Notes: generated by a model from the sequence alone, not told the origin. DNA of 64,000 nucleotides from an uncultured Christensenella sp. (GCA_964541825.1 CAZIRR010000003.1:983-64982), one strand, 5' to 3'. Shown: positions 1 to 64,000, counted from the stretch's first letter. Numbers and translations are program-made.

Positions 1-1
1 A

Positions 2-1168
2 TTAATTAGTAAAAAAGATATATATTTTGATGTAAATTTGGAAGTAAAAAAAGGCAAGGTTGCTAGGACCGTATCAATTGAAAAAAGTGTAGTAAATATG
101 GATATAACCGATGGCGTAATGACGGCGGTAAATAGACTTATTTATGACGAAGATTGCGACGAAATTCCTATCGTGACTTATACTCAAGATATCGTCACAT
201 ATGACTATACTACAGGAATAATCACAGCTCTTGATTTGGGCAAAGTAAAAGTGTCTGTTCATTTTTCACAATGTTCGGTATCTTTTGATGTAAATATTAC
301 TCAAGATTTGTATGTGACGACTATGGTGGTAAACAATTCCAAAGTGTATGCAAATACTATAGGCAAAATACCTTTTCAGGTATTTCCTAATAATGCAAAT
401 ACTTATGCTTTTTCGCTAAGTTCAGACGAAAAAGATAGAGAAGATTTTATTATTTATTCAGATGGCTCTTACAAATCTTTTGGTGCAACTCAAATTTCCC
501 TTGTTTGCACTTACTATACCCAAAAAAATCTAAAAAAAACAATATCTTTTGAAGTGGAAATTGTAGAGAAATTAACTGACTTTGATTATTCTATAAAAGA
601 TGAAAGAGGTGCGACCGTTAGCAATTGCTTGGCGAATGGCGAGTATACTCTTATTTTGGAAATTGACAAAAATATGGGTGAGCCTATTTTGCAGGTTTTT
701 GGTGATTTTGCAGAAAAATCTACACCTAAATATGTCGAAAAAACTGGTTATGAAATAACTTTTATGTTTACATCAATTGGTGTACAAGAAATAGATATCA
801 CATATAGCCTGACACTAGGCAATATCCAAAATATTGTGAATAAGACTATAATAATAAGCGTGACGGATATGTCTAGTATTGAGATTGGCGCTAAATGGGG
901 TAGCCTTACATTGGAAAAAGATAATTTGGATAGGTACAATATCTATCTAGATGGCGAGAATGGCACGCGTGCCGACTATATAACAATTCTGCTAAAAATA
1001 GATGGAACTTTTGAGCCGTCCCTTCAATATACCGTCTACCAAGTAATAGACGAGACAACCAAAAATGAAGTGGACAAAAAATTTACACCTACAGAAGTTG
1101 GAGAATTTACTTTTGAGGTGGTGTATAATGGCAAAACTTTGGGACAAATAGTCGTTTTGGTGAAATGA
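2..1168 (+). CDS. 5'-truncated hypothetical surface/secreted protein (gene enters from left edge)
   Basis: The frame of ORF 38..1168 stays open back to nt 2 with no stop, so the TTG at 38 is probably internal. The sequence is beta-rich and looks Ig-like (ITALDLGKVKVSVHF), with no catalytic motif recognised. Confidence 0.55.
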   Translation, partial: LISKKDIYFDVNLEVKKGKVARTVSIEKSVVNMDITDGVMTAVNRLIYDEDCDEIPIVTYTQDIVTYDYTTGIITALDLGKVKVSVHFSQCSVSFDVNITQDLYVTTMVVNNSKVYANTIGKIPFQVFPNNANTYAFSLSSDEKDREDFIIYSDGSYKSFGATQISLVCTYYTQKNLKKTISFEVEIVEKLTDFDYSIKDERGATVSNCLANGEYTLILEIDKNMGEPILQVFGDFAEKSTPKYVEKTGYEITFMFTSIGVQEIDITYSLTLGNIQNIVNKTIIISVTDMSSIEIGAKWGSLTLEKDNLDRYNIYLDGENGTRADYITILLKIDGTFEPSLQYTVYQVIDETTKNEVDKKFTPTEVGEFTFEVVYNGKTLGQIVVLVK

Positions 1169-1183
1169 TTAGGCGATAATTGT

Positions 1184-1212
1184 TTGACAAAGAAATAGTA
1201 TATATATATAAT
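1184..1212 (+). promoter_or_regulatory. sigma70-type promoter candidate for the 1967-aa gene
   Basis: TTGACA (1184-1189), 17-nt spacer, TATAAT (1207-1212), read directly. Confidence 0.5.
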
Positions 1213-1333
1213 AAATTAGAAGATTATATTTATTTTTTGCAAGCTGGTGTTATTTTTTATAACATTTTGACAAAAAATAATAATACGAATGTTTTGGAAA
1301 AACAAAAAATTTTTTAAGTTTAGGTGATTACAA

Positions 1334-4300
1334 ATGTTTAAAAGAGTTTTGAAAATACTTGGTATTTGTCTAGCAATATTTGTTGGCGTGCTATGTGCAG
1401 GTTTTGGTATTTATGCATTGCAGGGTGGTTTCAAAAATGTTGAAATCAATATTTTGTATCTCTATATGGACGACATTACCAAGGCGGACAAGACTATCTA
1501 TACTTTAGAAGATTTTACGACAGCTATCAATTTTGAGCCATTAGACGCTACAGAAAAAGAACTAGAAGTTATTATCCAAGACCCTATGAGAATTGAAGAA
1601 AATGGCAATTTGATACAAGAAGGGATACTCAAAAATGTTCCTACTACTGTACAAGCGGGAGAAGATTTCAAAATAGAGATAAACAAAGACGCTAGAGGGA
1701 ATAACTATGGCGGTGCTGTTACTCTTACTTTCAAACCAAAGGGTAATGACAAAACAATCACCGATTTTACATTGAAAATAGTTGTCGATGTCGCTATCCC
1801 AAATAAGTCCCTTTACTTTGCTGGCAACAATGGAGATAGCTACTCTACTGTTTATGGCAAGACTATTACAATGGGTATTAGCAACAACGAACAATTCGTT
1901 TATCTAAAGAGCAATCTTGTAAATGCTTTTTGCCTAGAAGCAGATAACCAAAACCTAAAGAGTGCAGAAATTGGATATACATATATTACCCTTGACGGCA
2001 AAAAATGTTATGATGCATCTACAGACAAATTTGTAGAAAAATCAAGTGGCATATGGACTAGTTCCGATGCTATTATCAATACTTTTGAAAATCTAGACTA
2101 CGATAGAATCTATAACACAGAAGAAAAGCAATATAATTATTATTTCAAAATCCCAGTTACGCCAAAAGAAAGTGGCACAATTACAATGACTGCTAGAATG
2201 CACAAAACTTACGAAATAGAACAAGAATATATTGCCAATGATTTTGATAATTTTGTAGAGCCTAGTGCAAACAATCCCGATGCTCAAATCAAAGTTGATA
2301 AGTACAATGAATTTATCAATAAATATATAGCTTACTTCGATACTACTGACGAGAGCTATGAATTCTTTAGCAATCCTAATTTTATGAAAAGCGATGGCAC
2401 TATTACTCTTCCTTATAGAGCAATAGAACAATCCAAGAAATTTATATTCCAGACAACTACTGCTACTATCAATATCTCGGCTGTAAACCTAAAAAGTATC
2501 ACTAGTACAGATGTCCCTCAAGAATTTAAAGTATTCGACACAGAAACTTATACTATCCAAGGTATGATAGACAAGTTTGATTTGTCTATTGATCTTAGCG
2601 AAGATAATGTTGCACAAGTCTCTACCGAAAAGGCAAACTTGTTCTCCACTCTTCAAGTATCTCCATATATCTATTTGGAGAAAGACGAATATATTCATTC
2701 TAGAGAAACACTATGGCAAAATTATGGCATAGTGCTAGGAGTAGTGGACTTTACTAGTAGTGGCAAGCCTGTTGTCTCGGACGAAACAATATCTATAGAA
2801 AATCTAGAAAGCGATCAATGGATAGGCTTCTTGGTGGCACTAAGTGGCAAAAATGCCTACAAAGAATATATCACTAGCGATTTGAAAAACGATGCCGAAA
2901 ATAAAATATGGACATTGGGTTTCAATACTCCGCTGGTTAGGAATAATACCGAGACTACCATCAAGACTGCCACAAGAGCTTTGTTCTTGCAATTCCAAGT
3001 ATCGGGTAGAAATCTAGACACCAATGAAAAAATTGTCAAGAATGATTATACTCGTATATTTATCAATTACACAGAGTATGATTACATATACCAAGATAAT
3101 GCCAAGATATCTTTTGATAATTCATTAAAGAGAATGTCTATAACCAAGAGTGTTAGCAAAGCCTCTGATTATGACTACGCAAGTGAACTTAATGAACAAT
3201 CAATAGCTATTTCACTAGCAAATTCCATAACAAATTATGACAAAGTTCAATACAAAAATATAATGTATTTCGTAGAAAAGAATTCAAACGCAATAGATAC
3301 TGGTGGCAAAAAATTGGCATCTATCGGACATTACAATTTTAGATACTTCAAAGATGGCGTCGATGGTGCAATCAATATGGTCAAACTCTTTGATGGTACT
3401 GAAAATTTGGTAGGTGAGAGACTGCCAGAGGACACACTATATGCACTTAATGCATCAGACGAACCAGCAAGGATATTTGCTATAGTTTATCTAAGCGATA
3501 AAGATGGCAATCCTATAGACGTCAATGGTAGACCAATCAAGATAAACGAAAATAGTGACGAAGACACTACATTAGTTGTATTTGCTATCACCGATATCAC
3601 CCAAAATGGAATGGCAAGCGTTGTTATCGACAATTTCGTAAGTAATATCAATTACTATACTATCTCTCAAGTAGACTATACAATATCGGAAAATGTAGAT
3701 AGCGATAATGATGGCGAAGCAGATACAACCATTTCTTACGAGATATCAGCAGATAAATGGGTAAAAAGAAATTTGATTAATAGCTATGTAGACAGCGGAA
3801 CAGGTTTATCTTTTAGTGAAGAAAAATTAGAAGAATTGAAAGATTTGTTGCGATTAAAAATACTTTATAATAATAAAATCACTTTGTATGCAACCAACTT
3901 TGATTTAACAGCGGACGGTACAATTAGCGAAAAAGATACAAGAAATGCTACATATACTATGAATATCAAAGATTTCTATGGTAAAACTATCCAAAAAGCA
4001 TTCGACATCAATACATTGCATAACAAACAATTAGCATTAAATCGAATGGTTAATAATTTTAATTCAAATTATTATTTATATATCAATGCGACAAATACTC
4101 CAGCTGTTACAGCGACAGATGTCTTTCGTAGCGAAGATGGCTCCATACTAGGCATACAATTTGATATCGTTGCCGAGGGCAAAAAATCCGATGATCAAAA
4201 CAATTATGACCTCATATATATCAAGGCAAATAATAATGTAGTCAATGCTTTGTCAGAAGCCAATGACTACGTGAGTTGGACAGTCAATAAATTAGATGTC

Positions 4301-7237
4301 GAAGATATCGAATTGTTTGATATCCAAAGCGAAACTACCAAAACTGCTCTAAATACATACAACAAACTTTATGCCAAATATTCAGAAGATAGCAATAAAA
4401 GTCAAGTATTTGGCAATGTGAAATATGGCACAAATGGTTTTGAATTTTCTTCTTATTATTTGTATGAATATTTCAAAAATGACGGGTATGGATTTGTAAA
4501 AGATTCAATAGATGATAATGTATACTTCGTAGTCAAGACCAATCTATACAAAGACAATGAAGTAAATATGTCTCTTGTTGATATGTCTCAAGCTAACTAT
4601 AATAATAATTCGGGCAATTCTTCCAGTAATTCAAACGAATTTGCTTGTATTTATGACTATATAGAGTATTACACTCAAAATACAAATAATATAAAAGTCT
4701 GTTACAAAAATGCTACAGGTGTGGCTCAATTAAAAGATGATTTGTATTTCCCAAGTGATGGTAATTATATCTGTGTAGGTAGCAAAAAATTTGAAAAACA
4801 AACAGGCACTATCACAATCGATGGCACAGAATATTCTAGATATATTACCGCTGGTGGTAGAAATTATGGAGTGATAACTTCTGATAATAGTGGTTACTAT
4901 TATGGTGAAGAAGTTGTAAAAATAAGTGCTGGAGAATATTTCCCATATATCAAAAGTGATACTATTTACAAAGTAATTATTTGTGACGAAGAATTTGTAA
5001 TAGAAGACAATAAATATGAAACAGCACAGAATACAGGCATTATATACAATATCTCTGAAGCTACTGCTCGCCAAAAAACATTCAAAATTAGCACATCAAC
5101 TACTATCAATGGTACTACATATGATGTAACGAATTTCATTGATGATGGCAGGAAAGATTCTACAGATACAGCATTAGAAAAGACAGAGAATGCAGTAGAT
5201 AATACAAAATATATCACTCAAGCAACCATCAAATTCTTAAGAGGTGGAGTGCTTAAAGATAGCGCTAACAATGATATCTATGTAAAAGACGAGAATGGCA
5301 AGTATTATTACAATGAGACTAGCAAACAATACGAGATTTGCCCAAGTAATTTCACAGGTGAAAGATATTCCAAAAAAGGCATTATGGCATACTTGATGAT
5401 TTCTTACAATTTTAATGCTCTAGATGGCAAAACTATTACAAAAGTAATTGCTTATGAATTGGTGCAAGAGCCAATTACCCTAGTTGCTACAGGTAATGTT
5501 GATGGCAAGGAAGAAACTATAGAACTTAAAGCTGAATCTCAAGATACTGTTACAGACGAGCTTACCATTAATGCAGGTGGAGATACAGAATTTACTTTGG
5601 GCAATGTAAGTAGTTCAACCGCCAAAGGGAACAGCAATTCTATTAATATTGTTGGGGCAAGTTACGAAAAGAGTTTCTTTAAACACTGTACATTTACTCT
5701 TGACGCAGGGAATTCAGGAATTACGTTTATAGATAGCAATGGGCAAGGAGTAGAAGAGATTACAATTTCAAGCTTAAATGATAAAATTACTCTTCGAGTA
5801 CCAGACAAATATGCTACTACAACTGCAAAGATTATTATCTCCTATATTGATGAAAATGGAGAAAATATATCTAGATGTCTAAGACTTAGCGTCAAACCTA
5901 ATTATACATTTGCAATGAAAGAGTCTCAGACTACAGGAGATCTGAACTATGATTCCGATACAAAAAAATATACATTATCTCTAAACAGTGGTGAGCACTC
6001 AATAAGTGAACTTATCAGCAAATACTTTAATGTATCTGGTGGAAGTATCAAATTAGTAAATATAGATAGTGATAATAAGTATGCTAGCATTTCTGGGGAT
6101 ACATTAACTATTGGAAAATCATATGCCGTTGACGAAGATGGCCAAACTACATATGATTATGTCGAGTTTAATATGATAATAGTTGATGCTAAAAACATTA
6201 AAAATATAAACATTAATGAAACCTTGTATGTAAAAATCAATCCTACATACATTATCGATATGAGCAATCTGACAGGCGATGTATTGTATGGCACAGATAT
6301 AATATCTCCAGATTACATCACAATCTATAAGTCTTCAGTTACTACAGAAAATAAAGTGTCAGCTAGCGAATTTGAGACAATTGCCAATGAAATAGGCTTA
6401 AAATTGTATAAAGAAATTAGTAAAAATAATTATTTAGACTTAGACGGCAAAGTAATTTCTGATGATATGTATACTACACAATCTAATGTAGCATTCGTAA
6501 TTAAATATCAAGAAGGCTTGTCGCAAGAGATAAGCAAAAATATATCCCTTAATGTAATTGGTTACGAAAAATATTATTCTGCATCTGGCTCATTTAAAGA
6601 TGGCGACGATTACGATACTATCAAAGAGAAGGGCAAAACCGATATCCCTGACAATGTAATAAACTTTGTACTCAAGGCTGATGAAAAATTGAAGTTAGAA
6701 AATTACATCAGAACATATACAATAGGCAATAATAATGGAGTAAATATCTATCCTGTATTGGTATTGGCAGAAACTAAAGAAAATATTACTACATATTCTG
6801 TAGCTTCTGGTAGTACAATCGAAAATAATTTTGGCACATATTATCTAGGCTTTGCATTGCATAATAGCGGAGAATATACTTTGTTGGCAGTAGATAATAA
6901 TGTAGAGATATCTATCCAAAAACTAGAATTATTCTATAGCGAAACAGGTTTTGATAATTCTATATCTTATAATACACTTACAAGTAATTCTTCATACACT
7001 TTAGGTGGTAATTTTACTATCACGACAGCTGAAACTTCTGTAGATATTAATAAATATCTAAAATTCTATATAGATCAGAGCGAAATAGAAGTTGTTATTC
7101 GAGACGGAGATAATGAGGTGTCTTCAACAATCACTTCTCCAGCAAGTGGAGAAAGCAAAACATACAATATCTGCTACAAACTAAATGGGATAACTATTGA
7201 TAGCGGATATGATGTGACAATTACTACATCTAATTAA
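1334..7237 (+). CDS. giant (1967 aa) membrane-anchored hypothetical envelope protein
   Basis: Uninterrupted 5.9-kb ORF with an AGGTGA Shine-Dalgarno sequence upstream. It has one N-terminal hydrophobic helix (ILGICLAIFVGVLCAGFGIYAL). The rest is hydrophilic and rich in N, D, T, Y and K, with no obvious internal repeats or known motifs. Confidence 0.8.
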   Translation: MFKRVLKILGICLAIFVGVLCAGFGIYALQGGFKNVEINILYLYMDDITKADKTIYTLEDFTTAINFEPLDATEKELEVIIQDPMRIEENGNLIQEGILKNVPTTVQAGEDFKIEINKDARGNNYGGAVTLTFKPKGNDKTITDFTLKIVVDVAIPNKSLYFAGNNGDSYSTVYGKTITMGISNNEQFVYLKSNLVNAFCLEADNQNLKSAEIGYTYITLDGKKCYDASTDKFVEKSSGIWTSSDAIINTFENLDYDRIYNTEEKQYNYYFKIPVTPKESGTITMTARMHKTYEIEQEYIANDFDNFVEPSANNPDAQIKVDKYNEFINKYIAYFDTTDESYEFFSNPNFMKSDGTITLPYRAIEQSKKFIFQTTTATINISAVNLKSITSTDVPQEFKVFDTETYTIQGMIDKFDLSIDLSEDNVAQVSTEKANLFSTLQVSPYIYLEKDEYIHSRETLWQNYGIVLGVVDFTSSGKPVVSDETISIENLESDQWIGFLVALSGKNAYKEYITSDLKNDAENKIWTLGFNTPLVRNNTETTIKTATRALFLQFQVSGRNLDTNEKIVKNDYTRIFINYTEYDYIYQDNAKISFDNSLKRMSITKSVSKASDYDYASELNEQSIAISLANSITNYDKVQYKNIMYFVEKNSNAIDTGGKKLASIGHYNFRYFKDGVDGAINMVKLFDGTENLVGERLPEDTLYALNASDEPARIFAIVYLSDKDGNPIDVNGRPIKINENSDEDTTLVVFAITDITQNGMASVVIDNFVSNINYYTISQVDYTISENVDSDNDGEADTTISYEISADKWVKRNLINSYVDSGTGLSFSEEKLEELKDLLRLKILYNNKITLYATNFDLTADGTISEKDTRNATYTMNIKDFYGKTIQKAFDINTLHNKQLALNRMVNNFNSNYYLYINATNTPAVTATDVFRSEDGSILGIQFDIVAEGKKSDDQNNYDLIYIKANNNVVNALSEANDYVSWTVNKLDVEDIELFDIQSETTKTALNTYNKLYAKYSEDSNKSQVFGNVKYGTNGFEFSSYYLYEYFKNDGYGFVKDSIDDNVYFVVKTNLYKDNEVNMSLVDMSQANYNNNSGNSSSNSNEFACIYDYIEYYTQNTNNIKVCYKNATGVAQLKDDLYFPSDGNYICVGSKKFEKQTGTITIDGTEYSRYITAGGRNYGVITSDNSGYYYGEEVVKISAGEYFPYIKSDTIYKVIICDEEFVIEDNKYETAQNTGIIYNISEATARQKTFKISTSTTINGTTYDVTNFIDDGRKDSTDTALEKTENAVDNTKYITQATIKFLRGGVLKDSANNDIYVKDENGKYYYNETSKQYEICPSNFTGERYSKKGIMAYLMISYNFNALDGKTITKVIAYELVQEPITLVATGNVDGKEETIELKAESQDTVTDELTINAGGDTEFTLGNVSSSTAKGNSNSINIVGASYEKSFFKHCTFTLDAGNSGITFIDSNGQGVEEITISSLNDKITLRVPDKYATTTAKIIISYIDENGENISRCLRLSVKPNYTFAMKESQTTGDLNYDSDTKKYTLSLNSGEHSISELISKYFNVSGGSIKLVNIDSDNKYASISGDTLTIGKSYAVDEDGQTTYDYVEFNMIIVDAKNIKNININETLYVKINPTYIIDMSNLTGDVLYGTDIISPDYITIYKSSVTTENKVSASEFETIANEIGLKLYKEISKNNYLDLDGKVISDDMYTTQSNVAFVIKYQEGLSQEISKNISLNVIGYEKYYSASGSFKDGDDYDTIKEKGKTDIPDNVINFVLKADEKLKLENYIRTYTIGNNNGVNIYPVLVLAETKENITTYSVASGSTIENNFGTYYLGFALHNSGEYTLLAVDNNVEISIQKLELFYSETGFDNSISYNTLTSNSSYTLGGNFTITTAETSVDINKYLKFYIDQSEIEVVIRDGDNEVSSTITSPASGESKTYNICYKLNGITIDSGYDVTITTSN

Positions 7238-7268
7238 CTAAATTAACGAAAAAAATTTGGAGTTAAAT

Positions 7269-8285
7269 ATGGAAAGAAAAGAATCAAGGAATGGTTTGGA
7301 ACTTATTAAATTTGGAGCGATTAGGCTCAAGGGCAATTTTAGTGCTTTGTTTATGGGTACTTTTGCTATGGTCACCCCTCTAGTGCTTGTATTCTTAGTT
7401 CCATATTTAATATCTAGATTTACAGATATTACTTGGATAATGTCTATAGGTGTAGTATTGTTTGCTATTCTTGTAGGGCCTATTCAAATGGGTTATATCA
7501 AATATTTCAATGAAACTATTGATGGCAAACAGCCCAAACTTTCACGAGTGTATTCAGAATTCAAATTTTCTCCCACTACACTTAGAACTATATATATAGC
7601 ACTTATTTTGATTGTTCTTTATATAGTAGGTGGCATACTTTGGATAGTTCCAGCAGGATTTGCGATATCATTCTTTTCTATGACATTGTTTTTCTTGGAA
7701 AAATACAAATATCACAAACTAAGTGATGCTATGACTGATTGCGCTAGACAAATGATAGGCAATAGACTTGCAATGTTTTCTTATAAACTTATTTTCTACT
7801 TTGTTTATGCATTATTATTTGGCATAGGAGCATTGTGTATAGCACTTATATTCATTCTAGCTAGTGATAGTATGATAGTTAGTTATATAGTGACACTTTG
7901 TAGTGTAATAATATTTATATTTATGTATTCTATGGTTACAGTCTATTATCATTCTTGCAATCAAATATTCTTTGAAGATACTCTTATGTATAACGAAAGA
8001 AAAAGAGCAAAATTGCAAAAGTCCAAAGTTGACAATGTAAAAGTAGAGAGTGTGGACAAAGACAATACTTCTACAAGTAACGAAGTAGCAAAAGTATCTA
8101 ATAAAGACGTAAATATTGATACCAAAAATGAGCAGAATACAAGCAATATTGACACCAAAACAAACAATCAAGAGAAAAAAGATACTAAAAAGAAGACAAA
8201 GTCTTCTCCCAAAAAATCTTCTTCTCACACAAAAAGCAAATCAACCAAATCTGCTAGTCAAACTATAGAAAAAGAGCAAAAGTAA
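7269..8285 (+). CDS. DUF975-like polytopic membrane protein with K/S/T-rich low-complexity tail
   Basis: ATG at 7269 has a GGAG 7 nt upstream, whereas the track start at 7257 is a TTG. The N-terminal pattern (LELIKFGAIRLKGNF) followed by several TM helices is recalled as typical of DUF975. The C-terminal ~90 aa are a lysine/serine/threonine-rich tail. Confidence 0.6.
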   Translation: MERKESRNGLELIKFGAIRLKGNFSALFMGTFAMVTPLVLVFLVPYLISRFTDITWIMSIGVVLFAILVGPIQMGYIKYFNETIDGKQPKLSRVYSEFKFSPTTLRTIYIALILIVLYIVGGILWIVPAGFAISFFSMTLFFLEKYKYHKLSDAMTDCARQMIGNRLAMFSYKLIFYFVYALLFGIGALCIALIFILASDSMIVSYIVTLCSVIIFIFMYSMVTVYYHSCNQIFFEDTLMYNERKRAKLQKSKVDNVKVESVDKDNTSTSNEVAKVSNKDVNIDTKNEQNTSNIDTKTNNQEKKDTKKKTKSSPKKSSSHTKSKSTKSASQTIEKEQK

Positions 8286-8302
8286 TTGAATCAAAAAAAG
8301 AA

Positions 8303-8334
8303 ATGTATTATGAATATCATAATGCATTTTTTTT
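8303..8334 (+). terminator. rho-independent terminator
   Basis: Stem ATGTATTATG / CATAATGCAT, 5-nt loop, then a T-run. Confidence 0.7.
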
Positions 8335-8415
8335 GTAAATTTATAATAATTTTTTTACATAAAGAGATGTCTTTTTCAAATACTAAAAATGATAACATAT
8401 TTATGGAAGGTGTAT

Positions 8416-8964
8416 ATGAAAGAGACAGGAATAGTTAGAAAACTAGATAATCTAGGGCGATTGGTTATTCCCAAAGAAATAAGAAGATGTATGAGAATTA
8501 AAGAGGGGTCACCTATTGAATTCGGACTATTGCCTACAGGAGAGATTGTCTTGTGTAAATATTCTCTAGTCAATCAAATAAGCGATTATGCCGATGAATT
8601 TTCAAGAATTCTAGGTGAAATGTTTGATTGTATGATAATTATAGGAGATAGGGACAAGATTGTGTCTTGTTTTGGAGTGAGCAAAAAGGCAATGCTCGGT
8701 CAAAAACTCTCCTTGCAATTGCTAGATATCTTGGATACCAAAATGTCTTATATGGCAAGCAAAAATAATGGAACAACTATTATACCTATTATAGACGATG
8801 ACAAAAATGAATACATATCGCAATTGATTTTTCCTATAGTTATCCAAGGCGAAAAAGAAGGAATAATTGCTCTTTGCGAAAGCAAAAATTCATATGAGTT
8901 TGGCGAAAGTCACATAACTGCACTCAAATTGATATCCAAGTTCTTGAGTTCGCAATTGGAGTAA
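8416..8964 (+). CDS. spoVT: SpoVT/AbrB-family sporulation transcriptional regulator
   Basis: N-terminus MKETGIVRKLDNLGRLVIPKEIRRCMRIKEGSPIEF matches the AbrB/SpoVT swapped-hairpin motif. A C-terminal ~120 aa of GAF-like length follows. The SD is GGAAGGTG. A yabM-like gene follows it, as in Bacillus. Confidence 0.85.
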   Translation: MKETGIVRKLDNLGRLVIPKEIRRCMRIKEGSPIEFGLLPTGEIVLCKYSLVNQISDYADEFSRILGEMFDCMIIIGDRDKIVSCFGVSKKAMLGQKLSLQLLDILDTKMSYMASKNNGTTIIPIIDDDKNEYISQLIFPIVIQGEKEGIIALCESKNSYEFGESHITALKLISKFLSSQLE

Positions 8965-8965
8965 T

Positions 8966-10666
8966 ATGAAGAGAAGTTCTTTTGTACTAAGTGCAATTAT
9001 TCTTACCTTGGGGGGATTTTTTGCAAAAGCAATTGGAGCTTTGTACAAAATCCCACTTACAAATATCCTTGGCAGTAATGGAATGGGTGTGTACTATTTG
9101 GTCTTCCCCTTATATTCTCTAGTTATTGCTTTTTGTAGTAGTGGAATTAGTGTAGCATTGTCCACCGAGGTTGCCAAGTGTCGAAAAATTCATCATAGAT
9201 TTAATGAACAGAAATTGCTTCGAGTGGCACTTGTCTTTACTTTTGTAATAAGTTTAATTTTGTCTCTTGCCATTGTCTTTTTGTCATCAACTTTGGCTGA
9301 AATTCAAGGCAATATGAATGCGAAATTAGGGTATATTGCCATATCTCCAGCCATAATTCTATCTTCTCTAATCGCCACAATTAGAGGGTATTTCCAAGGT
9401 ATAGAAAATATGGTGCCGACCACAGTTTCTATGATAATAGAGCAGATTGTCAAATTGAGCGTAGGGCTTGTCCTAGCACACAAATTGTGTGTTTATGGTT
9501 TGGAATATGCTGTGCTTGGTGCAATTTTGGGAGTAACAATTAGCGAAATTGTAGCACTTATTATTATTGTTATCAATTTTATTACATACAAAGGTCAGTT
9601 GTATTATAATTATAGGAATAAGTTTTTCAAAAATAAGACCAAAAAGTTTGTTTCCAAGAGTCTCAAAAAGAAAAAACTACTCAATGTAAGCAAAAATTGT
9701 AAAAAATCTTTGTTCATCGCAAATGCACAAAATATCAGATATTCTACTCGCTCTGCTCTTGCCAAATTGCTTGCTATCGCTATACCTTGTACACTATCCA
9801 ATATTCTTATACCTATATCTACTATGCTAGATAGTTTTATGATTATCAATTTGATGGTAAAATCGGGATACAGTCTGGCAATATCGACATCTTTATATGG
9901 TTTGTGGGGAGGAGTAATCCAAGCTCTTATTAGCTTGCCAACTATTATTGTATCTGCAATATCTACATCACTAGTCCCCGCTCTTAGCGGAATAGTTGCA
10001 CGAAACGATACTAGCGAAATCAAAAATAAAATAGCTTTTTATATCAAATTGACTCTAGTGCTTAGCCTGATAATGTTTGTAATATTCTATGTGTTTGCCG
10101 AAGATATGCTCAAATTTTTGTACGGTGATGGTCTAAGTGATAGTGTAATAGACGAAATGTTTTATGCAGTCAAGATGCTCAAAATTAGCAGTATTTCTAT
10201 AGTTTATTATGCATTTCTTCAGACCTTTACAGCCATCTTGCAGACTATTGGCAAGTCGACAATCCCTTTTTATTCTCTACTTTTTGGGCTGTGCATACGT
10301 ACCCTTTTGATTGTTTGTATGGTCTCAAATATTAGTATAAATATTTTTGGCGTAGTTATAAGCAATATAATATTCTTGAGCATTGCAGATGTAATACTTG
10401 CTATAAGTATTGCCAAGAAAATTAGATTTGAATATAAACTATATAATCATCTACTCAAGCCAATGATTATTTCTATAGTCATATTATTAGTTTGTCAAGT
10501 AATAAAATATGCTTTTGGAAGCATTATCAATTACTTTATTTTGGCATTGATTGTAGGGATATTTGGCGTTTTTCTCTACCTTTTGTGGATATATTTTGGC
10601 AAGATATTCACCCCCAAAGAACTGGAACAATTCAAAATTGGCAAGAAAAAAATATCTCACAAATAG
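8966..10666 (+). CDS. MOP-superfamily polysaccharide/lipid II flippase-like protein (SpoVB/YabM/MurJ-like)
   Basis: Polytopic membrane protein with N-terminus GGFFAKAIGALYKIPLTNILGSNGMGVYY, recalled as typical of the SpoVB/YtgP family. It sits directly after spoVT, the yabM position in B. subtilis. It carries a K-rich cytoplasmic insert. Confidence 0.75.
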   Translation: MKRSSFVLSAIILTLGGFFAKAIGALYKIPLTNILGSNGMGVYYLVFPLYSLVIAFCSSGISVALSTEVAKCRKIHHRFNEQKLLRVALVFTFVISLILSLAIVFLSSTLAEIQGNMNAKLGYIAISPAIILSSLIATIRGYFQGIENMVPTTVSMIIEQIVKLSVGLVLAHKLCVYGLEYAVLGAILGVTISEIVALIIIVINFITYKGQLYYNYRNKFFKNKTKKFVSKSLKKKKLLNVSKNCKKSLFIANAQNIRYSTRSALAKLLAIAIPCTLSNILIPISTMLDSFMIINLMVKSGYSLAISTSLYGLWGGVIQALISLPTIIVSAISTSLVPALSGIVARNDTSEIKNKIAFYIKLTLVLSLIMFVIFYVFAEDMLKFLYGDGLSDSVIDEMFYAVKMLKISSISIVYYAFLQTFTAILQTIGKSTIPFYSLLFGLCIRTLLIVCMVSNISINIFGVVISNIIFLSIADVILAISIAKKIRFEYKLYNHLLKPMIISIVILLVCQVIKYAFGSIINYFILALIVGIFGVFLYLLWIYFGKIFTPKELEQFKIGKKKISHK

Positions 10667-10836
10667 ATAAAATTATATACAATTTGGCGTCTATAACTCA
10701 AAAAATCACCCAAATATGCTTAAATTGTATCAAATTTAGCCATTTTTTAGTCAAAATTTGAATTTTTTTGTTTAATCTTTTTGCAAAAAGTATAATTTAT
10801 GTTATAATGGGGTATCAACTATTAAAGGAGATAAAT

Positions 10837-11112
10837 ATGAATAAATTAGAAATAATTAAAGTTATTGCTGAAGAATCAGAATTAACACAAAAAGAAGTTT
10901 CTGGTGTAGTAGATACTATGATTAATACTATCATCAATGAATTGAAGAGAGGAGAAGAAGTTAATATTGCAGGTTTTGGCAAATTTGTTGTTAAAAAACG
11001 TGCTGCAAGAACAAGTATCAACCCTAGAACTAAACAAGCTATCGCTGTTCCTGCTAGCAAAGCACCTACCTTCAGAGCAGGCAAACAATTCAAAGATGCT
11101 GTAAACAAATAA
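10837..11112 (+). CDS. hup: DNA-binding protein HU
   Basis: MNKLEIIKVIAEESELTQKEV...GFGKFVVKKRAARTSINPRTKQAIAVPASKAPTFRAGKQFKDAVN is canonical HU. The ATG at 10837 follows GGAG; the track start at 10768 is an upstream extension. Confidence 0.95.
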   Translation: MNKLEIIKVIAEESELTQKEVSGVVDTMINTIINELKRGEEVNIAGFGKFVVKKRAARTSINPRTKQAIAVPASKAPTFRAGKQFKDAVNK

Positions 11113-11133
11113 TTAACTAATTTATCTTGAATT

Positions 11134-11173
11134 AAAACACACAAGGCTTATAATTTTTTGTGTGTTTTTTTTT
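11134..11173 (+). terminator. rho-independent terminator after hup
   Basis: Stem AAAACACACAA / TTGTGTGTTTT followed by a T-run. Confidence 0.75.
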
Positions 11174-11227
11174 ATTTTAAAAGTGAAATGTGTTTGAAAA
11201 TCTTATGAGTTATTATATAATTAAATT

Positions 11228-12166
11228 ATGAAGATAAAAGATATACAATTTGAAAACAATATTTTATTAGCACCTATGGCGGGTGTAACAGATGTCGCAT
11301 TTAGGTCAATTTGCATTGATTTTGGTGCAGACGCAGGCGTTACAGAGATGATTAGTGCCAAGGCACTATCTTATGACAACAAAAAGACCGCCGACTTGCT
11401 TATAACTGCTCCTAATGAAAAAATTAAAATTGTGCAAATATTTGGTAGTGACCCCGATATTATGGCAGAAATGTGCTGTAGTCCGTACTTGCAAAAATTC
11501 GATATTATTGATATAAATATGGGCTGTCCAGCTCCCAAAATTGTCAATAATGGTGAGGGGAGTTTCCTTATGACAAATGTCCCTCTTGCCGAAAGAATAA
11601 TTCGTAAGTGCGTGCAAGCTTGTGACAAACCCATTACAGTCAAATTTAGGAGTGGGTTTGATAGCGAACACATAAACGCTGTTGAATTTGCCAAAATGTG
11701 CGAAAGGGCGGGTGCTAGTGCTATTACTATTCACGGACGTACTCGCAGTCAGATGTACAGTGGGACTGTTGACTTGGATATTATCAAAAAAGTAAAAGAA
11801 AGTGTAAATATCCCAGTAATTGCAAGTGGCGATATTGTAGATATAGAGACTTACAAAAAGACTCTAGAATATACCAAATGCGATGGTGTAATGATAGGCA
11901 GAGGGGCTCTTGGCAATCCCGCCATTTTTAGCCAAATTTTAAATAGAGAATATAATTATAATAAGTATGATGTTATCAAAAGGCATATAGATTTATTGTG
12001 CGAATATTATCCAATGTCCTTTGTGTCGGGGCATATCCGCAAACACCTCTTGTGGTATTTAAAAGGGGAATACAATGCTAGCGAAATCAAAAGATATGTT
12101 TCCACCGAGCCAGACATAAACAAAGTGCTAGATAGATTAAAATCGTTTTTTGCTGAAAATCAATAA
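11228..12166 (+). CDS. dusB: tRNA-dihydrouridine synthase
   Basis: LLAPMAGVTDVAFRSIC, INMGCPAPKIV and ITIHGRTRSQMYSG are Dus-family TIM-barrel motifs. Confidence 0.9.
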   Translation: MKIKDIQFENNILLAPMAGVTDVAFRSICIDFGADAGVTEMISAKALSYDNKKTADLLITAPNEKIKIVQIFGSDPDIMAEMCCSPYLQKFDIIDINMGCPAPKIVNNGEGSFLMTNVPLAERIIRKCVQACDKPITVKFRSGFDSEHINAVEFAKMCERAGASAITIHGRTRSQMYSGTVDLDIIKKVKESVNIPVIASGDIVDIETYKKTLEYTKCDGVMIGRGALGNPAIFSQILNREYNYNKYDVIKRHIDLLCEYYPMSFVSGHIRKHLLWYLKGEYNASEIKRYVSTEPDINKVLDRLKSFFAENQ

Positions 12167-12320
12167 ATTTTTATGTGAAAAAGATAATGAAAAGCAATAA
12201 ATTATTTGCTAAAAAATAGCAGAAAATATATAATAAAATTGATTGAGTAATGATTATTTGAATTCAATCACTTATTATCAAAAACAATAATACTTAATTA
12301 AAAATTAAATGAGGTATATT

Positions 12321-13505
12321 ATGAATAAAAAAACTATAAAAGATATTGATGTTTATGACAAAAAAGTACTTGTAAGAGTAGACTTTAATGTGCCTGTAAT
12401 TAATGGCAAAATTACAGATGACAATAGAATTATCGAAGAATTGCCTACAATCAAATATTTATTAGAAAAGGGTGCAGCCCTTATTCTTATGAGTCATTTG
12501 GGTAGACCAGAGGGCAAATTTGACCCTGCTTATTCTCTAGATGTTGTTGCTACTAGATTGCAAGAATTGTTGCCAGATACTGAAGTAATTATGGCTGAAG
12601 ACGTTGTGGGCAAAGATGCCAAGACCAAAGCTAAGAATTTGAAAATCGGACAAATTTTGCTTTTGGAAAATTTGAGATTTGACCCTAGAGAAGAAGAAAA
12701 TGACAAAGATTTTTGCAAAGAACTTGCAAGTATGGGCGAGGTATATGTAAATGATGCTTTTGGTACAGCACATAGAAAGCACGCTTCTACTTATGGCGTT
12801 GCCAAACTTCTTCCTAATGCAATAGGCTTTTTGATTGAAAAAGAATTAAATGTAATTGTAGGGACTATAAATAATCCAAAGAGACCTTTTGTAGGTATCC
12901 TTGGCGGAGCAAAAGTAAAAGACAAGATTGGCATTATAGATAGTTTGCTTGATAATGTAGATACTTTAATAATTGGCGGAGGAATGGCATATACTTTCCT
13001 TTCTGCTCTTGGATACAAAATCGGTACATCTCTTTTTGACGAAAGTAATGTAGAAGAAGCAAAAAGGCTTATGCAAAAGGCAAAAGACAAAAATGTAGAC
13101 TTCTTGTTGCCTGTAGACTTTGTGACAACAACTAGTCTAGATAGTGTAGATATCAAAGTTACCAAAGACCAAAATATCGAAGACGGATTTATGGGTGTTG
13201 ATATTGGCAAAAAATCAATTAAATTGTTTACAAAAGCTATCAAAAAAGCAAAAACTGTTATCTGGAATGGCCCAGTTGGGGTATTTGAGAAAAAAGAATT
13301 TGCTGTAGGTACTTATTCTATTGCCAAAGCATTGACCAAAGTAAAAGGAACAACAATTATTGGTGGCGGAGATAGTGCAAGTGCTGTTATCAATATGAAA
13401 CTTGCTCATAAAATGACACATATCTCAACTGGCGGTGGTGCTTCGTTGAAGTTGTTTGAAGGCAAAGTTTTGCCAGGTGTAGACGTAATAGACAATATAC
13501 AATAA
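12321..13505 (+). CDS. pgk: phosphoglycerate kinase
   Basis: VLVRVDFNVP, SHLGRPEG, NLRFDPREEEND and GGGDSA motifs. ATG at 12321 (MNKKTIKDIDV) follows GAGG. Confidence 0.95.
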   Translation: MNKKTIKDIDVYDKKVLVRVDFNVPVINGKITDDNRIIEELPTIKYLLEKGAALILMSHLGRPEGKFDPAYSLDVVATRLQELLPDTEVIMAEDVVGKDAKTKAKNLKIGQILLLENLRFDPREEENDKDFCKELASMGEVYVNDAFGTAHRKHASTYGVAKLLPNAIGFLIEKELNVIVGTINNPKRPFVGILGGAKVKDKIGIIDSLLDNVDTLIIGGGMAYTFLSALGYKIGTSLFDESNVEEAKRLMQKAKDKNVDFLLPVDFVTTTSLDSVDIKVTKDQNIEDGFMGVDIGKKSIKLFTKAIKKAKTVIWNGPVGVFEKKEFAVGTYSIAKALTKVKGTTIIGGGDSASAVINMKLAHKMTHISTGGGASLKLFEGKVLPGVDVIDNIQ

Positions 13506-13522
13506 TTAGCAAGGTGTAGATT

Positions 13523-14269
13523 ATGAAGAAACTATATTTAATTGGAAATATGAAAATGAATATGAGTTTGAGTGAACTTGAGCCATATTTTGATAAGATT
13601 ACCGCTATAGCGAATTCAACAAGCAATGTTGTAGGTGTTTGTTTGCCATCAGTTTATATCAATATGGCCAAATATATGCTTGAAGGCTCCAAAGTTTTGT
13701 ATGGTGCAGAGAATATGCATTATGCAGACAAAGGTGCGTATACAGGAGAAATAAGTGCAAGTATGCTCAATGACTTCAATTGCGATTTGGTCATAATTGG
13801 CCATAGCGAAAGAAGACAATTATTTCACGAAAGTTTAGAAGAGATTAATCTAAAAGTTAAAAAGGCTTTGAGTGAAGGTCTTACACCAATTTTATGCTTT
13901 GGTGAGACTTTGGAAGAGAGAAACTCTGCCCAAACTTTTAATGTTGTCGAAAATCAAATAGTTTCTGCTTTACAAGGTCTTGATGACGAAGATATTGCAA
14001 GAATTATCTTTGCATACGAGCCAGTATGGGCAATTGGCACAGGTGTAAGTGCCACATCTATTCAAGCCGAAGAGATATGTTCGTTCGCCAAGAAATTGTT
14101 AAAAGAACATTTTGGACAAAATACATCTATAGTTCTTTATGGCGGAAGTCTAAAACCAGAAAATGCTCAAGATATATTGTCCAAACCAAGTATTGATGGT
14201 GGGCTAATAGGCGGGGCTTGTTTGAAAATTGCCGATTTTGAAAAGATTATAATGACGAAGGTAGAATAA
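13523..14269 (+). CDS. tpiA: triosephosphate isomerase
   Basis: [25 protein letters not shown] and GGSLKPEN motifs. Confidence 0.95.
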
Positions 14270-15789
14270 TGAAAAAAACAGTTGCTCTAGTAATAATGGA
14301 CGGATTTGGTTATAGTAAGGAAACTCAAGGTAATGCAATTTTTACTGCCGAGACCCCAAATATAGACTTATTTCAAAAGAACTATCCTACAACCCTTATA
14401 AATGCATCGGGTAGAGCGGTAGGCTTGCCAGAAGGGCAGATGGGCAATAGCGAAGTAGGACATCTAAATTTGGGAGCGGGAAGAGTTGTTTATCAAGATA
14501 TTACAATGATAGACAAAGCAATCGAAGATGGCGAGTTTTTCAAAAATACAAAACTAAAAGAAGCAATGGAAATCTTGGGTAAAGACAATTCATTGCATTT
14601 GGTGGGCTTGCTTTCTGATGGTGGAGTGCATAGTTCTATAAATCATTTATTTGCATTGCTAGAAATGGCAAAAAAAATGAATGTAAAAAAAGTGTATGTA
14701 CACTGCATTACAGATGGAAGAGACGTTCCACCCGATAGCGGAATTAAATTTGTGCAAATACTAGAAGAAAAGATGAAAAAGATAGGTGTTGGCTCTATTG
14801 CTACTCTTATAGGTAGATATTATTATATGGATAGAGACAAACGTTGGGATAGAGTAGAAAAAGGCTACAATTGTGTCTTTAATGGTGTAGGTAATAGATT
14901 TACTAGTGCAGAAAAAGCCATCAGTTCTAGCTATAAAAACGATATTACAGATGAATTTGTAGAGCCTAGCATTATTGGCGATTACAATGGCGTCAAAGAC
15001 GGAGATAGTGTGATATTTTTCAATTTTAGGTCGGATAGAGCAAGGGAAATATCCCACGCTGTTCTTGACGAAAAATTTGATAGTTTTGCTAGAATCAAAA
15101 AAGATGTTTATTACGTAGGAATGACCGAATACGATGTAACTCTAAAAAACATTCATACGGCATTCCCTCCTAAAGATATCAAAAATACTCTTGGCGAATA
15201 TTTGGCAAAAAATGATTATAATCAATTAAGAATTGCCGAGACAGAAAAATATGCTCACGTTACATTCTTCTTTAATGGTGGAATTGAGGCACCAAATACT
15301 AATGAAGATAGAATTCTAATCCCATCGCCCAAGGTTGCCACTTATGACTTAAAACCAGAAATGAGTGCTTTGGAAGTTACAGAAAAAGCAGTAGAGGCGG
15401 TAGGCAAATACGATGTGATTATCTTGAATTTTGCCAATTGTGATATGGTGGGGCATACAGGTGTATTTAATGCTTGTGTGCGAGCTGTAGAAACGGTAGA
15501 TACTTGTGTAAAAAACTTTGTAAACAAGATTTTGGAAGTGGGTGGAGTAGCATTACTTACGGCTGACCACGGAAATGCCGAAAAGATGACTTTTGAGGAC
15601 GGCTCACCTTGTACTTCTCATACTACCAATCTTGTACCTTTTAGCGTAATAGGTGATGATTACAAAGGTTGCAAACTAAGAGATAATATGGCACTATGTG
15701 ATGTCGCTCCTACTATGCTAGAAATATTGGGACTAGAAAAACCTGTAGAAATGACAGGGGAGAGTATACTTTGTCCTAATTTAAAATAA
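14269..15789 (+). CDS. gpmI: 2,3-bisphosphoglycerate-independent phosphoglycerate mutase
   Basis: [35 protein letters not shown] and ADHGNAE motifs. Its start overlaps the tpiA stop (TAATG). Confidence 0.95.
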
Positions 15790-15812
15790 CGAAACTTTTG
15801 AAGGATAAATTT

Positions 15813-16049
15813 ATGAATTTAATGCTAGGGGCATTTGCAAATTTTTGGTATACGTTTTATAATACTTGCTTTAGAAATGTAGATACCAAGGTTAGATACA
15901 CTGTAGGTGGAATTTTGATATTATTATCAATCGTTGTATTTATATTTTGTACCAAAGGTAAGAGCAAAAGCGAACTTGTCAATAATTGGTTTTTGTTTTG
16001 GATTTCAATGATTTTGTTGATTTGTGGTGTATTATATATGTCAATATGA
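15813..16049 (+). CDS. small two-TM hypothetical membrane protein
   Basis: ORF with two hydrophobic segments. ATG at 15813 is preferred over the TTG at 15798. No homology recognised. Confidence 0.4.
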   Translation: MNLMLGAFANFWYTFYNTCFRNVDTKVRYTVGGILILLSIVVFIFCTKGKSKSELVNNWFLFWISMILLICGVLYMSI

Positions 16050-16122
16050 CCAAAAAATATTGCTAAATTAATAATAATGTGATAAACTTAAATGAATTTA
16101 AATACTATATTAGGAGAATTTT

Positions 16123-16425
16123 ATGAACTTCAGTTTTTTATGTGATGTATCAGCAGGTGTAGCAGATACCCTAACAGTCGTTAGGTCGATACTTCTTATT
16201 CTTACTGCTATAGCATCAATTGCAATTATTGTTGCAGTACTTATTCAACCATCAAATCCTGATGGCGGTAGAAATGTAATAACTGGCACAAACGATAGTT
16301 ATTATGCACAAAATAAAGGCGACACCAAAGAAGGTAGACTAAAGAAAATTATTATTATCTGCTCGGTAGTAATTTTGGTACTAACTATTGCTTTTTATGT
16401 AATTGAGCATTTCTTTGCTGGCTAA
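16123..16425 (+). CDS. secG: preprotein translocase subunit SecG-like protein
   Basis: Two TM helices flank a G/N-rich loop, with VLIQPSN resembling the SecG VLLQxGKG segment. It lies immediately upstream of rnr, as in Bacillus (secG-rnr-smpB-ssrA). SD is AGGAG. Confidence 0.6.
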   Translation: MNFSFLCDVSAGVADTLTVVRSILLILTAIASIAIIVAVLIQPSNPDGGRNVITGTNDSYYAQNKGDTKEGRLKKIIIICSVVILVLTIAFYVIEHFFAG

Positions 16426-16442
16426 TATAAAAAAATAAAGAG

Positions 16443-16474
16443 AGGCTTTTTGTAAAACAAAAAAGCCTTTTTTA
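16443..16474 (+). terminator. rho-independent terminator after secG
   Basis: Stem AGGCTTTTTG / CAAAAAAGCCT followed by a T-run. Confidence 0.7.
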
Positions 16475-16488
16475 TACAAAAGGAATTT

Positions 16489-18729
16489 ATGGAAGAATTA
16501 GACGAATTAATAATTAATCAAATAAAAACAAATAAATTGGACAATCTCGAATATGACTTTATAATTAGTCAATTATCTGTACTTAATAATAAACCATACG
16601 AATTAATCAAAATGACGCTAGATAGACTTGTGGGAGACAAAAAAGTTGTTTTGAAAAAACTAAAGAGTGAGAAGCCTGTCAAAAAAGAAAAAAGAATTAC
16701 TTCATATGACAAATCTGGACCTTCGTCACCATACACTTCAAATCGTCAAAACAATATCGACCTTGCATACGATATTTTGAATAAAAAAGATAAAAAATCC
16801 AATTCCAAAGTGCAGAAAGTTCAAGGGAAATTGCAAGGAACGTCCAAAGGTTATGCTTTTCTTATTCCCGATGATATTCAATTGGAAGATGTTTTTGTGG
16901 CAGAAAAAGACTTGAATGGAGCTATGCACGGAGACAGAGTAGTCGTAGTCGTTAGAAATAATGGCGGTAGGCGAATGGAAGGCAAAGTCATACAAGTAAT
17001 CGAAAGAGGTAGCCTAAGAGTTGTAGGACTACTTAAAATTGTCAAAAAAATCGCTTTTGTTGTGCCTGATGATGTAAAGTTTGGCAAAGATATTTCTATA
17101 ACTCTAGACAAATTGAATGGTGCCAAAGACGGACAAAAAGTTGTAGCAAAAATCACTAGATATTATGCTAGCAAAAGAAATCCTGACGGCGAAATTGTAG
17201 AAATTTTGGGAGAGCCTAACAAGATTGATACCGAAGTCAAAGCTGTTATTCGTGGATATGGGCTTAGTGACAATTTCCCAACGAAAGTGCTAGAGAGTGC
17301 CAAATATTTGCCCGAGAGTATAAATAAATCGGATTATCCAAATAGGCTTGATTATACAAATAATATTTGTTTTACTATTGATGGAGAGGATACTAGAGAT
17401 ATAGATGACGCTATTTCTATAGATATCGCCAAGAATGGTAATAGAGTTTTGGGTGTACATATAGCAGATGTTGGTGAATACGTAAAGAGAGATAATGTTT
17501 TTGACAAAGAAGCTTTTAGAAGAGGGACAAGTGTTTATTTTCCAAATTTGGTTTTGCCAATGTTGCCTAGAGAATTATCCAATGGAATATGCTCATTAAA
17601 CGAGAGGGTAGATAGACTTGCACTTAGTTGTTTTATGGAATTTGATAATAATGCAAATTTAGTTGATTACAAAATTTGTGAGAGTATTATCAATTCCAAA
17701 AAGAGATTTACATATACCGAGGTGCAGAGGGTATTTGATGGTACCAATGACCAGCCCGAAGAACTTATTGAGAAATTAAATTTGATGAGAGGACTTGCCA
17801 AACAATTAGCCGACAGTAGAGTAAAACGTGGGGCTATAGAATTTAATATCCCCGAAGTTCAAGTTTATCTAAATGACTTGGGAGATGTCCTAAACCTAAA
17901 GAAAAGAGAAAATAACGAAAGTCATAAACTGATAGAATCGTTTATGATAGTTGCAAACGAGACAATTGCGACACATTTCTTATCCAAAAATATACCTTTT
18001 GTGTATAGAATTCACGAAAAGCCAGATGTCGAAAAAATAGAGAGATTGGTAGGAATGCTCAATACATTTGGTATTTCCCACAAAATTAATCCAGAAGATG
18101 TCGAGCCAAAAGATATCCAAATTTTGCTTAATTCTATAGAGGGAGAGTCTCCTGAATACGTTATAAATAAGATTGCTCTAAGATGTATGAAGAAGGCAAA
18201 ATATTCTCCCGAATGTATAGGCCACTATGGAATTGCTAGCCCTAAATATTGTCACTTTACAAGCCCGATTAGAAGATATCCAGATTTGACAATCCATAGA
18301 ATTATCAAAGAATATTTGCATAATGAAATTGACGATAGAGAAAAATTAATTCTAAAAGAATTTGTTAATTACGCATCAATACAATCTAGCGAAACGGAGA
18401 GGAATGCTGAGAGTGTAGAAAGAGATGTAGACGATTTGTATAGAGTATTCTATATGACCCATCATATTGGTGAAGAATTTGATGGGATAATCAGTTCGGT
18501 GACAAATTTTGGTGTGTTTGTTGAACTTGATAATACTGTCGAAGGAATGATAAGAATAGACAAATTACCTAATGACCAATACGAATTTTTTGAAGATAGA
18601 TTTTGCTTAAAAGGATATAATAATAAATTTGCAATAGGTGATAAACTTAGAGTAAAAAGCGTAAGAGCGGATATTTTAAGCAAAGAGATTGATTTTGAAT
18701 TGGTTAGCGTTATCAAAGATAATATGTAA
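16489..18729 (+). CDS. rnr: ribonuclease R
   Basis: RNB catalytic region (FTIDGEDTRDIDDAIS, YFPNLVLPMLP, HYGIASPKYCHFTSPIRRYPD) plus a C-terminal S1 domain (FDGIISSVTNFGVFVEL). Confidence 0.95.
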   Translation: MEELDELIINQIKTNKLDNLEYDFIISQLSVLNNKPYELIKMTLDRLVGDKKVVLKKLKSEKPVKKEKRITSYDKSGPSSPYTSNRQNNIDLAYDILNKKDKKSNSKVQKVQGKLQGTSKGYAFLIPDDIQLEDVFVAEKDLNGAMHGDRVVVVVRNNGGRRMEGKVIQVIERGSLRVVGLLKIVKKIAFVVPDDVKFGKDISITLDKLNGAKDGQKVVAKITRYYASKRNPDGEIVEILGEPNKIDTEVKAVIRGYGLSDNFPTKVLESAKYLPESINKSDYPNRLDYTNNICFTIDGEDTRDIDDAISIDIAKNGNRVLGVHIADVGEYVKRDNVFDKEAFRRGTSVYFPNLVLPMLPRELSNGICSLNERVDRLALSCFMEFDNNANLVDYKICESIINSKKRFTYTEVQRVFDGTNDQPEELIEKLNLMRGLAKQLADSRVKRGAIEFNIPEVQVYLNDLGDVLNLKKRENNESHKLIESFMIVANETIATHFLSKNIPFVYRIHEKPDVEKIERLVGMLNTFGISHKINPEDVEPKDIQILLNSIEGESPEYVINKIALRCMKKAKYSPECIGHYGIASPKYCHFTSPIRRYPDLTIHRIIKEYLHNEIDDREKLILKEFVNYASIQSSETERNAESVERDVDDLYRVFYMTHHIGEEFDGIISSVTNFGVFVELDNTVEGMIRIDKLPNDQYEFFEDRFCLKGYNNKFAIGDKLRVKSVRADILSKEIDFELVSVIKDNM

Positions 18730-18738
18730 ACAAAAAAA

Positions 18739-18766
18739 GACAACTAATTATTAGTTGCCTTTTTTC
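18739..18766. terminator. bidirectional hairpin between convergent rnr and the glycosyltransferase gene
   Basis: CAACTAA / TTAGTTG stem flanked by an A-run and a T-run. It overlaps the last codons of the minus-strand gene. Confidence 0.5.
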
Positions 18767-19902
18767 TTTTTCTTTTCTATTATTTCAAACATCATTTGTT
18801 CCATTCTTTTCATACATTCTTCTTGATTAAATGTAAATGATGAATTTAGATATTTGTCTGCTACAAGTTGCCTTTCTTCTTTGTTTTCTATCCAATAGTC
18901 AATAACTCTTGCCAAATCTTTGTAATCTCTAGATTTGAATATGCATCTATTATCGACAGCAAATTCTTTTGTGGCAGACAAAGGACTATCAGAAACAATC
19001 GTCAATTTTCCACAAGCGATAGCTTCCAAACAGGCGATACCTTCTAGTTCAATTTCTGCTGGGTGGACATATAAATCTGAGAAATTAAGAACATCAATTA
19101 TTTCATTTCTTGCAAACAATCCAAAGTGTGTATTTATGCCAAATTTTTGACTTAAATTTCTATACTGTTTTTCCTTTTGTCCCTTGCCTGCGAGGATTAA
19201 TTGTATTTGATCTTTGTATTTGGACAAATTAATTGCACGGATTAGCGTGTCTTGAGATTTTTCTCTAGAATATCTACCTGTTGACAAAATTATTATCTTG
19301 TCTTTCCATTTGTCTGGCTTTGGAGTATCTCTTCTTTCTACATAACTATGTACGCCATTGGATATCACATATCCAGGAGTTTCTTTTTTGATATTACTTT
19401 CAAAAATATCTCTAATAAACTTGGTAGGATAGTGAATGCCGTCTACATATTGGAATTGGTTTTTCCAAATATATTTGTATACCAAATTATTGGCATATTT
19501 AATTTTGTTTAGTTTGAAATATGATGTAAAGTTTTCGGCTTGCATATGAAAGCCAGCTGTAATAGGCAAGCCCATTTCTTTGGCTATTTTGCAAGCGCTT
19601 ATGCCAAGTTTTAATGGCACCATAATATGACAAATATCGCAACCATCTAGTGCTTGCCTAATTATATCTTTATCTGGTTTGGCAAGAGTAACGCCAACTT
19701 TGTCGACATATTTATTAAGCATTTTGCCAAAATTTAAATTTGGCACAACAAATACATTTTCTTGACCTTTTTTGTCTTGGTCTCCACAAAGAATTCTAAC
19801 GGTGTGTCCTTGTGCTTTTAGAAATCTAATCAAGTTCATAGCGGCAACAGTTGTGCCGTTACTTTCTTCACCTAATACATCACAAACGATTGTAATTATC
19901 AT
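18751..19902 (-). CDS. GT4-family glycosyltransferase (diacylglycerol glycosyltransferase-like)
   Basis: N-terminus MIITIVCDVLGEESNGTTVAAMNLIRFLKAQGHTVRIL and C-terminal EIELEGIACLEAIACGK fit the GT-B/GT4 EX7E pattern. The glycolipid-synthase assignment is inference only. Confidence 0.7.
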   Translation of the reverse strand: MIITIVCDVLGEESNGTTVAAMNLIRFLKAQGHTVRILCGDQDKKGQENVFVVPNLNFGKMLNKYVDKVGVTLAKPDKDIIRQALDGCDICHIMVPLKLGISACKIAKEMGLPITAGFHMQAENFTSYFKLNKIKYANNLVYKYIWKNQFQYVDGIHYPTKFIRDIFESNIKKETPGYVISNGVHSYVERRDTPKPDKWKDKIIILSTGRYSREKSQDTLIRAINLSKYKDQIQLILAGKGQKEKQYRNLSQKFGINTHFGLFARNEIIDVLNFSDLYVHPAEIELEGIACLEAIACGKLTIVSDSPLSATKEFAVDNRCIFKSRDYKDLARVIDYWIENKEERQLVADKYLNSSFTFNQEECMKRMEQMMFEIIEKKKKKGN

Positions 19903-20065
19903 AATATCTTCCCTTCAAGTTTATTGTAATTAAACTTTTTCACAAAATATATTGTAAATTTGTAATTGTATTGTAGTATATTTTTGTCGAAATGTAAAAT
20001 TAAAATAAACATATTGTCGTGAAAATGATAATTTTTTGTCAATATTTAGATGTTTGCGTTATCGA

Positions 20066-21856
20066 TTATTCTACCGTTACGCTTTTTGCTAGATTTCTAG
20101 GTTTGTCTGGGTTGAGTCCTTTTTTGATAGAAGTGAAGTAGGCTAGCCATTGGAAAAATTCAATTGCGATTAGCGGAGATAGTTCTTCATTTGAAGGGGA
20201 TAAATTTATATTCATATATACGTTCTCCAATTTTTCATCGCTAATTGTCAAATTTGAAACCATTACAATTTTGCCACCCCTTGAATGAATTTCGTGGGCA
20301 CTATTGAGAGTTTTGTCAAGCAAGTCTTTTTGTGTCGCTAAAACAAATACAATTGTATTGCTATCGACTAGGGCTAGAAATCCGTGCTTTAATTCTCCAG
20401 AAGGATAGGCGGAGGAATTGATATATGTAATTTCTTTTAATTTTAAACTTGCTTCTTCTGTTGTTATATAATCTATATCTCGACCTATAAAAAACACATT
20501 TGAAGCTTTTTGTAAGTCATTAGATAATTGGTCAATTTTTTGAAAATATTCTTCTTTAGTATTCAAGAAATCTCGCAAGATAGAATATGAATTGTTTTCT
20601 TTGTTAAATTTAATTTTTTCTAGATATTTTGCAAAAAGATATAATATAGCAATCTGAGAAGTGTATGCTTTTGTAGAAGCTACAGCGAGTTCCGGGCCTG
20701 CACATACGGGGAATATTGCATCTACATTTTGGGCAAGTGTGCTATACAAAACATTTGTGAGTGCTATAGTTTTTATGCCTTTTGATTTTGCAATTTCCAA
20801 AGCTCCTAGGGTGTCGGCAGTTTCTCCGCTTTGGCTTACAAAAATGGCAATTGTGTCTTTATCTATTACTGTGTCGTTGTATCTAAATTCGCTAGCTATA
20901 TATGCACTTGCACTTATTTTAGAATACTTTTCTATAAATTTTGCACCCATTAGACCTGCGTGATATGCCGTCCCACAACCTATTAATAAAATCTTTTTTG
21001 CGTTTAACAAATTGCTTATGTCTAGGCGTTTGAATATATTATCTTGACTATATATATCCAAGACACTGCTTATTACATCTTTTTCTTGAGATATTTCTTT
21101 TTGCATATAATGTGAGTACTTGCCTAGTTTAGAATCCCTATTTGTTAAATTGAGTTTTGTTGGAATTCTGTCAATTAATGCCAAGTTATTGTCATAAATT
21201 TCAATGCAATTTGCAGAAACTCTGGCAAATTCAAAATTTTGAAGAGTGAAATATTCTTGGCATTTATCTACAAAGCAAATTGGGTCACTTGCTATATAAT
21301 TTCCATCTTTGCCATAAGCTACATAAAGTGGACTCTCTTTTCTCGCTACCAAGATTTGTTGAGGATTATTCTTTTCTATAGTTGCGATAGCATAACTTCC
21401 ACTAAGTTTGTCACAAGCAAATTTGAGAGCTTCAAGTCCAGTCTTGTGAGATAATTGAAGTAGATGGGCTATGGCCTCGGTGTCTGTTTCGCTTATGTAT
21501 TTTATATGGTGAGTACTTATCAATTCTTTTTTGATTGTTAGATAATTTTCTATAATGCCATTATGTACAATTGCCCAGTTTCCATCTTCACTAGAGTGAG
21601 GGTGGGCATTTGTAATATTTGCCTTGCCGTGGGTTGCCCATCGAGTGTGAGCTATTCCACAAGTATTAGATATGTCGTCTGCGATAAATTTTCGTAGATT
21701 GCTTACTGCTCCTATAGATTTGTTGATAATAATATTATTATCTTTCACATATGACATTCCTGCCGAGTCGTATCCTCGATACTCAACTTTTTCTAATAAA
21801 TCTATTAATTGCTCTTTAATATTTTCTTTGCCTATAAATCCTACAATTCCGCACAT
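20066..21856 (-). CDS. glmS: glutamine--fructose-6-phosphate aminotransferase
   Basis: MCGIVGFIG N-terminal nucleophile, two SIS domains, and a C-terminal KPRNLAKSVTVE. Confidence 0.97.
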   Translation of the reverse strand: MCGIVGFIGKENIKEQLIDLLEKVEYRGYDSAGMSYVKDNNIIINKSIGAVSNLRKFIADDISNTCGIAHTRWATHGKANITNAHPHSSEDGNWAIVHNGIIENYLTIKKELISTHHIKYISETDTEAIAHLLQLSHKTGLEALKFACDKLSGSYAIATIEKNNPQQILVARKESPLYVAYGKDGNYIASDPICFVDKCQEYFTLQNFEFARVSANCIEIYDNNLALIDRIPTKLNLTNRDSKLGKYSHYMQKEISQEKDVISSVLDIYSQDNIFKRLDISNLLNAKKILLIGCGTAYHAGLMGAKFIEKYSKISASAYIASEFRYNDTVIDKDTIAIFVSQSGETADTLGALEIAKSKGIKTIALTNVLYSTLAQNVDAIFPVCAGPELAVASTKAYTSQIAILYLFAKYLEKIKFNKENNSYSILRDFLNTKEEYFQKIDQLSNDLQKASNVFFIGRDIDYITTEEASLKLKEITYINSSAYPSGELKHGFLALVDSNTIVFVLATQKDLLDKTLNSAHEIHSRGGKIVMVSNLTISDEKLENVYMNINLSPSNEELSPLIAIEFFQWLAYFTSIKKGLNPDKPRNLAKSVTVE

Positions 21857-21859
21857 ATA

Positions 21860-23176
21860 TTATTCTCCATCTATATCGTATACTATTTTTTCTATTTCGT
21901 GAGCTTTTGCTATAGCTAGTGTTTGGTCTTTGCATTCCACCATAATTCTTATTTTTGGCTCTGTCCCAGACACTCTTACCATAATCCTACTATCTTTTCC
22001 TAGTTCTTTTTCTATTCTGTTCACATTGTCTGTAAGGGTAGAGTTATTTATGATTTTCACTTTATCCGAAACGGGGCAATCAATATTGCATTGTGGATAC
22101 AAATTTGCATAAGCAAGCTCGCTTATTTTTTTCTTGGTCTTTACCATCATTTCGGCAATCTTAATTCCTGCAAGAATTCCGTCTCCTGTGCTTGCGTATT
22201 TTCTAAGAATTATGTGTCCAGACTTCTCTCCTCCTAGGGATAGCCCTTCTTCTTCCATTTTGGCTATAACATACTTATCGCCTATGTCTGTTCGCAGTAA
22301 TTTGATGCCTTCCTTTAATAAATCTTTTTCAAGTCCCATATTGGTGTGTCTAGTTCCCACGACGGTGTTTTTGATAAGTTCATTTTGAGATTTGAGATAT
22401 TTGGCAAGCATAAATATTATGACATCGCCATCAATTATATTTCCATTCTCGTCACAAGCAATTATCCTATCTGCATCTCCATCAAAAGCAAATCCTACAT
22501 CGGCTTTGTACTTTTTAACGGCTTTTGCCATAACTTCGGGATACATTGACCCGCATTTATCATTGATATGTAATCCTTCATTGTGACAATTTGTGGCTAT
22601 AACTTTTGCACCAAGACTTCTAAAAACATTTGGTGCGATTTTGAAAGATGCTCCATTGCTTCCGTCTAATAATATTGTCAATGACGATAATGATTGATTG
22701 CAACATTTGATTAAATAATTTTCATATAGTTTAACCAACGAAAAATCTTGATTATATTTCCCGATATGAGGATATTCATTGTGACATTCGTGTACAAATT
22801 TTCTCTCAAGAGAATCTTCTTTTTTGTCGCTCAATTTTATTCCGTTGCTATCAAAAATTTTTATGCCGTTATATTCTTGAGGGTTGTGTGAAGCACTAAT
22901 AACCGTTCCAAAATCGACATTGGTTTGTTGTGTGATATATGCAATTCCTGGAGTGGTACATACACCTAAGTCTATAATATCAGCGCCTGCTGTCATAGCT
23001 CCAGTTGAGAAGGCTGATGTCAAAAATTCTCTAGTAATTCGGGTGTCTCCTCCTATCAGAATTTTGGTCTTGTCTTTGCTTGTGGCAAGGGCATTGCCAC
23101 ATTTAAATGCCAAATCGCAAGTAAGATAGTTATTAACAATTCCTCTTATTCCGTCTGTTCCAAAAAATATTCCCAT
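21860..23176 (-). CDS. glmM: phosphoglucosamine mutase
   Basis: FGTDGIRG, active-site SASHNP, and FDGDADR. It ends 3 nt upstream of glmS, so the two form an operon. Confidence 0.95.
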   Translation of the reverse strand: MGIFFGTDGIRGIVNNYLTCDLAFKCGNALATSKDKTKILIGGDTRITREFLTSAFSTGAMTAGADIIDLGVCTTPGIAYITQQTNVDFGTVISASHNPQEYNGIKIFDSNGIKLSDKKEDSLERKFVHECHNEYPHIGKYNQDFSLVKLYENYLIKCCNQSLSSLTILLDGSNGASFKIAPNVFRSLGAKVIATNCHNEGLHINDKCGSMYPEVMAKAVKKYKADVGFAFDGDADRIIACDENGNIIDGDVIIFMLAKYLKSQNELIKNTVVGTRHTNMGLEKDLLKEGIKLLRTDIGDKYVIAKMEEEGLSLGGEKSGHIILRKYASTGDGILAGIKIAEMMVKTKKKISELAYANLYPQCNIDCPVSDKVKIINNSTLTDNVNRIEKELGKDSRIMVRVSGTEPKIRIMVECKDQTLAIAKAHEIEKIVYDIDGE

Positions 23177-23481
23177 TATTTATTCTCCTTTTTGTGCTTA
23201 ATTGTTTGCATTGCTTGATAGTTTTCTTTATTCTTGCCTAATTGCCAAGCAAAATGATTGGGGCCTACAAAAGACTGTGTCACCGAAAAAATAAACCTAA
23301 GTATGACAACTAAAAAATTACAAATCAGATACCTGTTTTTGGTATTATACGTAGCAATATTCCTCTTTTGTGACAGACAAAAAGAATGGACAGATACAAT
23401 ATGGACAAATTTGCAAAATTATCGTCTTGTTAGTTATTAAACAATAAATTAAAAAAATTGTCAAAAAAAATTATCAAATTA

Positions 23482-23511
23482 TTGCAATAAGTGAATATAA
23501 TATGCTATAAT
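23482..23511 (+). promoter_or_regulatory. sigma70-type promoter candidate for the TetR-LRR operon
   Basis: TTGCAA (23482-23487), 18-nt spacer, TATAAT (23506-23511). Confidence 0.55.
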
Positions 23512-23553
23512 CTTACTGACCGATAAGTTAAAAATACATTTTTGGAGAAAGTA

Positions 23554-24141
23554 ATGGGCAGAACAGATATTCATCACGATAAAAAGAAAATTGAGATTAT
23601 GGAAAAGTGTTTTGAGTGTTATGCTGAGTATGGGTTTGGAAATGTGGGCATCAAAGGGCTTGGTAAATATTGTGGATTTTCTTCGGCAAATTTGTATAGC
23701 TATTTTAATGACCTTGACGACCTTATCATTCAGGCAACCGAACACTCAATGAGCAAAGTGGAAGATGAATTTATGGCAAAAGCGCCTACAAATGTAGGGG
23801 AACTTGAGGGGTTTATTGATGAAATTCCATATTGGACAGCAAAAAATCACGGCAAAAAATATAGGCTTATGTATCAAATTTACACAAACCCCAAGTATAT
23901 AGAAAGTGGCAAAAAGTTTTTTGAAGGCGTAAACAAAAGATATACAGAGTATGCAAAAATTCTCGAGCCAAAACTCGGGATTGACTACAAAATCATAGTT
24001 TCGTTTATATTTATTTTGGTTAGGGCGAGTGTTCACTATGCGATGTTCGAAGATGAGTTTTACTTAAAAGCTCAAATAGAAACTCTAAAACAATCTTTAA
24101 AAATGTTTATACAATACAATAAAGGAAAGGAGAATTTATGA
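23554..24141 (+). CDS. TetR/AcrR-family transcriptional regulator
   Basis: N-terminal HTH (IMEKCFECYAEYGFGNVGIKGLGKYCGFSSANLYSYF) followed by a helical C-terminal domain. ATG at 23554 follows GGAGAAAG. Its stop overlaps the next start (ATGA at 24138). Confidence 0.85.
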   Translation: MGRTDIHHDKKKIEIMEKCFECYAEYGFGNVGIKGLGKYCGFSSANLYSYFNDLDDLIIQATEHSMSKVEDEFMAKAPTNVGELEGFIDEIPYWTAKNHGKKYRLMYQIYTNPKYIESGKKFFEGVNKRYTEYAKILEPKLGIDYKIIVSFIFILVRASVHYAMFEDEFYLKAQIETLKQSLKMFIQYNKGKENL

Positions 24142-25640
24142 AAAAGTTTATTAAAACATTTATTTTAGCAATATGTTTGATTTTGCCAAGTTTGTTTTGC
24201 TTGACCGCTTGTGATAACAAAAGTTGTGTGCATACTTTTGGTGAGTGGACAATAGATACTAATGTAACTTGCATAGTTGATGGTGAGGAGTATCGAGAAT
24301 GCACAGAATGTGGATATAAAGAAACTCAAAGTATTCCGGCAACTGGACACACTTTCGGTGGATACATTATAGACGAAATCCCAACAACTCAAAATGGTGG
24401 TGAGTATTATCGAGAATGTGAAACTTGTCACGAAATAGACAAAGTTACTGTATCCGCATTAAAATCAACTGGACTAGAATTTGAACTTAATGAAGATAAA
24501 CAAAGTTATGCCGTAACTGGAATTGGAAGTTGCACAGATAAATATATCAATATTCCAAATACACATAATGGTTTGCCGGTTACTGCTGTTGCAGGACATG
24601 CTTTTTACACTAATGATTATATTACAGGTGTAACATTATCTGAGAATACAAAAAGAATTGAGGCTGGTTCTTTTGCTTCTAGTCATATAACAAGTATAAC
24701 GATCCCTTCATCTGTGGAATATATTAATTATAACTCTTTTCAGAATTGTGCAGCACTTGAAAGTGTAATGTTTGAGAGCGGTTGCAAATTAACAACAATT
24801 TCCTCTGGCTCTTTTGCTAGGTGTACATCACTCAAACAAATAACTATTCCAAAAACCATTGTGACAATAGATGGCAATGCATTTACGGGTTGTACTTCAC
24901 TTGAAAGTATAATATTTGAAAATGATAGCGCATTAACAACAATTAATGGATATGCTTTTGATAGTTGCACATCTCTTAAACAAATAACAATTCCAAAGAG
25001 TGTGACTACTATTGGCTGGGATATCCTAAAAGACTGTAAAGCACTAACAACGGTAACTTTTGAGGAAGGAAGCGAGATTACAACAATTGGAGCTGGAATG
25101 TTTTATGGTTGTTCCGCTCTTACAACCGTTGAGTTCCCAAGCAGTGTTACAACTTTGGAGTTTGGTATTTTCTATAATTGTTCTGCTTTGACAAGCGTAA
25201 TTTTCCCAAGTGGTGTTACCAAAATGGAAAATATAATGTTTGCGGGTTGCACATCACTTACAAGTATTGTTATCCCAGATGGTGTTACTAGCATTGGTTC
25301 GAGTGCATTTGATGGTTGTACCGCACTTACAAGTATAGTTTTGCCAAGCAAAGTCGAAAGTATAGGCGCGAATGCATTTGATGATTGTACCGCACTTACA
25401 AGTATAGTTTTGCCAAGCAAGGTCGAAAGTATAGGCTCGTATGCATTTAATAATTGTACCGCTCTTTCAAAAATATACTATATGGGGACCGCCGAAGATT
25501 GGTCAGAAATAAGTATAAATACCTACGATAATGGCAACGCTTGTTTGACAGTAGAAAACATTTATTATTATAGCGAAACTCAGCCTGACCAATCGGGCAA
25601 CTATTGGCATTATGTAAATGATGTTCCAACTGCTTGGTAA
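24138..25640 (+). CDS. BspA-type leucine-rich-repeat lipoprotein (500 aa)
   Basis: Lipobox LFCLTAC. Two Cys/His mini-repeats (HTFGEW..C..GEEYRECTECG). About 23-aa LRR units (FxxCTSLxSIxIPxxVTxIGxxA). C-terminal YYYSETQPDQSGNYW motif. Confidence 0.85.
   Translation: MKKFIKTFILAICLILPSLFCLTACDNKSCVHTFGEWTIDTNVTCIVDGEEYRECTECGYKETQSIPATGHTFGGYIIDEIPTTQNGGEYYRECETCHEIDKVTVSALKSTGLEFELNEDKQSYAVTGIGSCTDKYINIPNTHNGLPVTAVAGHAFYTNDYITGVTLSENTKRIEAGSFASSHITSITIPSSVEYINYNSFQNCAALESVMFESGCKLTTISSGSFARCTSLKQITIPKTIVTIDGNAFTGCTSLESIIFENDSALTTINGYAFDSCTSLKQITIPKSVTTIGWDILKDCKALTTVTFEEGSEITTIGAGMFYGCSALTTVEFPSSVTTLEFGIFYNCSALTSVIFPSGVTKMENIMFAGCTSLTSIVIPDGVTSIGSSAFDGCTALTSIVLPSKVESIGANAFDDCTALTSIVLPSKVESIGSYAFNNCTALSKIYYMGTAEDWSEISINTYDNGNACLTVENIYYYSETQPDQSGNYWHYVNDVPTAW
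25305..25442 (+). repeat. near-identical 69-bp tandem duplication (two LRR units) inside the LRR gene
   Basis: Unit 25305-25373 and unit 25374-25442 differ at only a few bases. They encode FDGCTALTSIVLPSKVESIGANA and FDDCTALTSIVLPSKVESIGSYA. Confidence 0.9.
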
Positions 25641-25756
25641 TAATTTTGATAAATAGAAAAAACAGTATAGAAGATAAAGTGAATTTTGAAAATATTTATA
25701 GAATACAATGGAAAAAAGAGAGAATTAATAAATTTTTCATAAAGGAAGGAGTAATT

Positions 25757-28700
25757 ATGAAAAAGATTTTGAAAACATTTATTTTAGCAATTTGTTTGAT
25801 TTTGCCAAGTTTGTTTTGCTTGACAGCCTGTAATGTGGAAAGTGAAATGGCAAAAGTTTCTAGTTTTTCGGTAGAATTAGACAATGAAAAATACATATTG
25901 GTCGGTGATACTATCACACTTACTTATGGGCAAGATTATAGGCTGTCGACAAGCGATTTTTCGGTTACCGCCACATTTGAAGATGAAACAAGCAAGACTT
26001 TGACTTCAAACGAGTTAAATGACTATGGCTTCACTTTTTCTTCAACTATTCCAAATAACGAAGTGACACCTGTTGGAGAATATACACTTACACTTGGCAA
26101 TGAAAATGTATCCGAAACAGATTATTACACAATTAAAGTCAATGTTTTGAAAAAGGTTGTTGATATAAACGCAATTGGTTTAATTTGGGCTGATGAGGCA
26201 ACACCTTTTGTATATGATGGAGAATATCATACAAATGAAATTACAAATCTTCCAGAATATTTGGAAATAGAAGGCCATAATGACAATAGAGAGATATATC
26301 CAAATGGTGCGATATATCCGAATACAAATATAATTATCGGAAGCACATATTATGCACAAGTTTCGCTAAAGGTAAAAGATGAATATGCAGATAGTTATGT
26401 TCTAGGAGATAAAAAATCCATACAACACGAGTGGACGATTGCAAAAGCAACAATGGAAATGCCATCTTTTGAACTAAAAGAATTAACATATAATGGAACT
26501 GAACAAAAAATTTCATTTACTTCAGCTTCGGCAAAAGCATTAAGCGATAGCAAGATAAGTTGGAGTTTTTCGGGGCAGACCCAACAAACAAATGCGGGGA
26601 CTTATGAAGTTTCCATCTCGTTTAGTTATAATGGCGAAAATAAGACGTTCTATGATTTGGGTGAAGATTATTTAATTGGGACATTGGTCAGCACTTGGAC
26701 AATAAGTCCAGCAATAATTGATTTTTCTAATGTATATCTTACAAGCAAAACTTCATCATCTAATCCTATAAAATATGATTTTGCCAATGCATTAACTTAT
26801 TCAAAAGAAGAGTATACTGTTGGATTTGAAGGCATTGAATGTGATTTGTCGCTAGGCGATGACTTCTTTTCGTACGAGTTTGATGGAGATAATTCAAATC
26901 AAACGACTGTCGGAGGTTATAGTTTAAATATTGAATATTCCATTAAAAATGAAAGTGATAGACAAAATTTTGTAATTATCTATAACAAACCAACAAATAG
27001 TGAGATTTCTTGTATCTGTTTAAATTCTTATACGGCAAAACTTGTTACAAATTGGGAGATAAAACCATTTGTAATTGATACAAGCAATATTAAATTAAAG
27101 TATAAGTTTGCTGGTAGTTATAGTGATTATGATGATACAGTCTTTGAATATGATGGCGAAGAGAAATCTGTCGTGTTTGACTTGAGTTCTCTTGTCGAGT
27201 ATGTTGATGAGACTATCTATCCAGTTGAATATGATGGGGGATTGTTGCCATCAACAGGTAATAGAGGAGATATCATTCTAGGGTATCATCGTATTGATGA
27301 AGCGGTATTTACAGCAACAGATGCCGGGACATATTTTGCGACAATTGAATTTGAACTATCTCAATTTTGTTTGGAATCTTCGAACTATACTATTTCAAAT
27401 ACAACAATTACAAAAGAATGGAAAATTAATGCGAAAAAATTGAACAATTTGGAACTATACTTAACCAATTTTGAATATGACAATTCAACAAGAAATTATG
27501 TTTGTACAAAAACTCTTTCTTCTGCTGATGGTGTAATTAATGATGACAATGTTACACTTACTATAAAGGCTTGCAGACCTGACACTCCAGCAAATGGGGC
27601 TTACGAACTATGGTATAACAAGGATATGCAGGGCGAAGTAGAAATTATTGCTTGCGACAATACAAATTATACTTTTGAAAATGGCTCTAATGGTTGTGGC
27701 ACTGCTTATGTCTTTGATAAATTTGATGTCAACAATGGCATAACTGTAGGGCGTCCAAGTAGCGAATATTACATCGTAGAGTTAGAGCTTAATGCAAATA
27801 GTTCTATGAAATATCGTTTCGAAACCTCAGCCGATAATATTTCGTTTACGCTGAAAGATGAAAATTTGGTGGAAATTAGTTATAACGATGGATTTACATT
27901 AACAAATGATACCAATGATACAAAGAAGTTTGTGATATATATGATAGTTCCTAATAGCGGGCAAGGAACAATAAAATTGTATAATCATAGAGCTGTTCTT
28001 ATGGACGGCGATAATGTATATCAAACACTAAATGTTGTAGATGGTTATGACCTAAGCGAAATTATGTCATCAAAAACACATTATACTTTTGGTGGTTGGT
28101 ACACTGAAGCGAATGAAGAAGTAACAACAATAACGAGTGATGTTACTCTTTATGGAAAATGGACACCAATCGACTATACAATAACTTATACAAACACCGA
28201 AAGTATGGAAAATACTAATCCAACCACATATAATATAGAAACCGAAACAATAACGCTTATATCGCTAGCGGACAAAGTGGATTATGCATTCGATGGTTGG
28301 TATTATAATAACGAAAAAATTACAACAATTCCAAAAGGCTTTACTGGTGGAGATATAACATTAGAGGCAAGATGGAAACAAAAAGAAGAGTATATACCAC
28401 TTGATTATACCATTGATGAAAATGGCGGAGTTAAAATAAATGGAGTAAAAGACAAATCAACTCTAACAAGTGTTACAATTCCAAAGGCTGTTGTGGAAAT
28501 ATCTCGAAATGCATTTCGATTTTGTACAGCGCTTGAAAGTGTAACTTTTGAGAGCGGTTGTAAATTAACAACAATTTCTGATAGTGCATTTTATAAATGT
28601 ACAGCACTTAAACAAATAACTATTCCAAACACAGTTGTGGAATTATCTGGGTATGTATTTTATCTTTGTGAAGCGCTTGAAAGTGTAACTTTTGAAGATG

Positions 28701-29605
28701 ACTGCAAATTAACAGCAATTTCTAGTTGTGCGTTTGGCTGGTGTAAAGCACTTAAGCAAATAACTATTCCAAAAACCATTGTGACAATAGATGGCAATGC
28801 GTTTGAGGAATGTATAGCTTTGACAAGTGTAACATTTGAAAATTATAGTGCGCTAACAACAATTAATGGTCTTGCTTTTGGCGGTTGTACATCGCTCAAA
28901 CAAATAATAATTCCAAAGAATGTTGTGACAATGGGAGGAGATATATTCAGAAATTGCACAGCACTAACTTCTGTAACATTTGAAGAAGGAAACGAGATTA
29001 CAGAAATTGGAAGTTGTACGTTTGAAAATTGTACTTCTCTTACAACAGTTGTTTTTCCAAGCAGTGTAAAGACGTTGGGTCATGGCGTTTTCTTTGGTTG
29101 TTCTGCTTTGACAACTATAGTATTTCCTAGTGATTCAGTGGAAATTGCAGATATTATGTGTGAAGGTTGCACATCGCTTACAAGTATTGTTATTCCAGAT
29201 GGTGTTACTAGCATTGGTTGGCGTGCATTTTATGGTTGTACCGCACTTACAAGCATTGTTGTACCAAGCAAAGTTACAAGTATAGGCACTGAGGCATTTG
29301 GTGGTTGTACCGCACTTACAAGTATAGTTATGCCAAGCAAAGTTGAAAGTATAGGCACGAGTGCATTTGATGGTTGTACCGCTCTTTCAAAAGTATACTA
29401 TATGGGTACTGCCGATGATTGGGCAAAAATAAGTATAAATTCCAACAATAATGGCAACGCTTGTTTAACGGCAAATATAATTTACTACTATAGCGAAACT
29501 CAGCCTGACCAATCGGGCAACTATTGGTACTACGGCGAAGATGGCAATCCTGTCGTTTGGCAATATGAAGAAGGCTTAGTTAATCAAGAAATATTTGATG
29601 ATTAA
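25757..29605 (+). CDS. large BspA-type LRR lipoprotein (1282 aa) with Ig-like and Listeria-Bacteroides (Flg_new-like) repeats
   Basis: ATG at 25757 follows AAGGAAGGAG. Its signal peptide MKKILKTFILAICLILPSLFCLTAC is almost identical to that of the upstream paralog. The central HYTFGGWYTE...VTLYGKWTP and YAFDGWYYNNEKI...LEARW segments resemble Flg_new repeats. A C-terminal LRR array and YYYSETQPDQSGNYW follow. Confidence 0.85.
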   Translation: MKKILKTFILAICLILPSLFCLTACNVESEMAKVSSFSVELDNEKYILVGDTITLTYGQDYRLSTSDFSVTATFEDETSKTLTSNELNDYGFTFSSTIPNNEVTPVGEYTLTLGNENVSETDYYTIKVNVLKKVVDINAIGLIWADEATPFVYDGEYHTNEITNLPEYLEIEGHNDNREIYPNGAIYPNTNIIIGSTYYAQVSLKVKDEYADSYVLGDKKSIQHEWTIAKATMEMPSFELKELTYNGTEQKISFTSASAKALSDSKISWSFSGQTQQTNAGTYEVSISFSYNGENKTFYDLGEDYLIGTLVSTWTISPAIIDFSNVYLTSKTSSSNPIKYDFANALTYSKEEYTVGFEGIECDLSLGDDFFSYEFDGDNSNQTTVGGYSLNIEYSIKNESDRQNFVIIYNKPTNSEISCICLNSYTAKLVTNWEIKPFVIDTSNIKLKYKFAGSYSDYDDTVFEYDGEEKSVVFDLSSLVEYVDETIYPVEYDGGLLPSTGNRGDIILGYHRIDEAVFTATDAGTYFATIEFELSQFCLESSNYTISNTTITKEWKINAKKLNNLELYLTNFEYDNSTRNYVCTKTLSSADGVINDDNVTLTIKACRPDTPANGAYELWYNKDMQGEVEIIACDNTNYTFENGSNGCGTAYVFDKFDVNNGITVGRPSSEYYIVELELNANSSMKYRFETSADNISFTLKDENLVEISYNDGFTLTNDTNDTKKFVIYMIVPNSGQGTIKLYNHRAVLMDGDNVYQTLNVVDGYDLSEIMSSKTHYTFGGWYTEANEEVTTITSDVTLYGKWTPIDYTITYTNTESMENTNPTTYNIETETITLISLADKVDYAFDGWYYNNEKITTIPKGFTGGDITLEARWKQKEEYIPLDYTIDENGGVKINGVKDKSTLTSVTIPKAVVEISRNAFRFCTALESVTFESGCKLTTISDSAFYKCTALKQITIPNTVVELSGYVFYLCEALESVTFEDDCKLTAISSCAFGWCKALKQITIPKTIVTIDGNAFEECIALTSVTFENYSALTTINGLAFGGCTSLKQIIIPKNVVTMGGDIFRNCTALTSVTFEEGNEITEIGSCTFENCTSLTTVVFPSSVKTLGHGVFFGCSALTTIVFPSDSVEIADIMCEGCTSLTSIVIPDGVTSIGWRAFYGCTALTSIVVPSKVTSIGTEAFGGCTALTSIVMPSKVESIGTSAFDGCTALSKVYYMGTADDWAKISINSNNNGNACLTANIIYYYSETQPDQSGNYWYYGEDGNPVVWQYEEGLVNQEIFDD

Positions 29606-29621
29606 ATAAAAAACCAAATAA

Positions 29622-29667
29622 AAAATCCCAAATATAAGGAATTTCCTGTGCATTTGGGATTTTTTTC
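29622..29667 (+). terminator. rho-independent terminator after the LRR genes
   Basis: Stem ATCCCAAAT / ATTTGGGAT followed by a T-run. Confidence 0.75.
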
Positions 29668-29796
29668 TATTTAAATACTGTATTTCTTATCTATGCAATT
29701 TTAATACTGTATTTTTAATTTGTGTTGCGTGATATTATATTTTTTATCTACACAATGTGATTTGATGGACTTGAAGTTGTAAATACTTTCCCAAAA

Positions 29797-30537
29797 TTAG
29801 TTCTCCATCTCGAAGCCTTCTGGCAATGTAATGCCAAGTTCTTCGTTTGGATATGGAGAAATAGACCTAATGTCAATATCGAACTCATCGCAAGCTGTAG
29901 TTAGGCTAGAATATAGGTCAATTACAGAATCAATCATTCCGTGAGTCAAAGCATAGTATTTTTCGTCTTGATTGCCTCTGCTGTGATGATAGTGCTTGAA
30001 TGCAGAAAATTTGTAATCAAACAAAGTGTCTAATGCATTACATTGTTCGAATTGAGCAAGTATATTGTCTTTGTCTATTTGTTTGCTTGCAATATTGTAT
30101 CTATCTTTTAGCAAATTTGGCAATACATAAGTTTTCAAAAAATTGTACATAGTGTATTTGTCTTTCAAAACTTTATCAACTTCTACATTTTCGTAGTCTA
30201 GATGATAATTGATGTATTCCGATACAATCTTTCTAGATACGTCCGAATATTCATCTTTATATTGCTCATTGTTGCCAAGTGCCAAATCAATAAATTCGTT
30301 GTCTTTGTTTGCTAGTGTTATTTTTCCACAATAAATTGCGTCATCTCCTACAAATTTTGGCATTCCTGCATACACAAAATTAAATGCTTCTTTGTAATTA
30401 TCGATTCCGCTAGCTCTCATTCTTTTCTTGAATTCTTTGTTATATTCTTTTTCGCTTATAGGCATATATCCATCAGCAATTGCTATTGCCATAAGTATAG
30501 CATTTTCGTTTTGAATATTGATATCAGATTTTTTCAT
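29797..30537 (-). CDS. hypothetical acidic cytoplasmic protein (orphan)
   Basis: ORF with ATG at 30537 preceded by GGGGTGGG; the track start at 30552 is a TTG. No signal peptide or TM segment, acidic C-terminus, no motif recognised. It is divergent from the XRE gene. Confidence 0.6.
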   Translation of the reverse strand: MKKSDINIQNENAILMAIAIADGYMPISEKEYNKEFKKRMRASGIDNYKEAFNFVYAGMPKFVGDDAIYCGKITLANKDNEFIDLALGNNEQYKDEYSDVSRKIVSEYINYHLDYENVEVDKVLKDKYTMYNFLKTYVLPNLLKDRYNIASKQIDKDNILAQFEQCNALDTLFDYKFSAFKHYHHSRGNQDEKYYALTHGMIDSVIDLYSSLTTACDEFDIDIRSISPYPNEELGITLPEGFEMEN

Positions 30538-30753
30538 ATTGTCCCACCCCAAATCTTATTTTGGATATTTTAGCATATCCAAAAGCAAATTACAATACTT
30601 ATATTGAAAAATAACATAATTATATTATTGAAATCAAAATAATAATTGTCATTGTCCATTTTTCTGATAATCAATTTTACAAAAATGTAATATATTATTG
30701 ACAAATATTCGAAAATTGTTATAAAATGTAAACAAAAAGGTAGGGTTTTGAAT

Positions 30754-31710
30754 ATGAATTCCAAATTTCAGTCCAATCTAAAAAAATTAGCACAAAATTA
30801 TAGCCAAAAGCAAATAGCACTCAAGACTGGATTTTCGCAATCGAGTATCAATAATTATTTGTCGGGCAGTAGCGACCCCTCAATACAATTCGTTATATCA
30901 CTTAAAGAAGCTTTTGGGATAAGTGTGGACGATTTTTTGTTTTCCGACTTTGAGATTGAGAACAAAGTGTCTTATGACCAGTTTTTGGGGAATTATATCA
31001 TTTATTATTACAATAATAGCTCTTACAAAGGTGAAGTCCATACCAATATATCCAATACTTTGAATTACGGTGTGCTAAGCGTATTCAAAAGTAGCGGGAC
31101 GGAAGATACTCACGTTTGTGCGACATTTTTCAAAGAAAAGATAAGCGCTACACGTATGCTAAAACTCCTTAATGCAGATATAGATAGGACAGAAGAGATA
31201 TATAGAAACCAAGGCAACCTGTATGAGGGAGATATTTCTTATACCGACCAAAGTTTGTTTTTGCATTTGTCCAATAAAGATAATTGCGACAAATGTTTCA
31301 TAATTCTCAATAATCCTCCTACCAAACAAAATTACATTGGTGGAGTGGGGACAGTTAATTCTATAGCAAGGGGAAGAGAACACAATCCTTGCGTGCAATT
31401 TATTATTCTTTCCAAAAAAATAATCGATGTGCCAGATGGCGAATTGTACAAAATTTTGAAATTCGAAGATTATTCTGTCAACCTTGACTATGCTATCAAA
31501 GATACTATAGAATTATTCAAAAGATTGTATGCCGAAAATAACGAACTCTCCATAGAACTAAACGATGACCAAAAATTGGCTATAGTTAGGAACAAATTGG
31601 AATATTACTTCAATGATATTTTGAGTGCAAATACCTTTCGCTTTGCCAAAGTTTCCAATAAAGAAGATGATGGCATCTATAAATTAATCAAGGAGGGGAT
31701 AGATGCTTGA
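30754..31710 (+). CDS. XRE-family HTH protein with ~250-aa uncharacterised C-terminal domain
   Basis: N-terminus LKKLAQNYSQKQIALKTGFSQSSINNYLSGSSDPSIQFVISLKEAFGISVDDFLF is a Cro/C1-type HTH. The remainder is unrecognised. The stop overlaps the start of the next gene. Confidence 0.8.
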   Translation: MNSKFQSNLKKLAQNYSQKQIALKTGFSQSSINNYLSGSSDPSIQFVISLKEAFGISVDDFLFSDFEIENKVSYDQFLGNYIIYYYNNSSYKGEVHTNISNTLNYGVLSVFKSSGTEDTHVCATFFKEKISATRMLKLLNADIDRTEEIYRNQGNLYEGDISYTDQSLFLHLSNKDNCDKCFIILNNPPTKQNYIGGVGTVNSIARGREHNPCVQFIILSKKIIDVPDGELYKILKFEDYSVNLDYAIKDTIELFKRLYAENNELSIELNDDQKLAIVRNKLEYYFNDILSANTFRFAKVSNKEDDGIYKLIKEGIDA

Positions 31711-33130
31711 TTTAGTAGAAAAAAGATTTGAATTAATTTTGCAAATCGCCAAAGATAATTATTTGCCTCTAGAAATAATCAAAAAAGCATATGCCGTTGC
31801 CAAAAATTTGCACAAAGACCAATTGCGAAAAGACGGCTTGCCATATATAAGCCACCCTGTCGAAGTTGCATTGATTTTGGCTAAACTAAACTTTGACGAA
31901 AATGTCATTTGTGGGGCTATTCTTCACGATACTATAGAAGATTGCGACTATCTCCCAGAACAAATGGCAAAAGACTTCAATTCGACTATTTTTAATTTTG
32001 TAGATTGTGTAAGTGCTATAGATAAGACTAAATATGTCTTTGACAAAAATAATCTCTATGAAGACGAAAATTTCGTAAAATCATCAGCCGAAGAACAGAC
32101 TTTTATCAAACTTATTAGCCTTGGCAAAAAAAATCCTTGCGGATTTGCCATCAAATTTGCAGATAGACTACACAATTTGAGGACTATTACTTGCTTTGAT
32201 TATTCCAAACAATTAGAAAAAGTCCGCGAGACCGAGAAATGGGTCATTCCTCTAGCCAAAGCGCTTAAATCGGAATATTTCTATAGAGCTATCAAAAATG
32301 AGTGCTTCAAGATTGTCAATAAATATGCCGGTAGACAATTTTTCTCGGCTTACGAAAATTATCATAATTCCAATAAAGCCCGCATAGGAAAATTGACTGT
32401 CGCTCTCAAAGAAATATTTGCAGGCACTTCTATCGTTGGTGTCAAAATCAAAGATGTGAGAGAGTACAAAGTATTCGAGGACTTGCAAAAAATCTATAAG
32501 TTTATAGATATATCCAAGATTTCTCAAGGTCAAATAATTGGCGTGACTAATTATAATATTTATCTCCTTTACAAAGATACTGCCAAAAAGAATGTAATAT
32601 CCGAAGTCCTAGATATCCTCTCTAGGACTCAGATGAAAGTTATAGACGCCAAAGTAGGCGGTTTTACAGACAAAGTGTATTTGCAATTCGAAGATGAAGT
32701 CAATAATAAATACAATATTTATATTATGAGCGAGGGCGAATATCAAATAAACAAAGTCGGCACATTTGTAGGTCAAAATGTAGATAGTATTGACGAAGAC
32801 AATATCAATCACCTAGAAGAAGAATTAATTAGGATAAAAACTAGGTCGGGAGAAATCAAATATATCGCCAAAAATAGTAGTGTTTTGGACTTTGCGTTCA
32901 AAATTCACAAAGATCTAGGCTTTGCATTTAAATATGCCATCATAAACGATAGCAAAACCAAATTCCCACCATACACCAAATTGAATAATAATGACAAAGT
33001 TGAGATAGTTCTGGCCAAAGACGATGGGGGTGGACTTATCAAGTCTCCACAACTTCGCTGGCTGGCTTATGTCAATACCGAACTTGCCAAAAGAATACTT
33101 ATCAAATATTTCGAAAGTATGCTTAAGTAG
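31703..33130 (+). CDS. truncated RelA/SpoT homologue: HD hydrolase + degenerate synthetase-like region + TGS
   Basis: HD-domain motifs RKDGLPYISHPVEVA, HDTIED and KFADRLHNLRT. TGS-like IRIKTRSGEIKYIAKNSSVLDFAFKIHKDLGF...NDKVEIV. Expected synthetase motifs are substituted. AGGAGGGG SD 5 nt upstream; start overlaps the XRE stop (ATGCTTGA). Confidence 0.8.
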   Translation: MLDLVEKRFELILQIAKDNYLPLEIIKKAYAVAKNLHKDQLRKDGLPYISHPVEVALILAKLNFDENVICGAILHDTIEDCDYLPEQMAKDFNSTIFNFVDCVSAIDKTKYVFDKNNLYEDENFVKSSAEEQTFIKLISLGKKNPCGFAIKFADRLHNLRTITCFDYSKQLEKVRETEKWVIPLAKALKSEYFYRAIKNECFKIVNKYAGRQFFSAYENYHNSNKARIGKLTVALKEIFAGTSIVGVKIKDVREYKVFEDLQKIYKFIDISKISQGQIIGVTNYNIYLLYKDTAKKNVISEVLDILSRTQMKVIDAKVGGFTDKVYLQFEDEVNNKYNIYIMSEGEYQINKVGTFVGQNVDSIDEDNINHLEEELIRIKTRSGEIKYIAKNSSVLDFAFKIHKDLGFAFKYAIINDSKTKFPPYTKLNNNDKVEIVLAKDDGGGLIKSPQLRWLAYVNTELAKRILIKYFESMLK

Positions 33131-33211
33131 GTCAAAAATAACTTGACTTTATTTCGCCATTGATATATCCTAATATATATTTTTGGCAATATTGCATTAT
33201 AGGGAGGATTT

Positions 33212-34492
33212 ATGTTAGAACAAGTTTCAAAATTAAAAGAAGGCAGAGTTAGATTTGGCGGAATTGTAGATACCGTTAGGGACAAAAAAAATATACAATT
33301 CGTTATCATTAGAGATTTTAGTGGCAAAATCCAACTTACTATAGACAAGGTTGCACACCCAGAAGTGGGCGAAGTCTTTGCTCATTTGCTTCCTGGCTCT
33401 TCTGTGGTAGTGACTGGCGAATTGGTGCTATCCGAATATGTCAAGATGGGTGGCAAAGAAGTGCTAGTAGATAGCGTAGAAGTGACTAGTACTGCCGAAG
33501 TTAGCCCAATTGACGCAGATACCTCTATCGACCAGAGGATAGACTATAGATGGCTAGATTTGCGTACAAACAAAAATTTGCTTATGTTCAAAATTCAGTC
33601 TTTTGTGCAAGAATGCTTCAGACAATTTTTGTCCGAGAGAGATTTCTTGGAAATCCATTCACCTAAACTAATTGGTACAGCATCAGAGAGTGGCTCAGAA
33701 GTATTTGAAGTCAAATATTTCGATACCAAAGCATATTTGGCTCAGAGTCCTCAATTCTACAAACAAATGGCTATTTGTGGCGGTTTTGGTAGAGTATTTG
33801 AGTGTGGTGCAGTGTTTAGAGCAGAGAAATCTCACTCCAAAAAACACGCCACCGAATTTACCGGCTTTGACCTTGAATTTGCTGGTATTGAGAGTTTCGA
33901 AGACGTTATGGCTATGGAAGAACAATTGCTAGAGTATACTCTTAGACAATTAAAAGAGAAATTTGGCGACCAAATCAAAGAAACTTTTGGCATAGATGTA
34001 GTAGTGCCTACTCTTCCTTTCCCTCGTATCAAACTTGCTGACCTGTATGCTCAATTGCAAGAGAACTTCGGCTACACCGTGCCAGTAGAAGAACAAGACG
34101 ATATGACTACCGAGGCTGAGAAATTGTGTAGAGAATATGCTATGCAGAAATACGGCCACGAATTCATCTTTGTTACCGATTTTGGTGCTAGGAAAAGGGC
34201 TTTTTATCACCTAAGGAAAGATGGCATTCCTCAAGGCTACGACCTTGTGTGGAAGGGTATGGAGATTACAACTGGCGCTCAGAGAGAACATAGATATGAT
34301 ATTTTGAAAGCTCAAGCCGAAGAAAAAGGCCTTGCAAAAGACGTAGAATTCTACCTACAATTCTTTAGATATGGCTGTATGCCTCACGGTGGCTTTGGAC
34401 TAGGCCTAGATAGATTTATGTGTTGCTTGCTAGACACCAATATCAAAGAAGTCCAATTCGTATTCCGTGGCCCAGATAGACTTGCTCCATAA
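33212..34492 (+). CDS. aspS: aspartate--tRNA ligase, archaeal/type-2 (short, ~426 aa; possibly non-discriminating)
   Basis: Class IIb motifs FRAEKSHSKKHATEFTGFDLEFA and GGFGLGLDRF, with a C-terminus ...RGPDRLAP resembling the archaeal-type AspRS ending. Its length fits type 2 rather than the ~590-aa bacterial type. Confidence 0.75.
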   Translation: MLEQVSKLKEGRVRFGGIVDTVRDKKNIQFVIIRDFSGKIQLTIDKVAHPEVGEVFAHLLPGSSVVVTGELVLSEYVKMGGKEVLVDSVEVTSTAEVSPIDADTSIDQRIDYRWLDLRTNKNLLMFKIQSFVQECFRQFLSERDFLEIHSPKLIGTASESGSEVFEVKYFDTKAYLAQSPQFYKQMAICGGFGRVFECGAVFRAEKSHSKKHATEFTGFDLEFAGIESFEDVMAMEEQLLEYTLRQLKEKFGDQIKETFGIDVVVPTLPFPRIKLADLYAQLQENFGYTVPVEEQDDMTTEAEKLCREYAMQKYGHEFIFVTDFGARKRAFYHLRKDGIPQGYDLVWKGMEITTGAQREHRYDILKAQAEEKGLAKDVEFYLQFFRYGCMPHGGFGLGLDRFMCCLLDTNIKEVQFVFRGPDRLAP

Positions 34493-34528
34493 TGTTTTTG
34501 AATATTGTATAGTGTATAAATAAATATT

Positions 34529-34562
34529 GCTCCCTTGACCAAAATAAAGGGGAGCTTTTTTC
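34529..34562 (+). terminator. rho-independent terminator after aspS
   Basis: Stem GCTCCCTT / AAGGGGAGC followed by a T-run. Confidence 0.7.
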
Positions 34563-34592
34563 TTGACAGCCATCTTTTTTCTTGTGTATAAT
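34563..34592 (+). promoter_or_regulatory. strong sigma70-type promoter candidate for the 1379-aa gene
   Basis: TTGACA (34563-34568), 18-nt spacer, TATAAT (34587-34592). Confidence 0.6.
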
Positions 34593-34610
34593 GAGATATA
34601 GAAAAAAGTT

Positions 34611-34662
34611 TATAGATAATATCTATAAAAATCTCGATTTTATCTATAAAATTCTCAATTTT
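34611..34662 (+). promoter_or_regulatory. palindrome plus tandem 21-nt direct repeat in the leader (candidate operator)
   Basis: TATAGATaatATCTATA (34611-34627). ATCTATAAAAATCTCGATTTT (34621-34641) is followed directly by ATCTATAAAATTCTCAATTTT (34642-34662). Confidence 0.4.
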
Positions 34663-34721
34663 CCAAAAAATACTAGAAATTATAGTTTTTTTATCAAATC
34701 CATACAAGGGGAAAAGTAATA

Positions 34722-37700
34722 ATGAAAAATGGAAATAAATTACTCAAAAAACTAGCTACATTTGGGCTTATTCTTGCTACCGCAATATCTTTGGGTGGCG
34801 GTTTTTTGACATCTCCTATAGATGAAATCAATGCTATATCCGATACGGATAAGGCAAATAAAACTAGCTTTGTCAAAGTTGGCGAATTGTACAATACTGC
34901 CGACCAATCCTTTAATGCAGATAATTACAATATCTTGCTTAAATACTTGACAGGTAATTCTAGTGCTACTCTTGCTAATGTGACTACACTTGCTTCGGCT
35001 AATAACAATCAATTCTCGTCATCGGGATACATAGGCACTGACGCTAGTGTAATTAGGGCCAAAACCCTAACCGCCGGCACCCAGGGGTCTACATCATATC
35101 TAGCCAAAACTAGTAGCAAAGACGTGTGTGTTCGTCTAGGTGGTCTAGATTGGCAGGTAATGTACTTGACCAAGAATACCAATAATGACACTATCCTCAC
35201 CCTTTGGCTAGATAATAATATCCAAGAAACTTGGTCAAGCCAGTCTAGTTCGGGGACTAAATACGGATTCTTAGATGGTGGACTGTATAGCGAGTTTTCT
35301 TATAACTATGTTGATAGTTCTTATTCTTCTAATTATCCTGCTGCTTCGTATGGCACTAGTTATGTCCATATAGTTACTCTTAATAATGGCGGGACATATT
35401 CTACTAGTACTACTGCTACATCTACATTTACTCCGTCTTCATCTAGTATCTTTGCCACATTTACAATGCCTGAGTATGGACTTACAGATTATCTGGTTAC
35501 CCCTAGAACTATCTCTTGGCAAGAAGACCAATCTTCTAAGACCATTTTGTCAAAAACTTATAAGTATTCTAATGAAGATTATACTACAAATCAGAGCAAT
35601 ACTGATTATTATGGAAGTTATAATTACTCCGGCAAGACAAATTATGATGCTTGGGCAGACGATTATCTATGGCTTCCAAGCATTAGTGAAGTAGGCCAAA
35701 ATACCACATATACAGGACTTTGGAATTCATCTATTTATCAGAAACAAAATGCATCGGGATCTGATAGCGAAACTACTCTAGGCAAAGTAGACGCAACTAA
35801 TGATAATGCATATCCTATGGTTTGGGTTCGTACGGGGTGTGTTGATAATGCTAATTATGCATACTATATCGCTACAGGTGGTGCAGATTTTGTTTGGAAA
35901 AAATGTTCGTGGTCTCTTGCAGTACGTCCTGCTCTTCACCTAAATCTATCTGCCATAGATGCCTCTATCCTAAACGACGTCTCTGTCGGCGAACTATATA
36001 ATTCTAGTAGTAAAACTTTTAACGAAGAGAATTATGCCATTCTGCTTAAATACTTGACAGGTAATACCGATGCAACTATAGATACAGTAGCTACTTTGGC
36101 AGGGACTAATAACAATCAATTCTCCTCATCGGGATACACAGGTACTGATGCCGGTGTAATTAGAGCCAAGACTCTATCTGCTGGCACCTATGGCACTACT
36201 TCTTATGCCGAGAAGAAGAAAGGCGACATCATCGTCACCCTGGGCGGTCTCAAGTGGCAAGTAATGTACTTAAGCCAGTCCACCGATGGAGATACTCTCC
36301 TCACTCTGTGGCTAGACAATAGCACCCAAGACGCTTGGACAGGACGGTCTAGCACCGAGGGGACATACTATGGATATATAGATGGTGGACTGTATAGTAT
36401 GTGGTCTGCTAATTACAATATAGATAATCCAGGAGACGCATATCCTAGCAATATGTATGGTACGAGCTATATAAATACCATTACTCTTAATAATGGCGGA
36501 TATTGTTCGGTAAGCGGTACATCTACGGGTCCAACAACTAAATCTACATCTAGTGCATTTGCACTCTTTACCATGTCCCAGTATGGACTTACAGATTATC
36601 TGGCTACTCCTAGAAAAGTAAGCTGGCAAGAAAACCAGTCAGTTCTAGATATACTAGATAGCTATTCATATAGACTGCCAAACGAGGCATATGCATCAAA
36701 TATAGCAGATAGCGAATTTTCTTACGATAGCAGTCTTGGCGAATATTACAATTACTCCAACAAAACATACAATGATGCCTGGGCAGATGGCTACCTATGG
36801 CTTCCTAGTAGAAGCGAAGTAGGTAATTCATCTAGTGACCCCGGTTTGTGGAATACATCTTTATCTCAGAGACAAAATTATGATGGGACCACAACTACAG
36901 CCCTAGGGACAGTAGGAAGTGGTGGAGGCTCGGCATATGCATATACCTATCTTCGCTCGGGGAATAATAATTCAGGAAGAATAGTAACTTCATTATCTCC
37001 AGCAGGACTAGGGTTGGAGGGTAATACAAACAGGTTTGTTAATTATTGTATGGCAGTCCGCCCCGCATTACATCTAAATTTGAGCGATATATATGATAAA
37101 CTTTATGGCGATGTTTCAGTCGGCGAACTCTATGATTCTACAAATATGACTTTTAACGAAGATAATTACAATATTTTGCTTAAATACTTGACAGGCAATG
37201 CTAGTGCTACTATAAGCACAGTGTCTACATTGGCTGGGACGAATAACAATTCATTTTCTTCATCAGGATATACAGGAACAGATTCTAGTTATTTTAGAAG
37301 CAAAACTCTATCTGCTGGTACTTCTGGCTCTACCGCCTACGCCGAGAAAAAAATAGGGGATATTGTCGTTACCCTGGGAGGCCTCAAGTGGCAAGTAGTG
37401 TACCTCAGCAAATCCACCGATGGAGATACCATAGTAACCCTTTGGCTAGATAATAGCACCCAAGACGCTTGGGCGGACCGCTCCAATACTGAAGGCGATT
37501 ATTACGGCTTTATAAACGGTGGTCTGTATAGTATGTGGTCGGCGAATTGGATCAATGCCACTCCTGGCACTAGCCCATCAAATATGTATGGTACTAGCTA
37601 TATAAATGCTGTAACACTTAATAATGGCGGATATTATGCTACAGGTAATGATAATTCTGCTTCTGGTGGAAGTGCTGAACTAATGTCGAGTAAGACAAAT

Positions 37701-38861
37701 GTAGCATCACTTAATGTAAGTATTGGCGAAGAAATAATTGAACTACCAGAACAACCAATTACAGCAAACGACTATGAATTATCAAGCGTGTCCGCATATA
37801 GTGCATTTGCACTCTTTACTATGGCTGAGTATGGACTTACAGATTATTTAGTTATTCCAGTTTGGGTAAGTTGGCAACAAAATCAAAGTGCCAAAACATT
37901 ACTTTCGGCTAGGTATAATAATCCTAATGAAGCATGGTCTATAGCCACTTCTGATGATGGGTTTTATTCCTCTGATTATAATTATGCTAGCAAGGATTAT
38001 AACGACGCCTGGAAGCATAATTACCTATGGCTACCAAGTCTGTCCGAGACAGGTTATTCAAGTAGTTGTTCTGGTCTATGGAATTCATCAATTTCTCAAA
38101 GAAAAAATTTTGACGGAAGCACTATTTCGTCACAGGGGTCTGTAGGCTCTACTAGTGGCTCAGCACATCCTTACACGTGGCTCCGTTCTGGCTTTTACAG
38201 TAGTTCAATTTTTGCTTACTATCTCAGTACGGCAGGCTCAGGTGGCAGTATTATTTGTTATTCTAGTGTCGGTAGTAGTTATGCTGTCCGCCCAGCATTA
38301 CATCTAAACTTGACCGATATATACGCTAATCTAAATGCAGTAAGTCTAGAAGAAGGTGGAGAGATAACTGTATCTCCTTCGAGTGCTACTTATGATGGAC
38401 TGGCTAAAACTCCTACAATTACCGTCAAAAATAATGGCACGACACTAACTGCGGGTACAGATTATACCCTAAGTTACACACTTAATAGCAGTACAGTATC
38501 TGAGATGAAAGAAAAAGGGACATATACTATCACTGCTACTGGTAGGATAGGATACACTGGATCTATAAGCACGACTTTTGTGATAAAAGATGCTGAGTTA
38601 TCTGTTACCATATCTCCACCAAATGAGTATGTGACATTTGTGCGGGGGAGCAATCCTACTTTGTATCTGCAAGACGGCTCGTATATGCTAGTCCTCGGTA
38701 CAGATTATACAGTGACACACACAATAAATTATGATAATCTTATAGGGGTAGCTGTCATAGTTGGCATAGGTGGTTATGGGGGAACAATGACGATTAATTA
38801 TACTATTATCCTCTTAGACCCTGTAGCCAATATCTATTTGATGAAACCAGCTCCTCAATAA
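34722..38861 (+). CDS. secreted 1379-aa protein with three tandem ~370-410-aa modules and C-terminal Ig-like (MBG/YDG-type) repeats
   Basis: Sec signal peptide (KKLATFGLILATAISLGGG). Each module starts VGELY...YNILLKYLTGN, contains LGGLxWQVxYL, LTLWLDN and YLWLPSxSE, and ends AVRPALHLNL. The tail has ATYDGLAKTPTITV...GTDYTLSY...GTYTITATG. Confidence 0.85.
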   Translation: MKNGNKLLKKLATFGLILATAISLGGGFLTSPIDEINAISDTDKANKTSFVKVGELYNTADQSFNADNYNILLKYLTGNSSATLANVTTLASANNNQFSSSGYIGTDASVIRAKTLTAGTQGSTSYLAKTSSKDVCVRLGGLDWQVMYLTKNTNNDTILTLWLDNNIQETWSSQSSSGTKYGFLDGGLYSEFSYNYVDSSYSSNYPAASYGTSYVHIVTLNNGGTYSTSTTATSTFTPSSSSIFATFTMPEYGLTDYLVTPRTISWQEDQSSKTILSKTYKYSNEDYTTNQSNTDYYGSYNYSGKTNYDAWADDYLWLPSISEVGQNTTYTGLWNSSIYQKQNASGSDSETTLGKVDATNDNAYPMVWVRTGCVDNANYAYYIATGGADFVWKKCSWSLAVRPALHLNLSAIDASILNDVSVGELYNSSSKTFNEENYAILLKYLTGNTDATIDTVATLAGTNNNQFSSSGYTGTDAGVIRAKTLSAGTYGTTSYAEKKKGDIIVTLGGLKWQVMYLSQSTDGDTLLTLWLDNSTQDAWTGRSSTEGTYYGYIDGGLYSMWSANYNIDNPGDAYPSNMYGTSYINTITLNNGGYCSVSGTSTGPTTKSTSSAFALFTMSQYGLTDYLATPRKVSWQENQSVLDILDSYSYRLPNEAYASNIADSEFSYDSSLGEYYNYSNKTYNDAWADGYLWLPSRSEVGNSSSDPGLWNTSLSQRQNYDGTTTTALGTVGSGGGSAYAYTYLRSGNNNSGRIVTSLSPAGLGLEGNTNRFVNYCMAVRPALHLNLSDIYDKLYGDVSVGELYDSTNMTFNEDNYNILLKYLTGNASATISTVSTLAGTNNNSFSSSGYTGTDSSYFRSKTLSAGTSGSTAYAEKKIGDIVVTLGGLKWQVVYLSKSTDGDTIVTLWLDNSTQDAWADRSNTEGDYYGFINGGLYSMWSANWINATPGTSPSNMYGTSYINAVTLNNGGYYATGNDNSASGGSAELMSSKTNVASLNVSIGEEIIELPEQPITANDYELSSVSAYSAFALFTMAEYGLTDYLVIPVWVSWQQNQSAKTLLSARYNNPNEAWSIATSDDGFYSSDYNYASKDYNDAWKHNYLWLPSLSETGYSSSCSGLWNSSISQRKNFDGSTISSQGSVGSTSGSAHPYTWLRSGFYSSSIFAYYLSTAGSGGSIICYSSVGSSYAVRPALHLNLTDIYANLNAVSLEEGGEITVSPSSATYDGLAKTPTITVKNNGTTLTAGTDYTLSYTLNSSTVSEMKEKGTYTITATGRIGYTGSISTTFVIKDAELSVTISPPNEYVTFVRGSNPTLYLQDGSYMLVLGTDYTVTHTINYDNLIGVAVIVGIGGYGGTMTINYTIILLDPVANIYLMKPAPQ
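34878..38340 (+). repeat. three tandem intragenic modules (about 1107, 1134 and 1220 nt)
   Basis: Module starts (codons for VGELY) lie at 34878, 35985 and 37119. Conserved DNA blocks such as cttaaatacttgacaggtaat recur in each module. Confidence 0.85.
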
Positions 38862-39059
38862 AATTGTGTTAAAAATACATAAAGTGGAAAATATTTAGGG
38901 GGAATTTTTGGGGTTTGCCATAAATATTCCCCATAAATCGTTGACTTAATATTCATTTCTAGACATAATCTATAATGCAACAAGGAGTAATTATGGAAAT
39001 ATATAGTATATTACGATGATATTGTTTTCTTCTTATGATATCAATGTTGTTAATATTAT

Positions 39060-39088
39060 TTGACATTCTAGAACAAATGTTTTATACT
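39060..39088 (+). promoter_or_regulatory. promoter candidate with embedded LexA (Cheo-box)-like site
   Basis: TTGACA (39060-39065), 17-nt spacer, TATACT (39083-39088). The spacer holds AGAACAAATGTTTT (39070-39083), which matches the Bacillus SOS-box consensus CGAACRNRYGTTYC at 12 of 14 positions. Confidence 0.45.
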
Positions 39089-39123
39089 ATGTATATAGTA
39101 GAAAGTTTTGTCTAGGAGTAGTT

Positions 39124-39972
39124 ATGTCAAATATAAAGGTTTTTGAGAATAAAAAAGTTAGAACAGAGTGGGACGCAGAAAAAGAAGATTGGCTTTTTAG
39201 TGTTGCTGATGTTTGCAATATTTTAGCGGACAGTCAAGCAAAAGATAAAAATGCTTATTGGAGAAAATTAAAGCAACGTCTAAAAAATGAAGGGAGTGAG
39301 GTCGTGACAAATTGTCACGAACTGAAATTAGTCTCCGAAGATGGGAAAAAATACAAAACAGATGTTATGTATACTAAGGATATATTGAGAATTGTTCAAT
39401 CTATTCCTAGTCCAAAAGCAGAGCCTTTTAAGATGTGGCTTGCTTCGTGCGGAAGTGAACGTTTAGATGAAATTGCCGACCCGCAAAAAGCAATAGATAG
39501 GGCGATTGCAATGTATCGTGAAAAGGGATATTCGGAAGAATGGATAACCCAAAGAATGATGACTATCAAAATGCGTAAAGAACTCACTGCTGAATGGCAA
39601 GATAAAGGCATTACGCAAGAAAAAGACTATGCAATTCTAACTAATGAAATGACTAAAGCTTGGTCTGGAATGAGTGTGCAAGAATATAAAAAATTTAAGG
39701 GCTTAAAGAAAGAAAACTTGCGTGATAACATGACAAATATTGAGTTAGTCTTAAATATGCTTGCCGAAGTTACTACGACTGGTTTGTCTAAAAATGAAAA
39801 TCCCAAAACTTTTAACGAAAGTAAACAAATTGCAAGGCGTGGTGGAACTATTGCTAAAAATGCAAGAAAAGAATATGAAGAACAACTTGGTAAAAGTATT
39901 ATCTCTCCAGCAAATGCAACCAATAAAAAATTGTTAGAAGTAAAAGTTCATAATACTAGCGACGAAGAATAA
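39124..39972 (+). CDS. Bro-N domain / DNA-damage-inducible protein D (DinD)-like protein
   Basis: N-terminus VFENKKVRTEWDAEKEDWLFSVADVCNILA is Bro-N-like. The C-terminal half (KGLKKENLRDNMTNIELVLNMLAEVTT...ARRGGTIAKNARKEYEEQLG) parallels E. coli DinD as I recall it. Confidence 0.7.
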   Translation: MSNIKVFENKKVRTEWDAEKEDWLFSVADVCNILADSQAKDKNAYWRKLKQRLKNEGSEVVTNCHELKLVSEDGKKYKTDVMYTKDILRIVQSIPSPKAEPFKMWLASCGSERLDEIADPQKAIDRAIAMYREKGYSEEWITQRMMTIKMRKELTAEWQDKGITQEKDYAILTNEMTKAWSGMSVQEYKKFKGLKKENLRDNMTNIELVLNMLAEVTTTGLSKNENPKTFNESKQIARRGGTIAKNARKEYEEQLGKSIISPANATNKKLLEVKVHNTSDEE

Positions 39973-39985
39973 ATCAACTACAAAA

Positions 39986-40019
39986 ACAAGCCGAGAGATT
40001 TTTCTCCCGGCTTGTTTTG
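39986..40019 (+). terminator. rho-independent terminator
   Basis: Stem ACAAGCCGAGAG / CTCCCGGCTTGT (one mismatch) followed by TTTT. Confidence 0.7.
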
Positions 40020-40084
40020 TGCGCGAAAAGGAATAGAAGTACTCAATTGTGTCAACGTTGTTGACACTTTCCATTTAGATAATA

Positions 40085-40114
40085 AAAAACACTTCATTTT
40101 TGAAGTGTTTTTTG
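40085..40114. terminator. bidirectional hairpin downstream of tmRNA
   Basis: AAAAACACTTCA tttt TGAAGTGTTTTT, a perfect stem flanked by A and T runs. Confidence 0.7.
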
Positions 40115-40164
40115 TGTAAAACTCAGAAAAATGGCTAAATTTACCTGTTCAACTGAGCCCCGTT

Positions 40165-40522
40165 TGGTGGACGTGACGGGAGTCGGACCCGTGTCCATAC
40201 ACCCTCCAAATAGCTTTCTACATAATTAGTTGCTTTTGATTACAAAGATATTTGCACACAGGCAACAAAACATCAAATATCTTACATTTGATAGTAGTTA
40301 CAAGTTTGCTCAAATGTTCACAAATCTTGCTCCGCTATTTATTTGATGCTCGAGTCTTGGTCAATAGCGAAACCAAGTCGAACATGCATAGTGCTAAAAT
40401 TAAGCAGCGTATGCTAAAACAGAATTGTTATCTGCAATTAAATTTAATTTGAACTTATAACGCAGTTCAACCGTTATGCTTGGCCATTTAGATTAGATAT
40501 ATGTCGAAACCATTACACGCCC
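40165..40522 (-). ncRNA. ssrA: tmRNA (transfer-messenger RNA)
   Basis: The minus strand starts GGGCGTGTAATGGTTTCGAC and ends GGACACGGGTCCGACTCCCGTCACGTCCACCA. The acceptor stem pairs with a G3:U wobble and there is a T-arm. The internal reading frame GCA GAT AAC AAT TCT GTT TTA GCA TAC GCT GCT TAA (40435 down to 40400) gives the tag ADNNSVLAYAA. It lies 4 nt after smpB. Confidence 0.9.
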
Positions 40523-40526
40523 ATAA

Positions 40527-40973
40527 TTATCTATATTTTTTGAGCTCTCTCTCAGTATCTCTCTGGATATCTTTTTCGGCAAGGGCTTGCTTTTTGTCAT
40601 ACAAATGTTTACCTTTGGCTAGAGCTATTTCCAATTTAACAAGGCTATCTTTTATATATATCTTAAGTGGCACACAAGTAAAGCCTTTTTCTTGGGTCTT
40701 TGATATTAGTTTGTCAATTTCATTTTTGTGTAGTAATAATTTTCTGCTACGCTTCTCGTCAATTTTGTCTATAGTTGCATCTTTGTAATTGGAAATATGC
40801 ATATTTTTGATATATGCTTCATTTTTGCTAAAAGTAATGAAACTATCTTTGAGATTGGTGTGGCCTAGTCTAATAGACTTGACTTCGCTACCAAGTAGAG
40901 ATATACCTGCCTCATATGTGGAGATAATAAAATAATCAAAATATGCTTTTTTATTATTGGCAATTAATTTCAT
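40527..40973 (-). CDS. smpB: SsrA-binding protein SmpB
   Basis: IANNKKAYFDYFI, EAGISLLGSEVKS, LLLHKNEIDKL and a basic C-terminal tail are canonical SmpB. Confidence 0.95.
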   Translation of the reverse strand: MKLIANNKKAYFDYFIISTYEAGISLLGSEVKSIRLGHTNLKDSFITFSKNEAYIKNMHISNYKDATIDKIDEKRSRKLLLHKNEIDKLISKTQEKGFTCVPLKIYIKDSLVKLEIALAKGKHLYDKKQALAEKDIQRDTERELKKYR

Positions 40974-41345
40974 ATCCTACCTCCTACTATCTTGCAAGTA
41001 CATACATAATAGCACAAAAAATCATTTTTTTCAATAATAAAACAATATTTAATAGTATTACTTCCAAAAAAAATATCAAAAAATATTATTTTTTTCAAAA
41101 TAGGTATTGAAAATTTGTTAAAAATGTTATAAACTATTGATGTTTTGACACAAATTTTGCAAAATTGTATAAATTTTTGGCTTAAAAGTATTTAATTATT
41201 TTGCAAAATATTGTATAATATATATAATTAAAGATATTACGGCTATGCAATATTTGGATAAATTGTCAAAAGGGAAAATGACAATAAGCAAACAAATTGG
41301 TGGAATGTTTGCAAAATTAATGTATATATAGGAGAGGGGAAATTT

Positions 41346-43121
41346 ATGGGAACAGTAGTTAGTATTTTATTGGATATATTGGCAATCCTTGCAATAATTG
41401 TTTTTGGGTCTTTTATTGTAGTGCTTATTGCCGATTTGATTTTGTGTTTGTTTGACAATCATGAGGGGATTATTTTCAATAGGAACAAAACCAAAATTGT
41501 CAACGAAACAGAGATAGAAGAGACAAATTCTACTCAAGTGAAAAAAGATGATATCGTGGTTTATTCCAATCAATCCAACCCAAATGGCACAATTGAGACC
41601 ACAACCAAGACTGAGAAACTTGATGGCGAAGTTGTGACCGAAATAGACTTTGACAAAGCTGTGGAAGAACAACAAGCATTAAACAAAAAGAAAAATGTGT
41701 CTTCAGCTCCAGCACCTGTACAGCCTAAGCCTGAGCCAAAGGTAGAAAAAACTGAAGAAGATATTTTCTGGGATATCGACGAAGACCAAGACTTCAAAGA
41801 TTTGCTTGACGAAGTTGTCAAAGAAGCCAAGGATACAGACAAAAAACAAAAAGAAGAAACACCAAAAGAAACAGAAGAAGACAAAAAAGCAAAAGAGCAA
41901 GCCGAAAAAGAAAAAGAACAAACTCAAAAAGAACTAGAAGAACTAAAAGCTCTTAAAGAACAACAACAAAAAGAACTAGACGAATTCAAACAAATGAAAG
42001 AAGACTTCGCTAGAGAAAAAGAAGAACAATTGGCTCTATACAAAGAGAATTTGGACAAATTAAAAACAGAAGAATTGGACAAATTAAAACAAGAAATTAT
42101 CGCAGAACAAGAGAAACTTGCTCGTGAACAAGAAAGATTAGAAGACAAACAAGAAGAACTTGAAGAAAAGAGAAATTCTCAAGTTAGTACAGAAAAAGAA
42201 GAGATTATCAAAGAGACAATTATCAAAGACGAAGAAGAAATCAACAAACTTAAATTCAAAAATTTGGTAAGAATGAATAATCGTCTAAGCAGGATAATTA
42301 GAGATACCGAAAAATTACAAGAACAAAAACAAAAAGAAATTGTCAAGATTGAATTGGAAAAGAAAAAAATGCTTGCTCAAGAACAAGAAGAAAAACTTAG
42401 AGAGCAAGAAAGAAGAATAGAAATTCAAAGACAAAATCAAGAGAGATTGCAAAAACAAGCCGAAGCCTTGAGAAGAAGAAATGAAATCAATAGAAAGCTA
42501 AATGAAGTAAGCAAGAAGGCTGGCAAGTACAAATTGGATAATGCAAAAGTAAGGGTAACCAAAGAAAATAGTGCAGATAGTCATCATGTAGTAGAAGAAG
42601 TAGTAACTACAGTAGAAGAAACTATTCCTGGCACAAATACTGTCATCAAAACTGTAGAAAAGACTCCTATCAAAGCATCATCAACACCTATTTTCGAAAA
42701 GGCATATTATGAACAAAAATTGGTAGAACTTGATGAAGAATTAAAGGAAGCCGAAAAAGAACTTAGACTTAATAAATCTGAGTATATTCCACTTACTAGA
42801 ATTTACAAAGCATATGCTAGAGATAGCGAAAAATTACGTAAAAAAGAAATCCAAGTTGCCAAACAAAAAGTGGCTTTGTATGGCGTAAATTCCACAAAAT
42901 TTGACCCAAACAAAAAGGCTAAACTAGATGAAAATTTGGCAAATTTGACAGAACTAAAAGATAGCGTAGAACATTGCGAAGAAGTAATTAGAAAAAATAA
43001 AGATAGATATCCAGTACTAGAGAAAAATAACAAACTTCTAAATAGACAAATAGAAAGAATTAATGACGATATCAAAACTTGCGAAAAAGCAATTTCTTAC
43101 TACAACAAAAAAGATAAATAA
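41346..43121 (+). CDS. membrane-anchored K/E-rich coiled-coil protein (591 aa), function unknown
   Basis: SD is GGAGAGGGG. One N-terminal TM helix (ILAILAIIVFGSFIVVLIADLILCLF) is followed by ~500 aa of charged heptad-like sequence (EKEQTQKELEELKALKEQQQKELDEFKQ...). Confidence 0.75.
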   Translation: MGTVVSILLDILAILAIIVFGSFIVVLIADLILCLFDNHEGIIFNRNKTKIVNETEIEETNSTQVKKDDIVVYSNQSNPNGTIETTTKTEKLDGEVVTEIDFDKAVEEQQALNKKKNVSSAPAPVQPKPEPKVEKTEEDIFWDIDEDQDFKDLLDEVVKEAKDTDKKQKEETPKETEEDKKAKEQAEKEKEQTQKELEELKALKEQQQKELDEFKQMKEDFAREKEEQLALYKENLDKLKTEELDKLKQEIIAEQEKLAREQERLEDKQEELEEKRNSQVSTEKEEIIKETIIKDEEEINKLKFKNLVRMNNRLSRIIRDTEKLQEQKQKEIVKIELEKKKMLAQEQEEKLREQERRIEIQRQNQERLQKQAEALRRRNEINRKLNEVSKKAGKYKLDNAKVRVTKENSADSHHVVEEVVTTVEETIPGTNTVIKTVEKTPIKASSTPIFEKAYYEQKLVELDEELKEAEKELRLNKSEYIPLTRIYKAYARDSEKLRKKEIQVAKQKVALYGVNSTKFDPNKKAKLDENLANLTELKDSVEHCEEVIRKNKDRYPVLEKNNKLLNRQIERINDDIKTCEKAISYYNKKDK

Positions 43122-43127
43122 TCTTGT

Positions 43128-43166
43128 AAAAACCTCCAAATAAGCATTTTGCTTGGAGGTTTTTTC
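43128..43166 (+). terminator. rho-independent terminator
   Basis: Stem AAACCTCCAA / TTGGAGGTTT followed by a T-run. Confidence 0.75.
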
Positions 43167-43346
43167 TTGACATATAAATTTATATTGCATACAATCTTAT
43201 TAGATAAATTGACAACTTATAGAATATTAAACAAACGCATACTCTATCATTCTAATTAATAGAAACAATGTCGTTTAACAAATCTACTTTTTAGAAATTT
43301 TGCTTATCTGATTTAAGCGAAAATAATACTGAAGCAAAGGAATATT

Positions 43347-43871
43347 ATGTATACCAAAATCCATAATCCAGACAATTTAAAAGATGAAGACATATCTCTA
43401 AACTCTACTAGAGTTAAATTCTTTATTCTCAATTCAGATAATGAAGTGATGGCAGTATCTTCTAATGATGGCATTCAATTGCCGGGAGGACATGTGGAAG
43501 ACGGCGAAGATATACTAGATGCTTGTGTAAGAGAAATTCAAGAAGAGACAGGTATTTTATTGAAAAAAAATGAAATACCCGAGCCTTTTTTTGATGTGAA
43601 ATATTATAGGAAAAATTTCCATAATTCGGGCGAAAACAAATTAGTAGAAATATTTTATTATGCTATCAAATCGGATAGTAAATATAATAGACAGAATATT
43701 CATCTTACCGAACACGAAAAGTCTGTTAATTTTAAAATTATTTCTATTCCACTAGAGAAATTTGAAGATACTATCTTGTATGTCAAAAACAATGCGGACA
43801 AAGAGATAAATAGAGTAATATCGGAAGAAATTTTGGACGCATATGCTATATATCAAAAATTGGACAAATAA
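43347..43871 (+). CDS. NUDIX hydrolase
   Basis: Nudix box GGHVEDGEDILDACVREIQEETGI (GX5EX7REUXEEXGU). Confidence 0.85.
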   Translation: MYTKIHNPDNLKDEDISLNSTRVKFFILNSDNEVMAVSSNDGIQLPGGHVEDGEDILDACVREIQEETGILLKKNEIPEPFFDVKYYRKNFHNSGENKLVEIFYYAIKSDSKYNRQNIHLTEHEKSVNFKIISIPLEKFEDTILYVKNNADKEINRVISEEILDAYAIYQKLDK

Positions 43872-43908
43872 TTGTTTTTGTAAGAGTAAGTTTTAAATAA
43901 TAATAATA

Positions 43909-43950
43909 AAAAACCACTACAAACTATTATATATTTGGTAGTGGTTTTTT
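43909..43950. terminator. bidirectional hairpin between the NUDIX gene and SRP RNA
   Basis: AAAAACCACTAC ... GTAGTGGTTTTTT. Confidence 0.7.
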
Positions 43951-43974
43951 ATAAATCAAAATTCAAAATAAAAA

Positions 43975-44244
43975 GACTGTGCAACTATTTTCGATGGTGC
44001 GGTGTAAATAATCTAAAGCAATCCGCTCCTCCAAAGCTACCTTATGGCACATATTTAAATCTACTTAATGCTGCTTCATTCCTGACCTGACATGGTTCGT
44101 AGCAAAATATTGCATAAGACCTTGGGCTCATCACTTCAATACCATAGAAGTAAGTATACCACAGTGACACCTAGAATAGTATTCAGCTCCGCATATAGTG
44201 GGTTTCGGATATAGGGCACCACTAACTCCCCGCTTAGCACAGTA
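43975..44244 (-). ncRNA. ffs: signal recognition particle RNA, large Bacillus type (~270 nt, with Alu domain)
   Basis: The minus strand reads TACTGTGCTAAGCGGGGAGTTAGTGGTGCCC at the 5' end, like B. subtilis scRNA GUGCUAAGCGGGGAGGUAGCGGUGCCC. The domain IV motif CCATGTCAGGTCAGGAATGAAGCAGC lies at 44071-44095. The 3' end GCACAGTC pairs with the 5' end. End coordinates are accurate to within a few nt. Confidence 0.85.
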
Positions 44245-44457
44245 TAAATATTATAGCACAAATGGATATGTTTTGCAACACTTTCATTTCTACTTTGTAT
44301 ATTTTTTATCTATTTAATTTGTCGAATACTGTTTTTTGTGTTAAGATATAATAGAAGAATATAGGCGTGAAGGGATATTGGGCAATTAGTCTTTTTCGTA
44401 TTTATGCACGCAAATTCAATTAGGTTACATAATGTAATTATATAAATAGGAGTAATT

Positions 44458-45189
44458 ATGCCAGATTTTAGTGATAATGCAAAAAGATTTATAACTTGTT
44501 ACAATCAAATAGACCAGTCTCTTAGGGCTCAATATGATTTAAGCAAAAGTAGTAGTTATACAGAAGTTATTAGACGTGCAAGCAGAATGAATGCTTTTGT
44601 AAAGAAATATGAAGACCAACTTATAGACTACGGCAGACTTAGGAATGCCATAGTTCATTCTTTTAACGAAAGTATGGTGATAGCAGAGCCTCATCTAGAA
44701 GTGGTGGAGGAGTACGAAAGACTTTCTAAAGCTATTTGTACACCGCCTCTTGCTATAGATACTGTTTGTAATAAAAATATACACACTATCCCATATGATA
44801 CCCTTCTTTGTGATGTTGTAACTAGCATATATAAGACGGGCATTAGCAATTGGCCAGTATACAAAGATGGTATGCTTATAGGTGTTGCCAATTCGAGAAA
44901 GTTGGTAAAAGAAATAGGTAAAAAAGTGTATGAAAAACAAGATGTCAATGAATATCTAGCACATACCAAAGTTGAAGATGCTATAAGCAATTTCGGTGAA
45001 GACAATTATTATACTATTGCCAATAAAAATGTTACATTAGACAAAATTTTGCAATTATTCTCAGAAAATAGAAAATTAAGCCTAATTGTGATTACCGAGA
45101 GTGGAAGTTTACTAGAACAACCAATAGGCGTTGTGGCAATTGCAGATATAATGGACGTAAACAAAATTCTAGATAACTTTACCTATTAA
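44458..45189 (+). CDS. fusion of an N-terminal HEPN-like four-helix domain (Rx4H) and a C-terminal CBS pair
   Basis: SD is AGGAG. The motif LRNAIVH (R61-x4-H66) sits in a predicted helical ~95-aa N-terminal part. Two CBS-like units follow (IHTIPYDTLLCDVV...WPVYKDGMLIGVAN and YYTIANKNVTLDKIL...LIVITESGSLLEQPIGVVAIADIMD). Confidence 0.6.
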   Translation: MPDFSDNAKRFITCYNQIDQSLRAQYDLSKSSSYTEVIRRASRMNAFVKKYEDQLIDYGRLRNAIVHSFNESMVIAEPHLEVVEEYERLSKAICTPPLAIDTVCNKNIHTIPYDTLLCDVVTSIYKTGISNWPVYKDGMLIGVANSRKLVKEIGKKVYEKQDVNEYLAHTKVEDAISNFGEDNYYTIANKNVTLDKILQLFSENRKLSLIVITESGSLLEQPIGVVAIADIMDVNKILDNFTY

Positions 45190-45191
45190 AC

Positions 45192-45221
45192 TTGACATTT
45201 GTAGTCAAGATGATGTATATT
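45192..45221 (+). promoter_or_regulatory. promoter candidate for the ileS leader
   Basis: TTGACA (45192-45197), 18-nt spacer, TATATT (45216-45221). Confidence 0.55.
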
Positions 45222-45244
45222 GTAAGAGTTAATTGATTTAACGG

Positions 45245-45510
45245 AAAAAAACTATGATAAAGGACAGGCTTATCTAAGAAAGCTTTTTTGTAAAAATAGA
45301 GAGCAAACGGTTGGTGCAAGTTTGTAAGCGAGTATTAGAATGTTTAAGTATCACCTTTTAGTTGATAGGCAGAAATATAAGTAAGTCTATCCGGGCTTCT
45401 CCCGTTATAGAGATAGTATGTGTTGGCATATGACTTAAATAAAAAACTTAAAAATTCTTTGATGTAGAAGGTTTTTTGTGAAAAGCGATGACAACCTTCT
45501 ACATTTTTTT
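45245..45510 (+). promoter_or_regulatory. T-box-like tRNA-Ile-responsive leader/attenuator
   Basis: GA/K-turn-like CTATGATAAAGG. AGAGAG bulge followed by hairpin CAAAC-GGTTGGTGCAA-GTTTG (distal-loop-like). AGTATCACC holds an Ile codon AUC followed by A. A terminator sits just before the ileS SD. The canonical GGGTGGTACC T-box core was not recognised. Confidence 0.55.
45462..45510 (+). terminator. leader terminator of the ileS attenuator
   Basis: 12-bp perfect stem ATGTAGAAGGTT / AACCTTCTACAT followed by TTTTTTT, ending 19 nt before the ileS ATG. Confidence 0.85.
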
Positions 45511-45528
45511 ATGTATTTTGGAGGAAGT

Positions 45529-48500
45529 ATGAAAAAACAAGATATCAAGCCAAATTTGGTAGAAAACGAAAAAGAAATGCTTAAATTTTGGGAAGAAAAT
45601 AATGTATTTGAAAAATTAAGAGAAAGAAACAAAAAAACAGGTAAATATTTTGCTACAATGGACGGCCCAATTACTGCAAATGGAATGACTATGGGCTTGC
45701 ATCACGCATTTGGTAGGTCATTAAAAGATGCAATGATTAAGTTTAGAGCAATTAATGGCTATGATATGCATTATCAAAACGGATTTGATGCTCAAGGACT
45801 TTGGGTAGAAGTAAATGCCGAAAAAGATTTGGGTCTTAATTCCAAAAAAGATATTGAGAAATATGGAATAGATAAATTTACAGAATATTGTATGAACAAA
45901 GTTCAAACTTGTGCAAGCAAAATGACAGAACAATCTATCCGTCTTGGGCAAATGATGGATTGGAATAATTCTTATTTTACAAATTCCGATACAAATATAG
46001 AAACGATTTGGCACTTTTTGAAAACTTGCAAAGAAAAAGGCTGGCTAATAGAAAAATATAGACCTATGCCTTGGTGTACAAGATGTGGCACTAGTCTTTC
46101 GGAACACGAGATGAGTGACGGTGACGCATATAGGAACGATACCTGTCAAGCAGTCTTCATCAAACTCCCAGTATTGAATGAAAATTTCAAAATGCTTGTA
46201 TGGACTACTACACCTTGGACACTATCTTCCAATGTCGCAATAGCTGTCAATCCAGAATTAAAATATTCTTTGTGTAGAGTCAAATCTGACGACCAATTGA
46301 TTTGTGTATGTTCTACTGCTTTAAAAGTCTTAAAAGATGATTTGATAGCAGTAGAAAAAGAAGTATTGGGTAGCGAACTTGTAGGCAAAGTTTATGAGAC
46401 TTGCTTTGAAGAATTACCTTTGCAAAATTTTGAGCATAAAATTGTTGCTTGGGAAGATGTCGATGCGACAGAAGGTGCAGGCTCTGTTCACATTGCTCCA
46501 GGCTGTGGTGCCGAAGATTTCGATTTGGGGCAAAGAATAGGACTTCCTAATGTTTGTCCTATAGATGAGGGCGGTATTTTCTACGATAATTTTGGTTTCT
46601 TGAGCGGATTAGATGCCAACAAAGACGAAACAAGAGATTTGGTGTTTGCCGAACTTGAGAAAAGAGGCAAATTGTATTATCATCACTCTTATACTCATAG
46701 ATATCCTCATTGCTGGAGATGTAAAAGCCCTATACTATTTAGGCTTATCAAAGAGTGGGCAATTTCTATGGACGAGATTAGACCAATGCTTATTTCTGAG
46801 GCAAAAAAAGTTGAGTGGCAACCAGCCTTCTACGAAAAGAGAATGATAGATTGGCTAACAAATATGGGGGATTGGTCAATTTCTAGAAAAAGATATTATG
46901 GCTTGCCTTTGCCTATATATGTATGTGATTGCGGAGAGATAACTGTCGTAGGTAGCAAAGAAGAATTAAGAAATCTTGCCGTCGACAAATCGACAGTGGA
47001 CGCACTTCCTCACCTTCATCGCCCATATATTGACGAAGTTAAAATCAAATGCCCTCATTGTGGCAAAGAAGTAGAGAGGATAAAAGATGTCGGTGACTGC
47101 TGGCTAGATGCTGGTATTGCACCATTTAGTACAAACAAATACTTCGAGGATAGACAATTTTGGGAGAAAAATTATCCCGCAGAGTGCGTAATTGAGATGA
47201 AAGAACAAATAAGACTTTGGTTTTATTCAATGCTTGTAATGGGTGTTGTTCTTACAGGCAAAACTCCTTACAAAAAAGTTTCGACCTATGGCTCTTTGCT
47301 AGCCCAAGATGGCAAAAAATTATCTAAGAGTAGTCCAAATAATATTCCTCTAAATGAAGCTTTTGATAATATTGGAGCAGATGTGATTAGATATACTTTC
47401 TGTTCTACCAATCCTCAAAGTGATGTTATTTTCAGTTATTCTTCTACTGACGAAGTAAGACGTAGACTTTTGGGACTATGGAATATATTTGTATTCTTCA
47501 ATACCTATGCAATCATTGACAATCCAAATTTGGATAACTATACTCCAGACAAAAATTCTCTACATATTACTGATAAATGGCTTATCGCTAGAACAAACGA
47601 ATTTGCTACTAAATGCAAAGGCTATTATGAAGAAGTCAAGACTTGTGAAGTTGTGAGTGAATTTGAAAGATTTGTAGACGAACTTAGTAATTGGTACATA
47701 AGAGTAAATAGACGTAGATTCTGGAAAAATGGCGAAGATGGCGACAAATTGAATGCCTATTTCTGCCTAGAGTATGCTATCAAAAATATCACTATGGTTA
47801 TGGCTCCTATTATGCCATTTATGATGGAATATATCTGGCAAAATCAAGTAAGAGAAGTAGAAAAAAGTAGCCAACTTAGCGTAATGATGTCGGGCTTCAA
47901 GATTGCAACTTTTGATATTGATGACGCAAGCGTACTAGACAAAACAAATATTGTTCGTTCTATTATAGCCTCTGGACTAAAACTTAGAAATGAAAACAAT
48001 TTAAAAGTTAAACAACCTCTAAAAAAGGCTTTTGTAATAAGTGCAAACGAAAATACTCTTAATGCCATCGAAGATTACAAAACAATTATTGAAGAAGAAT
48101 TGAATATCAAAGAAATCGAACTTTCACTTGATGTCGAAACTTTCAATTCTCATTACTTGACGCTAAACTTCCGTAATGCAGGACGTGTGCTAAAAGGTGA
48201 CGTTCAGAAGATGAAAGCAGAACTAGAAAATACTAGTGATGACGTTATGGAAGATTATGTGGCCCAATTCGAAAATGGCAAGGTAAATGTAAATAACTTT
48301 GGCGAAATGCCAAGCGATTTGTTTATTAAAAATTCTAAGCCAAGAAAAGAATTTATAATGGCTGGGGAAGATGGAATTACTGTAGTCCTAGATATAACTT
48401 TGGACGAAAATTTGATAAATGAAGGATATTTGCGTGAGATTATTCGTAATGCTCAAGTTCTTAGAAAAGAAGCAGGATTTGAAATAGATGATAGAATAGA

Positions 48501-48681
48501 TGTAAATATTATGTCTTCTAATGAAAAAATCCAAAGCATTATAAATGCCAATGCTGATAAGATTAAAACTGAAGTATTGGGACAATCTTTTAATTCAAAG
48601 ACTTTTGAGGCTGATATTACAAAAGATGTAGAAATTGGCGATGGTTTCAATGTTAATTATTCTTTGAGAGTTTGTAGATAA
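45529..48681 (+). CDS. ileS: isoleucine--tRNA ligase, type 2 (long, ~1050 aa)
   Basis: ATG at 45529 follows GGAGGAAG. The class I region DGPITANGMTMGLHHAFGRSLKD, KLSKS (KMSKS variant), a CP1 editing insert, and CxxC pairs are present. Length and N-terminal pattern fit IleRS2. Confidence 0.9.
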   Translation: MKKQDIKPNLVENEKEMLKFWEENNVFEKLRERNKKTGKYFATMDGPITANGMTMGLHHAFGRSLKDAMIKFRAINGYDMHYQNGFDAQGLWVEVNAEKDLGLNSKKDIEKYGIDKFTEYCMNKVQTCASKMTEQSIRLGQMMDWNNSYFTNSDTNIETIWHFLKTCKEKGWLIEKYRPMPWCTRCGTSLSEHEMSDGDAYRNDTCQAVFIKLPVLNENFKMLVWTTTPWTLSSNVAIAVNPELKYSLCRVKSDDQLICVCSTALKVLKDDLIAVEKEVLGSELVGKVYETCFEELPLQNFEHKIVAWEDVDATEGAGSVHIAPGCGAEDFDLGQRIGLPNVCPIDEGGIFYDNFGFLSGLDANKDETRDLVFAELEKRGKLYYHHSYTHRYPHCWRCKSPILFRLIKEWAISMDEIRPMLISEAKKVEWQPAFYEKRMIDWLTNMGDWSISRKRYYGLPLPIYVCDCGEITVVGSKEELRNLAVDKSTVDALPHLHRPYIDEVKIKCPHCGKEVERIKDVGDCWLDAGIAPFSTNKYFEDRQFWEKNYPAECVIEMKEQIRLWFYSMLVMGVVLTGKTPYKKVSTYGSLLAQDGKKLSKSSPNNIPLNEAFDNIGADVIRYTFCSTNPQSDVIFSYSSTDEVRRRLLGLWNIFVFFNTYAIIDNPNLDNYTPDKNSLHITDKWLIARTNEFATKCKGYYEEVKTCEVVSEFERFVDELSNWYIRVNRRRFWKNGEDGDKLNAYFCLEYAIKNITMVMAPIMPFMMEYIWQNQVREVEKSSQLSVMMSGFKIATFDIDDASVLDKTNIVRSIIASGLKLRNENNLKVKQPLKKAFVISANENTLNAIEDYKTIIEEELNIKEIELSLDVETFNSHYLTLNFRNAGRVLKGDVQKMKAELENTSDDVMEDYVAQFENGKVNVNNFGEMPSDLFIKNSKPRKEFIMAGEDGITVVLDITLDENLINEGYLREIIRNAQVLRKEAGFEIDDRIDVNIMSSNEKIQSIINANADKIKTEVLGQSFNSKTFEADITKDVEIGDGFNVNYSLRVCR

Positions 48682-48697
48682 GTATTGATATAAATAA

Positions 48698-48732
48698 AAA
48701 CACCGAAAAATGGCATATATTCGGTGTTTTTT
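48698..48732 (+). terminator. rho-independent terminator after ileS
   Basis: Stem AACACCGAA / TTCGGTGTT followed by a T-run. Confidence 0.75.
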
Positions 48733-48807
48733 GTTGACATTGAATGCTTTTTTGAGTAATAATCTTAGTAGAATGAAAAATGTAAATCTATTGAAAAAGG
48801 ATTGACT

Positions 48808-51114
48808 ATGACTTTTGAAGAAATATATCAAAGGGTACAAAACCCACTTGATAAAGAACAAAATCTAAATAAAATTATAGATTTCTACAAAGTTTCAAAA
48901 AGAACAGGATATGGCTTTGAAAGTATTGATAGGGGCATTCGTGCTAATCAAGGCTCAATGTACGATAATATTGCAAGTGCTGTTGTCCAAGATTTATCTA
49001 AGTATAATATTCAAGATAAAGAAATATTTATGGTAAATTTATATAACAAATGGATAAAAGAACTTACAAGTCTTACTCCCAAACAAAAAACTTTTGTAAA
49101 ATTGCAATATGAGAATTTAGATGGTCTTATTGATGTTTTAAATAGTGTTGGGAAAGTTGAAAGCTTGCAAGATATAGAGAATTTAAAGAAAAATCCTCTT
49201 GTAAGTAGCAAAATGAATAATGTGGAGACTTGGCAAGGTGCGTTTTTTAATCATATTATGTCTTCCAAAGTTTCAGGTTACAAAGAATCTATAAACGGAG
49301 TCAAGCATAGACTTTATATAGGTGCCAAACATAAAGATATCTATAAATTAGCCAATCAATTTATGGAGGAATGTCATCGAAAAGACCTGCCATATTACTT
49401 TAAATTTGATGCTAATTACCAAGACAGAGTAGATACTGTAGTAATATATTCAGATGACGAAAACTTTACAAATTATATCAATATCTTAAATGATATAAAA
49501 GAGAAATATCCCGACATTGTAAATGATTGTGGAGAGCCATCATTGGTGGCAGGAAATTATGACGGTTGGATAGGTATTGCGGACGAGCCACTAAGATACA
49601 AATTAGACGAACACAAATATGACAATCCATCTTTTACTCAAACAAGAAGTGTAATGTTAGAAGAAAGTTTAGATAATGTTGTTGTTAGTTTTTATCAAAA
49701 GTATTTGAATTGCCAAGAAAAAATTAATTATAATGGCAAAGAACGTTCTATTTCTGAATGTTTTAGATACAAATTGTTAGAATCATTAAAAGAAGAAGCT
49801 CAGAGGTCGGTAGACTCACACCCATTATTTGATTTTAAATCTTTGTCCGAAAGTGAGAAAAATACTCTAAGAGATAAATTTATAGAATTAATCAATAAAT
49901 TTACTAACGATGATTTGTATGCTGTGGTTTTAGCTTTTAGAAATAGTATTAATGGTAGATGGACACAAAATGCAGATAATCAAATCCATAAAAAATTTAT
50001 GGACAAATCGGTCGAGATTAATTTGATTTCTGGCAAAAAAATAGAGTGGGGAATTACTCCTAGAATAGTTGATTATGCTATGAAAAAAATGGTAGATATT
50101 TTCCAAACTAATAATTCAGATTTTTCACAAGAAGTAAGAACGAAAATAGATGAGGTTTGTGAATTGCACGAAGTAGACCCTGTTAAATTTGTTTTTAATT
50201 CTGATACTCGAACAAGAATGAACAATTTATTTGCAAACAATTCAAAACAAAAAAATACCACTCTGTTTGATTATATAAAAAATATTGAAGGTGATAATCA
50301 AGAGGAATCTTTGAGCGATGAGGAAGAAAATACAGACGAAGTATTGTCGCTTTTCCATCATTCCAAAAGTTTAGAAGATAAAATCGATTATCTAAAAGGC
50401 TTGTCTTTTGGGAAAAAGACAACTAAAGATTTTGTAAAAGAATTGAATGATGGTCTAGGCAGAACACGAGAAGATTTGGGCTGTGCATACGCTATTGTTG
50501 ATGGCAAAAAATACAATGTGGGAGACCTAAAATATAAAGCTATAGAAAAAACATTGTTTGAGATAGTAAATTTGCCCGATTATGATAGGACTAAGAGTTT
50601 GCTTGTAGATTATGTGACAGTTTTAAATAAAGTAGGATATGTGCCTAGCTATGGGACATTGGGCAGGGCTTTGCAAGAAATGGACAAATTGCAAATCTCC
50701 GATTTGGACAATAAAGGTGAGAGAAAAGACTTGCTAAGAAATGCTCTAGAAAAGGGTAATAGTATGCTTCAAGATAGCCAAAATATATGCAAATATATAA
50801 AGTCTAGTAATAATAATTTTTTACCAATAACTAATGAAGAACAAGCCAATGTTTTATTAAAAATGCAAGATAATTACAATCAATTTGGATTACAACCAAA
50901 TAGCGACATAGATATAGAAAATGAAAAAGAAAGTTTTAAGCAATTAGCAAAAGATAAATACAATGAAGCTTTCGCAATAGCCAAATTTAATGCTCAAAAA
51001 GAAGGCAGGTGTCAAGCTACTTATTCAGAAATGGTAAAGGTTTTTAGAGATTTGGAAGAACAAAATGTAGCAAGAAAACAAACTGAAAACAAAGGACATA
51101 GCGACGGAATGTAA
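48808..51114 (+). CDS. 768-aa cytoplasmic orphan protein with a possible HopA1-like central domain
   Basis: Long ORF with its own promoter-like site (TTGACA at about 48735) and terminators on both sides. No TM or signal peptide. The segment HRLYIGAKHKD...YYFKF...RVDTVVIYS...GWIGIADEP resembles a pattern I associate with HopA1-family domains; this is recall only. Confidence 0.7.
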   Translation: MTFEEIYQRVQNPLDKEQNLNKIIDFYKVSKRTGYGFESIDRGIRANQGSMYDNIASAVVQDLSKYNIQDKEIFMVNLYNKWIKELTSLTPKQKTFVKLQYENLDGLIDVLNSVGKVESLQDIENLKKNPLVSSKMNNVETWQGAFFNHIMSSKVSGYKESINGVKHRLYIGAKHKDIYKLANQFMEECHRKDLPYYFKFDANYQDRVDTVVIYSDDENFTNYINILNDIKEKYPDIVNDCGEPSLVAGNYDGWIGIADEPLRYKLDEHKYDNPSFTQTRSVMLEESLDNVVVSFYQKYLNCQEKINYNGKERSISECFRYKLLESLKEEAQRSVDSHPLFDFKSLSESEKNTLRDKFIELINKFTNDDLYAVVLAFRNSINGRWTQNADNQIHKKFMDKSVEINLISGKKIEWGITPRIVDYAMKKMVDIFQTNNSDFSQEVRTKIDEVCELHEVDPVKFVFNSDTRTRMNNLFANNSKQKNTTLFDYIKNIEGDNQEESLSDEEENTDEVLSLFHHSKSLEDKIDYLKGLSFGKKTTKDFVKELNDGLGRTREDLGCAYAIVDGKKYNVGDLKYKAIEKTLFEIVNLPDYDRTKSLLVDYVTVLNKVGYVPSYGTLGRALQEMDKLQISDLDNKGERKDLLRNALEKGNSMLQDSQNICKYIKSSNNNFLPITNEEQANVLLKMQDNYNQFGLQPNSDIDIENEKESFKQLAKDKYNEAFAIAKFNAQKEGRCQATYSEMVKVFRDLEEQNVARKQTENKGHSDGM

Positions 51115-51152
51115 AAAAAAAATACTAGGAATTCTCATTCCTAGTATTTTTT
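51113..51152. terminator. bidirectional terminator between the 768-aa gene and zur
   Basis: A-run, stem ATACTAGGAAT / ATTCCTAGTAT, then a T-run. Confidence 0.8.
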
Positions 51153-51187
51153 GTGTAATATTGGTGCATATTAATTGATATAAAAAA

Positions 51188-51616
51188 TTAATGGCTCTCG
51201 TGGGTGTGATTATTGTGGCAATTTTGACATAATCCATACATAACTACATTGTTTTCGTCTACATCAAAGCCATAATCTTTGGAAATTTTATTATTAATAT
51301 TGTGATATGGACAATAATCTAGTTTGATTTTTTTATGACATTTCTTGCATTCTAAGTAATGACAATGGTCGTCTTTGCTCAGAGTATACAGAGCGGTGCC
51401 TTTTTGGTCATTTGCTTTGATGACAATATGTTCTTGCGAAAATGTTTCGAGCGTGCGATATATAGAAGAAAGAGTAATGCCTTCATTTTGCAATTTTTCA
51501 AATATTTGGGCAGGGGTAAGAGGAGTCTTGGAGATATCCAAAATTTCTTTTACTCTCTTCCTTGTTTTTGTATTTTTAAGCATAAAGTTCTCCAAATTAT
51601 CTATATGTTTTCTCAT
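51188..51616 (-). CDS. zur: Fur-family metalloregulator, probably Zur
   Basis: Winged helix (TPAQIFEKLQNEGITLSSIYRTLETF). The metal-site motifs are HCHYLECKKCHK and a C-terminal CQNCH. It is divergent from a zinc ABC operon whose promoter carries a palindromic box. Confidence 0.75.
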   Translation of the reverse strand: MRKHIDNLENFMLKNTKTRKRVKEILDISKTPLTPAQIFEKLQNEGITLSSIYRTLETFSQEHIVIKANDQKGTALYTLSKDDHCHYLECKKCHKKIKLDYCPYHNINNKISKDYGFDVDENNVVMYGLCQNCHNNHTHESH

Positions 51617-51786
51617 TAATATCTTAGTTTTTGATGTCTACATCATTTGATGATATCTGTATTGAGATGTTCTATCTTTTATGGCGTGCTAGCTGTCTTC
51701 TCTAGCAATTTGACAAACAAAAGTACATTTTTTTATTTGTATTATAAATAGTGTACATTATTTTGCAAATAATTGTCAAATAAGAC

Positions 51787-51815
51787 TTGACAACTTGCAC
51801 AAATTAAATTATATT
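51787..51815 (+). promoter_or_regulatory. promoter candidate of the znu operon
   Basis: TTGACA (51787-51792), 17-nt spacer, TATATT (51810-51815). Confidence 0.6.
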
Positions 51816-51822
51816 ATTTTAG

Positions 51823-51845
51823 TAAATGCGAACAATTCGCATTTA
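51823..51845. promoter_or_regulatory. Zur-box-like perfect palindrome
   Basis: TAAATGCGAAcaaTTCGCATTTA is a 10-3-10 inverted repeat just downstream of the -10. An extra half-site TAAATGCGAAC lies at 51854-51864. Its architecture resembles the Firmicute Zur box TAAATCGTAATnATTACGATTTA. Confidence 0.7.
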
Positions 51846-51971
51846 GAAAATTGTAAATGCGAACACTTTTGAGGTATTTTCAAAAATGATGAGTTTAAAC
51901 AAAAGTGTTTTGAAAGAACTAGAATTATTTGCAAAAATAATTAATAAAACTAAAAGGACTGGCGATTTTTT

Positions 51972-52964
51972 TTGAGAAAAGTAAAAGTAATAATAGCTAG
52001 TATTTTGATAATTCTTATGCTTGTAGGTGGAGGGTATTCTATCTACTATTTTTCCAAGCCTAGCGAGAATAAAAAAGTTATTGCGACTATTTTCCCAATT
52101 TATGATATAACTAGAGAGATAATGGGTAATAGCGATGATGTAATGTTGCTAGAAGATACAGGTGTGGATATCCATAGCTATTCTCCTAGTGCTAGTGATA
52201 TTATGTCTATACATAAAAGTGAATTGTTTATATATATTGGGGGAGAGAGTGATAGTTGGGTTGGCAGTGTGCTTAAATCAAGTGACAATCCAAATCTAAA
52301 GACTTTGTGCCTTTTAGAAGAAATTTCTGGAATAGAAGAAAGTGATGATAATATTATCCAGGGTGAAGAACACGACCACGATGAAGAAGATGAACACGAT
52401 GAAGACCATCACGCAGGAGATGAAATTCATTATGATGAACATATTTGGTTAAGCCTAAAAAATGCAAAAATAATGACCGAAAAAATCCGTGAAAGCTTAA
52501 CTTTGGTTTTCCCCGAAAGGAGTGAATTATTCAAAGTCAATGCCAAGAAATATCTAGAGAAATTATCCGTGCTTGATAGTCAATATGAGAGCGTTTGTAG
52601 TGGGAATTCTGGCACATTAATCTTTGCAGACAGATTTCCTTTTATATATCTTACTCAAGATTATGATATTGATTATTATGCTTGTTTCTCCGGTTGTTCT
52701 ACCGAAACACAAGCATCTGCGGATACTATCTCTGCACTAATAGATAAGATTAATTTGGTCGAAGCAGACAAAATTTTGGTGCTTGAAACATCAGATAGAA
52801 GTGTGGCAAATAGTGTAATAAATGATAGCCGTTGCAGAGCGGGTGTAGAGACTTTGACAATTAATTCTTGTCAGTCTGTAAGTATCAAGGATTTAGGGAA
52901 TACGAGTTATTTAGGAATAATGGAGAGCAATCTAGAAGTAATAAAGAAGGTGCTAAAAAAATGA
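51972..52964 (+). CDS. znuA: zinc ABC transporter substrate-binding protein (cluster A-I, His-rich loop)
   Basis: TTG start and an N-terminal membrane anchor. His/Asp/Glu-rich loop GEEHDHDEEDEHDEDHHAGDEIHYDEHIW. ZnuA/AdcA-type fold motifs (FADRFPFIYL). Confidence 0.8.
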   Translation: MRKVKVIIASILIILMLVGGGYSIYYFSKPSENKKVIATIFPIYDITREIMGNSDDVMLLEDTGVDIHSYSPSASDIMSIHKSELFIYIGGESDSWVGSVLKSSDNPNLKTLCLLEEISGIEESDDNIIQGEEHDHDEEDEHDEDHHAGDEIHYDEHIWLSLKNAKIMTEKIRESLTLVFPERSELFKVNAKKYLEKLSVLDSQYESVCSGNSGTLIFADRFPFIYLTQDYDIDYYACFSGCSTETQASADTISALIDKINLVEADKILVLETSDRSVANSVINDSRCRAGVETLTINSCQSVSIKDLGNTSYLGIMESNLEVIKKVLKK

Positions 52965-53665
52965 GTATTTTAGAATGTAAAAAACTGGTAGTAGGTTATG
53001 GCGACAAAGTAGTTTGCAAAGATATTAATTTTGCCGTAGAAAAAGGTCAATATTTGTGCATAATAGGTGAGAATGGCTCGGGTAAAAGTACTCTTATCAA
53101 GACTATCCTTGGTATCCAAAAAGGTTTGTCTGGTAGAGTTGTTTTTGACAAAAATTTCAAAAGAAATAGAATAGGTTATCTCCCTCAACAAAATGACTTG
53201 CAAAAAGACTTTCCTGCAACCGTAAATGAGATAGTTATGTCGGGATTTGTAAGTTCTATGGGACTTAGACCGTTTTACAAAAAGAGCGAAAAAGAAAAAG
53301 CACGTGAAGTTATGGACTATCTAGGCATTGAAGATTTGAGCGGTAGGAGTTTTAGGGAATTATCGGGCGGACAACAACAACGTGTATTGCTAGCAAGGGC
53401 TTTGTGTACAACTGACGAAATATTATTCTTAGATGAGCCAACTAATGCTTTGGATAGTAGGTCTATTGCCAAATTTTATAGACTTCTAAAAGAACTAAAT
53501 GATAAAGGTATGACTATTATTATGGTCTCTCACAATATAGACAAAGTTATGGAATATGCTAGCAATATAGTTTATCTAAAAAATTCTATGCTTTTTGCCG
53601 GCACTAAGTCTGACTTTGAGAAGACAGATATAGCAAAATCCCTAAAGGTTGGTGAAGACAAATGA
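52961..53665 (+). CDS. znuC: zinc ABC transporter ATP-binding protein
   Basis: ATG at 52961 overlaps the znuA stop (ATGA). Walker A GENGSGKST, signature LSGGQQQR, Walker B ILFLDEP. Confidence 0.9.
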   Translation: MSILECKKLVVGYGDKVVCKDINFAVEKGQYLCIIGENGSGKSTLIKTILGIQKGLSGRVVFDKNFKRNRIGYLPQQNDLQKDFPATVNEIVMSGFVSSMGLRPFYKKSEKEKAREVMDYLGIEDLSGRSFRELSGGQQQRVLLARALCTTDEILFLDEPTNALDSRSIAKFYRLLKELNDKGMTIIMVSHNIDKVMEYASNIVYLKNSMLFAGTKSDFEKTDIAKSLKVGEDK

Positions 53666-54513
53666 ATGTATTGCAAGAATTGAAATATTATTTAGAATTT
53701 GACTTTGTTAAGTATGCGCTTATAGTTGGGATTTTAATATCTCTGTGTTGTGCTATTTTGGGTGTAACACTTGTGCTAAAAAGATATGCAATGATTGGTG
53801 ATGGTTTATCACACGTCGCTTTTGGGGCGATGACAATAGCTATGGTTTTGACTATAGCAGATATGTATCTAATGCTTCCTATTACTATTGTGGTGGCAAT
53901 TCTCTTGATTAGACTTACAAACAAAGGCAAAGTAAAAAACGATAGTGCTATAGCAATGCTATCGGTAGGAGCTTTGGCATTTGGATATTTGATTGTTAAT
54001 TTATTCTCTACATCGGCAAATATTAGTGGAGATGTGTGTAGTACACTTTTTGGCTCAACATCAATTCTTACACTTAGCAATCTTGATGTTTGGATTTGTG
54101 TTGCACTTACAATTATTGTGCTATTTTATTTTGTATTTTTCCACAATAAAATATTTGCTATCACTTTTGACGAAAATTTTGCCAAATCGACTGGTGTAAA
54201 GACGGCTGTATACAATAATATTCTTGCCATAATTATAGGTGTGGTTATTGTCCTTGCTATGAAATTGGTAGGCTCACTACTTATATCTGCATTAATAGTT
54301 TTTCCAGCACTTAGTGCAATTAGGTTGTTTAAATCTTACAAAATGGTTATAATATTTGCAAGTATTGTAAGTGTAGTCAATTCGGTACTAGGTATCCTTA
54401 TCTCTATGCTTTGGGGTACTCCGGTAGGTGCCACAATTGTAGTATTCAATATTTTTGTATATTTTATTTGCTGGCTTGTAGATGTAATAATACATAATGT
54501 AAAGAGGGTGTAG
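53662..54513 (+). CDS. znuB: zinc ABC transporter permease
   Basis: Polytopic ABC-3 family pattern (MIGDGLSHVAFGAM). Its start overlaps the znuC stop (ATGA). Confidence 0.85.
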   Translation: MNVLQELKYYLEFDFVKYALIVGILISLCCAILGVTLVLKRYAMIGDGLSHVAFGAMTIAMVLTIADMYLMLPITIVVAILLIRLTNKGKVKNDSAIAMLSVGALAFGYLIVNLFSTSANISGDVCSTLFGSTSILTLSNLDVWICVALTIIVLFYFVFFHNKIFAITFDENFAKSTGVKTAVYNNILAIIIGVVIVLAMKLVGSLLISALIVFPALSAIRLFKSYKMVIIFASIVSVVNSVLGILISMLWGTPVGATIVVFNIFVYFICWLVDVIIHNVKRV

Positions 54514-54517
54514 GCGT

Positions 54518-54895
54518 ATGAAAAAAATATTTAGAAATTGTTTTTGCATTTTGGCAATTTTTATGATGTGTATTTCTCTTACTGCTTGTGGTGGGGTCAA
54601 CGTCAAGTATGATTTGACTACAAGTGATACAATGGCAACCACTATAATTAGCCAAATTGAAAATGACCCATACAAATACAAAGGAAAGACTATCAAGGTT
54701 AGAGGCAAATTACAAGGGGATAGCAGTTATTATACTTTAAACGAAAATGCTACTTGTTGTAATTGGTCGTTTGAAGTAAAAATGGACAAAGTTACAGCCA
54801 AGCCTGGCAAAAATATTACTATCATTGGCAAATGCGTAGTCGAGAAGATAAACGGCTATACATCTTGGTATGTAGATGTACTTGAATTAGTTTAG
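54518..54895 (+). CDS. small lipoprotein co-transcribed with znuACB
   Basis: Lipobox ISLTACGG. It starts 4 nt after the znuB stop. The mature part is ~100 aa and beta-rich, with a CC pair (NENATCCNWSFEV). Family not recognised. Confidence 0.65.
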   Translation: MKKIFRNCFCILAIFMMCISLTACGGVNVKYDLTTSDTMATTIISQIENDPYKYKGKTIKVRGKLQGDSSYYTLNENATCCNWSFEVKMDKVTAKPGKNITIIGKCVVEKINGYTSWYVDVLELV

Positions 54896-54905
54896 GAGAA
54901 AATTT

Positions 54906-55598
54906 ATGGAAGAATTAAATGTTGTGTACGAAGATAATCATATAATAGTGGTAATCAAGCCCCAGAATATCCCTACACAAGAAGACGAAAGCAAAGACAA
55001 AGATTTGCTTACTATAGTCAAGGAATATATCAAAGTAAAAGAAAATAAGCCGGGCAATGTGTACGTTGGCCTTGTGCATAGACTAGATAGACCAACAGGT
55101 GGAGTAATGGTTTTTGCCAAAACTAGCAAAGCTGCAAGTAGACTTACTCAAGAAATGCATACAGATGAATTTAAGAAAAGATATTTGGCAGTAATAAATG
55201 GTAAACCAAGAGAAAAACGTGCTAAACTTGTCAATTATTTGCTTAAAAATCCTAGGACAAATACTGTACAAGTAGTCCCAGAACTTACAACTAATGCAAA
55301 AAGAGCCGAACTTAAATATGAAGTTTTGGACGAAAAAGAAAAGGTCTCTCTAGTTTCTGTACAATTGCTTACAGGAAGAAGCCATCAAATAAGAGTCCAA
55401 ATGAAGAATATTGGAAATCCAATATATGGTGATGTAAAGTATGGCGGAGATATCTTGGCGAAAGGTCACAATTTGGCTCTCTGGGCATACGAACTTAAAT
55501 TTGTACACCCCACAACCAAAGAAAATATGACATTTAAATGTTATCCTCCCGAAGACATCGTTCCTTGGAGTGTGTTTAATCTTAATATTGTTAAATAG
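54906..55598 (+). CDS. RluA-family pseudouridine synthase (no S4 domain)
   Basis: Catalytic motif VHRLDRPTGGVMVFAKT and GRSHQIRVQM. Confidence 0.85.
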   Translation: MEELNVVYEDNHIIVVIKPQNIPTQEDESKDKDLLTIVKEYIKVKENKPGNVYVGLVHRLDRPTGGVMVFAKTSKAASRLTQEMHTDEFKKRYLAVINGKPREKRAKLVNYLLKNPRTNTVQVVPELTTNAKRAELKYEVLDEKEKVSLVSVQLLTGRSHQIRVQMKNIGNPIYGDVKYGGDILAKGHNLALWAYELKFVHPTTKENMTFKCYPPEDIVPWSVFNLNIVK

Positions 55599-55613
55599 AT
55601 TTAATGCAAAATC

Positions 55614-55646
55614 AAAAAAGTGAGCAAATTTGCTCACTTTTTTTAG
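55614..55646. terminator. bidirectional terminator between the rluA-like gene and groEL
   Basis: AAAAAGTGAGCAAATTTGCTCACTTTTT is a palindromic hairpin. Confidence 0.8.
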
Positions 55647-55694
55647 GTGTAGTACACCTAAGAGGGGAAATATATAAATGAACGGGAAAATTTA

Positions 55695-57329
55695 TTAATT
55701 ATACATACCATATGCGTTTGGTACAGCATTAGGATTGGTGGTATCTATTTTTTCTTGTACATCACATACAAGAACTTCGGTTGTAAGCAAAGTAGAAGCT
55801 ACACTGCCTGCATTTTCAAGTGCCGAACGAGTAACCTTGGTAGGGTCAATTATGCCTTTTTCTATCATATCTACATATTCATTTGTTAGGGCATTGTATC
55901 CATAATTTTTTTTCTTGCTAGCAAGAATATTATTTATAACCACTCCGCCATCTACCCCAGCATTGTATGTTATCATTTTAAGTGGGGCATATAGCGATTT
56001 CAAAACTATTTCTGCACCCGTTTTTTCGTCACCACTCAAAGTATCTACCAGTTTTTGTACACTTTCTACGCAATTAATTAGGGCAATTCCTCCACCACAG
56101 ACAATGCCTTCTTGTGTGGCACTTTTTGTGGCTTCTATAGCATCTTCTATACGCAATTTCTTTTCTTGCATTTCTATCTCAGTCGCACTTCCCACATAAA
56201 TAACGGCTATTCCTCCAACTAATTTTGCAAGCCTTTCTTGCAGACGATTTTTGTCAAATTCATTGTCTGCCAAATTAATTTGCCCTTTAATTTCATTTAC
56301 TCTATTTTCTATTAATTCTTTTTTGCCATTTCCATTTGAAATAGTTGTGCTATCTTTTGTAACTTTTACATTTGTAGCGTATCCCAATTTGGATAAGTCT
56401 GCTTCTTTGATATCGAAGCCTAATTCGTCACAAATAAATGTGCCACCCGTAAGTACTGCAATGTCTTCGCACAAAGCTTTGCGTTTATCTGCATAACCAG
56501 GTGATTTTACAGCAACTACATTCAAAGCTCCTCTAAGTTTATTGAGAACTAGTGTGCTTAGAACTTCATTTTCTACATCTTCAGCTATAATTAGTAGACT
56601 TTTCCCGCTTTGTGAGACTCCTTCAAGTACGCCTATGATTTCATTTAAATTTTTGATTTTTTTGTCTGTAATGAGTATATAACAATCGTTGAGTACACAT
56701 TCCATTTTGTCTGTGTTTGTGACCATATATGGAGATAGATAACCTCTGTCGAATTGCATTCCTTCGACGATTTTTAGTTCAGTTTTCAGAGTTTTGCTTT
56801 CTTCTACAGTTATAACTCCATCTCTGCCAACTTTTTCAAAGCCCTCGGCTATCAATTTGCCTATTTCTTCGTCTCCCGCACTAATAGAGGCTACTTGGTA
56901 TATTTCTTTTGTGCTAGATACCGGTATAGATATATCTTTTAGATGATGAGTTGCAATTTCTATTCCTTTTTGAATTCCTTTTCTTAAGATTACAGGATTT
57001 GCTCCTGCGGTGTAATTTTTTATACCTTCACTCACAATACTTTCGGCAAGGATACAAGCAGTAGTTGTTCCATCTCCAGCCACTTCATTTGTTTTGATAC
57101 TGACTTCTTTTATTAAATTTGCTCCCATATTTTCAAAAGGGTCGGGTAGGGTGATTTCTTTGGCTATAGTTACTCCATCGTTTGTGATTAGAGGTGTGGC
57201 AAATTTTCTGTCTAGTACCACATTTCTACCTTTTGGACCAAGTGTAATTTTAACTGCACTAGTTAATTTTTTTACTCCACTCTCTAATTTTTTTATTGCT
57301 TCAAATCCGCTTATTATTTGTTTTGACAT
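55695..57329 (-). CDS. groEL: chaperonin GroEL
   Basis: TLGPKGRNVVL, AGDGTTTA and VAVKSPGYADKRKA are canonical GroEL. No GGM tail; it ends ...AYGMYN. Confidence 0.97.
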   Translation of the reverse strand: MSKQIISGFEAIKKLESGVKKLTSAVKITLGPKGRNVVLDRKFATPLITNDGVTIAKEITLPDPFENMGANLIKEVSIKTNEVAGDGTTTACILAESIVSEGIKNYTAGANPVILRKGIQKGIEIATHHLKDISIPVSSTKEIYQVASISAGDEEIGKLIAEGFEKVGRDGVITVEESKTLKTELKIVEGMQFDRGYLSPYMVTNTDKMECVLNDCYILITDKKIKNLNEIIGVLEGVSQSGKSLLIIAEDVENEVLSTLVLNKLRGALNVVAVKSPGYADKRKALCEDIAVLTGGTFICDELGFDIKEADLSKLGYATNVKVTKDSTTISNGNGKKELIENRVNEIKGQINLADNEFDKNRLQERLAKLVGGIAVIYVGSATEIEMQEKKLRIEDAIEATKSATQEGIVCGGGIALINCVESVQKLVDTLSGDEKTGAEIVLKSLYAPLKMITYNAGVDGGVVINNILASKKKNYGYNALTNEYVDMIEKGIIDPTKVTRSALENAGSVASTLLTTEVLVCDVQEKIDTTNPNAVPNAYGMYN

Positions 57330-57342
57330 TTATTTTTTCTCC

Positions 57343-57624
57343 TTATTTCTCTATTATTGCTAAAATATCTTTTTCTTTGATAATTGTAAAAGTGTCATTA
57401 CCTATTTTAAATTCATTTCCATTGAATTTGTTGAAAATAACGTGGTCACCAAGTTTGACTTCAAAGACATAATCTTGATTGTCCACTTTGCCTATGCCAA
57501 GGGCAACAACCTCACTAATTTCTGGTTGTTTGGCTATTTCTGGCAATATAATATTGCCAATTTTTTCTGCTTTTTGTGGTAGTGTTTTGACTACTACTCT
57601 ATCGAATAATGGTTTTAATTTCAT
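57343..57624 (-). CDS. groES: co-chaperonin GroES
   Basis: MKLKPLFDRVVVK... starts at the ATG at 57624, preceded by AAGGAGA. The track start at 57681 is an upstream extension. Confidence 0.93.
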   Translation of the reverse strand: MKLKPLFDRVVVKTLPQKAEKIGNIILPEIAKQPEISEVVALGIGKVDNQDYVFEVKLGDHVIFNKFNGNEFKIGNDTFTIIKEKDILAIIEK

Positions 57625-57885
57625 ATCTATCTCCTTTTGTTTTATTAGTTTATAAAATATTTTTTCTAGATAAAAATTCATTTGTATTTATTTTTTGTCA
57701 AGTTATGCAATCTTTTGTATAAATTTTAAAAATCAATAATATGAATAATATATATACAGTTTTTGCCAGACTAATAAATCTTGCAAAAAATAAGACGAAA
57801 ATATACTTTTTCATCTAGATGATTTTTATAAACTTAATTGTATGCTTTTGTTATAACATACTTAGAATAGGAGATTGCAACTTTT

Positions 57886-58698
57886 ATGCCAAAAATTTTT
57901 TATTATGAAGATGTTAAAATTTTAAAAAGACCATTTAAAGCCAAATTTAAGCAATTTTTAATTTTCTTGACTTGCATAATTGTAATAGTAGGCACAATAT
58001 TTACATCAATTTTTCTCAGCAAAGCCTTGACTGTGGGGAATATAACAACAGCCCTTGTATATGGCGGTCAGGATTTAAAAATAAACAAGCATCAGATGTA
58101 TTTGGTCACATTGGGTAGTTATTCTACCTATGATGAAGCAGAAAAAGTAGCACTAGGCTCAACTATACAAGGTGCAAGCGGATTTATTTGGGATATTGAT
58201 AGTCAATATTATGTAGTAGGCAATGCGTACAGCAATATAGATGACGCAAATATTGTCAAAAGCAATTTGCAAACATCAAAGTATTCTATCGAAGTCATAG
58301 AATTAACATTTCCAAAATTGAATATTAATTTTGCCGATTTTGAAAACAAAGAAGTATCAAAGATTAAAAAAACTTTTGAATTTATTGATGATGTCTACAA
58401 AAGTTTGTATGATTATTCTATTAAATTTGACAAAGGCGAAATTAATAATTTTGCTGTGTGTAGCAATATTAGTAGCATTAGGGGAGAATGCAAAGTTCAG
58501 ATATCTAGTATCCAAAGCTTGCTTGTGGATAAAAAATCTGAAAGCTTACAAAAGTTAATCAATTCATTGACAAAAATTGACGAAATACTAAATATCTCTA
58601 TATTAAAGACTATAGATAATTCTTCTACAAATTATTCATTAAAAAATGCTATAGTCGGTGTCTCTTATGAAAAGTATAATTTATATAATTCATTATAA
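57886..58698 (+). CDS. membrane-anchored protein with SPOR-like domain
   Basis: One TM helix (FLIFLTCIIVIVGTIFTSIFL) is followed by YLVTLGSYSTYDEAEKVALGSTIQGASGFIW...YYVVGNAYSNIDDANIV, which resembles a SPOR repeat. Confidence 0.5.
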   Translation: MPKIFYYEDVKILKRPFKAKFKQFLIFLTCIIVIVGTIFTSIFLSKALTVGNITTALVYGGQDLKINKHQMYLVTLGSYSTYDEAEKVALGSTIQGASGFIWDIDSQYYVVGNAYSNIDDANIVKSNLQTSKYSIEVIELTFPKLNINFADFENKEVSKIKKTFEFIDDVYKSLYDYSIKFDKGEINNFAVCSNISSIRGECKVQISSIQSLLVDKKSESLQKLINSLTKIDEILNISILKTIDNSSTNYSLKNAIVGVSYEKYNLYNSL

Positions 58699-58926
58699 TA
58701 ATGCATACTATCTACATATTATTTGTATGTCATTTGAAAAGCTTTGGCAAAAGTAATTGATATATAGGAGATATATTCTTTATAAATCGACTTGATTTGT
58801 GGCAAACGAAGAATACAAAAAATGTCGGAAATATATACTTTTATAAGTAAATTAATTGAGCAATTTGCAAGTTTATTGTATAATTGAAATATAAATTTCT
58901 TTGCAAATTTTTGAATTGGGTATGTT

Positions 58927-59430
58927 ATGAAAAAAAGAACAAGTTATATCGTGATTGCAAGCATTATAATATTGGGAGTGGTATTAGATTTGTTATCTAA
59001 ACACTTTTTTGCAGAATATTTTGAAAATAATAGTGCAGATATAGTTGTAATTCCTGATTTTTTTGTATTTACATTTTTGAAAAATACTGGGGCGGCATAT
59101 GGAATATTTGGGGACAATACTTTGTGGTTAAGTATTATTTCTATTGTCTTTATAATAGGCATAGTTTTGTATGATATATTCAATCATCAGAATAATGTCT
59201 GGTATATCCTTGGTATAGGATTTATAATAAGTGGAGCTATTGGCAATTTGATAGATAGATTGTTTTTGGGATACGTTAGAGATTTTATAAGTATTAGACT
59301 ATTTAGTTTTGTATTCAATTTGGCAGATTTGTTTATAACGATTGGGGTTGTCTGCTTTGTTGTGTATTTAATTATTACAATGATAAAAGAGAAAAAGGGT
59401 AAAGATGGATTGGAAGATAACAAAAGATAA
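58927..59430 (+). CDS. lspA: lipoprotein signal peptidase II
   Basis: NTGAAYGIF, GAIGNLIDRLFLGYVRDFI and FNLADLFITIG motifs. Confidence 0.93.
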   Translation: MKKRTSYIVIASIIILGVVLDLLSKHFFAEYFENNSADIVVIPDFFVFTFLKNTGAAYGIFGDNTLWLSIISIVFIIGIVLYDIFNHQNNVWYILGIGFIISGAIGNLIDRLFLGYVRDFISIRLFSFVFNLADLFITIGVVCFVVYLIITMIKEKKGKDGLEDNKR

Positions 59431-60310
59431 TGTTGGTCAGAGACTAGATGTTTTTTTGCAAAATGAAAATCAAGGGAAAACGAGGTCTCACATCAAGCAT
59501 TGGATAGAGAGGGGAGATGTTGTTGTTAATAATAAACAGGTCAAAGCCGGATATTCTCTAAAAGAGGGAGATGTCATCTTTCTAGGGGAGATAGAAGAAA
59601 AAGTTTTATCTGCCAAGCCTCAAGATATTCCAATAGATATAGTTTATGAAGATAGTGATTTGGCTGTAATTAATAAACCTCAAGGTATGGTTGTACACCC
59701 CGCTATCAATAATTTTGATGGGACACTTGTCAATGCTCTTATGTACAAATTGGATAGCTTGAGTAGTATCAATGGTGTAATAAGACCAGGAATTGTGCAT
59801 AGACTAGACAAAGATACTTCGGGGCTTTTGGTTGTCGCTAAAAATGATAAATCTCACGTAAATCTTAGCAATCAAATATCGTCTAAAGAATGCCGAAGGA
59901 TATATTGGGCTTTGGTAGATGGTGTTGTCAAAAATGATGGAGAAATCAAGACATATATGGGTAGAGACCCTAGGAATAGATTGAAGATGGCTGTCTTGGA
60001 AAGTGGAAAAATTGCCGAAACCAAATATAGAGTGTTAGAAAATCTGGGAAATTATACTCTTGTAGAATTTGAATTAAAGACGGGCAGAACGCATCAAATA
60101 AGAGTGCATAGTGCATATATCCATCACCCAATAGTTGGGGATAATTTGTACAATAGTAACAAATGCAAATTCAATCTAAAAGGACAATTACTGCACGCCA
60201 AAAAATTAATTCTTACCCACCCATCTTCCCAAAAAGAAATGGCTTTTGAAAGTGTCCTTCCCGATTATTTCAAAAAAGTTTTGACTTCATTAAATTCCAC
60301 ATTTGTTTAA
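59405..60310 (+). CDS. rluD: 23S rRNA pseudouridine synthase RluD-type (S4 + RluA catalytic domain)
   Basis: S4-like N-terminus (RLDVFL...SHIKHWIERGDVVVNNKQVKAGYSL). HRLDKDTSGLLVVAKN and GRTHQIRVH. It overlaps the lspA end, the conserved lspA-rluD pairing. Confidence 0.92.
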   Translation: MDWKITKDNVGQRLDVFLQNENQGKTRSHIKHWIERGDVVVNNKQVKAGYSLKEGDVIFLGEIEEKVLSAKPQDIPIDIVYEDSDLAVINKPQGMVVHPAINNFDGTLVNALMYKLDSLSSINGVIRPGIVHRLDKDTSGLLVVAKNDKSHVNLSNQISSKECRRIYWALVDGVVKNDGEIKTYMGRDPRNRLKMAVLESGKIAETKYRVLENLGNYTLVEFELKTGRTHQIRVHSAYIHHPIVGDNLYNSNKCKFNLKGQLLHAKKLILTHPSSQKEMAFESVLPDYFKKVLTSLNSTFV

Positions 60311-60466
60311 TATTAAAGAGTAGATATTTGTTACAAATTTTTCAATAAATTTGGAAAGAATTATCAAATTTGTTTGTAACAATTTTAATTTTCTTATACA
60401 ATAATAAAAACTATGCAAATAAATATTTGTTTGTTTTCTGATAATTATTAAAAGGAGATAACTTTA

Positions 60467-60733
60467 ATGGCTAAAAATACTGGAGGAATGAGCTGGAGAG
60501 GTTTTTTTAATCTTTTGGCTTACATATCTGTTGTGTGCATTGGACTAGCATTTACTATAGGTAAAATTGGTGGAGGCAATTTGGCTAGTTCACTTAGACA
60601 AGTGTCAGATATCTTGGCTTATATCATTGTAGGCATATCTTCGTTCTTTTTTGCTTACAATCGTAGACATTGGGCATACTTTGTTGTTTGGGTTGTTTGC
60701 GTTGCATTGATTGTTGTGTTTATGATTATATAA
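60467..60733 (+). CDS. small three-TM hypothetical membrane protein
   Basis: Strong SD AAAGGAGA and hydrophobic segments. Family not recognised. Confidence 0.55.
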   Translation: MAKNTGGMSWRGFFNLLAYISVVCIGLAFTIGKIGGGNLASSLRQVSDILAYIIVGISSFFFAYNRRHWAYFVVWVVCVALIVVFMII

Positions 60734-60773
60734 GAAGGACTGTAGAACTATTTGGACTGCAATATTTACTGAT

Positions 60774-61118
60774 ATGGGAAGAGAATTGAGAGATTTTTTC
60801 AAAAGCAAACTCAATATAATTTTGACTGTTTTGCAAAGTCTTGCAATTCTTTTTTTATGCTTATGTAGTGTGTGGGGTTTGGCAATAGTTTTTATGCTTT
60901 TTTTGGAAGGTTTATTTTTTGTTTTTTGGGGCGTCAAAAAATTGCAGAATAATAAAAAAATTGATAAACAACTAGAATTAATTAGTCAGATAAATATCGA
61001 AAAAATAGATATGGAAAAAGAACACAAAAAAAATAATCTTGCCAAAAAATCGAATGTTTTTACATCAATTGTTTATTTTATAATGGGTGCAATACTTATG
61101 TTTATAGCAATATTTTGA
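60774..61118 (+). CDS. hypothetical membrane protein
   Basis: ORF with N- and C-terminal hydrophobic helices. The SD is weak. Confidence 0.4.
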   Translation: MGRELRDFFKSKLNIILTVLQSLAILFLCLCSVWGLAIVFMLFLEGLFFVFWGVKKLQNNKKIDKQLELISQINIEKIDMEKEHKKNNLAKKSNVFTSIVYFIMGAILMFIAIF

Positions 61119-61207
61119 GTTTAATTGTTGGCATAAATGTTGCATACTTGTCATTTGTATGGTATAATAATAAAGTTTAACGAGTATATTGTTTAAGGAG
61201 AAATTTA

Positions 61208-62485
61208 ATGAAATACGATATAAAAAAATTAGAAAACAAAAATCTTCAATTAAAACTTGAACTTGATAGCAAGGAATGGAATGATTTTGTTGAAGAAGCA
61301 TATAACAAAAACAAAGGTAAATACAAAGTAGAAGGATTTAGAGCTGGCAAAGCACCTAGAAAGATGATCGAAAAGATGTATGGTCCTCATATTTTCTTCG
61401 AAGACGCCATTGTAGAAGGTTTCAATAAACATTACACAGATATTCTAGACAAAGATAAAACTATCGACCCTATCGATAGTCCAGAACTAAGTGTAGAAAA
61501 ATTGGACGATACAGGCATTACTATTGTAGCTGAAATTCCAGTAAGACCAGAAGTTAAATTGGGTGCTTATACAGGCCTAAAAATTAATGTAGCTCCTAGA
61601 GAAATTACAGACAAAGATGTAGAAGAAGAACTAAATAGAGTTCAAATTCAAAATACTAGACTTGTAGAAAAAGATGGCGAGATTGCAAATGGTGATGTGG
61701 CTAATATCGATTTCAAAGGTAGTACAGATGGCGAATATTTCGAGGGTGGCAGTGCAGAAGGTTTCGATTTGGAAATTGGTAGTCATAGCTTCATAGATAA
61801 TTTCGAAGATCAATTGGTGGGTTTAAAAGCTGGAGACACAAAAGATGTTTTGGTTAAATTCCCAGAAAATTATCAAGCTGAAAATCTAAAGGGCAAAGAT
61901 GCAAAATTCGAAGTAAAGATTAACGCTGTAAAAGTAAAAGAACTTCCAGAAATAAATGATGAATTAGCTAGCAATGTATCTGAATTTGAGACCCTAGAAG
62001 AATACAAAAATCACATTAAAGAACACTTGGGCGAACACGCAAAAGAAGATGCAAAAGTTCAAACAGAGAATCAAATTCTTGATGAAATAGTTAAGACTAT
62101 GGAATGTGACGTTCCAGAAATTATGATAAAAAGAGAACTTGACGCTATAATGCAAGATATGGAATATAGACTTATGTATCAAGGTGCAAATCTAGAAGCA
62201 TATGCCAAATATCTAAATACAACAGTTGAGAAACTTAGAGAAGAAAGACGTGCTGATGCCGAGAAGAGCGTTAAGATAAGACTTGCATTGCAAGAAATTA
62301 TGAAAAACGAGAAATTTGACGTAAAAGACGAAGATTTAAATAAATATATCGAAAATCTTGCTGGTAAAGTAAATAAATCGGTAGAAGAGTATAAATCTAG
62401 CCTAAACGACGAAAGATTGAATTACATAAGAAACGAAATTCTTATGAATAAATTACTAGAATTCTTGGTTGAGAAAAATAAATAA
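61208..62485 (+). CDS. tig: trigger factor
   Basis: [17 protein letters not shown] ribosome-binding signature and an FKBP-type PPIase core ([29 protein letters not shown]). Confidence 0.95.
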
Positions 62486-62498
62486 TCGGGGTGATAAT

Positions 62499-63083
62499 AT
62501 GCTTATACCTTATGTTGTTGACCAAACAAACTCTGGAGAAAGAAGTTACGATATTTATAGTAGACTTTTGGAAGATAGAATAGTATTTATTTCTGGCGAA
62601 ATTGATGATGCTAGTGCCAATACAATTGTGGCGGAACTTATATATTTAGAAGCAAAAAATCCAGAAAAAGACATTTGTGTATATATTAATAGTCCAGGCG
62701 GAAGTGTAACTGCAGGAATGGCTATTTATGATACAATGAAATATGTTAAATGTGATGTGTCTACTATTTGTATAGGCCTTGCTGCTTCAATGGGAGCTTT
62801 CTTACTTGCTGCAGGCACCAAGGGTAAAAGATATTGTTTGCCAAATAGCGAAGTAATGATTCATCAACCATTGGGCGGAGCGCAAGGTCAAGCAAGCGAT
62901 ATAGAGATTACGGCCAATCATATCTTGAAAACCAAGAAAAAAATGACCGAAATGCTTGCTAAGAATTGTGGCCAAAGTATCAAAAAAGTCGAAAAAGACG
63001 TAGATAGAGATTATTTTATGACAGCAGAAGAAGCAGTTGCTTATGGCTTAGTAGACAAAGTTATTACTAGAGGCACTAAGTAA
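62499..63083 (+). CDS. clpP: ATP-dependent Clp protease proteolytic subunit
   Basis: [43 protein letters not shown] and [11 protein letters not shown] at 62499 follows GGGGTGA. Confidence 0.96.
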
Positions 63084-63097
63084 TTAATTGATTTTTT

Positions 63098-63137
63098 GTA
63101 CTATGCAACTTGAGAAATTTTTTGCATAGTACTTTTT
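63098..63137 (+). terminator. hairpin/attenuating terminator between clpP and clpX
   Basis: Stem GTACTATGCAA / TTGCATAGTAC followed by TTTTT. Confidence 0.65.
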
Positions 63138-63153
63138 AAATTAAAGGAGATTT

Positions 63154-64000
63154 ATGGATAAAGATATAGACAAAATTATAATGGAATGTTCTTTTTGTGG
63201 TAGAAATCAATTAGAGACAAAAAATATGATAACTAGTCCCGACGGCTCATCTTTTATATGTGAAGATTGTGTGGCTATATGTAATGAGATGTTTGCCAAA
63301 ACCAAACGAGGTATGGGGCAGAGCAAGATTTCTTTGCCAACACCTAGTGAACTCAAAAAAATGCTTGACGACTATGTTGTAGGTCAAGACGAAGCAAAAA
63401 GAGTATTGTCTGTCGCGGTGTACAACCATTACAAAAGGATTAATTACAATATAGATATGCAGAATGCGGATAAGACAAGCGAGGCTCTTGATTTGGACAA
63501 AAGTAATGTTTTGCTTATTGGCCCTACCGGTAGTGGCAAAACTATGCTTGCTAGAATACTTGCCAAAATTTTGGAAGTGCCATTTGCAACAGCCGATGCG
63601 ACAACCCTAACTGAAGCAGGTTATGTGGGAGAGGACGTAGAGAATGTCTTACTTAAACTTATCCAAAATGCCAATTATGATATCAAAAAGGCCGAACAAG
63701 GCATCATTTATATAGACGAGATAGACAAAATCACTAGGAAGTCAGAAAATCCAAGCATCACTAGAGATGTAAGCGGTGAGGGTGTGCAACAAGCTTTGCT
63801 TAAAATTATAGAGAGTACTGTTGCAAATGTTCCTCCTCAAGGTGGTAGAAAACACCCTCAACAAGAATTGCTCCAAATAGACACCAAGAATATCCTCTTT
63901 ATTTGTGGTGGAGCTTTTGTCGGTCTTGACAAAATTATCGAAAAAAGAGTGAACAAATCATCATTAGGATTTAATAGTGACGAAGAATTCGTCAATAAAA
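63154..64000 (+). CDS. clpX: ATP-dependent Clp protease ATP-binding subunit ClpX (3'-truncated by window edge)
   Basis: It is missing from the ORF track because the frame has no stop before the window edge. Translating from the ATG at 63154 (after AAAGGAGA) gives the zinc ribbon CSFCGRNQ...FICEDCV. It continues with [25 protein letters not shown] and Walker A GPTGSGKT. Confidence 0.93.

Follow-up and report, generated by a model that had tools for sequence, protein, structure and literature searches.

Two overlapping genes in the 64,000-nucleotide stretch of DNA analysed here (the window), from an uncultured Christensenella sp. (GCA_964541825.1 CAZIRR010000003.1:983-64982), probably form a self-contained module, in which a hydrolase-only, truncated paralogue of the long RSH enzymes is combined with an XRE-type partner as an independent Clostridial counterpart of the RelA/SpoT split. 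The features of the locus are listed in Table 1. All the peptides quoted in the preliminary description of the RSH gene were present in its 475-aa translation, which is called the HD-TGS protein below.

Table 1. Features of the XRE/HD-TGS locus, in positions of the window.
Feature	Position	Strand	Remarks
Promoter-like site, TTGACA-18-TAAAAT	30698..30727	+	Consensus match only, 11/12 positions
XRE-partner gene	30754..31710	+	318 aa: HTH, beta-rich domain, helical tail
HTH DNA-binding domain of partner	30790..30936	+	Pfam HTH_3, residues 15-63 of the 320-aa ORF, 5e-11
Beta-rich domain of partner	30988..31413	+	AF2 mean pLDDT 69; nine strands, residues 79-220
Translational-coupling junction	31691..31710	+	Ribosome-binding site AAGGAGGGG, then HD-TGS ATG 31703 overlapping the partner stop codon
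HD-pseudoSYNTH-TGS gene	31703..33130	+	Intact ORF, ATG start, 475 aa
HD (3'-pyrophosphohydrolase) domain	31787..32260	+	Pfam HD_4, residues 29-186, 5e-21; all catalytic/metal-binding residues
Family-specific HD insertion, ~11-14 aa, alpha6-alpha7 region	32021..32086	+	Gaps in Rel alignments
Pseudo-SYNTH domain	32315..32752	+	AF2: five strands with flanking helices; catalytic motifs gone
Low-confidence short linker	32753..32821	+	pLDDT <50 at residues 354-372; position of the 'Core'/disordered region (PMC9974481)
TGS domain	32828..33010	+	Pfam TGS, residues 376-436, 4e-13
Two terminal helices, start of helical domain	33047..33124	+	Helices 449-457 and 460-474 (AF2)
Non-discriminating aspartate-tRNA(Asn) ligase (aspS)	33212..34492	+	Neighbour outside the module; NCBIfam NF003483

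The mechanical ORF call places the start of the partner at TTG 30748 (320-aa ORF), but the start is most likely ATG 30754, because the homologues align from residue 3 and a ribosome-binding site, AGGTAGGG, is present 8 nt upstream. The promoter-like site had the best score in the scan and is located 27 nt upstream of the partner start codon, and a TATTGACA-type -35 was seen again upstream of the pair at other loci. The k-mer enrichment analysis of 56 upstream regions returned only the -35-like TATTGACA, not above shuffled sequences, and found no conserved operator upstream of the partner. The two genes overlap by 8 nt in the window (ATGCTTGA), with AAGGAGGGG just 5' of the overlap, and their products would be co-produced by translational coupling.

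The claim of an intact hydrolase site was borne out. Pfam HD_4 scored 75 bits against a cut-off of 27, and residues R42, H51, H75, D76, E79, D80, D154, R155, N158, R160 and T161 were invariant among 27 diverse family sequences. The quoted hydrolase peptides are found at residues 42-56 (RKDGLPYISHPVEVA), 75-80 (HDTIED) and 151-161 (KFADRLHNLRT), and in the alignments the HD residues coincide with RKSGxPYIxHP, HDxxED and ADRLHNMRT, the corresponding motifs in the solved Rel enzymes. Also the best PDB sequence matches were the HD domains of Rel and RelA (E 3e-31 to 4e-19); in the HD domain comparison, long-RSH HD domains gave E 1e-19 to 3e-31 and small hydrolases 1e-5 to 4e-10. The domain is thus most likely catalytically competent, and the protein most likely degrades (p)ppGpp and makes none, with (p)ppGpp as the substrate suggested by the sequence similarity. 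That the enzyme has instead drifted to a non-alarmone substrate, such as NADPH as in Mesh1 or other nucleotides, appears very improbable. Mesh1 with NADPH or PAPS and a (p)ppApp hydrolase were among the further structural matches of the model, and the HD domain carries a family-specific insertion, which aligns to gaps in the M. smegmatis, M. tuberculosis and B. subtilis Rel and has 64% identity within the family in spite of pLDDT <50 at residues 110-127. However, the domain is nearest to the long-RSH HD domains, well ahead of the small hydrolases, and all the Rel hydrolase motif residues are kept.

The middle region gave a different picture in sequence and in structure. The AF2 model of the HD-TGS protein (pLDDT 81, pTM 0.70) was compared with the N-terminal half of Rel, as the preliminary description had proposed, and the fold was found to be kept (target TM ~0.7): Foldseek aligned the model with N-terminal HD+SYNTH structures of Rel over ~355-375 columns, at a target TM of 0.66-0.75, and ranked the hydrolase-only SpoT of A. 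baumannii first (7qpr, E 4e-22). Likewise, hhalign against real long RSHs gave 97.8% probability over 385 columns. Of the three Pfam models proposed for the search, HD_4 and TGS were found and RelA_SpoT was not, even at E<=1, and the NCBIfam model spoT_relA scored 167 bits against a cut-off of 499. When the family profile was compared with PDB sequences, only residues ~20-246 and ~370-475 aligned to Rel/RelA/SpoT, and the synthetase core between them was not detectable by sequence.

The claim that the synthetase region has lost its catalytic motifs was confirmed by Pfam, the motif searches and the family consensus. The RxKxxxSxxxK, catalytic Asp strand, GYxSxH and ExQxRT motifs were absent from the HD-TGS protein and the family consensus (regex and SYNTH HMM), and from every relative without SYNTH motifs among the best 150 representatives. 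The quoted peptides of the region lie at residues 249-261 (IKDVREYKVFEDL), 283-291 (NYNIYLLYK), 321-329 (FTDKVYLQF) and 338-347 (NIYIMSEGEY). For the first motif, the mapping of IKDVREYKVFEDL to RQKHFYSVYKKL was agreed by hhalign, MAFFT and the predicted strands; for the rest of the core, the hmmsearch alignment to real SYNTH domains ended at residue ~246, and hhalign and MAFFT disagreed on strands 2-5. Because the alignments differ by method, the loss of catalytic residues rests on the missing motifs and the missing conserved charged residues. The only conserved basic residues within residues 236-350 are K256, K324 and K336; the conserved polar residues of the domain are Q275, N283, N285, D315, D331, K324, K336 and N338, and its mean identity within the family is 53%. 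The SYNTH fold is predicted from the model to be kept as a non-catalytic scaffold.

The TGS domain was well supported (49.5 bits against the Pfam cut-off of 22). H402, at the position of the CCA-sensing histidine, was invariant within LDFAFKIHxDxGF in the family alignment, and in Rel/RelA this histidine reads the tRNA CCA end (PMC9974481). The kept histidine suggests that tRNA sensing may persist, which a simple picture of a constitutive hydrolase leaves unexplained. The protein stops at residue 475, inside the helical domain, so that the remainder of the helical domain and the ZFD/CC and RRM/ACT domains are absent, and with them what is left of the ribosome-binding C-terminus; W..YVNT..AK..LI of the terminal helices aligns to DWL..V.T..AR.KI..F of the full-length Rel. 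Truncation soon after the TGS, as described earlier, was therefore correct, while the tail is longer than the ~25 aa stated, about 35-39 aa beyond the Pfam TGS. The ribosome independence predicted there would fit the missing ZFD/RRM domains, but less so the invariant H402. A frameshift, which the preliminary description had named as evidence that would speak against its reading, was not found, since the homologues terminate alike: more than 100 share the same C-terminal end point, and the best 120 homologues listed were mostly 473-485 aa long (range 444-497), all with HD_4 and TGS only. This length conservation rules out a frameshift or pseudogene. Neither is there space for a hidden C-terminus, because aspS begins 81 nt after the stop codon.

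The tight coupling to an XRE-domain gene proposed earlier was upheld, and it is conserved far beyond the genome of the window. In each of the 58 genome-scan loci where the upstream DNA was complete, the HD-TGS gene was directly preceded by the partner, and a cut copy of the partner was found upstream at a further locus (L022). The genes overlapped in 53 of 59 pairs (by 8 nt in 36, 11 nt in 11 and 2-20 nt in six). Among the neighbour families, the two members of the pair occurred at 58 and 63 loci and any other gene family at nine at most; the XRE partner is the only conserved neighbour of the HD-TGS gene. Also in all four very distant relatives, which include N-extended and double-TGS variants, the gene directly before the RSH gene encoded a full-length homologue of the partner (E 1e-33 to 1e-57). 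No XRE partner was found with P0494, a truncated RSH in which SYNTH is kept. The N-terminal extensions of the 620-690-aa relatives were not homologous to the partner, and therefore provide no gene-fusion evidence for interaction. Physical interaction of the two proteins, and control of the hydrolase by the partner, are suggested by the gene linkage.

The HTH of the partner resembles the N-terminal domains of SinR, C.BclI and C.AhdI (Foldseek, TM 0.7-0.8). The N-terminal HTH_3 is common to the partner and the XRE regulators with C-terminal sensor or oligomerisation domains (SinR, ImmR, C-proteins), whereas the ~250-aa C-terminal part of the partner (residues ~70-318) matched no family in Pfam, NCBIfam, PADLOC, PHROGs or PDB sequences. 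The beta-rich domain had only weak lipocalin/FABP/LolA-like matches in the PDB (Foldseek, E>1e-3, TM ~0.45). It includes two highly conserved loops, YYYNNxxYKGE and GGxGTVNSxxRGREHNPC (31339-31392), and the core Y-x-GG-x-GT and Q215 were invariant down to 26-32% identity.

Such an obligate and deeply conserved combination of a DNA-binding protein and an RSH-like protein could also be an alarmone-responsive transcription switch, where the RSH-like sensor binds (p)ppGpp at the HD or pseudo-SYNTH pocket and controls DNA binding by the partner, the output being gene regulation and not bulk alarmone turnover. The conserved polar residues of the pseudo-SYNTH domain agree with this, and the two conserved loops of the partner, of low model confidence, could form the interface. 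We nevertheless find a switch of this kind quite unlikely, as the invariant HD catalytic residues favour a working enzyme over a pure sensor and the operator search upstream of the partner found none. A related, bolder reading, not very likely either, is that the XRE protein and the truncated RSH form a complex acting as an unrecognised signalling device: either a transcription factor gated by (p)ppGpp or deacylated tRNA, the latter of which may be sensed through the kept TGS histidine, or a tRNA-CCA 3'-de-pyrophosphorylase. If true, the former would provide a direct route from alarmone to transcription in Clostridia and the latter repair of the damage caused by toxic alarmone synthetases, and in both the hydrolase-like protein would do more than bulk alarmone turnover.

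The HD-TGS family included 897 representatives at 50% identity with E<=1e-30. Among the best 150 of these, ~120 had no recognisable synthetase domain and scored above canonical Rel, and by its sequences the class is to be seen as an old and diverse family. The hosts are uncultured Clostridia/Christensenellales MAGs, and the few named database entries are annotated only as 'HD domain-containing protein'. The pair was not found described in the literature searched, in line with the earlier suggestion of an undescribed system.

The bicistronic overlap with the HTH gene first is a trait shared with type II TA systems with an XRE antitoxin, while the mobile-element association and the known toxin or defence families of such systems were not seen here. 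The module could accordingly be TA-like, an anti-toxin or a defence module, with the XRE protein as an antitoxin-like repressor and the HD-TGS protein acting on a target other than free alarmones; it could, for example, strip the 3'-pyrophosphate added by toxic small alarmone synthetases from a tRNA CCA end held by the TGS. The invariant CCA-reading histidine would suit such a role, hydrolase-only RSH proteins are known toxSAS antitoxins (PMC7229694), the neighbourhood differs between species, and L033 and L058 represent two copies of the module in one genome, which is unusual for a housekeeping function. Several results make this explanation unlikely, however. No toxSAS or other conserved third gene was found near the pair, and no PADLOC defence model matched the HD-TGS protein. 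Close relatives were missing from 2.9 million viral contigs, 72,556 plasmids and 50,697 phage records, where the matches were 21-50% identical and mostly short hydrolase-only proteins or ordinary full-length Rel. A defence island or mobile element found no support in PADLOC or in the phage and plasmid records and was rejected, and the gene content of the window (pgk, tpi, gpmI, rnr, glmS, glmM, groEL, tig) is that of core chromosome. Typical XRE antitoxins are ~100 aa long, whereas the partner has 318 aa and a large conserved extra domain.

The preliminary description had also read the position next to aspS as an echo of the Bacillus relA-aspS neighbourhood, and the gene as perhaps a remodelled housekeeping Rel; it would then be the sole long RSH of the organism. 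The closeness of aspS in the window and the absence of another RSH within its 64 kb are in agreement with this. However, an aspS immediately downstream was observed just twice, in the window and in a 4-kb contig with an identical protein; the 62 loci of the genome scan all lacked it, even the two most similar ones (78-80% identical). The adjacency is thus limited to the species of the window, and aspS synteny was dropped as an ancestral sign. Furthermore, the aspS of the window is a 426-aa, non-discriminating enzyme of archaeal type (NF003483, 402 bits against a cut-off of 353), while the Bacillus aspS is of the ~590-aa bacterial type.

The idea of a remodelled Rel was contradicted also by a related MAG, L023, in which one contig carries both the XRE/HD-TGS pair (7075-9457) and recJ-rel (12229-16664). 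In the latter, recJ is followed directly by the gene for a separate, full-length long RSH, just where Bacillus has its relA; this enzyme belongs to a large RSH family. Its synthetase is intact, because all the listed motifs of the family are kept (RQKHFYSVYKKL, DLxAMRVLV, GYQSLHTTI and EIQIRT). Its hydrolase is dead, because the HD motifs are replaced (FQxxK instead of HDxxED, KFATILYDLK instead of KLADRLHNxRT) and the RxxGxPYxxHP segment is deleted (13 aa), all metal-binding and catalytic hydrolase residues being lost. Because of the linkage to the partner only, the species-limited aspS and the L023 Rel, the HD-TGS gene is best regarded as a SpoT-like hydrolase-only paralogue and not a remodelled Rel; together with the age and diversity of the class, which outscores canonical Rel, these results largely refute the housekeeping alternative, leaving it hardly any probability. 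The co-occurrence of the pair with a hydrolase-dead Rel was seen in one MAG, L023, and such a Rel may be present in the genome of the window too.

In the preferred reading, that of a hydrolase-only paralogue with its partner, the truncated enzyme would be the main alarmone hydrolase beside the hydrolase-dead, recJ-linked Rel, and the Rel[hS] and HD-TGS[Hs] pair would re-invent the RelA/SpoT division of labour in Clostridia. To judge from the gene linkage, the XRE partner would either bind the hydrolase as a regulatory subunit or tune the expression of the operon, in the latter case following a signal that its C-terminal domain would sense. Far less is understood about how bacteria end the stringent response than about how they start it. 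If the reading holds, the module provides a natural minimal hydrolase (HD-pseudoSYNTH-TGS) with which the C-terminal needs of hydrolase control can be tested, and a second, independent split of the bifunctional Rel, inside Bacillota. The obligate partner would then point to a ribosome-independent input to alarmone levels, or to an alarmone output to transcription. The partner itself combines a DNA-binding domain with an uncharacterised, strongly conserved, sensor-like domain, the hosts are abundant uncultured gut Clostridia, and one characterised member would improve the annotation of the HD-TGS family widely.

Among the known systems, the SAHs (Mesh1, RelH, PbcSpo, Aph1) share the hydrolase-only RSH HD and gave weak to moderate sequence and fold matches, but they are single-domain proteins (matching chains 141-204 aa), whereas the HD-TGS protein has 475 aa with a pseudo-SYNTH, a TGS and a long-RSH-like HD. 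RshC[HS] of Bacillus is likewise a long RSH that occurs as a second copy and breaks off within the helical domain (Atkinson et al. 2011, PMC3153485). According to its description, it is a monophyletic group of type [HS] from six Bacillus strains only (PMC3153485); compared by description, the HD-TGS family differs in lacking recognisable SYNTH motifs, in occurring in uncultured Christensenellales-like Clostridia and in its obligate pairing with an XRE gene. No XRE gene was seen upstream of a possible RshC-like remnant on a B. thuringiensis plasmid. The E. coli-type RelA[hS]/SpoT[HS] arrangement combines a long RSH with a dead hydrolase and a live synthetase with a separate hydrolase paralogue, as in L023; there, in one genome, the hydrolase is truncated and wholly synthetase-dead, and the origin would be an independent one inside Bacillota.

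To our knowledge, the SpoT of A. baumannii is the only structurally dissected hydrolase-only long RSH, and of the structures compared it came closest to the HD-TGS model. As a Moraxellaceae SpoT[Hs], it resembles the HD-TGS protein in being hydrolase-only, with an intact HD and a non-catalytic pseudo-SYNTH (7qpr; PMC9974481). It works beside a separate, synthetase-only RelA, and its pseudo-SYNTH and TGS are scaffolds that activate hydrolysis (PMC9974481). The two differ in that the A. baumannii SpoT has a full C-terminus (HEL, ZFD, RRM; tau-state) and a ~45-aa Core, while the HD-TGS protein ends early and has a ~23-aa linker. The A. baumannii enzyme has lost the CCA-reading TGS histidine (S407; PMC9974481), which the HD-TGS protein keeps, and an XRE partner, not described for SpoT, is present for the HD-TGS protein. 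As the former belongs to Gammaproteobacteria and the latter to Clostridia, the two hydrolase-only enzymes would therefore be of independent origin.

Judged by its sequence, the protein of 475 aa encoded at 31703-33130 (the HD-TGS protein) is a genuine truncated long RSH of hydrolase-only type, conserved and obligately partnered by an XRE-type protein. The Pfam search proposed in the preliminary description identified HD_4 at residues 29-186 (5e-21) and TGS at residues 376-436 (4e-13), and no RelA_SpoT domain was found even at E ≤ 1. The NCBIfam model spoT_relA gave 167 bits, below its cut-off of 499. All seven peptides quoted earlier were present, at residues 42-56, 75-80, 151-161, 249-261, 283-291, 321-329 and 338-347. 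The hydrolase, described there as intact, was borne out: R42, H51, H75, D76, E79, D80, D154, R155, N158, R160 and T161 are invariant in the family alignment (A1, n=27, down to 57% identity), and they match RKSGxPYIxHP, HDxxED and ADRLHNMRT of the solved Rel enzymes. The alpha6-alpha7 region of the HD, an element which gates hydrolysis in SpoT and Rel (PMC9974481), includes an insertion of ~11-14 aa specific to the family. Also the TGS histidine H402 is invariant (A1); its equivalent reads the tRNA CCA end in Rel/RelA and is lost in SpoTAb, the hydrolase-only SpoT of A. baumannii (PMC9974481).

The TGS domain is followed by two helices with the motif W..YVNT..AK..LI, which opens the helical domain in all long RSHs, and there the protein ends, without ZFD/RRM. 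This early end, noticed already from the sequence, is real. An artefactual truncation was rejected since the best 120 homologues listed share the length (mostly 473-485 aa) and the domains (each HD_4 and TGS only), and the gap between the stop codon and the following gene is only 81 nt.

The family profile aligned with the long RSHs of the PDB only at residues ~20-246 and ~370-475, and the synthetase core is thus gone by sequence. The motifs RxKxxxSxxxK, GYxSxH and ExQxRT are all absent from the middle domain, the SYNTH HMM gave no significant score on it, and only three basic residues are conserved across 236-350 of the family. In the AlphaFold2 model (pLDDT 81, pTM 0.70), residues 205-350 form five strands with flanking helices. 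In the structure-based comparison suggested earlier, Foldseek superposed ~355-375 columns of the model on Rel HD+SYNTH N-terminal structures (target TM 0.66-0.75), the top match overall being SpoTAb (7qpr, E 4e-22). With the fold kept in the model and the motifs and sequence core gone, the middle domain is predicted to be a pseudo-synthetase. The degenerate synthetase of the preliminary description was thus upheld as to the absent motifs and RelA_SpoT domain, but only the position of the first motif (IKDVREYKVFEDL vs RQKHFYSVYKKL) was consistent between the alignment methods and with the predicted strands. The later SYNTH strands aligned differently depending on the method, and loss there is argued from motif absence, the count of basic residues and the SYNTH HMM. 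Mean pairwise identity within the family is 53% in the middle domain, 70% in HD and 75% in TGS, and the middle domain is still constrained.

The ORF upstream of the HD-TGS gene encodes an XRE/HTH_3 protein (Pfam). Its stop codon overlaps the HD-TGS ATG by 8 nt, with a AAGGAGGGG ribosome-binding site just upstream, and the arrangement is bicistronic and translationally coupled. The true start of the partner is probably ATG 30754, not TTG 30748. Its C-terminal ~250 aa had no match in Pfam, NCBIfam, PADLOC, PHROGs or PDB sequences. The partner model (pLDDT 69) is rich in beta structure and matched lipocalin-like folds only weakly. An XRE-type gene was present immediately upstream and on the same strand in 58 of the 58 loci with complete upstream DNA; in one further locus (L022) the partner copy was cut off by the contig end. 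Overlap was found in 53 of the 59 measured pairs (58 loci and the window), being 8 nt in 36, 11 nt in 11 and 2-20 nt in six. In the clustering of flanking ORFs the two families of the pair were present in 58 and 63 loci and any other family in at most nine; the pair is the sole conserved unit at these loci.

A TA-like or defence module, including one concerned with tRNA-CCA de-pyrophosphorylation, would fit the gene organisation of the pair, the neighbourhoods varying between loci, the presence of two copies in one genome and the retained TGS histidine. It is nevertheless unlikely, as the flanking-ORF clustering detected no toxSAS or third gene conserved near the pair, PADLOC gave no match, viral contigs, plasmids and phages yielded no close relatives, and the window belongs to the core chromosome. 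The genome with two copies is Ca. Onthoplasma faecipullorum, where two diverged pairs (L033 and L058) lie on one 236-kb contig, DWVI01000002.1; their HD-TGS proteins are 58% and 51% identical to that of the window.

Positions of the features in the window and in related loci (L-numbers).
Feature	Sequence	Position	Strand	Remarks
500-aa ORF	window	24138-25640	+	BspA-type leucine-rich repeats
1323-aa ORF	window	25634-29605	+	
251-aa ORF	window	29797-30552	-	
Sigma-70-like promoter match	window	30698-30727	+	TTGACA-18-TAAAAT, sequence match
HD-TGS gene	window	31703-33130	+	475-aa ORF, ATG start
aspS	window	33212-34492	+	426-aa non-discriminating archaeal type, NF003483, 402 bits
1379-aa ORF	window	34722-38861	+	internally repetitive look, by eye
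Bro-N domain protein	window	39124-39972	+	~6 kb downstream of pair
XRE/HD-TGS pair	L023 (MAG RGIG9067)	7075-9457		
recJ	L023	12229-14580		~2.8 kb downstream of pair
695-aa long RSH	L023	14577-16664		behind recJ; radical-SAM gene next
565-aa RSH	L062	1264-2961		
HD-TGS relative	L073	1334-3355		
HD-TGS relative	L074	3504-5330		
RSH-like ORF	L158 (pHS18-1)	3165-4346		
P0494, 489-aa RSH	L162	4001-5470		

The pair of the window is flanked by very large ORFs of the plus strand (Table). The 251-aa ORF, upstream of the pair on the opposite strand, matched no family of Pfam, NCBIfam or PHROGs and was found in five loci by tblastn and in six, including the window, by ORF clustering. The Bro-N domain protein is situated amid otherwise housekeeping genes; such proteins are usually phage-associated.

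The 62 HD-TGS loci, sampled with one genome per species, were all in MAGs of uncultured Clostridia, Christensenellales or 'Candidatus Onthoplasma'. When 1.84 billion representatives were searched exhaustively with the profile, 897 matched at E ≤ 1e-30, and the class extends far beyond the close family. Of the top 150 representatives, about 120 lacked a recognisable synthetase domain, and almost all of these kept the hydrolase motifs HDxxED and ADRxxN. The synthetase-less relatives outscored the canonical Rel enzymes and were ~470-530 aa, 620-690 aa with a ~150-aa N-terminal helical extension, or ~610 aa with a second TGS. The relatives in L073 and L074 (P0401, P0390 and their kin) have such an extension or a second C-terminal TGS, with a partner homologue directly upstream in each.

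In all four distant members examined, the gene directly upstream (351-383 aa) was a full-length partner homologue (E 1e-33 to 1e-57 with the partner profile A2), keeping G.Y..Y, Y-x-GG-x-GT and a conserved Q at 26-32% identity. P0494 likewise ends after TGS and retains Pfam RelA_SpoT; its upstream gene is an Rrf2 regulator and it has no XRE-type partner. Because all four distant members have the partner whereas the SYNTH-retaining P0494 does not, the partner goes specifically with the pseudo-SYNTH class. In the 565-aa RSH of L062 the HD is intact and the SYNTH partly degenerate: RKH, Asp and E.Q remain, GYQSLH has become MYEALQ and Arg has become Cys. TGS and an ACT-like end follow. This RSH has no XRE gene upstream and may be an intermediate form. 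On the Bacillus thuringiensis plasmid pHS18-1 (NZ_CP012100.1), an RSH-like ORF that lacks annotation and is cut at the N-terminus stops just behind TGS; its synthetase motifs are degenerate, and an IS4 transposase adjoins it. The ORF may be an RshC-type remnant.

From its position next to aspS, the gene had been suggested to be a remodelled housekeeping Rel. The synteny argument failed, as aspS was downstream of the pair in none of the 62 loci and the aspS of the window is of the non-discriminating type. An AspRS of this archaeal type implies that Asn-tRNA is formed by transamidation; gatB and an amidase gene are present in related loci (L159). The proposed search for a second RSH found none within the 64-kb window, but the related MAG of L023 carries a separate recJ-linked long RSH at the housekeeping position. 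With this and the aspS synteny not conserved, a remodelled sole Rel is largely refuted.

In Pfam the 695-aa enzyme of L023 shows the complete set (HD_4, RelA_SpoT, TGS, RelA_AH, RelA_RIS, ACT), and its synthetase motifs are intact. The hydrolase site of this enzyme has been destroyed: the RxxGxPYxxHP segment is removed by a deletion of 13 aa, HDxxED is replaced by FQFSKV and KLADRLHNxRT by KFATILYDLKL. The recJ-linked family of uncultured Clostridia (693-703 aa, at least 120 clusters) combines an intact synthetase with a destroyed hydrolase in 20 of the 20 aligned members, with the RxxGxPYxxHP segment lost to a 13-aa deletion, HDxxED changed to FQxxK and ADRLHN to ATILYD (alignment A3). The order recJ-rel-radical SAM is common to the family, with rpsO and pnp next in some loci and not in others. 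By its motifs, the L023 enzyme is a RelA-like [hS] enzyme (hydrolase dead, synthetase live) at the housekeeping position, and the whole family looks like such an enzyme arising inside Bacillota. The HD-TGS protein would therefore be a paralogue, plausibly supplying the missing hydrolase, the co-occurrence being seen in one MAG (L023).

In SpoTAb the alpha6-alpha7 element is kept in a hydrolysis-competent position by pseudo-SYNTH, Core and TGS (PMC9974481), and the pseudo-SYNTH and TGS retained in the HD-TGS protein may play this role in a minimal version. The lack of ZFD/RRM speaks against docking to the ribosome in the canonical way. The linkage suggests that the partner is produced in step with the enzyme and could either bind it via the highly conserved partner loops YYYNNxxYKGE and GGxGTVNSxxRGREHNPC or set operon expression on ligand binding by the beta-rich domain; an alarmone-gated transcription switch seems quite improbable. 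A physical complex of the two proteins would be favoured because the pairing persists to ~25-30% identity and through several domain rearrangements.

No description of an RSH hydrolase combined with an XRE partner was found in PMC open-access papers or bioRxiv, which is absence of evidence only. The HD-TGS protein appears to be a member of the RSH superfamily, derived from long RSHs. It is neither an SAH nor a SpoT-type enzyme with a full C-terminus, and it falls outside RshC as defined (Bacillus, [HS]). Its closest functional analogue is SpoT[Hs] of Moraxellaceae.
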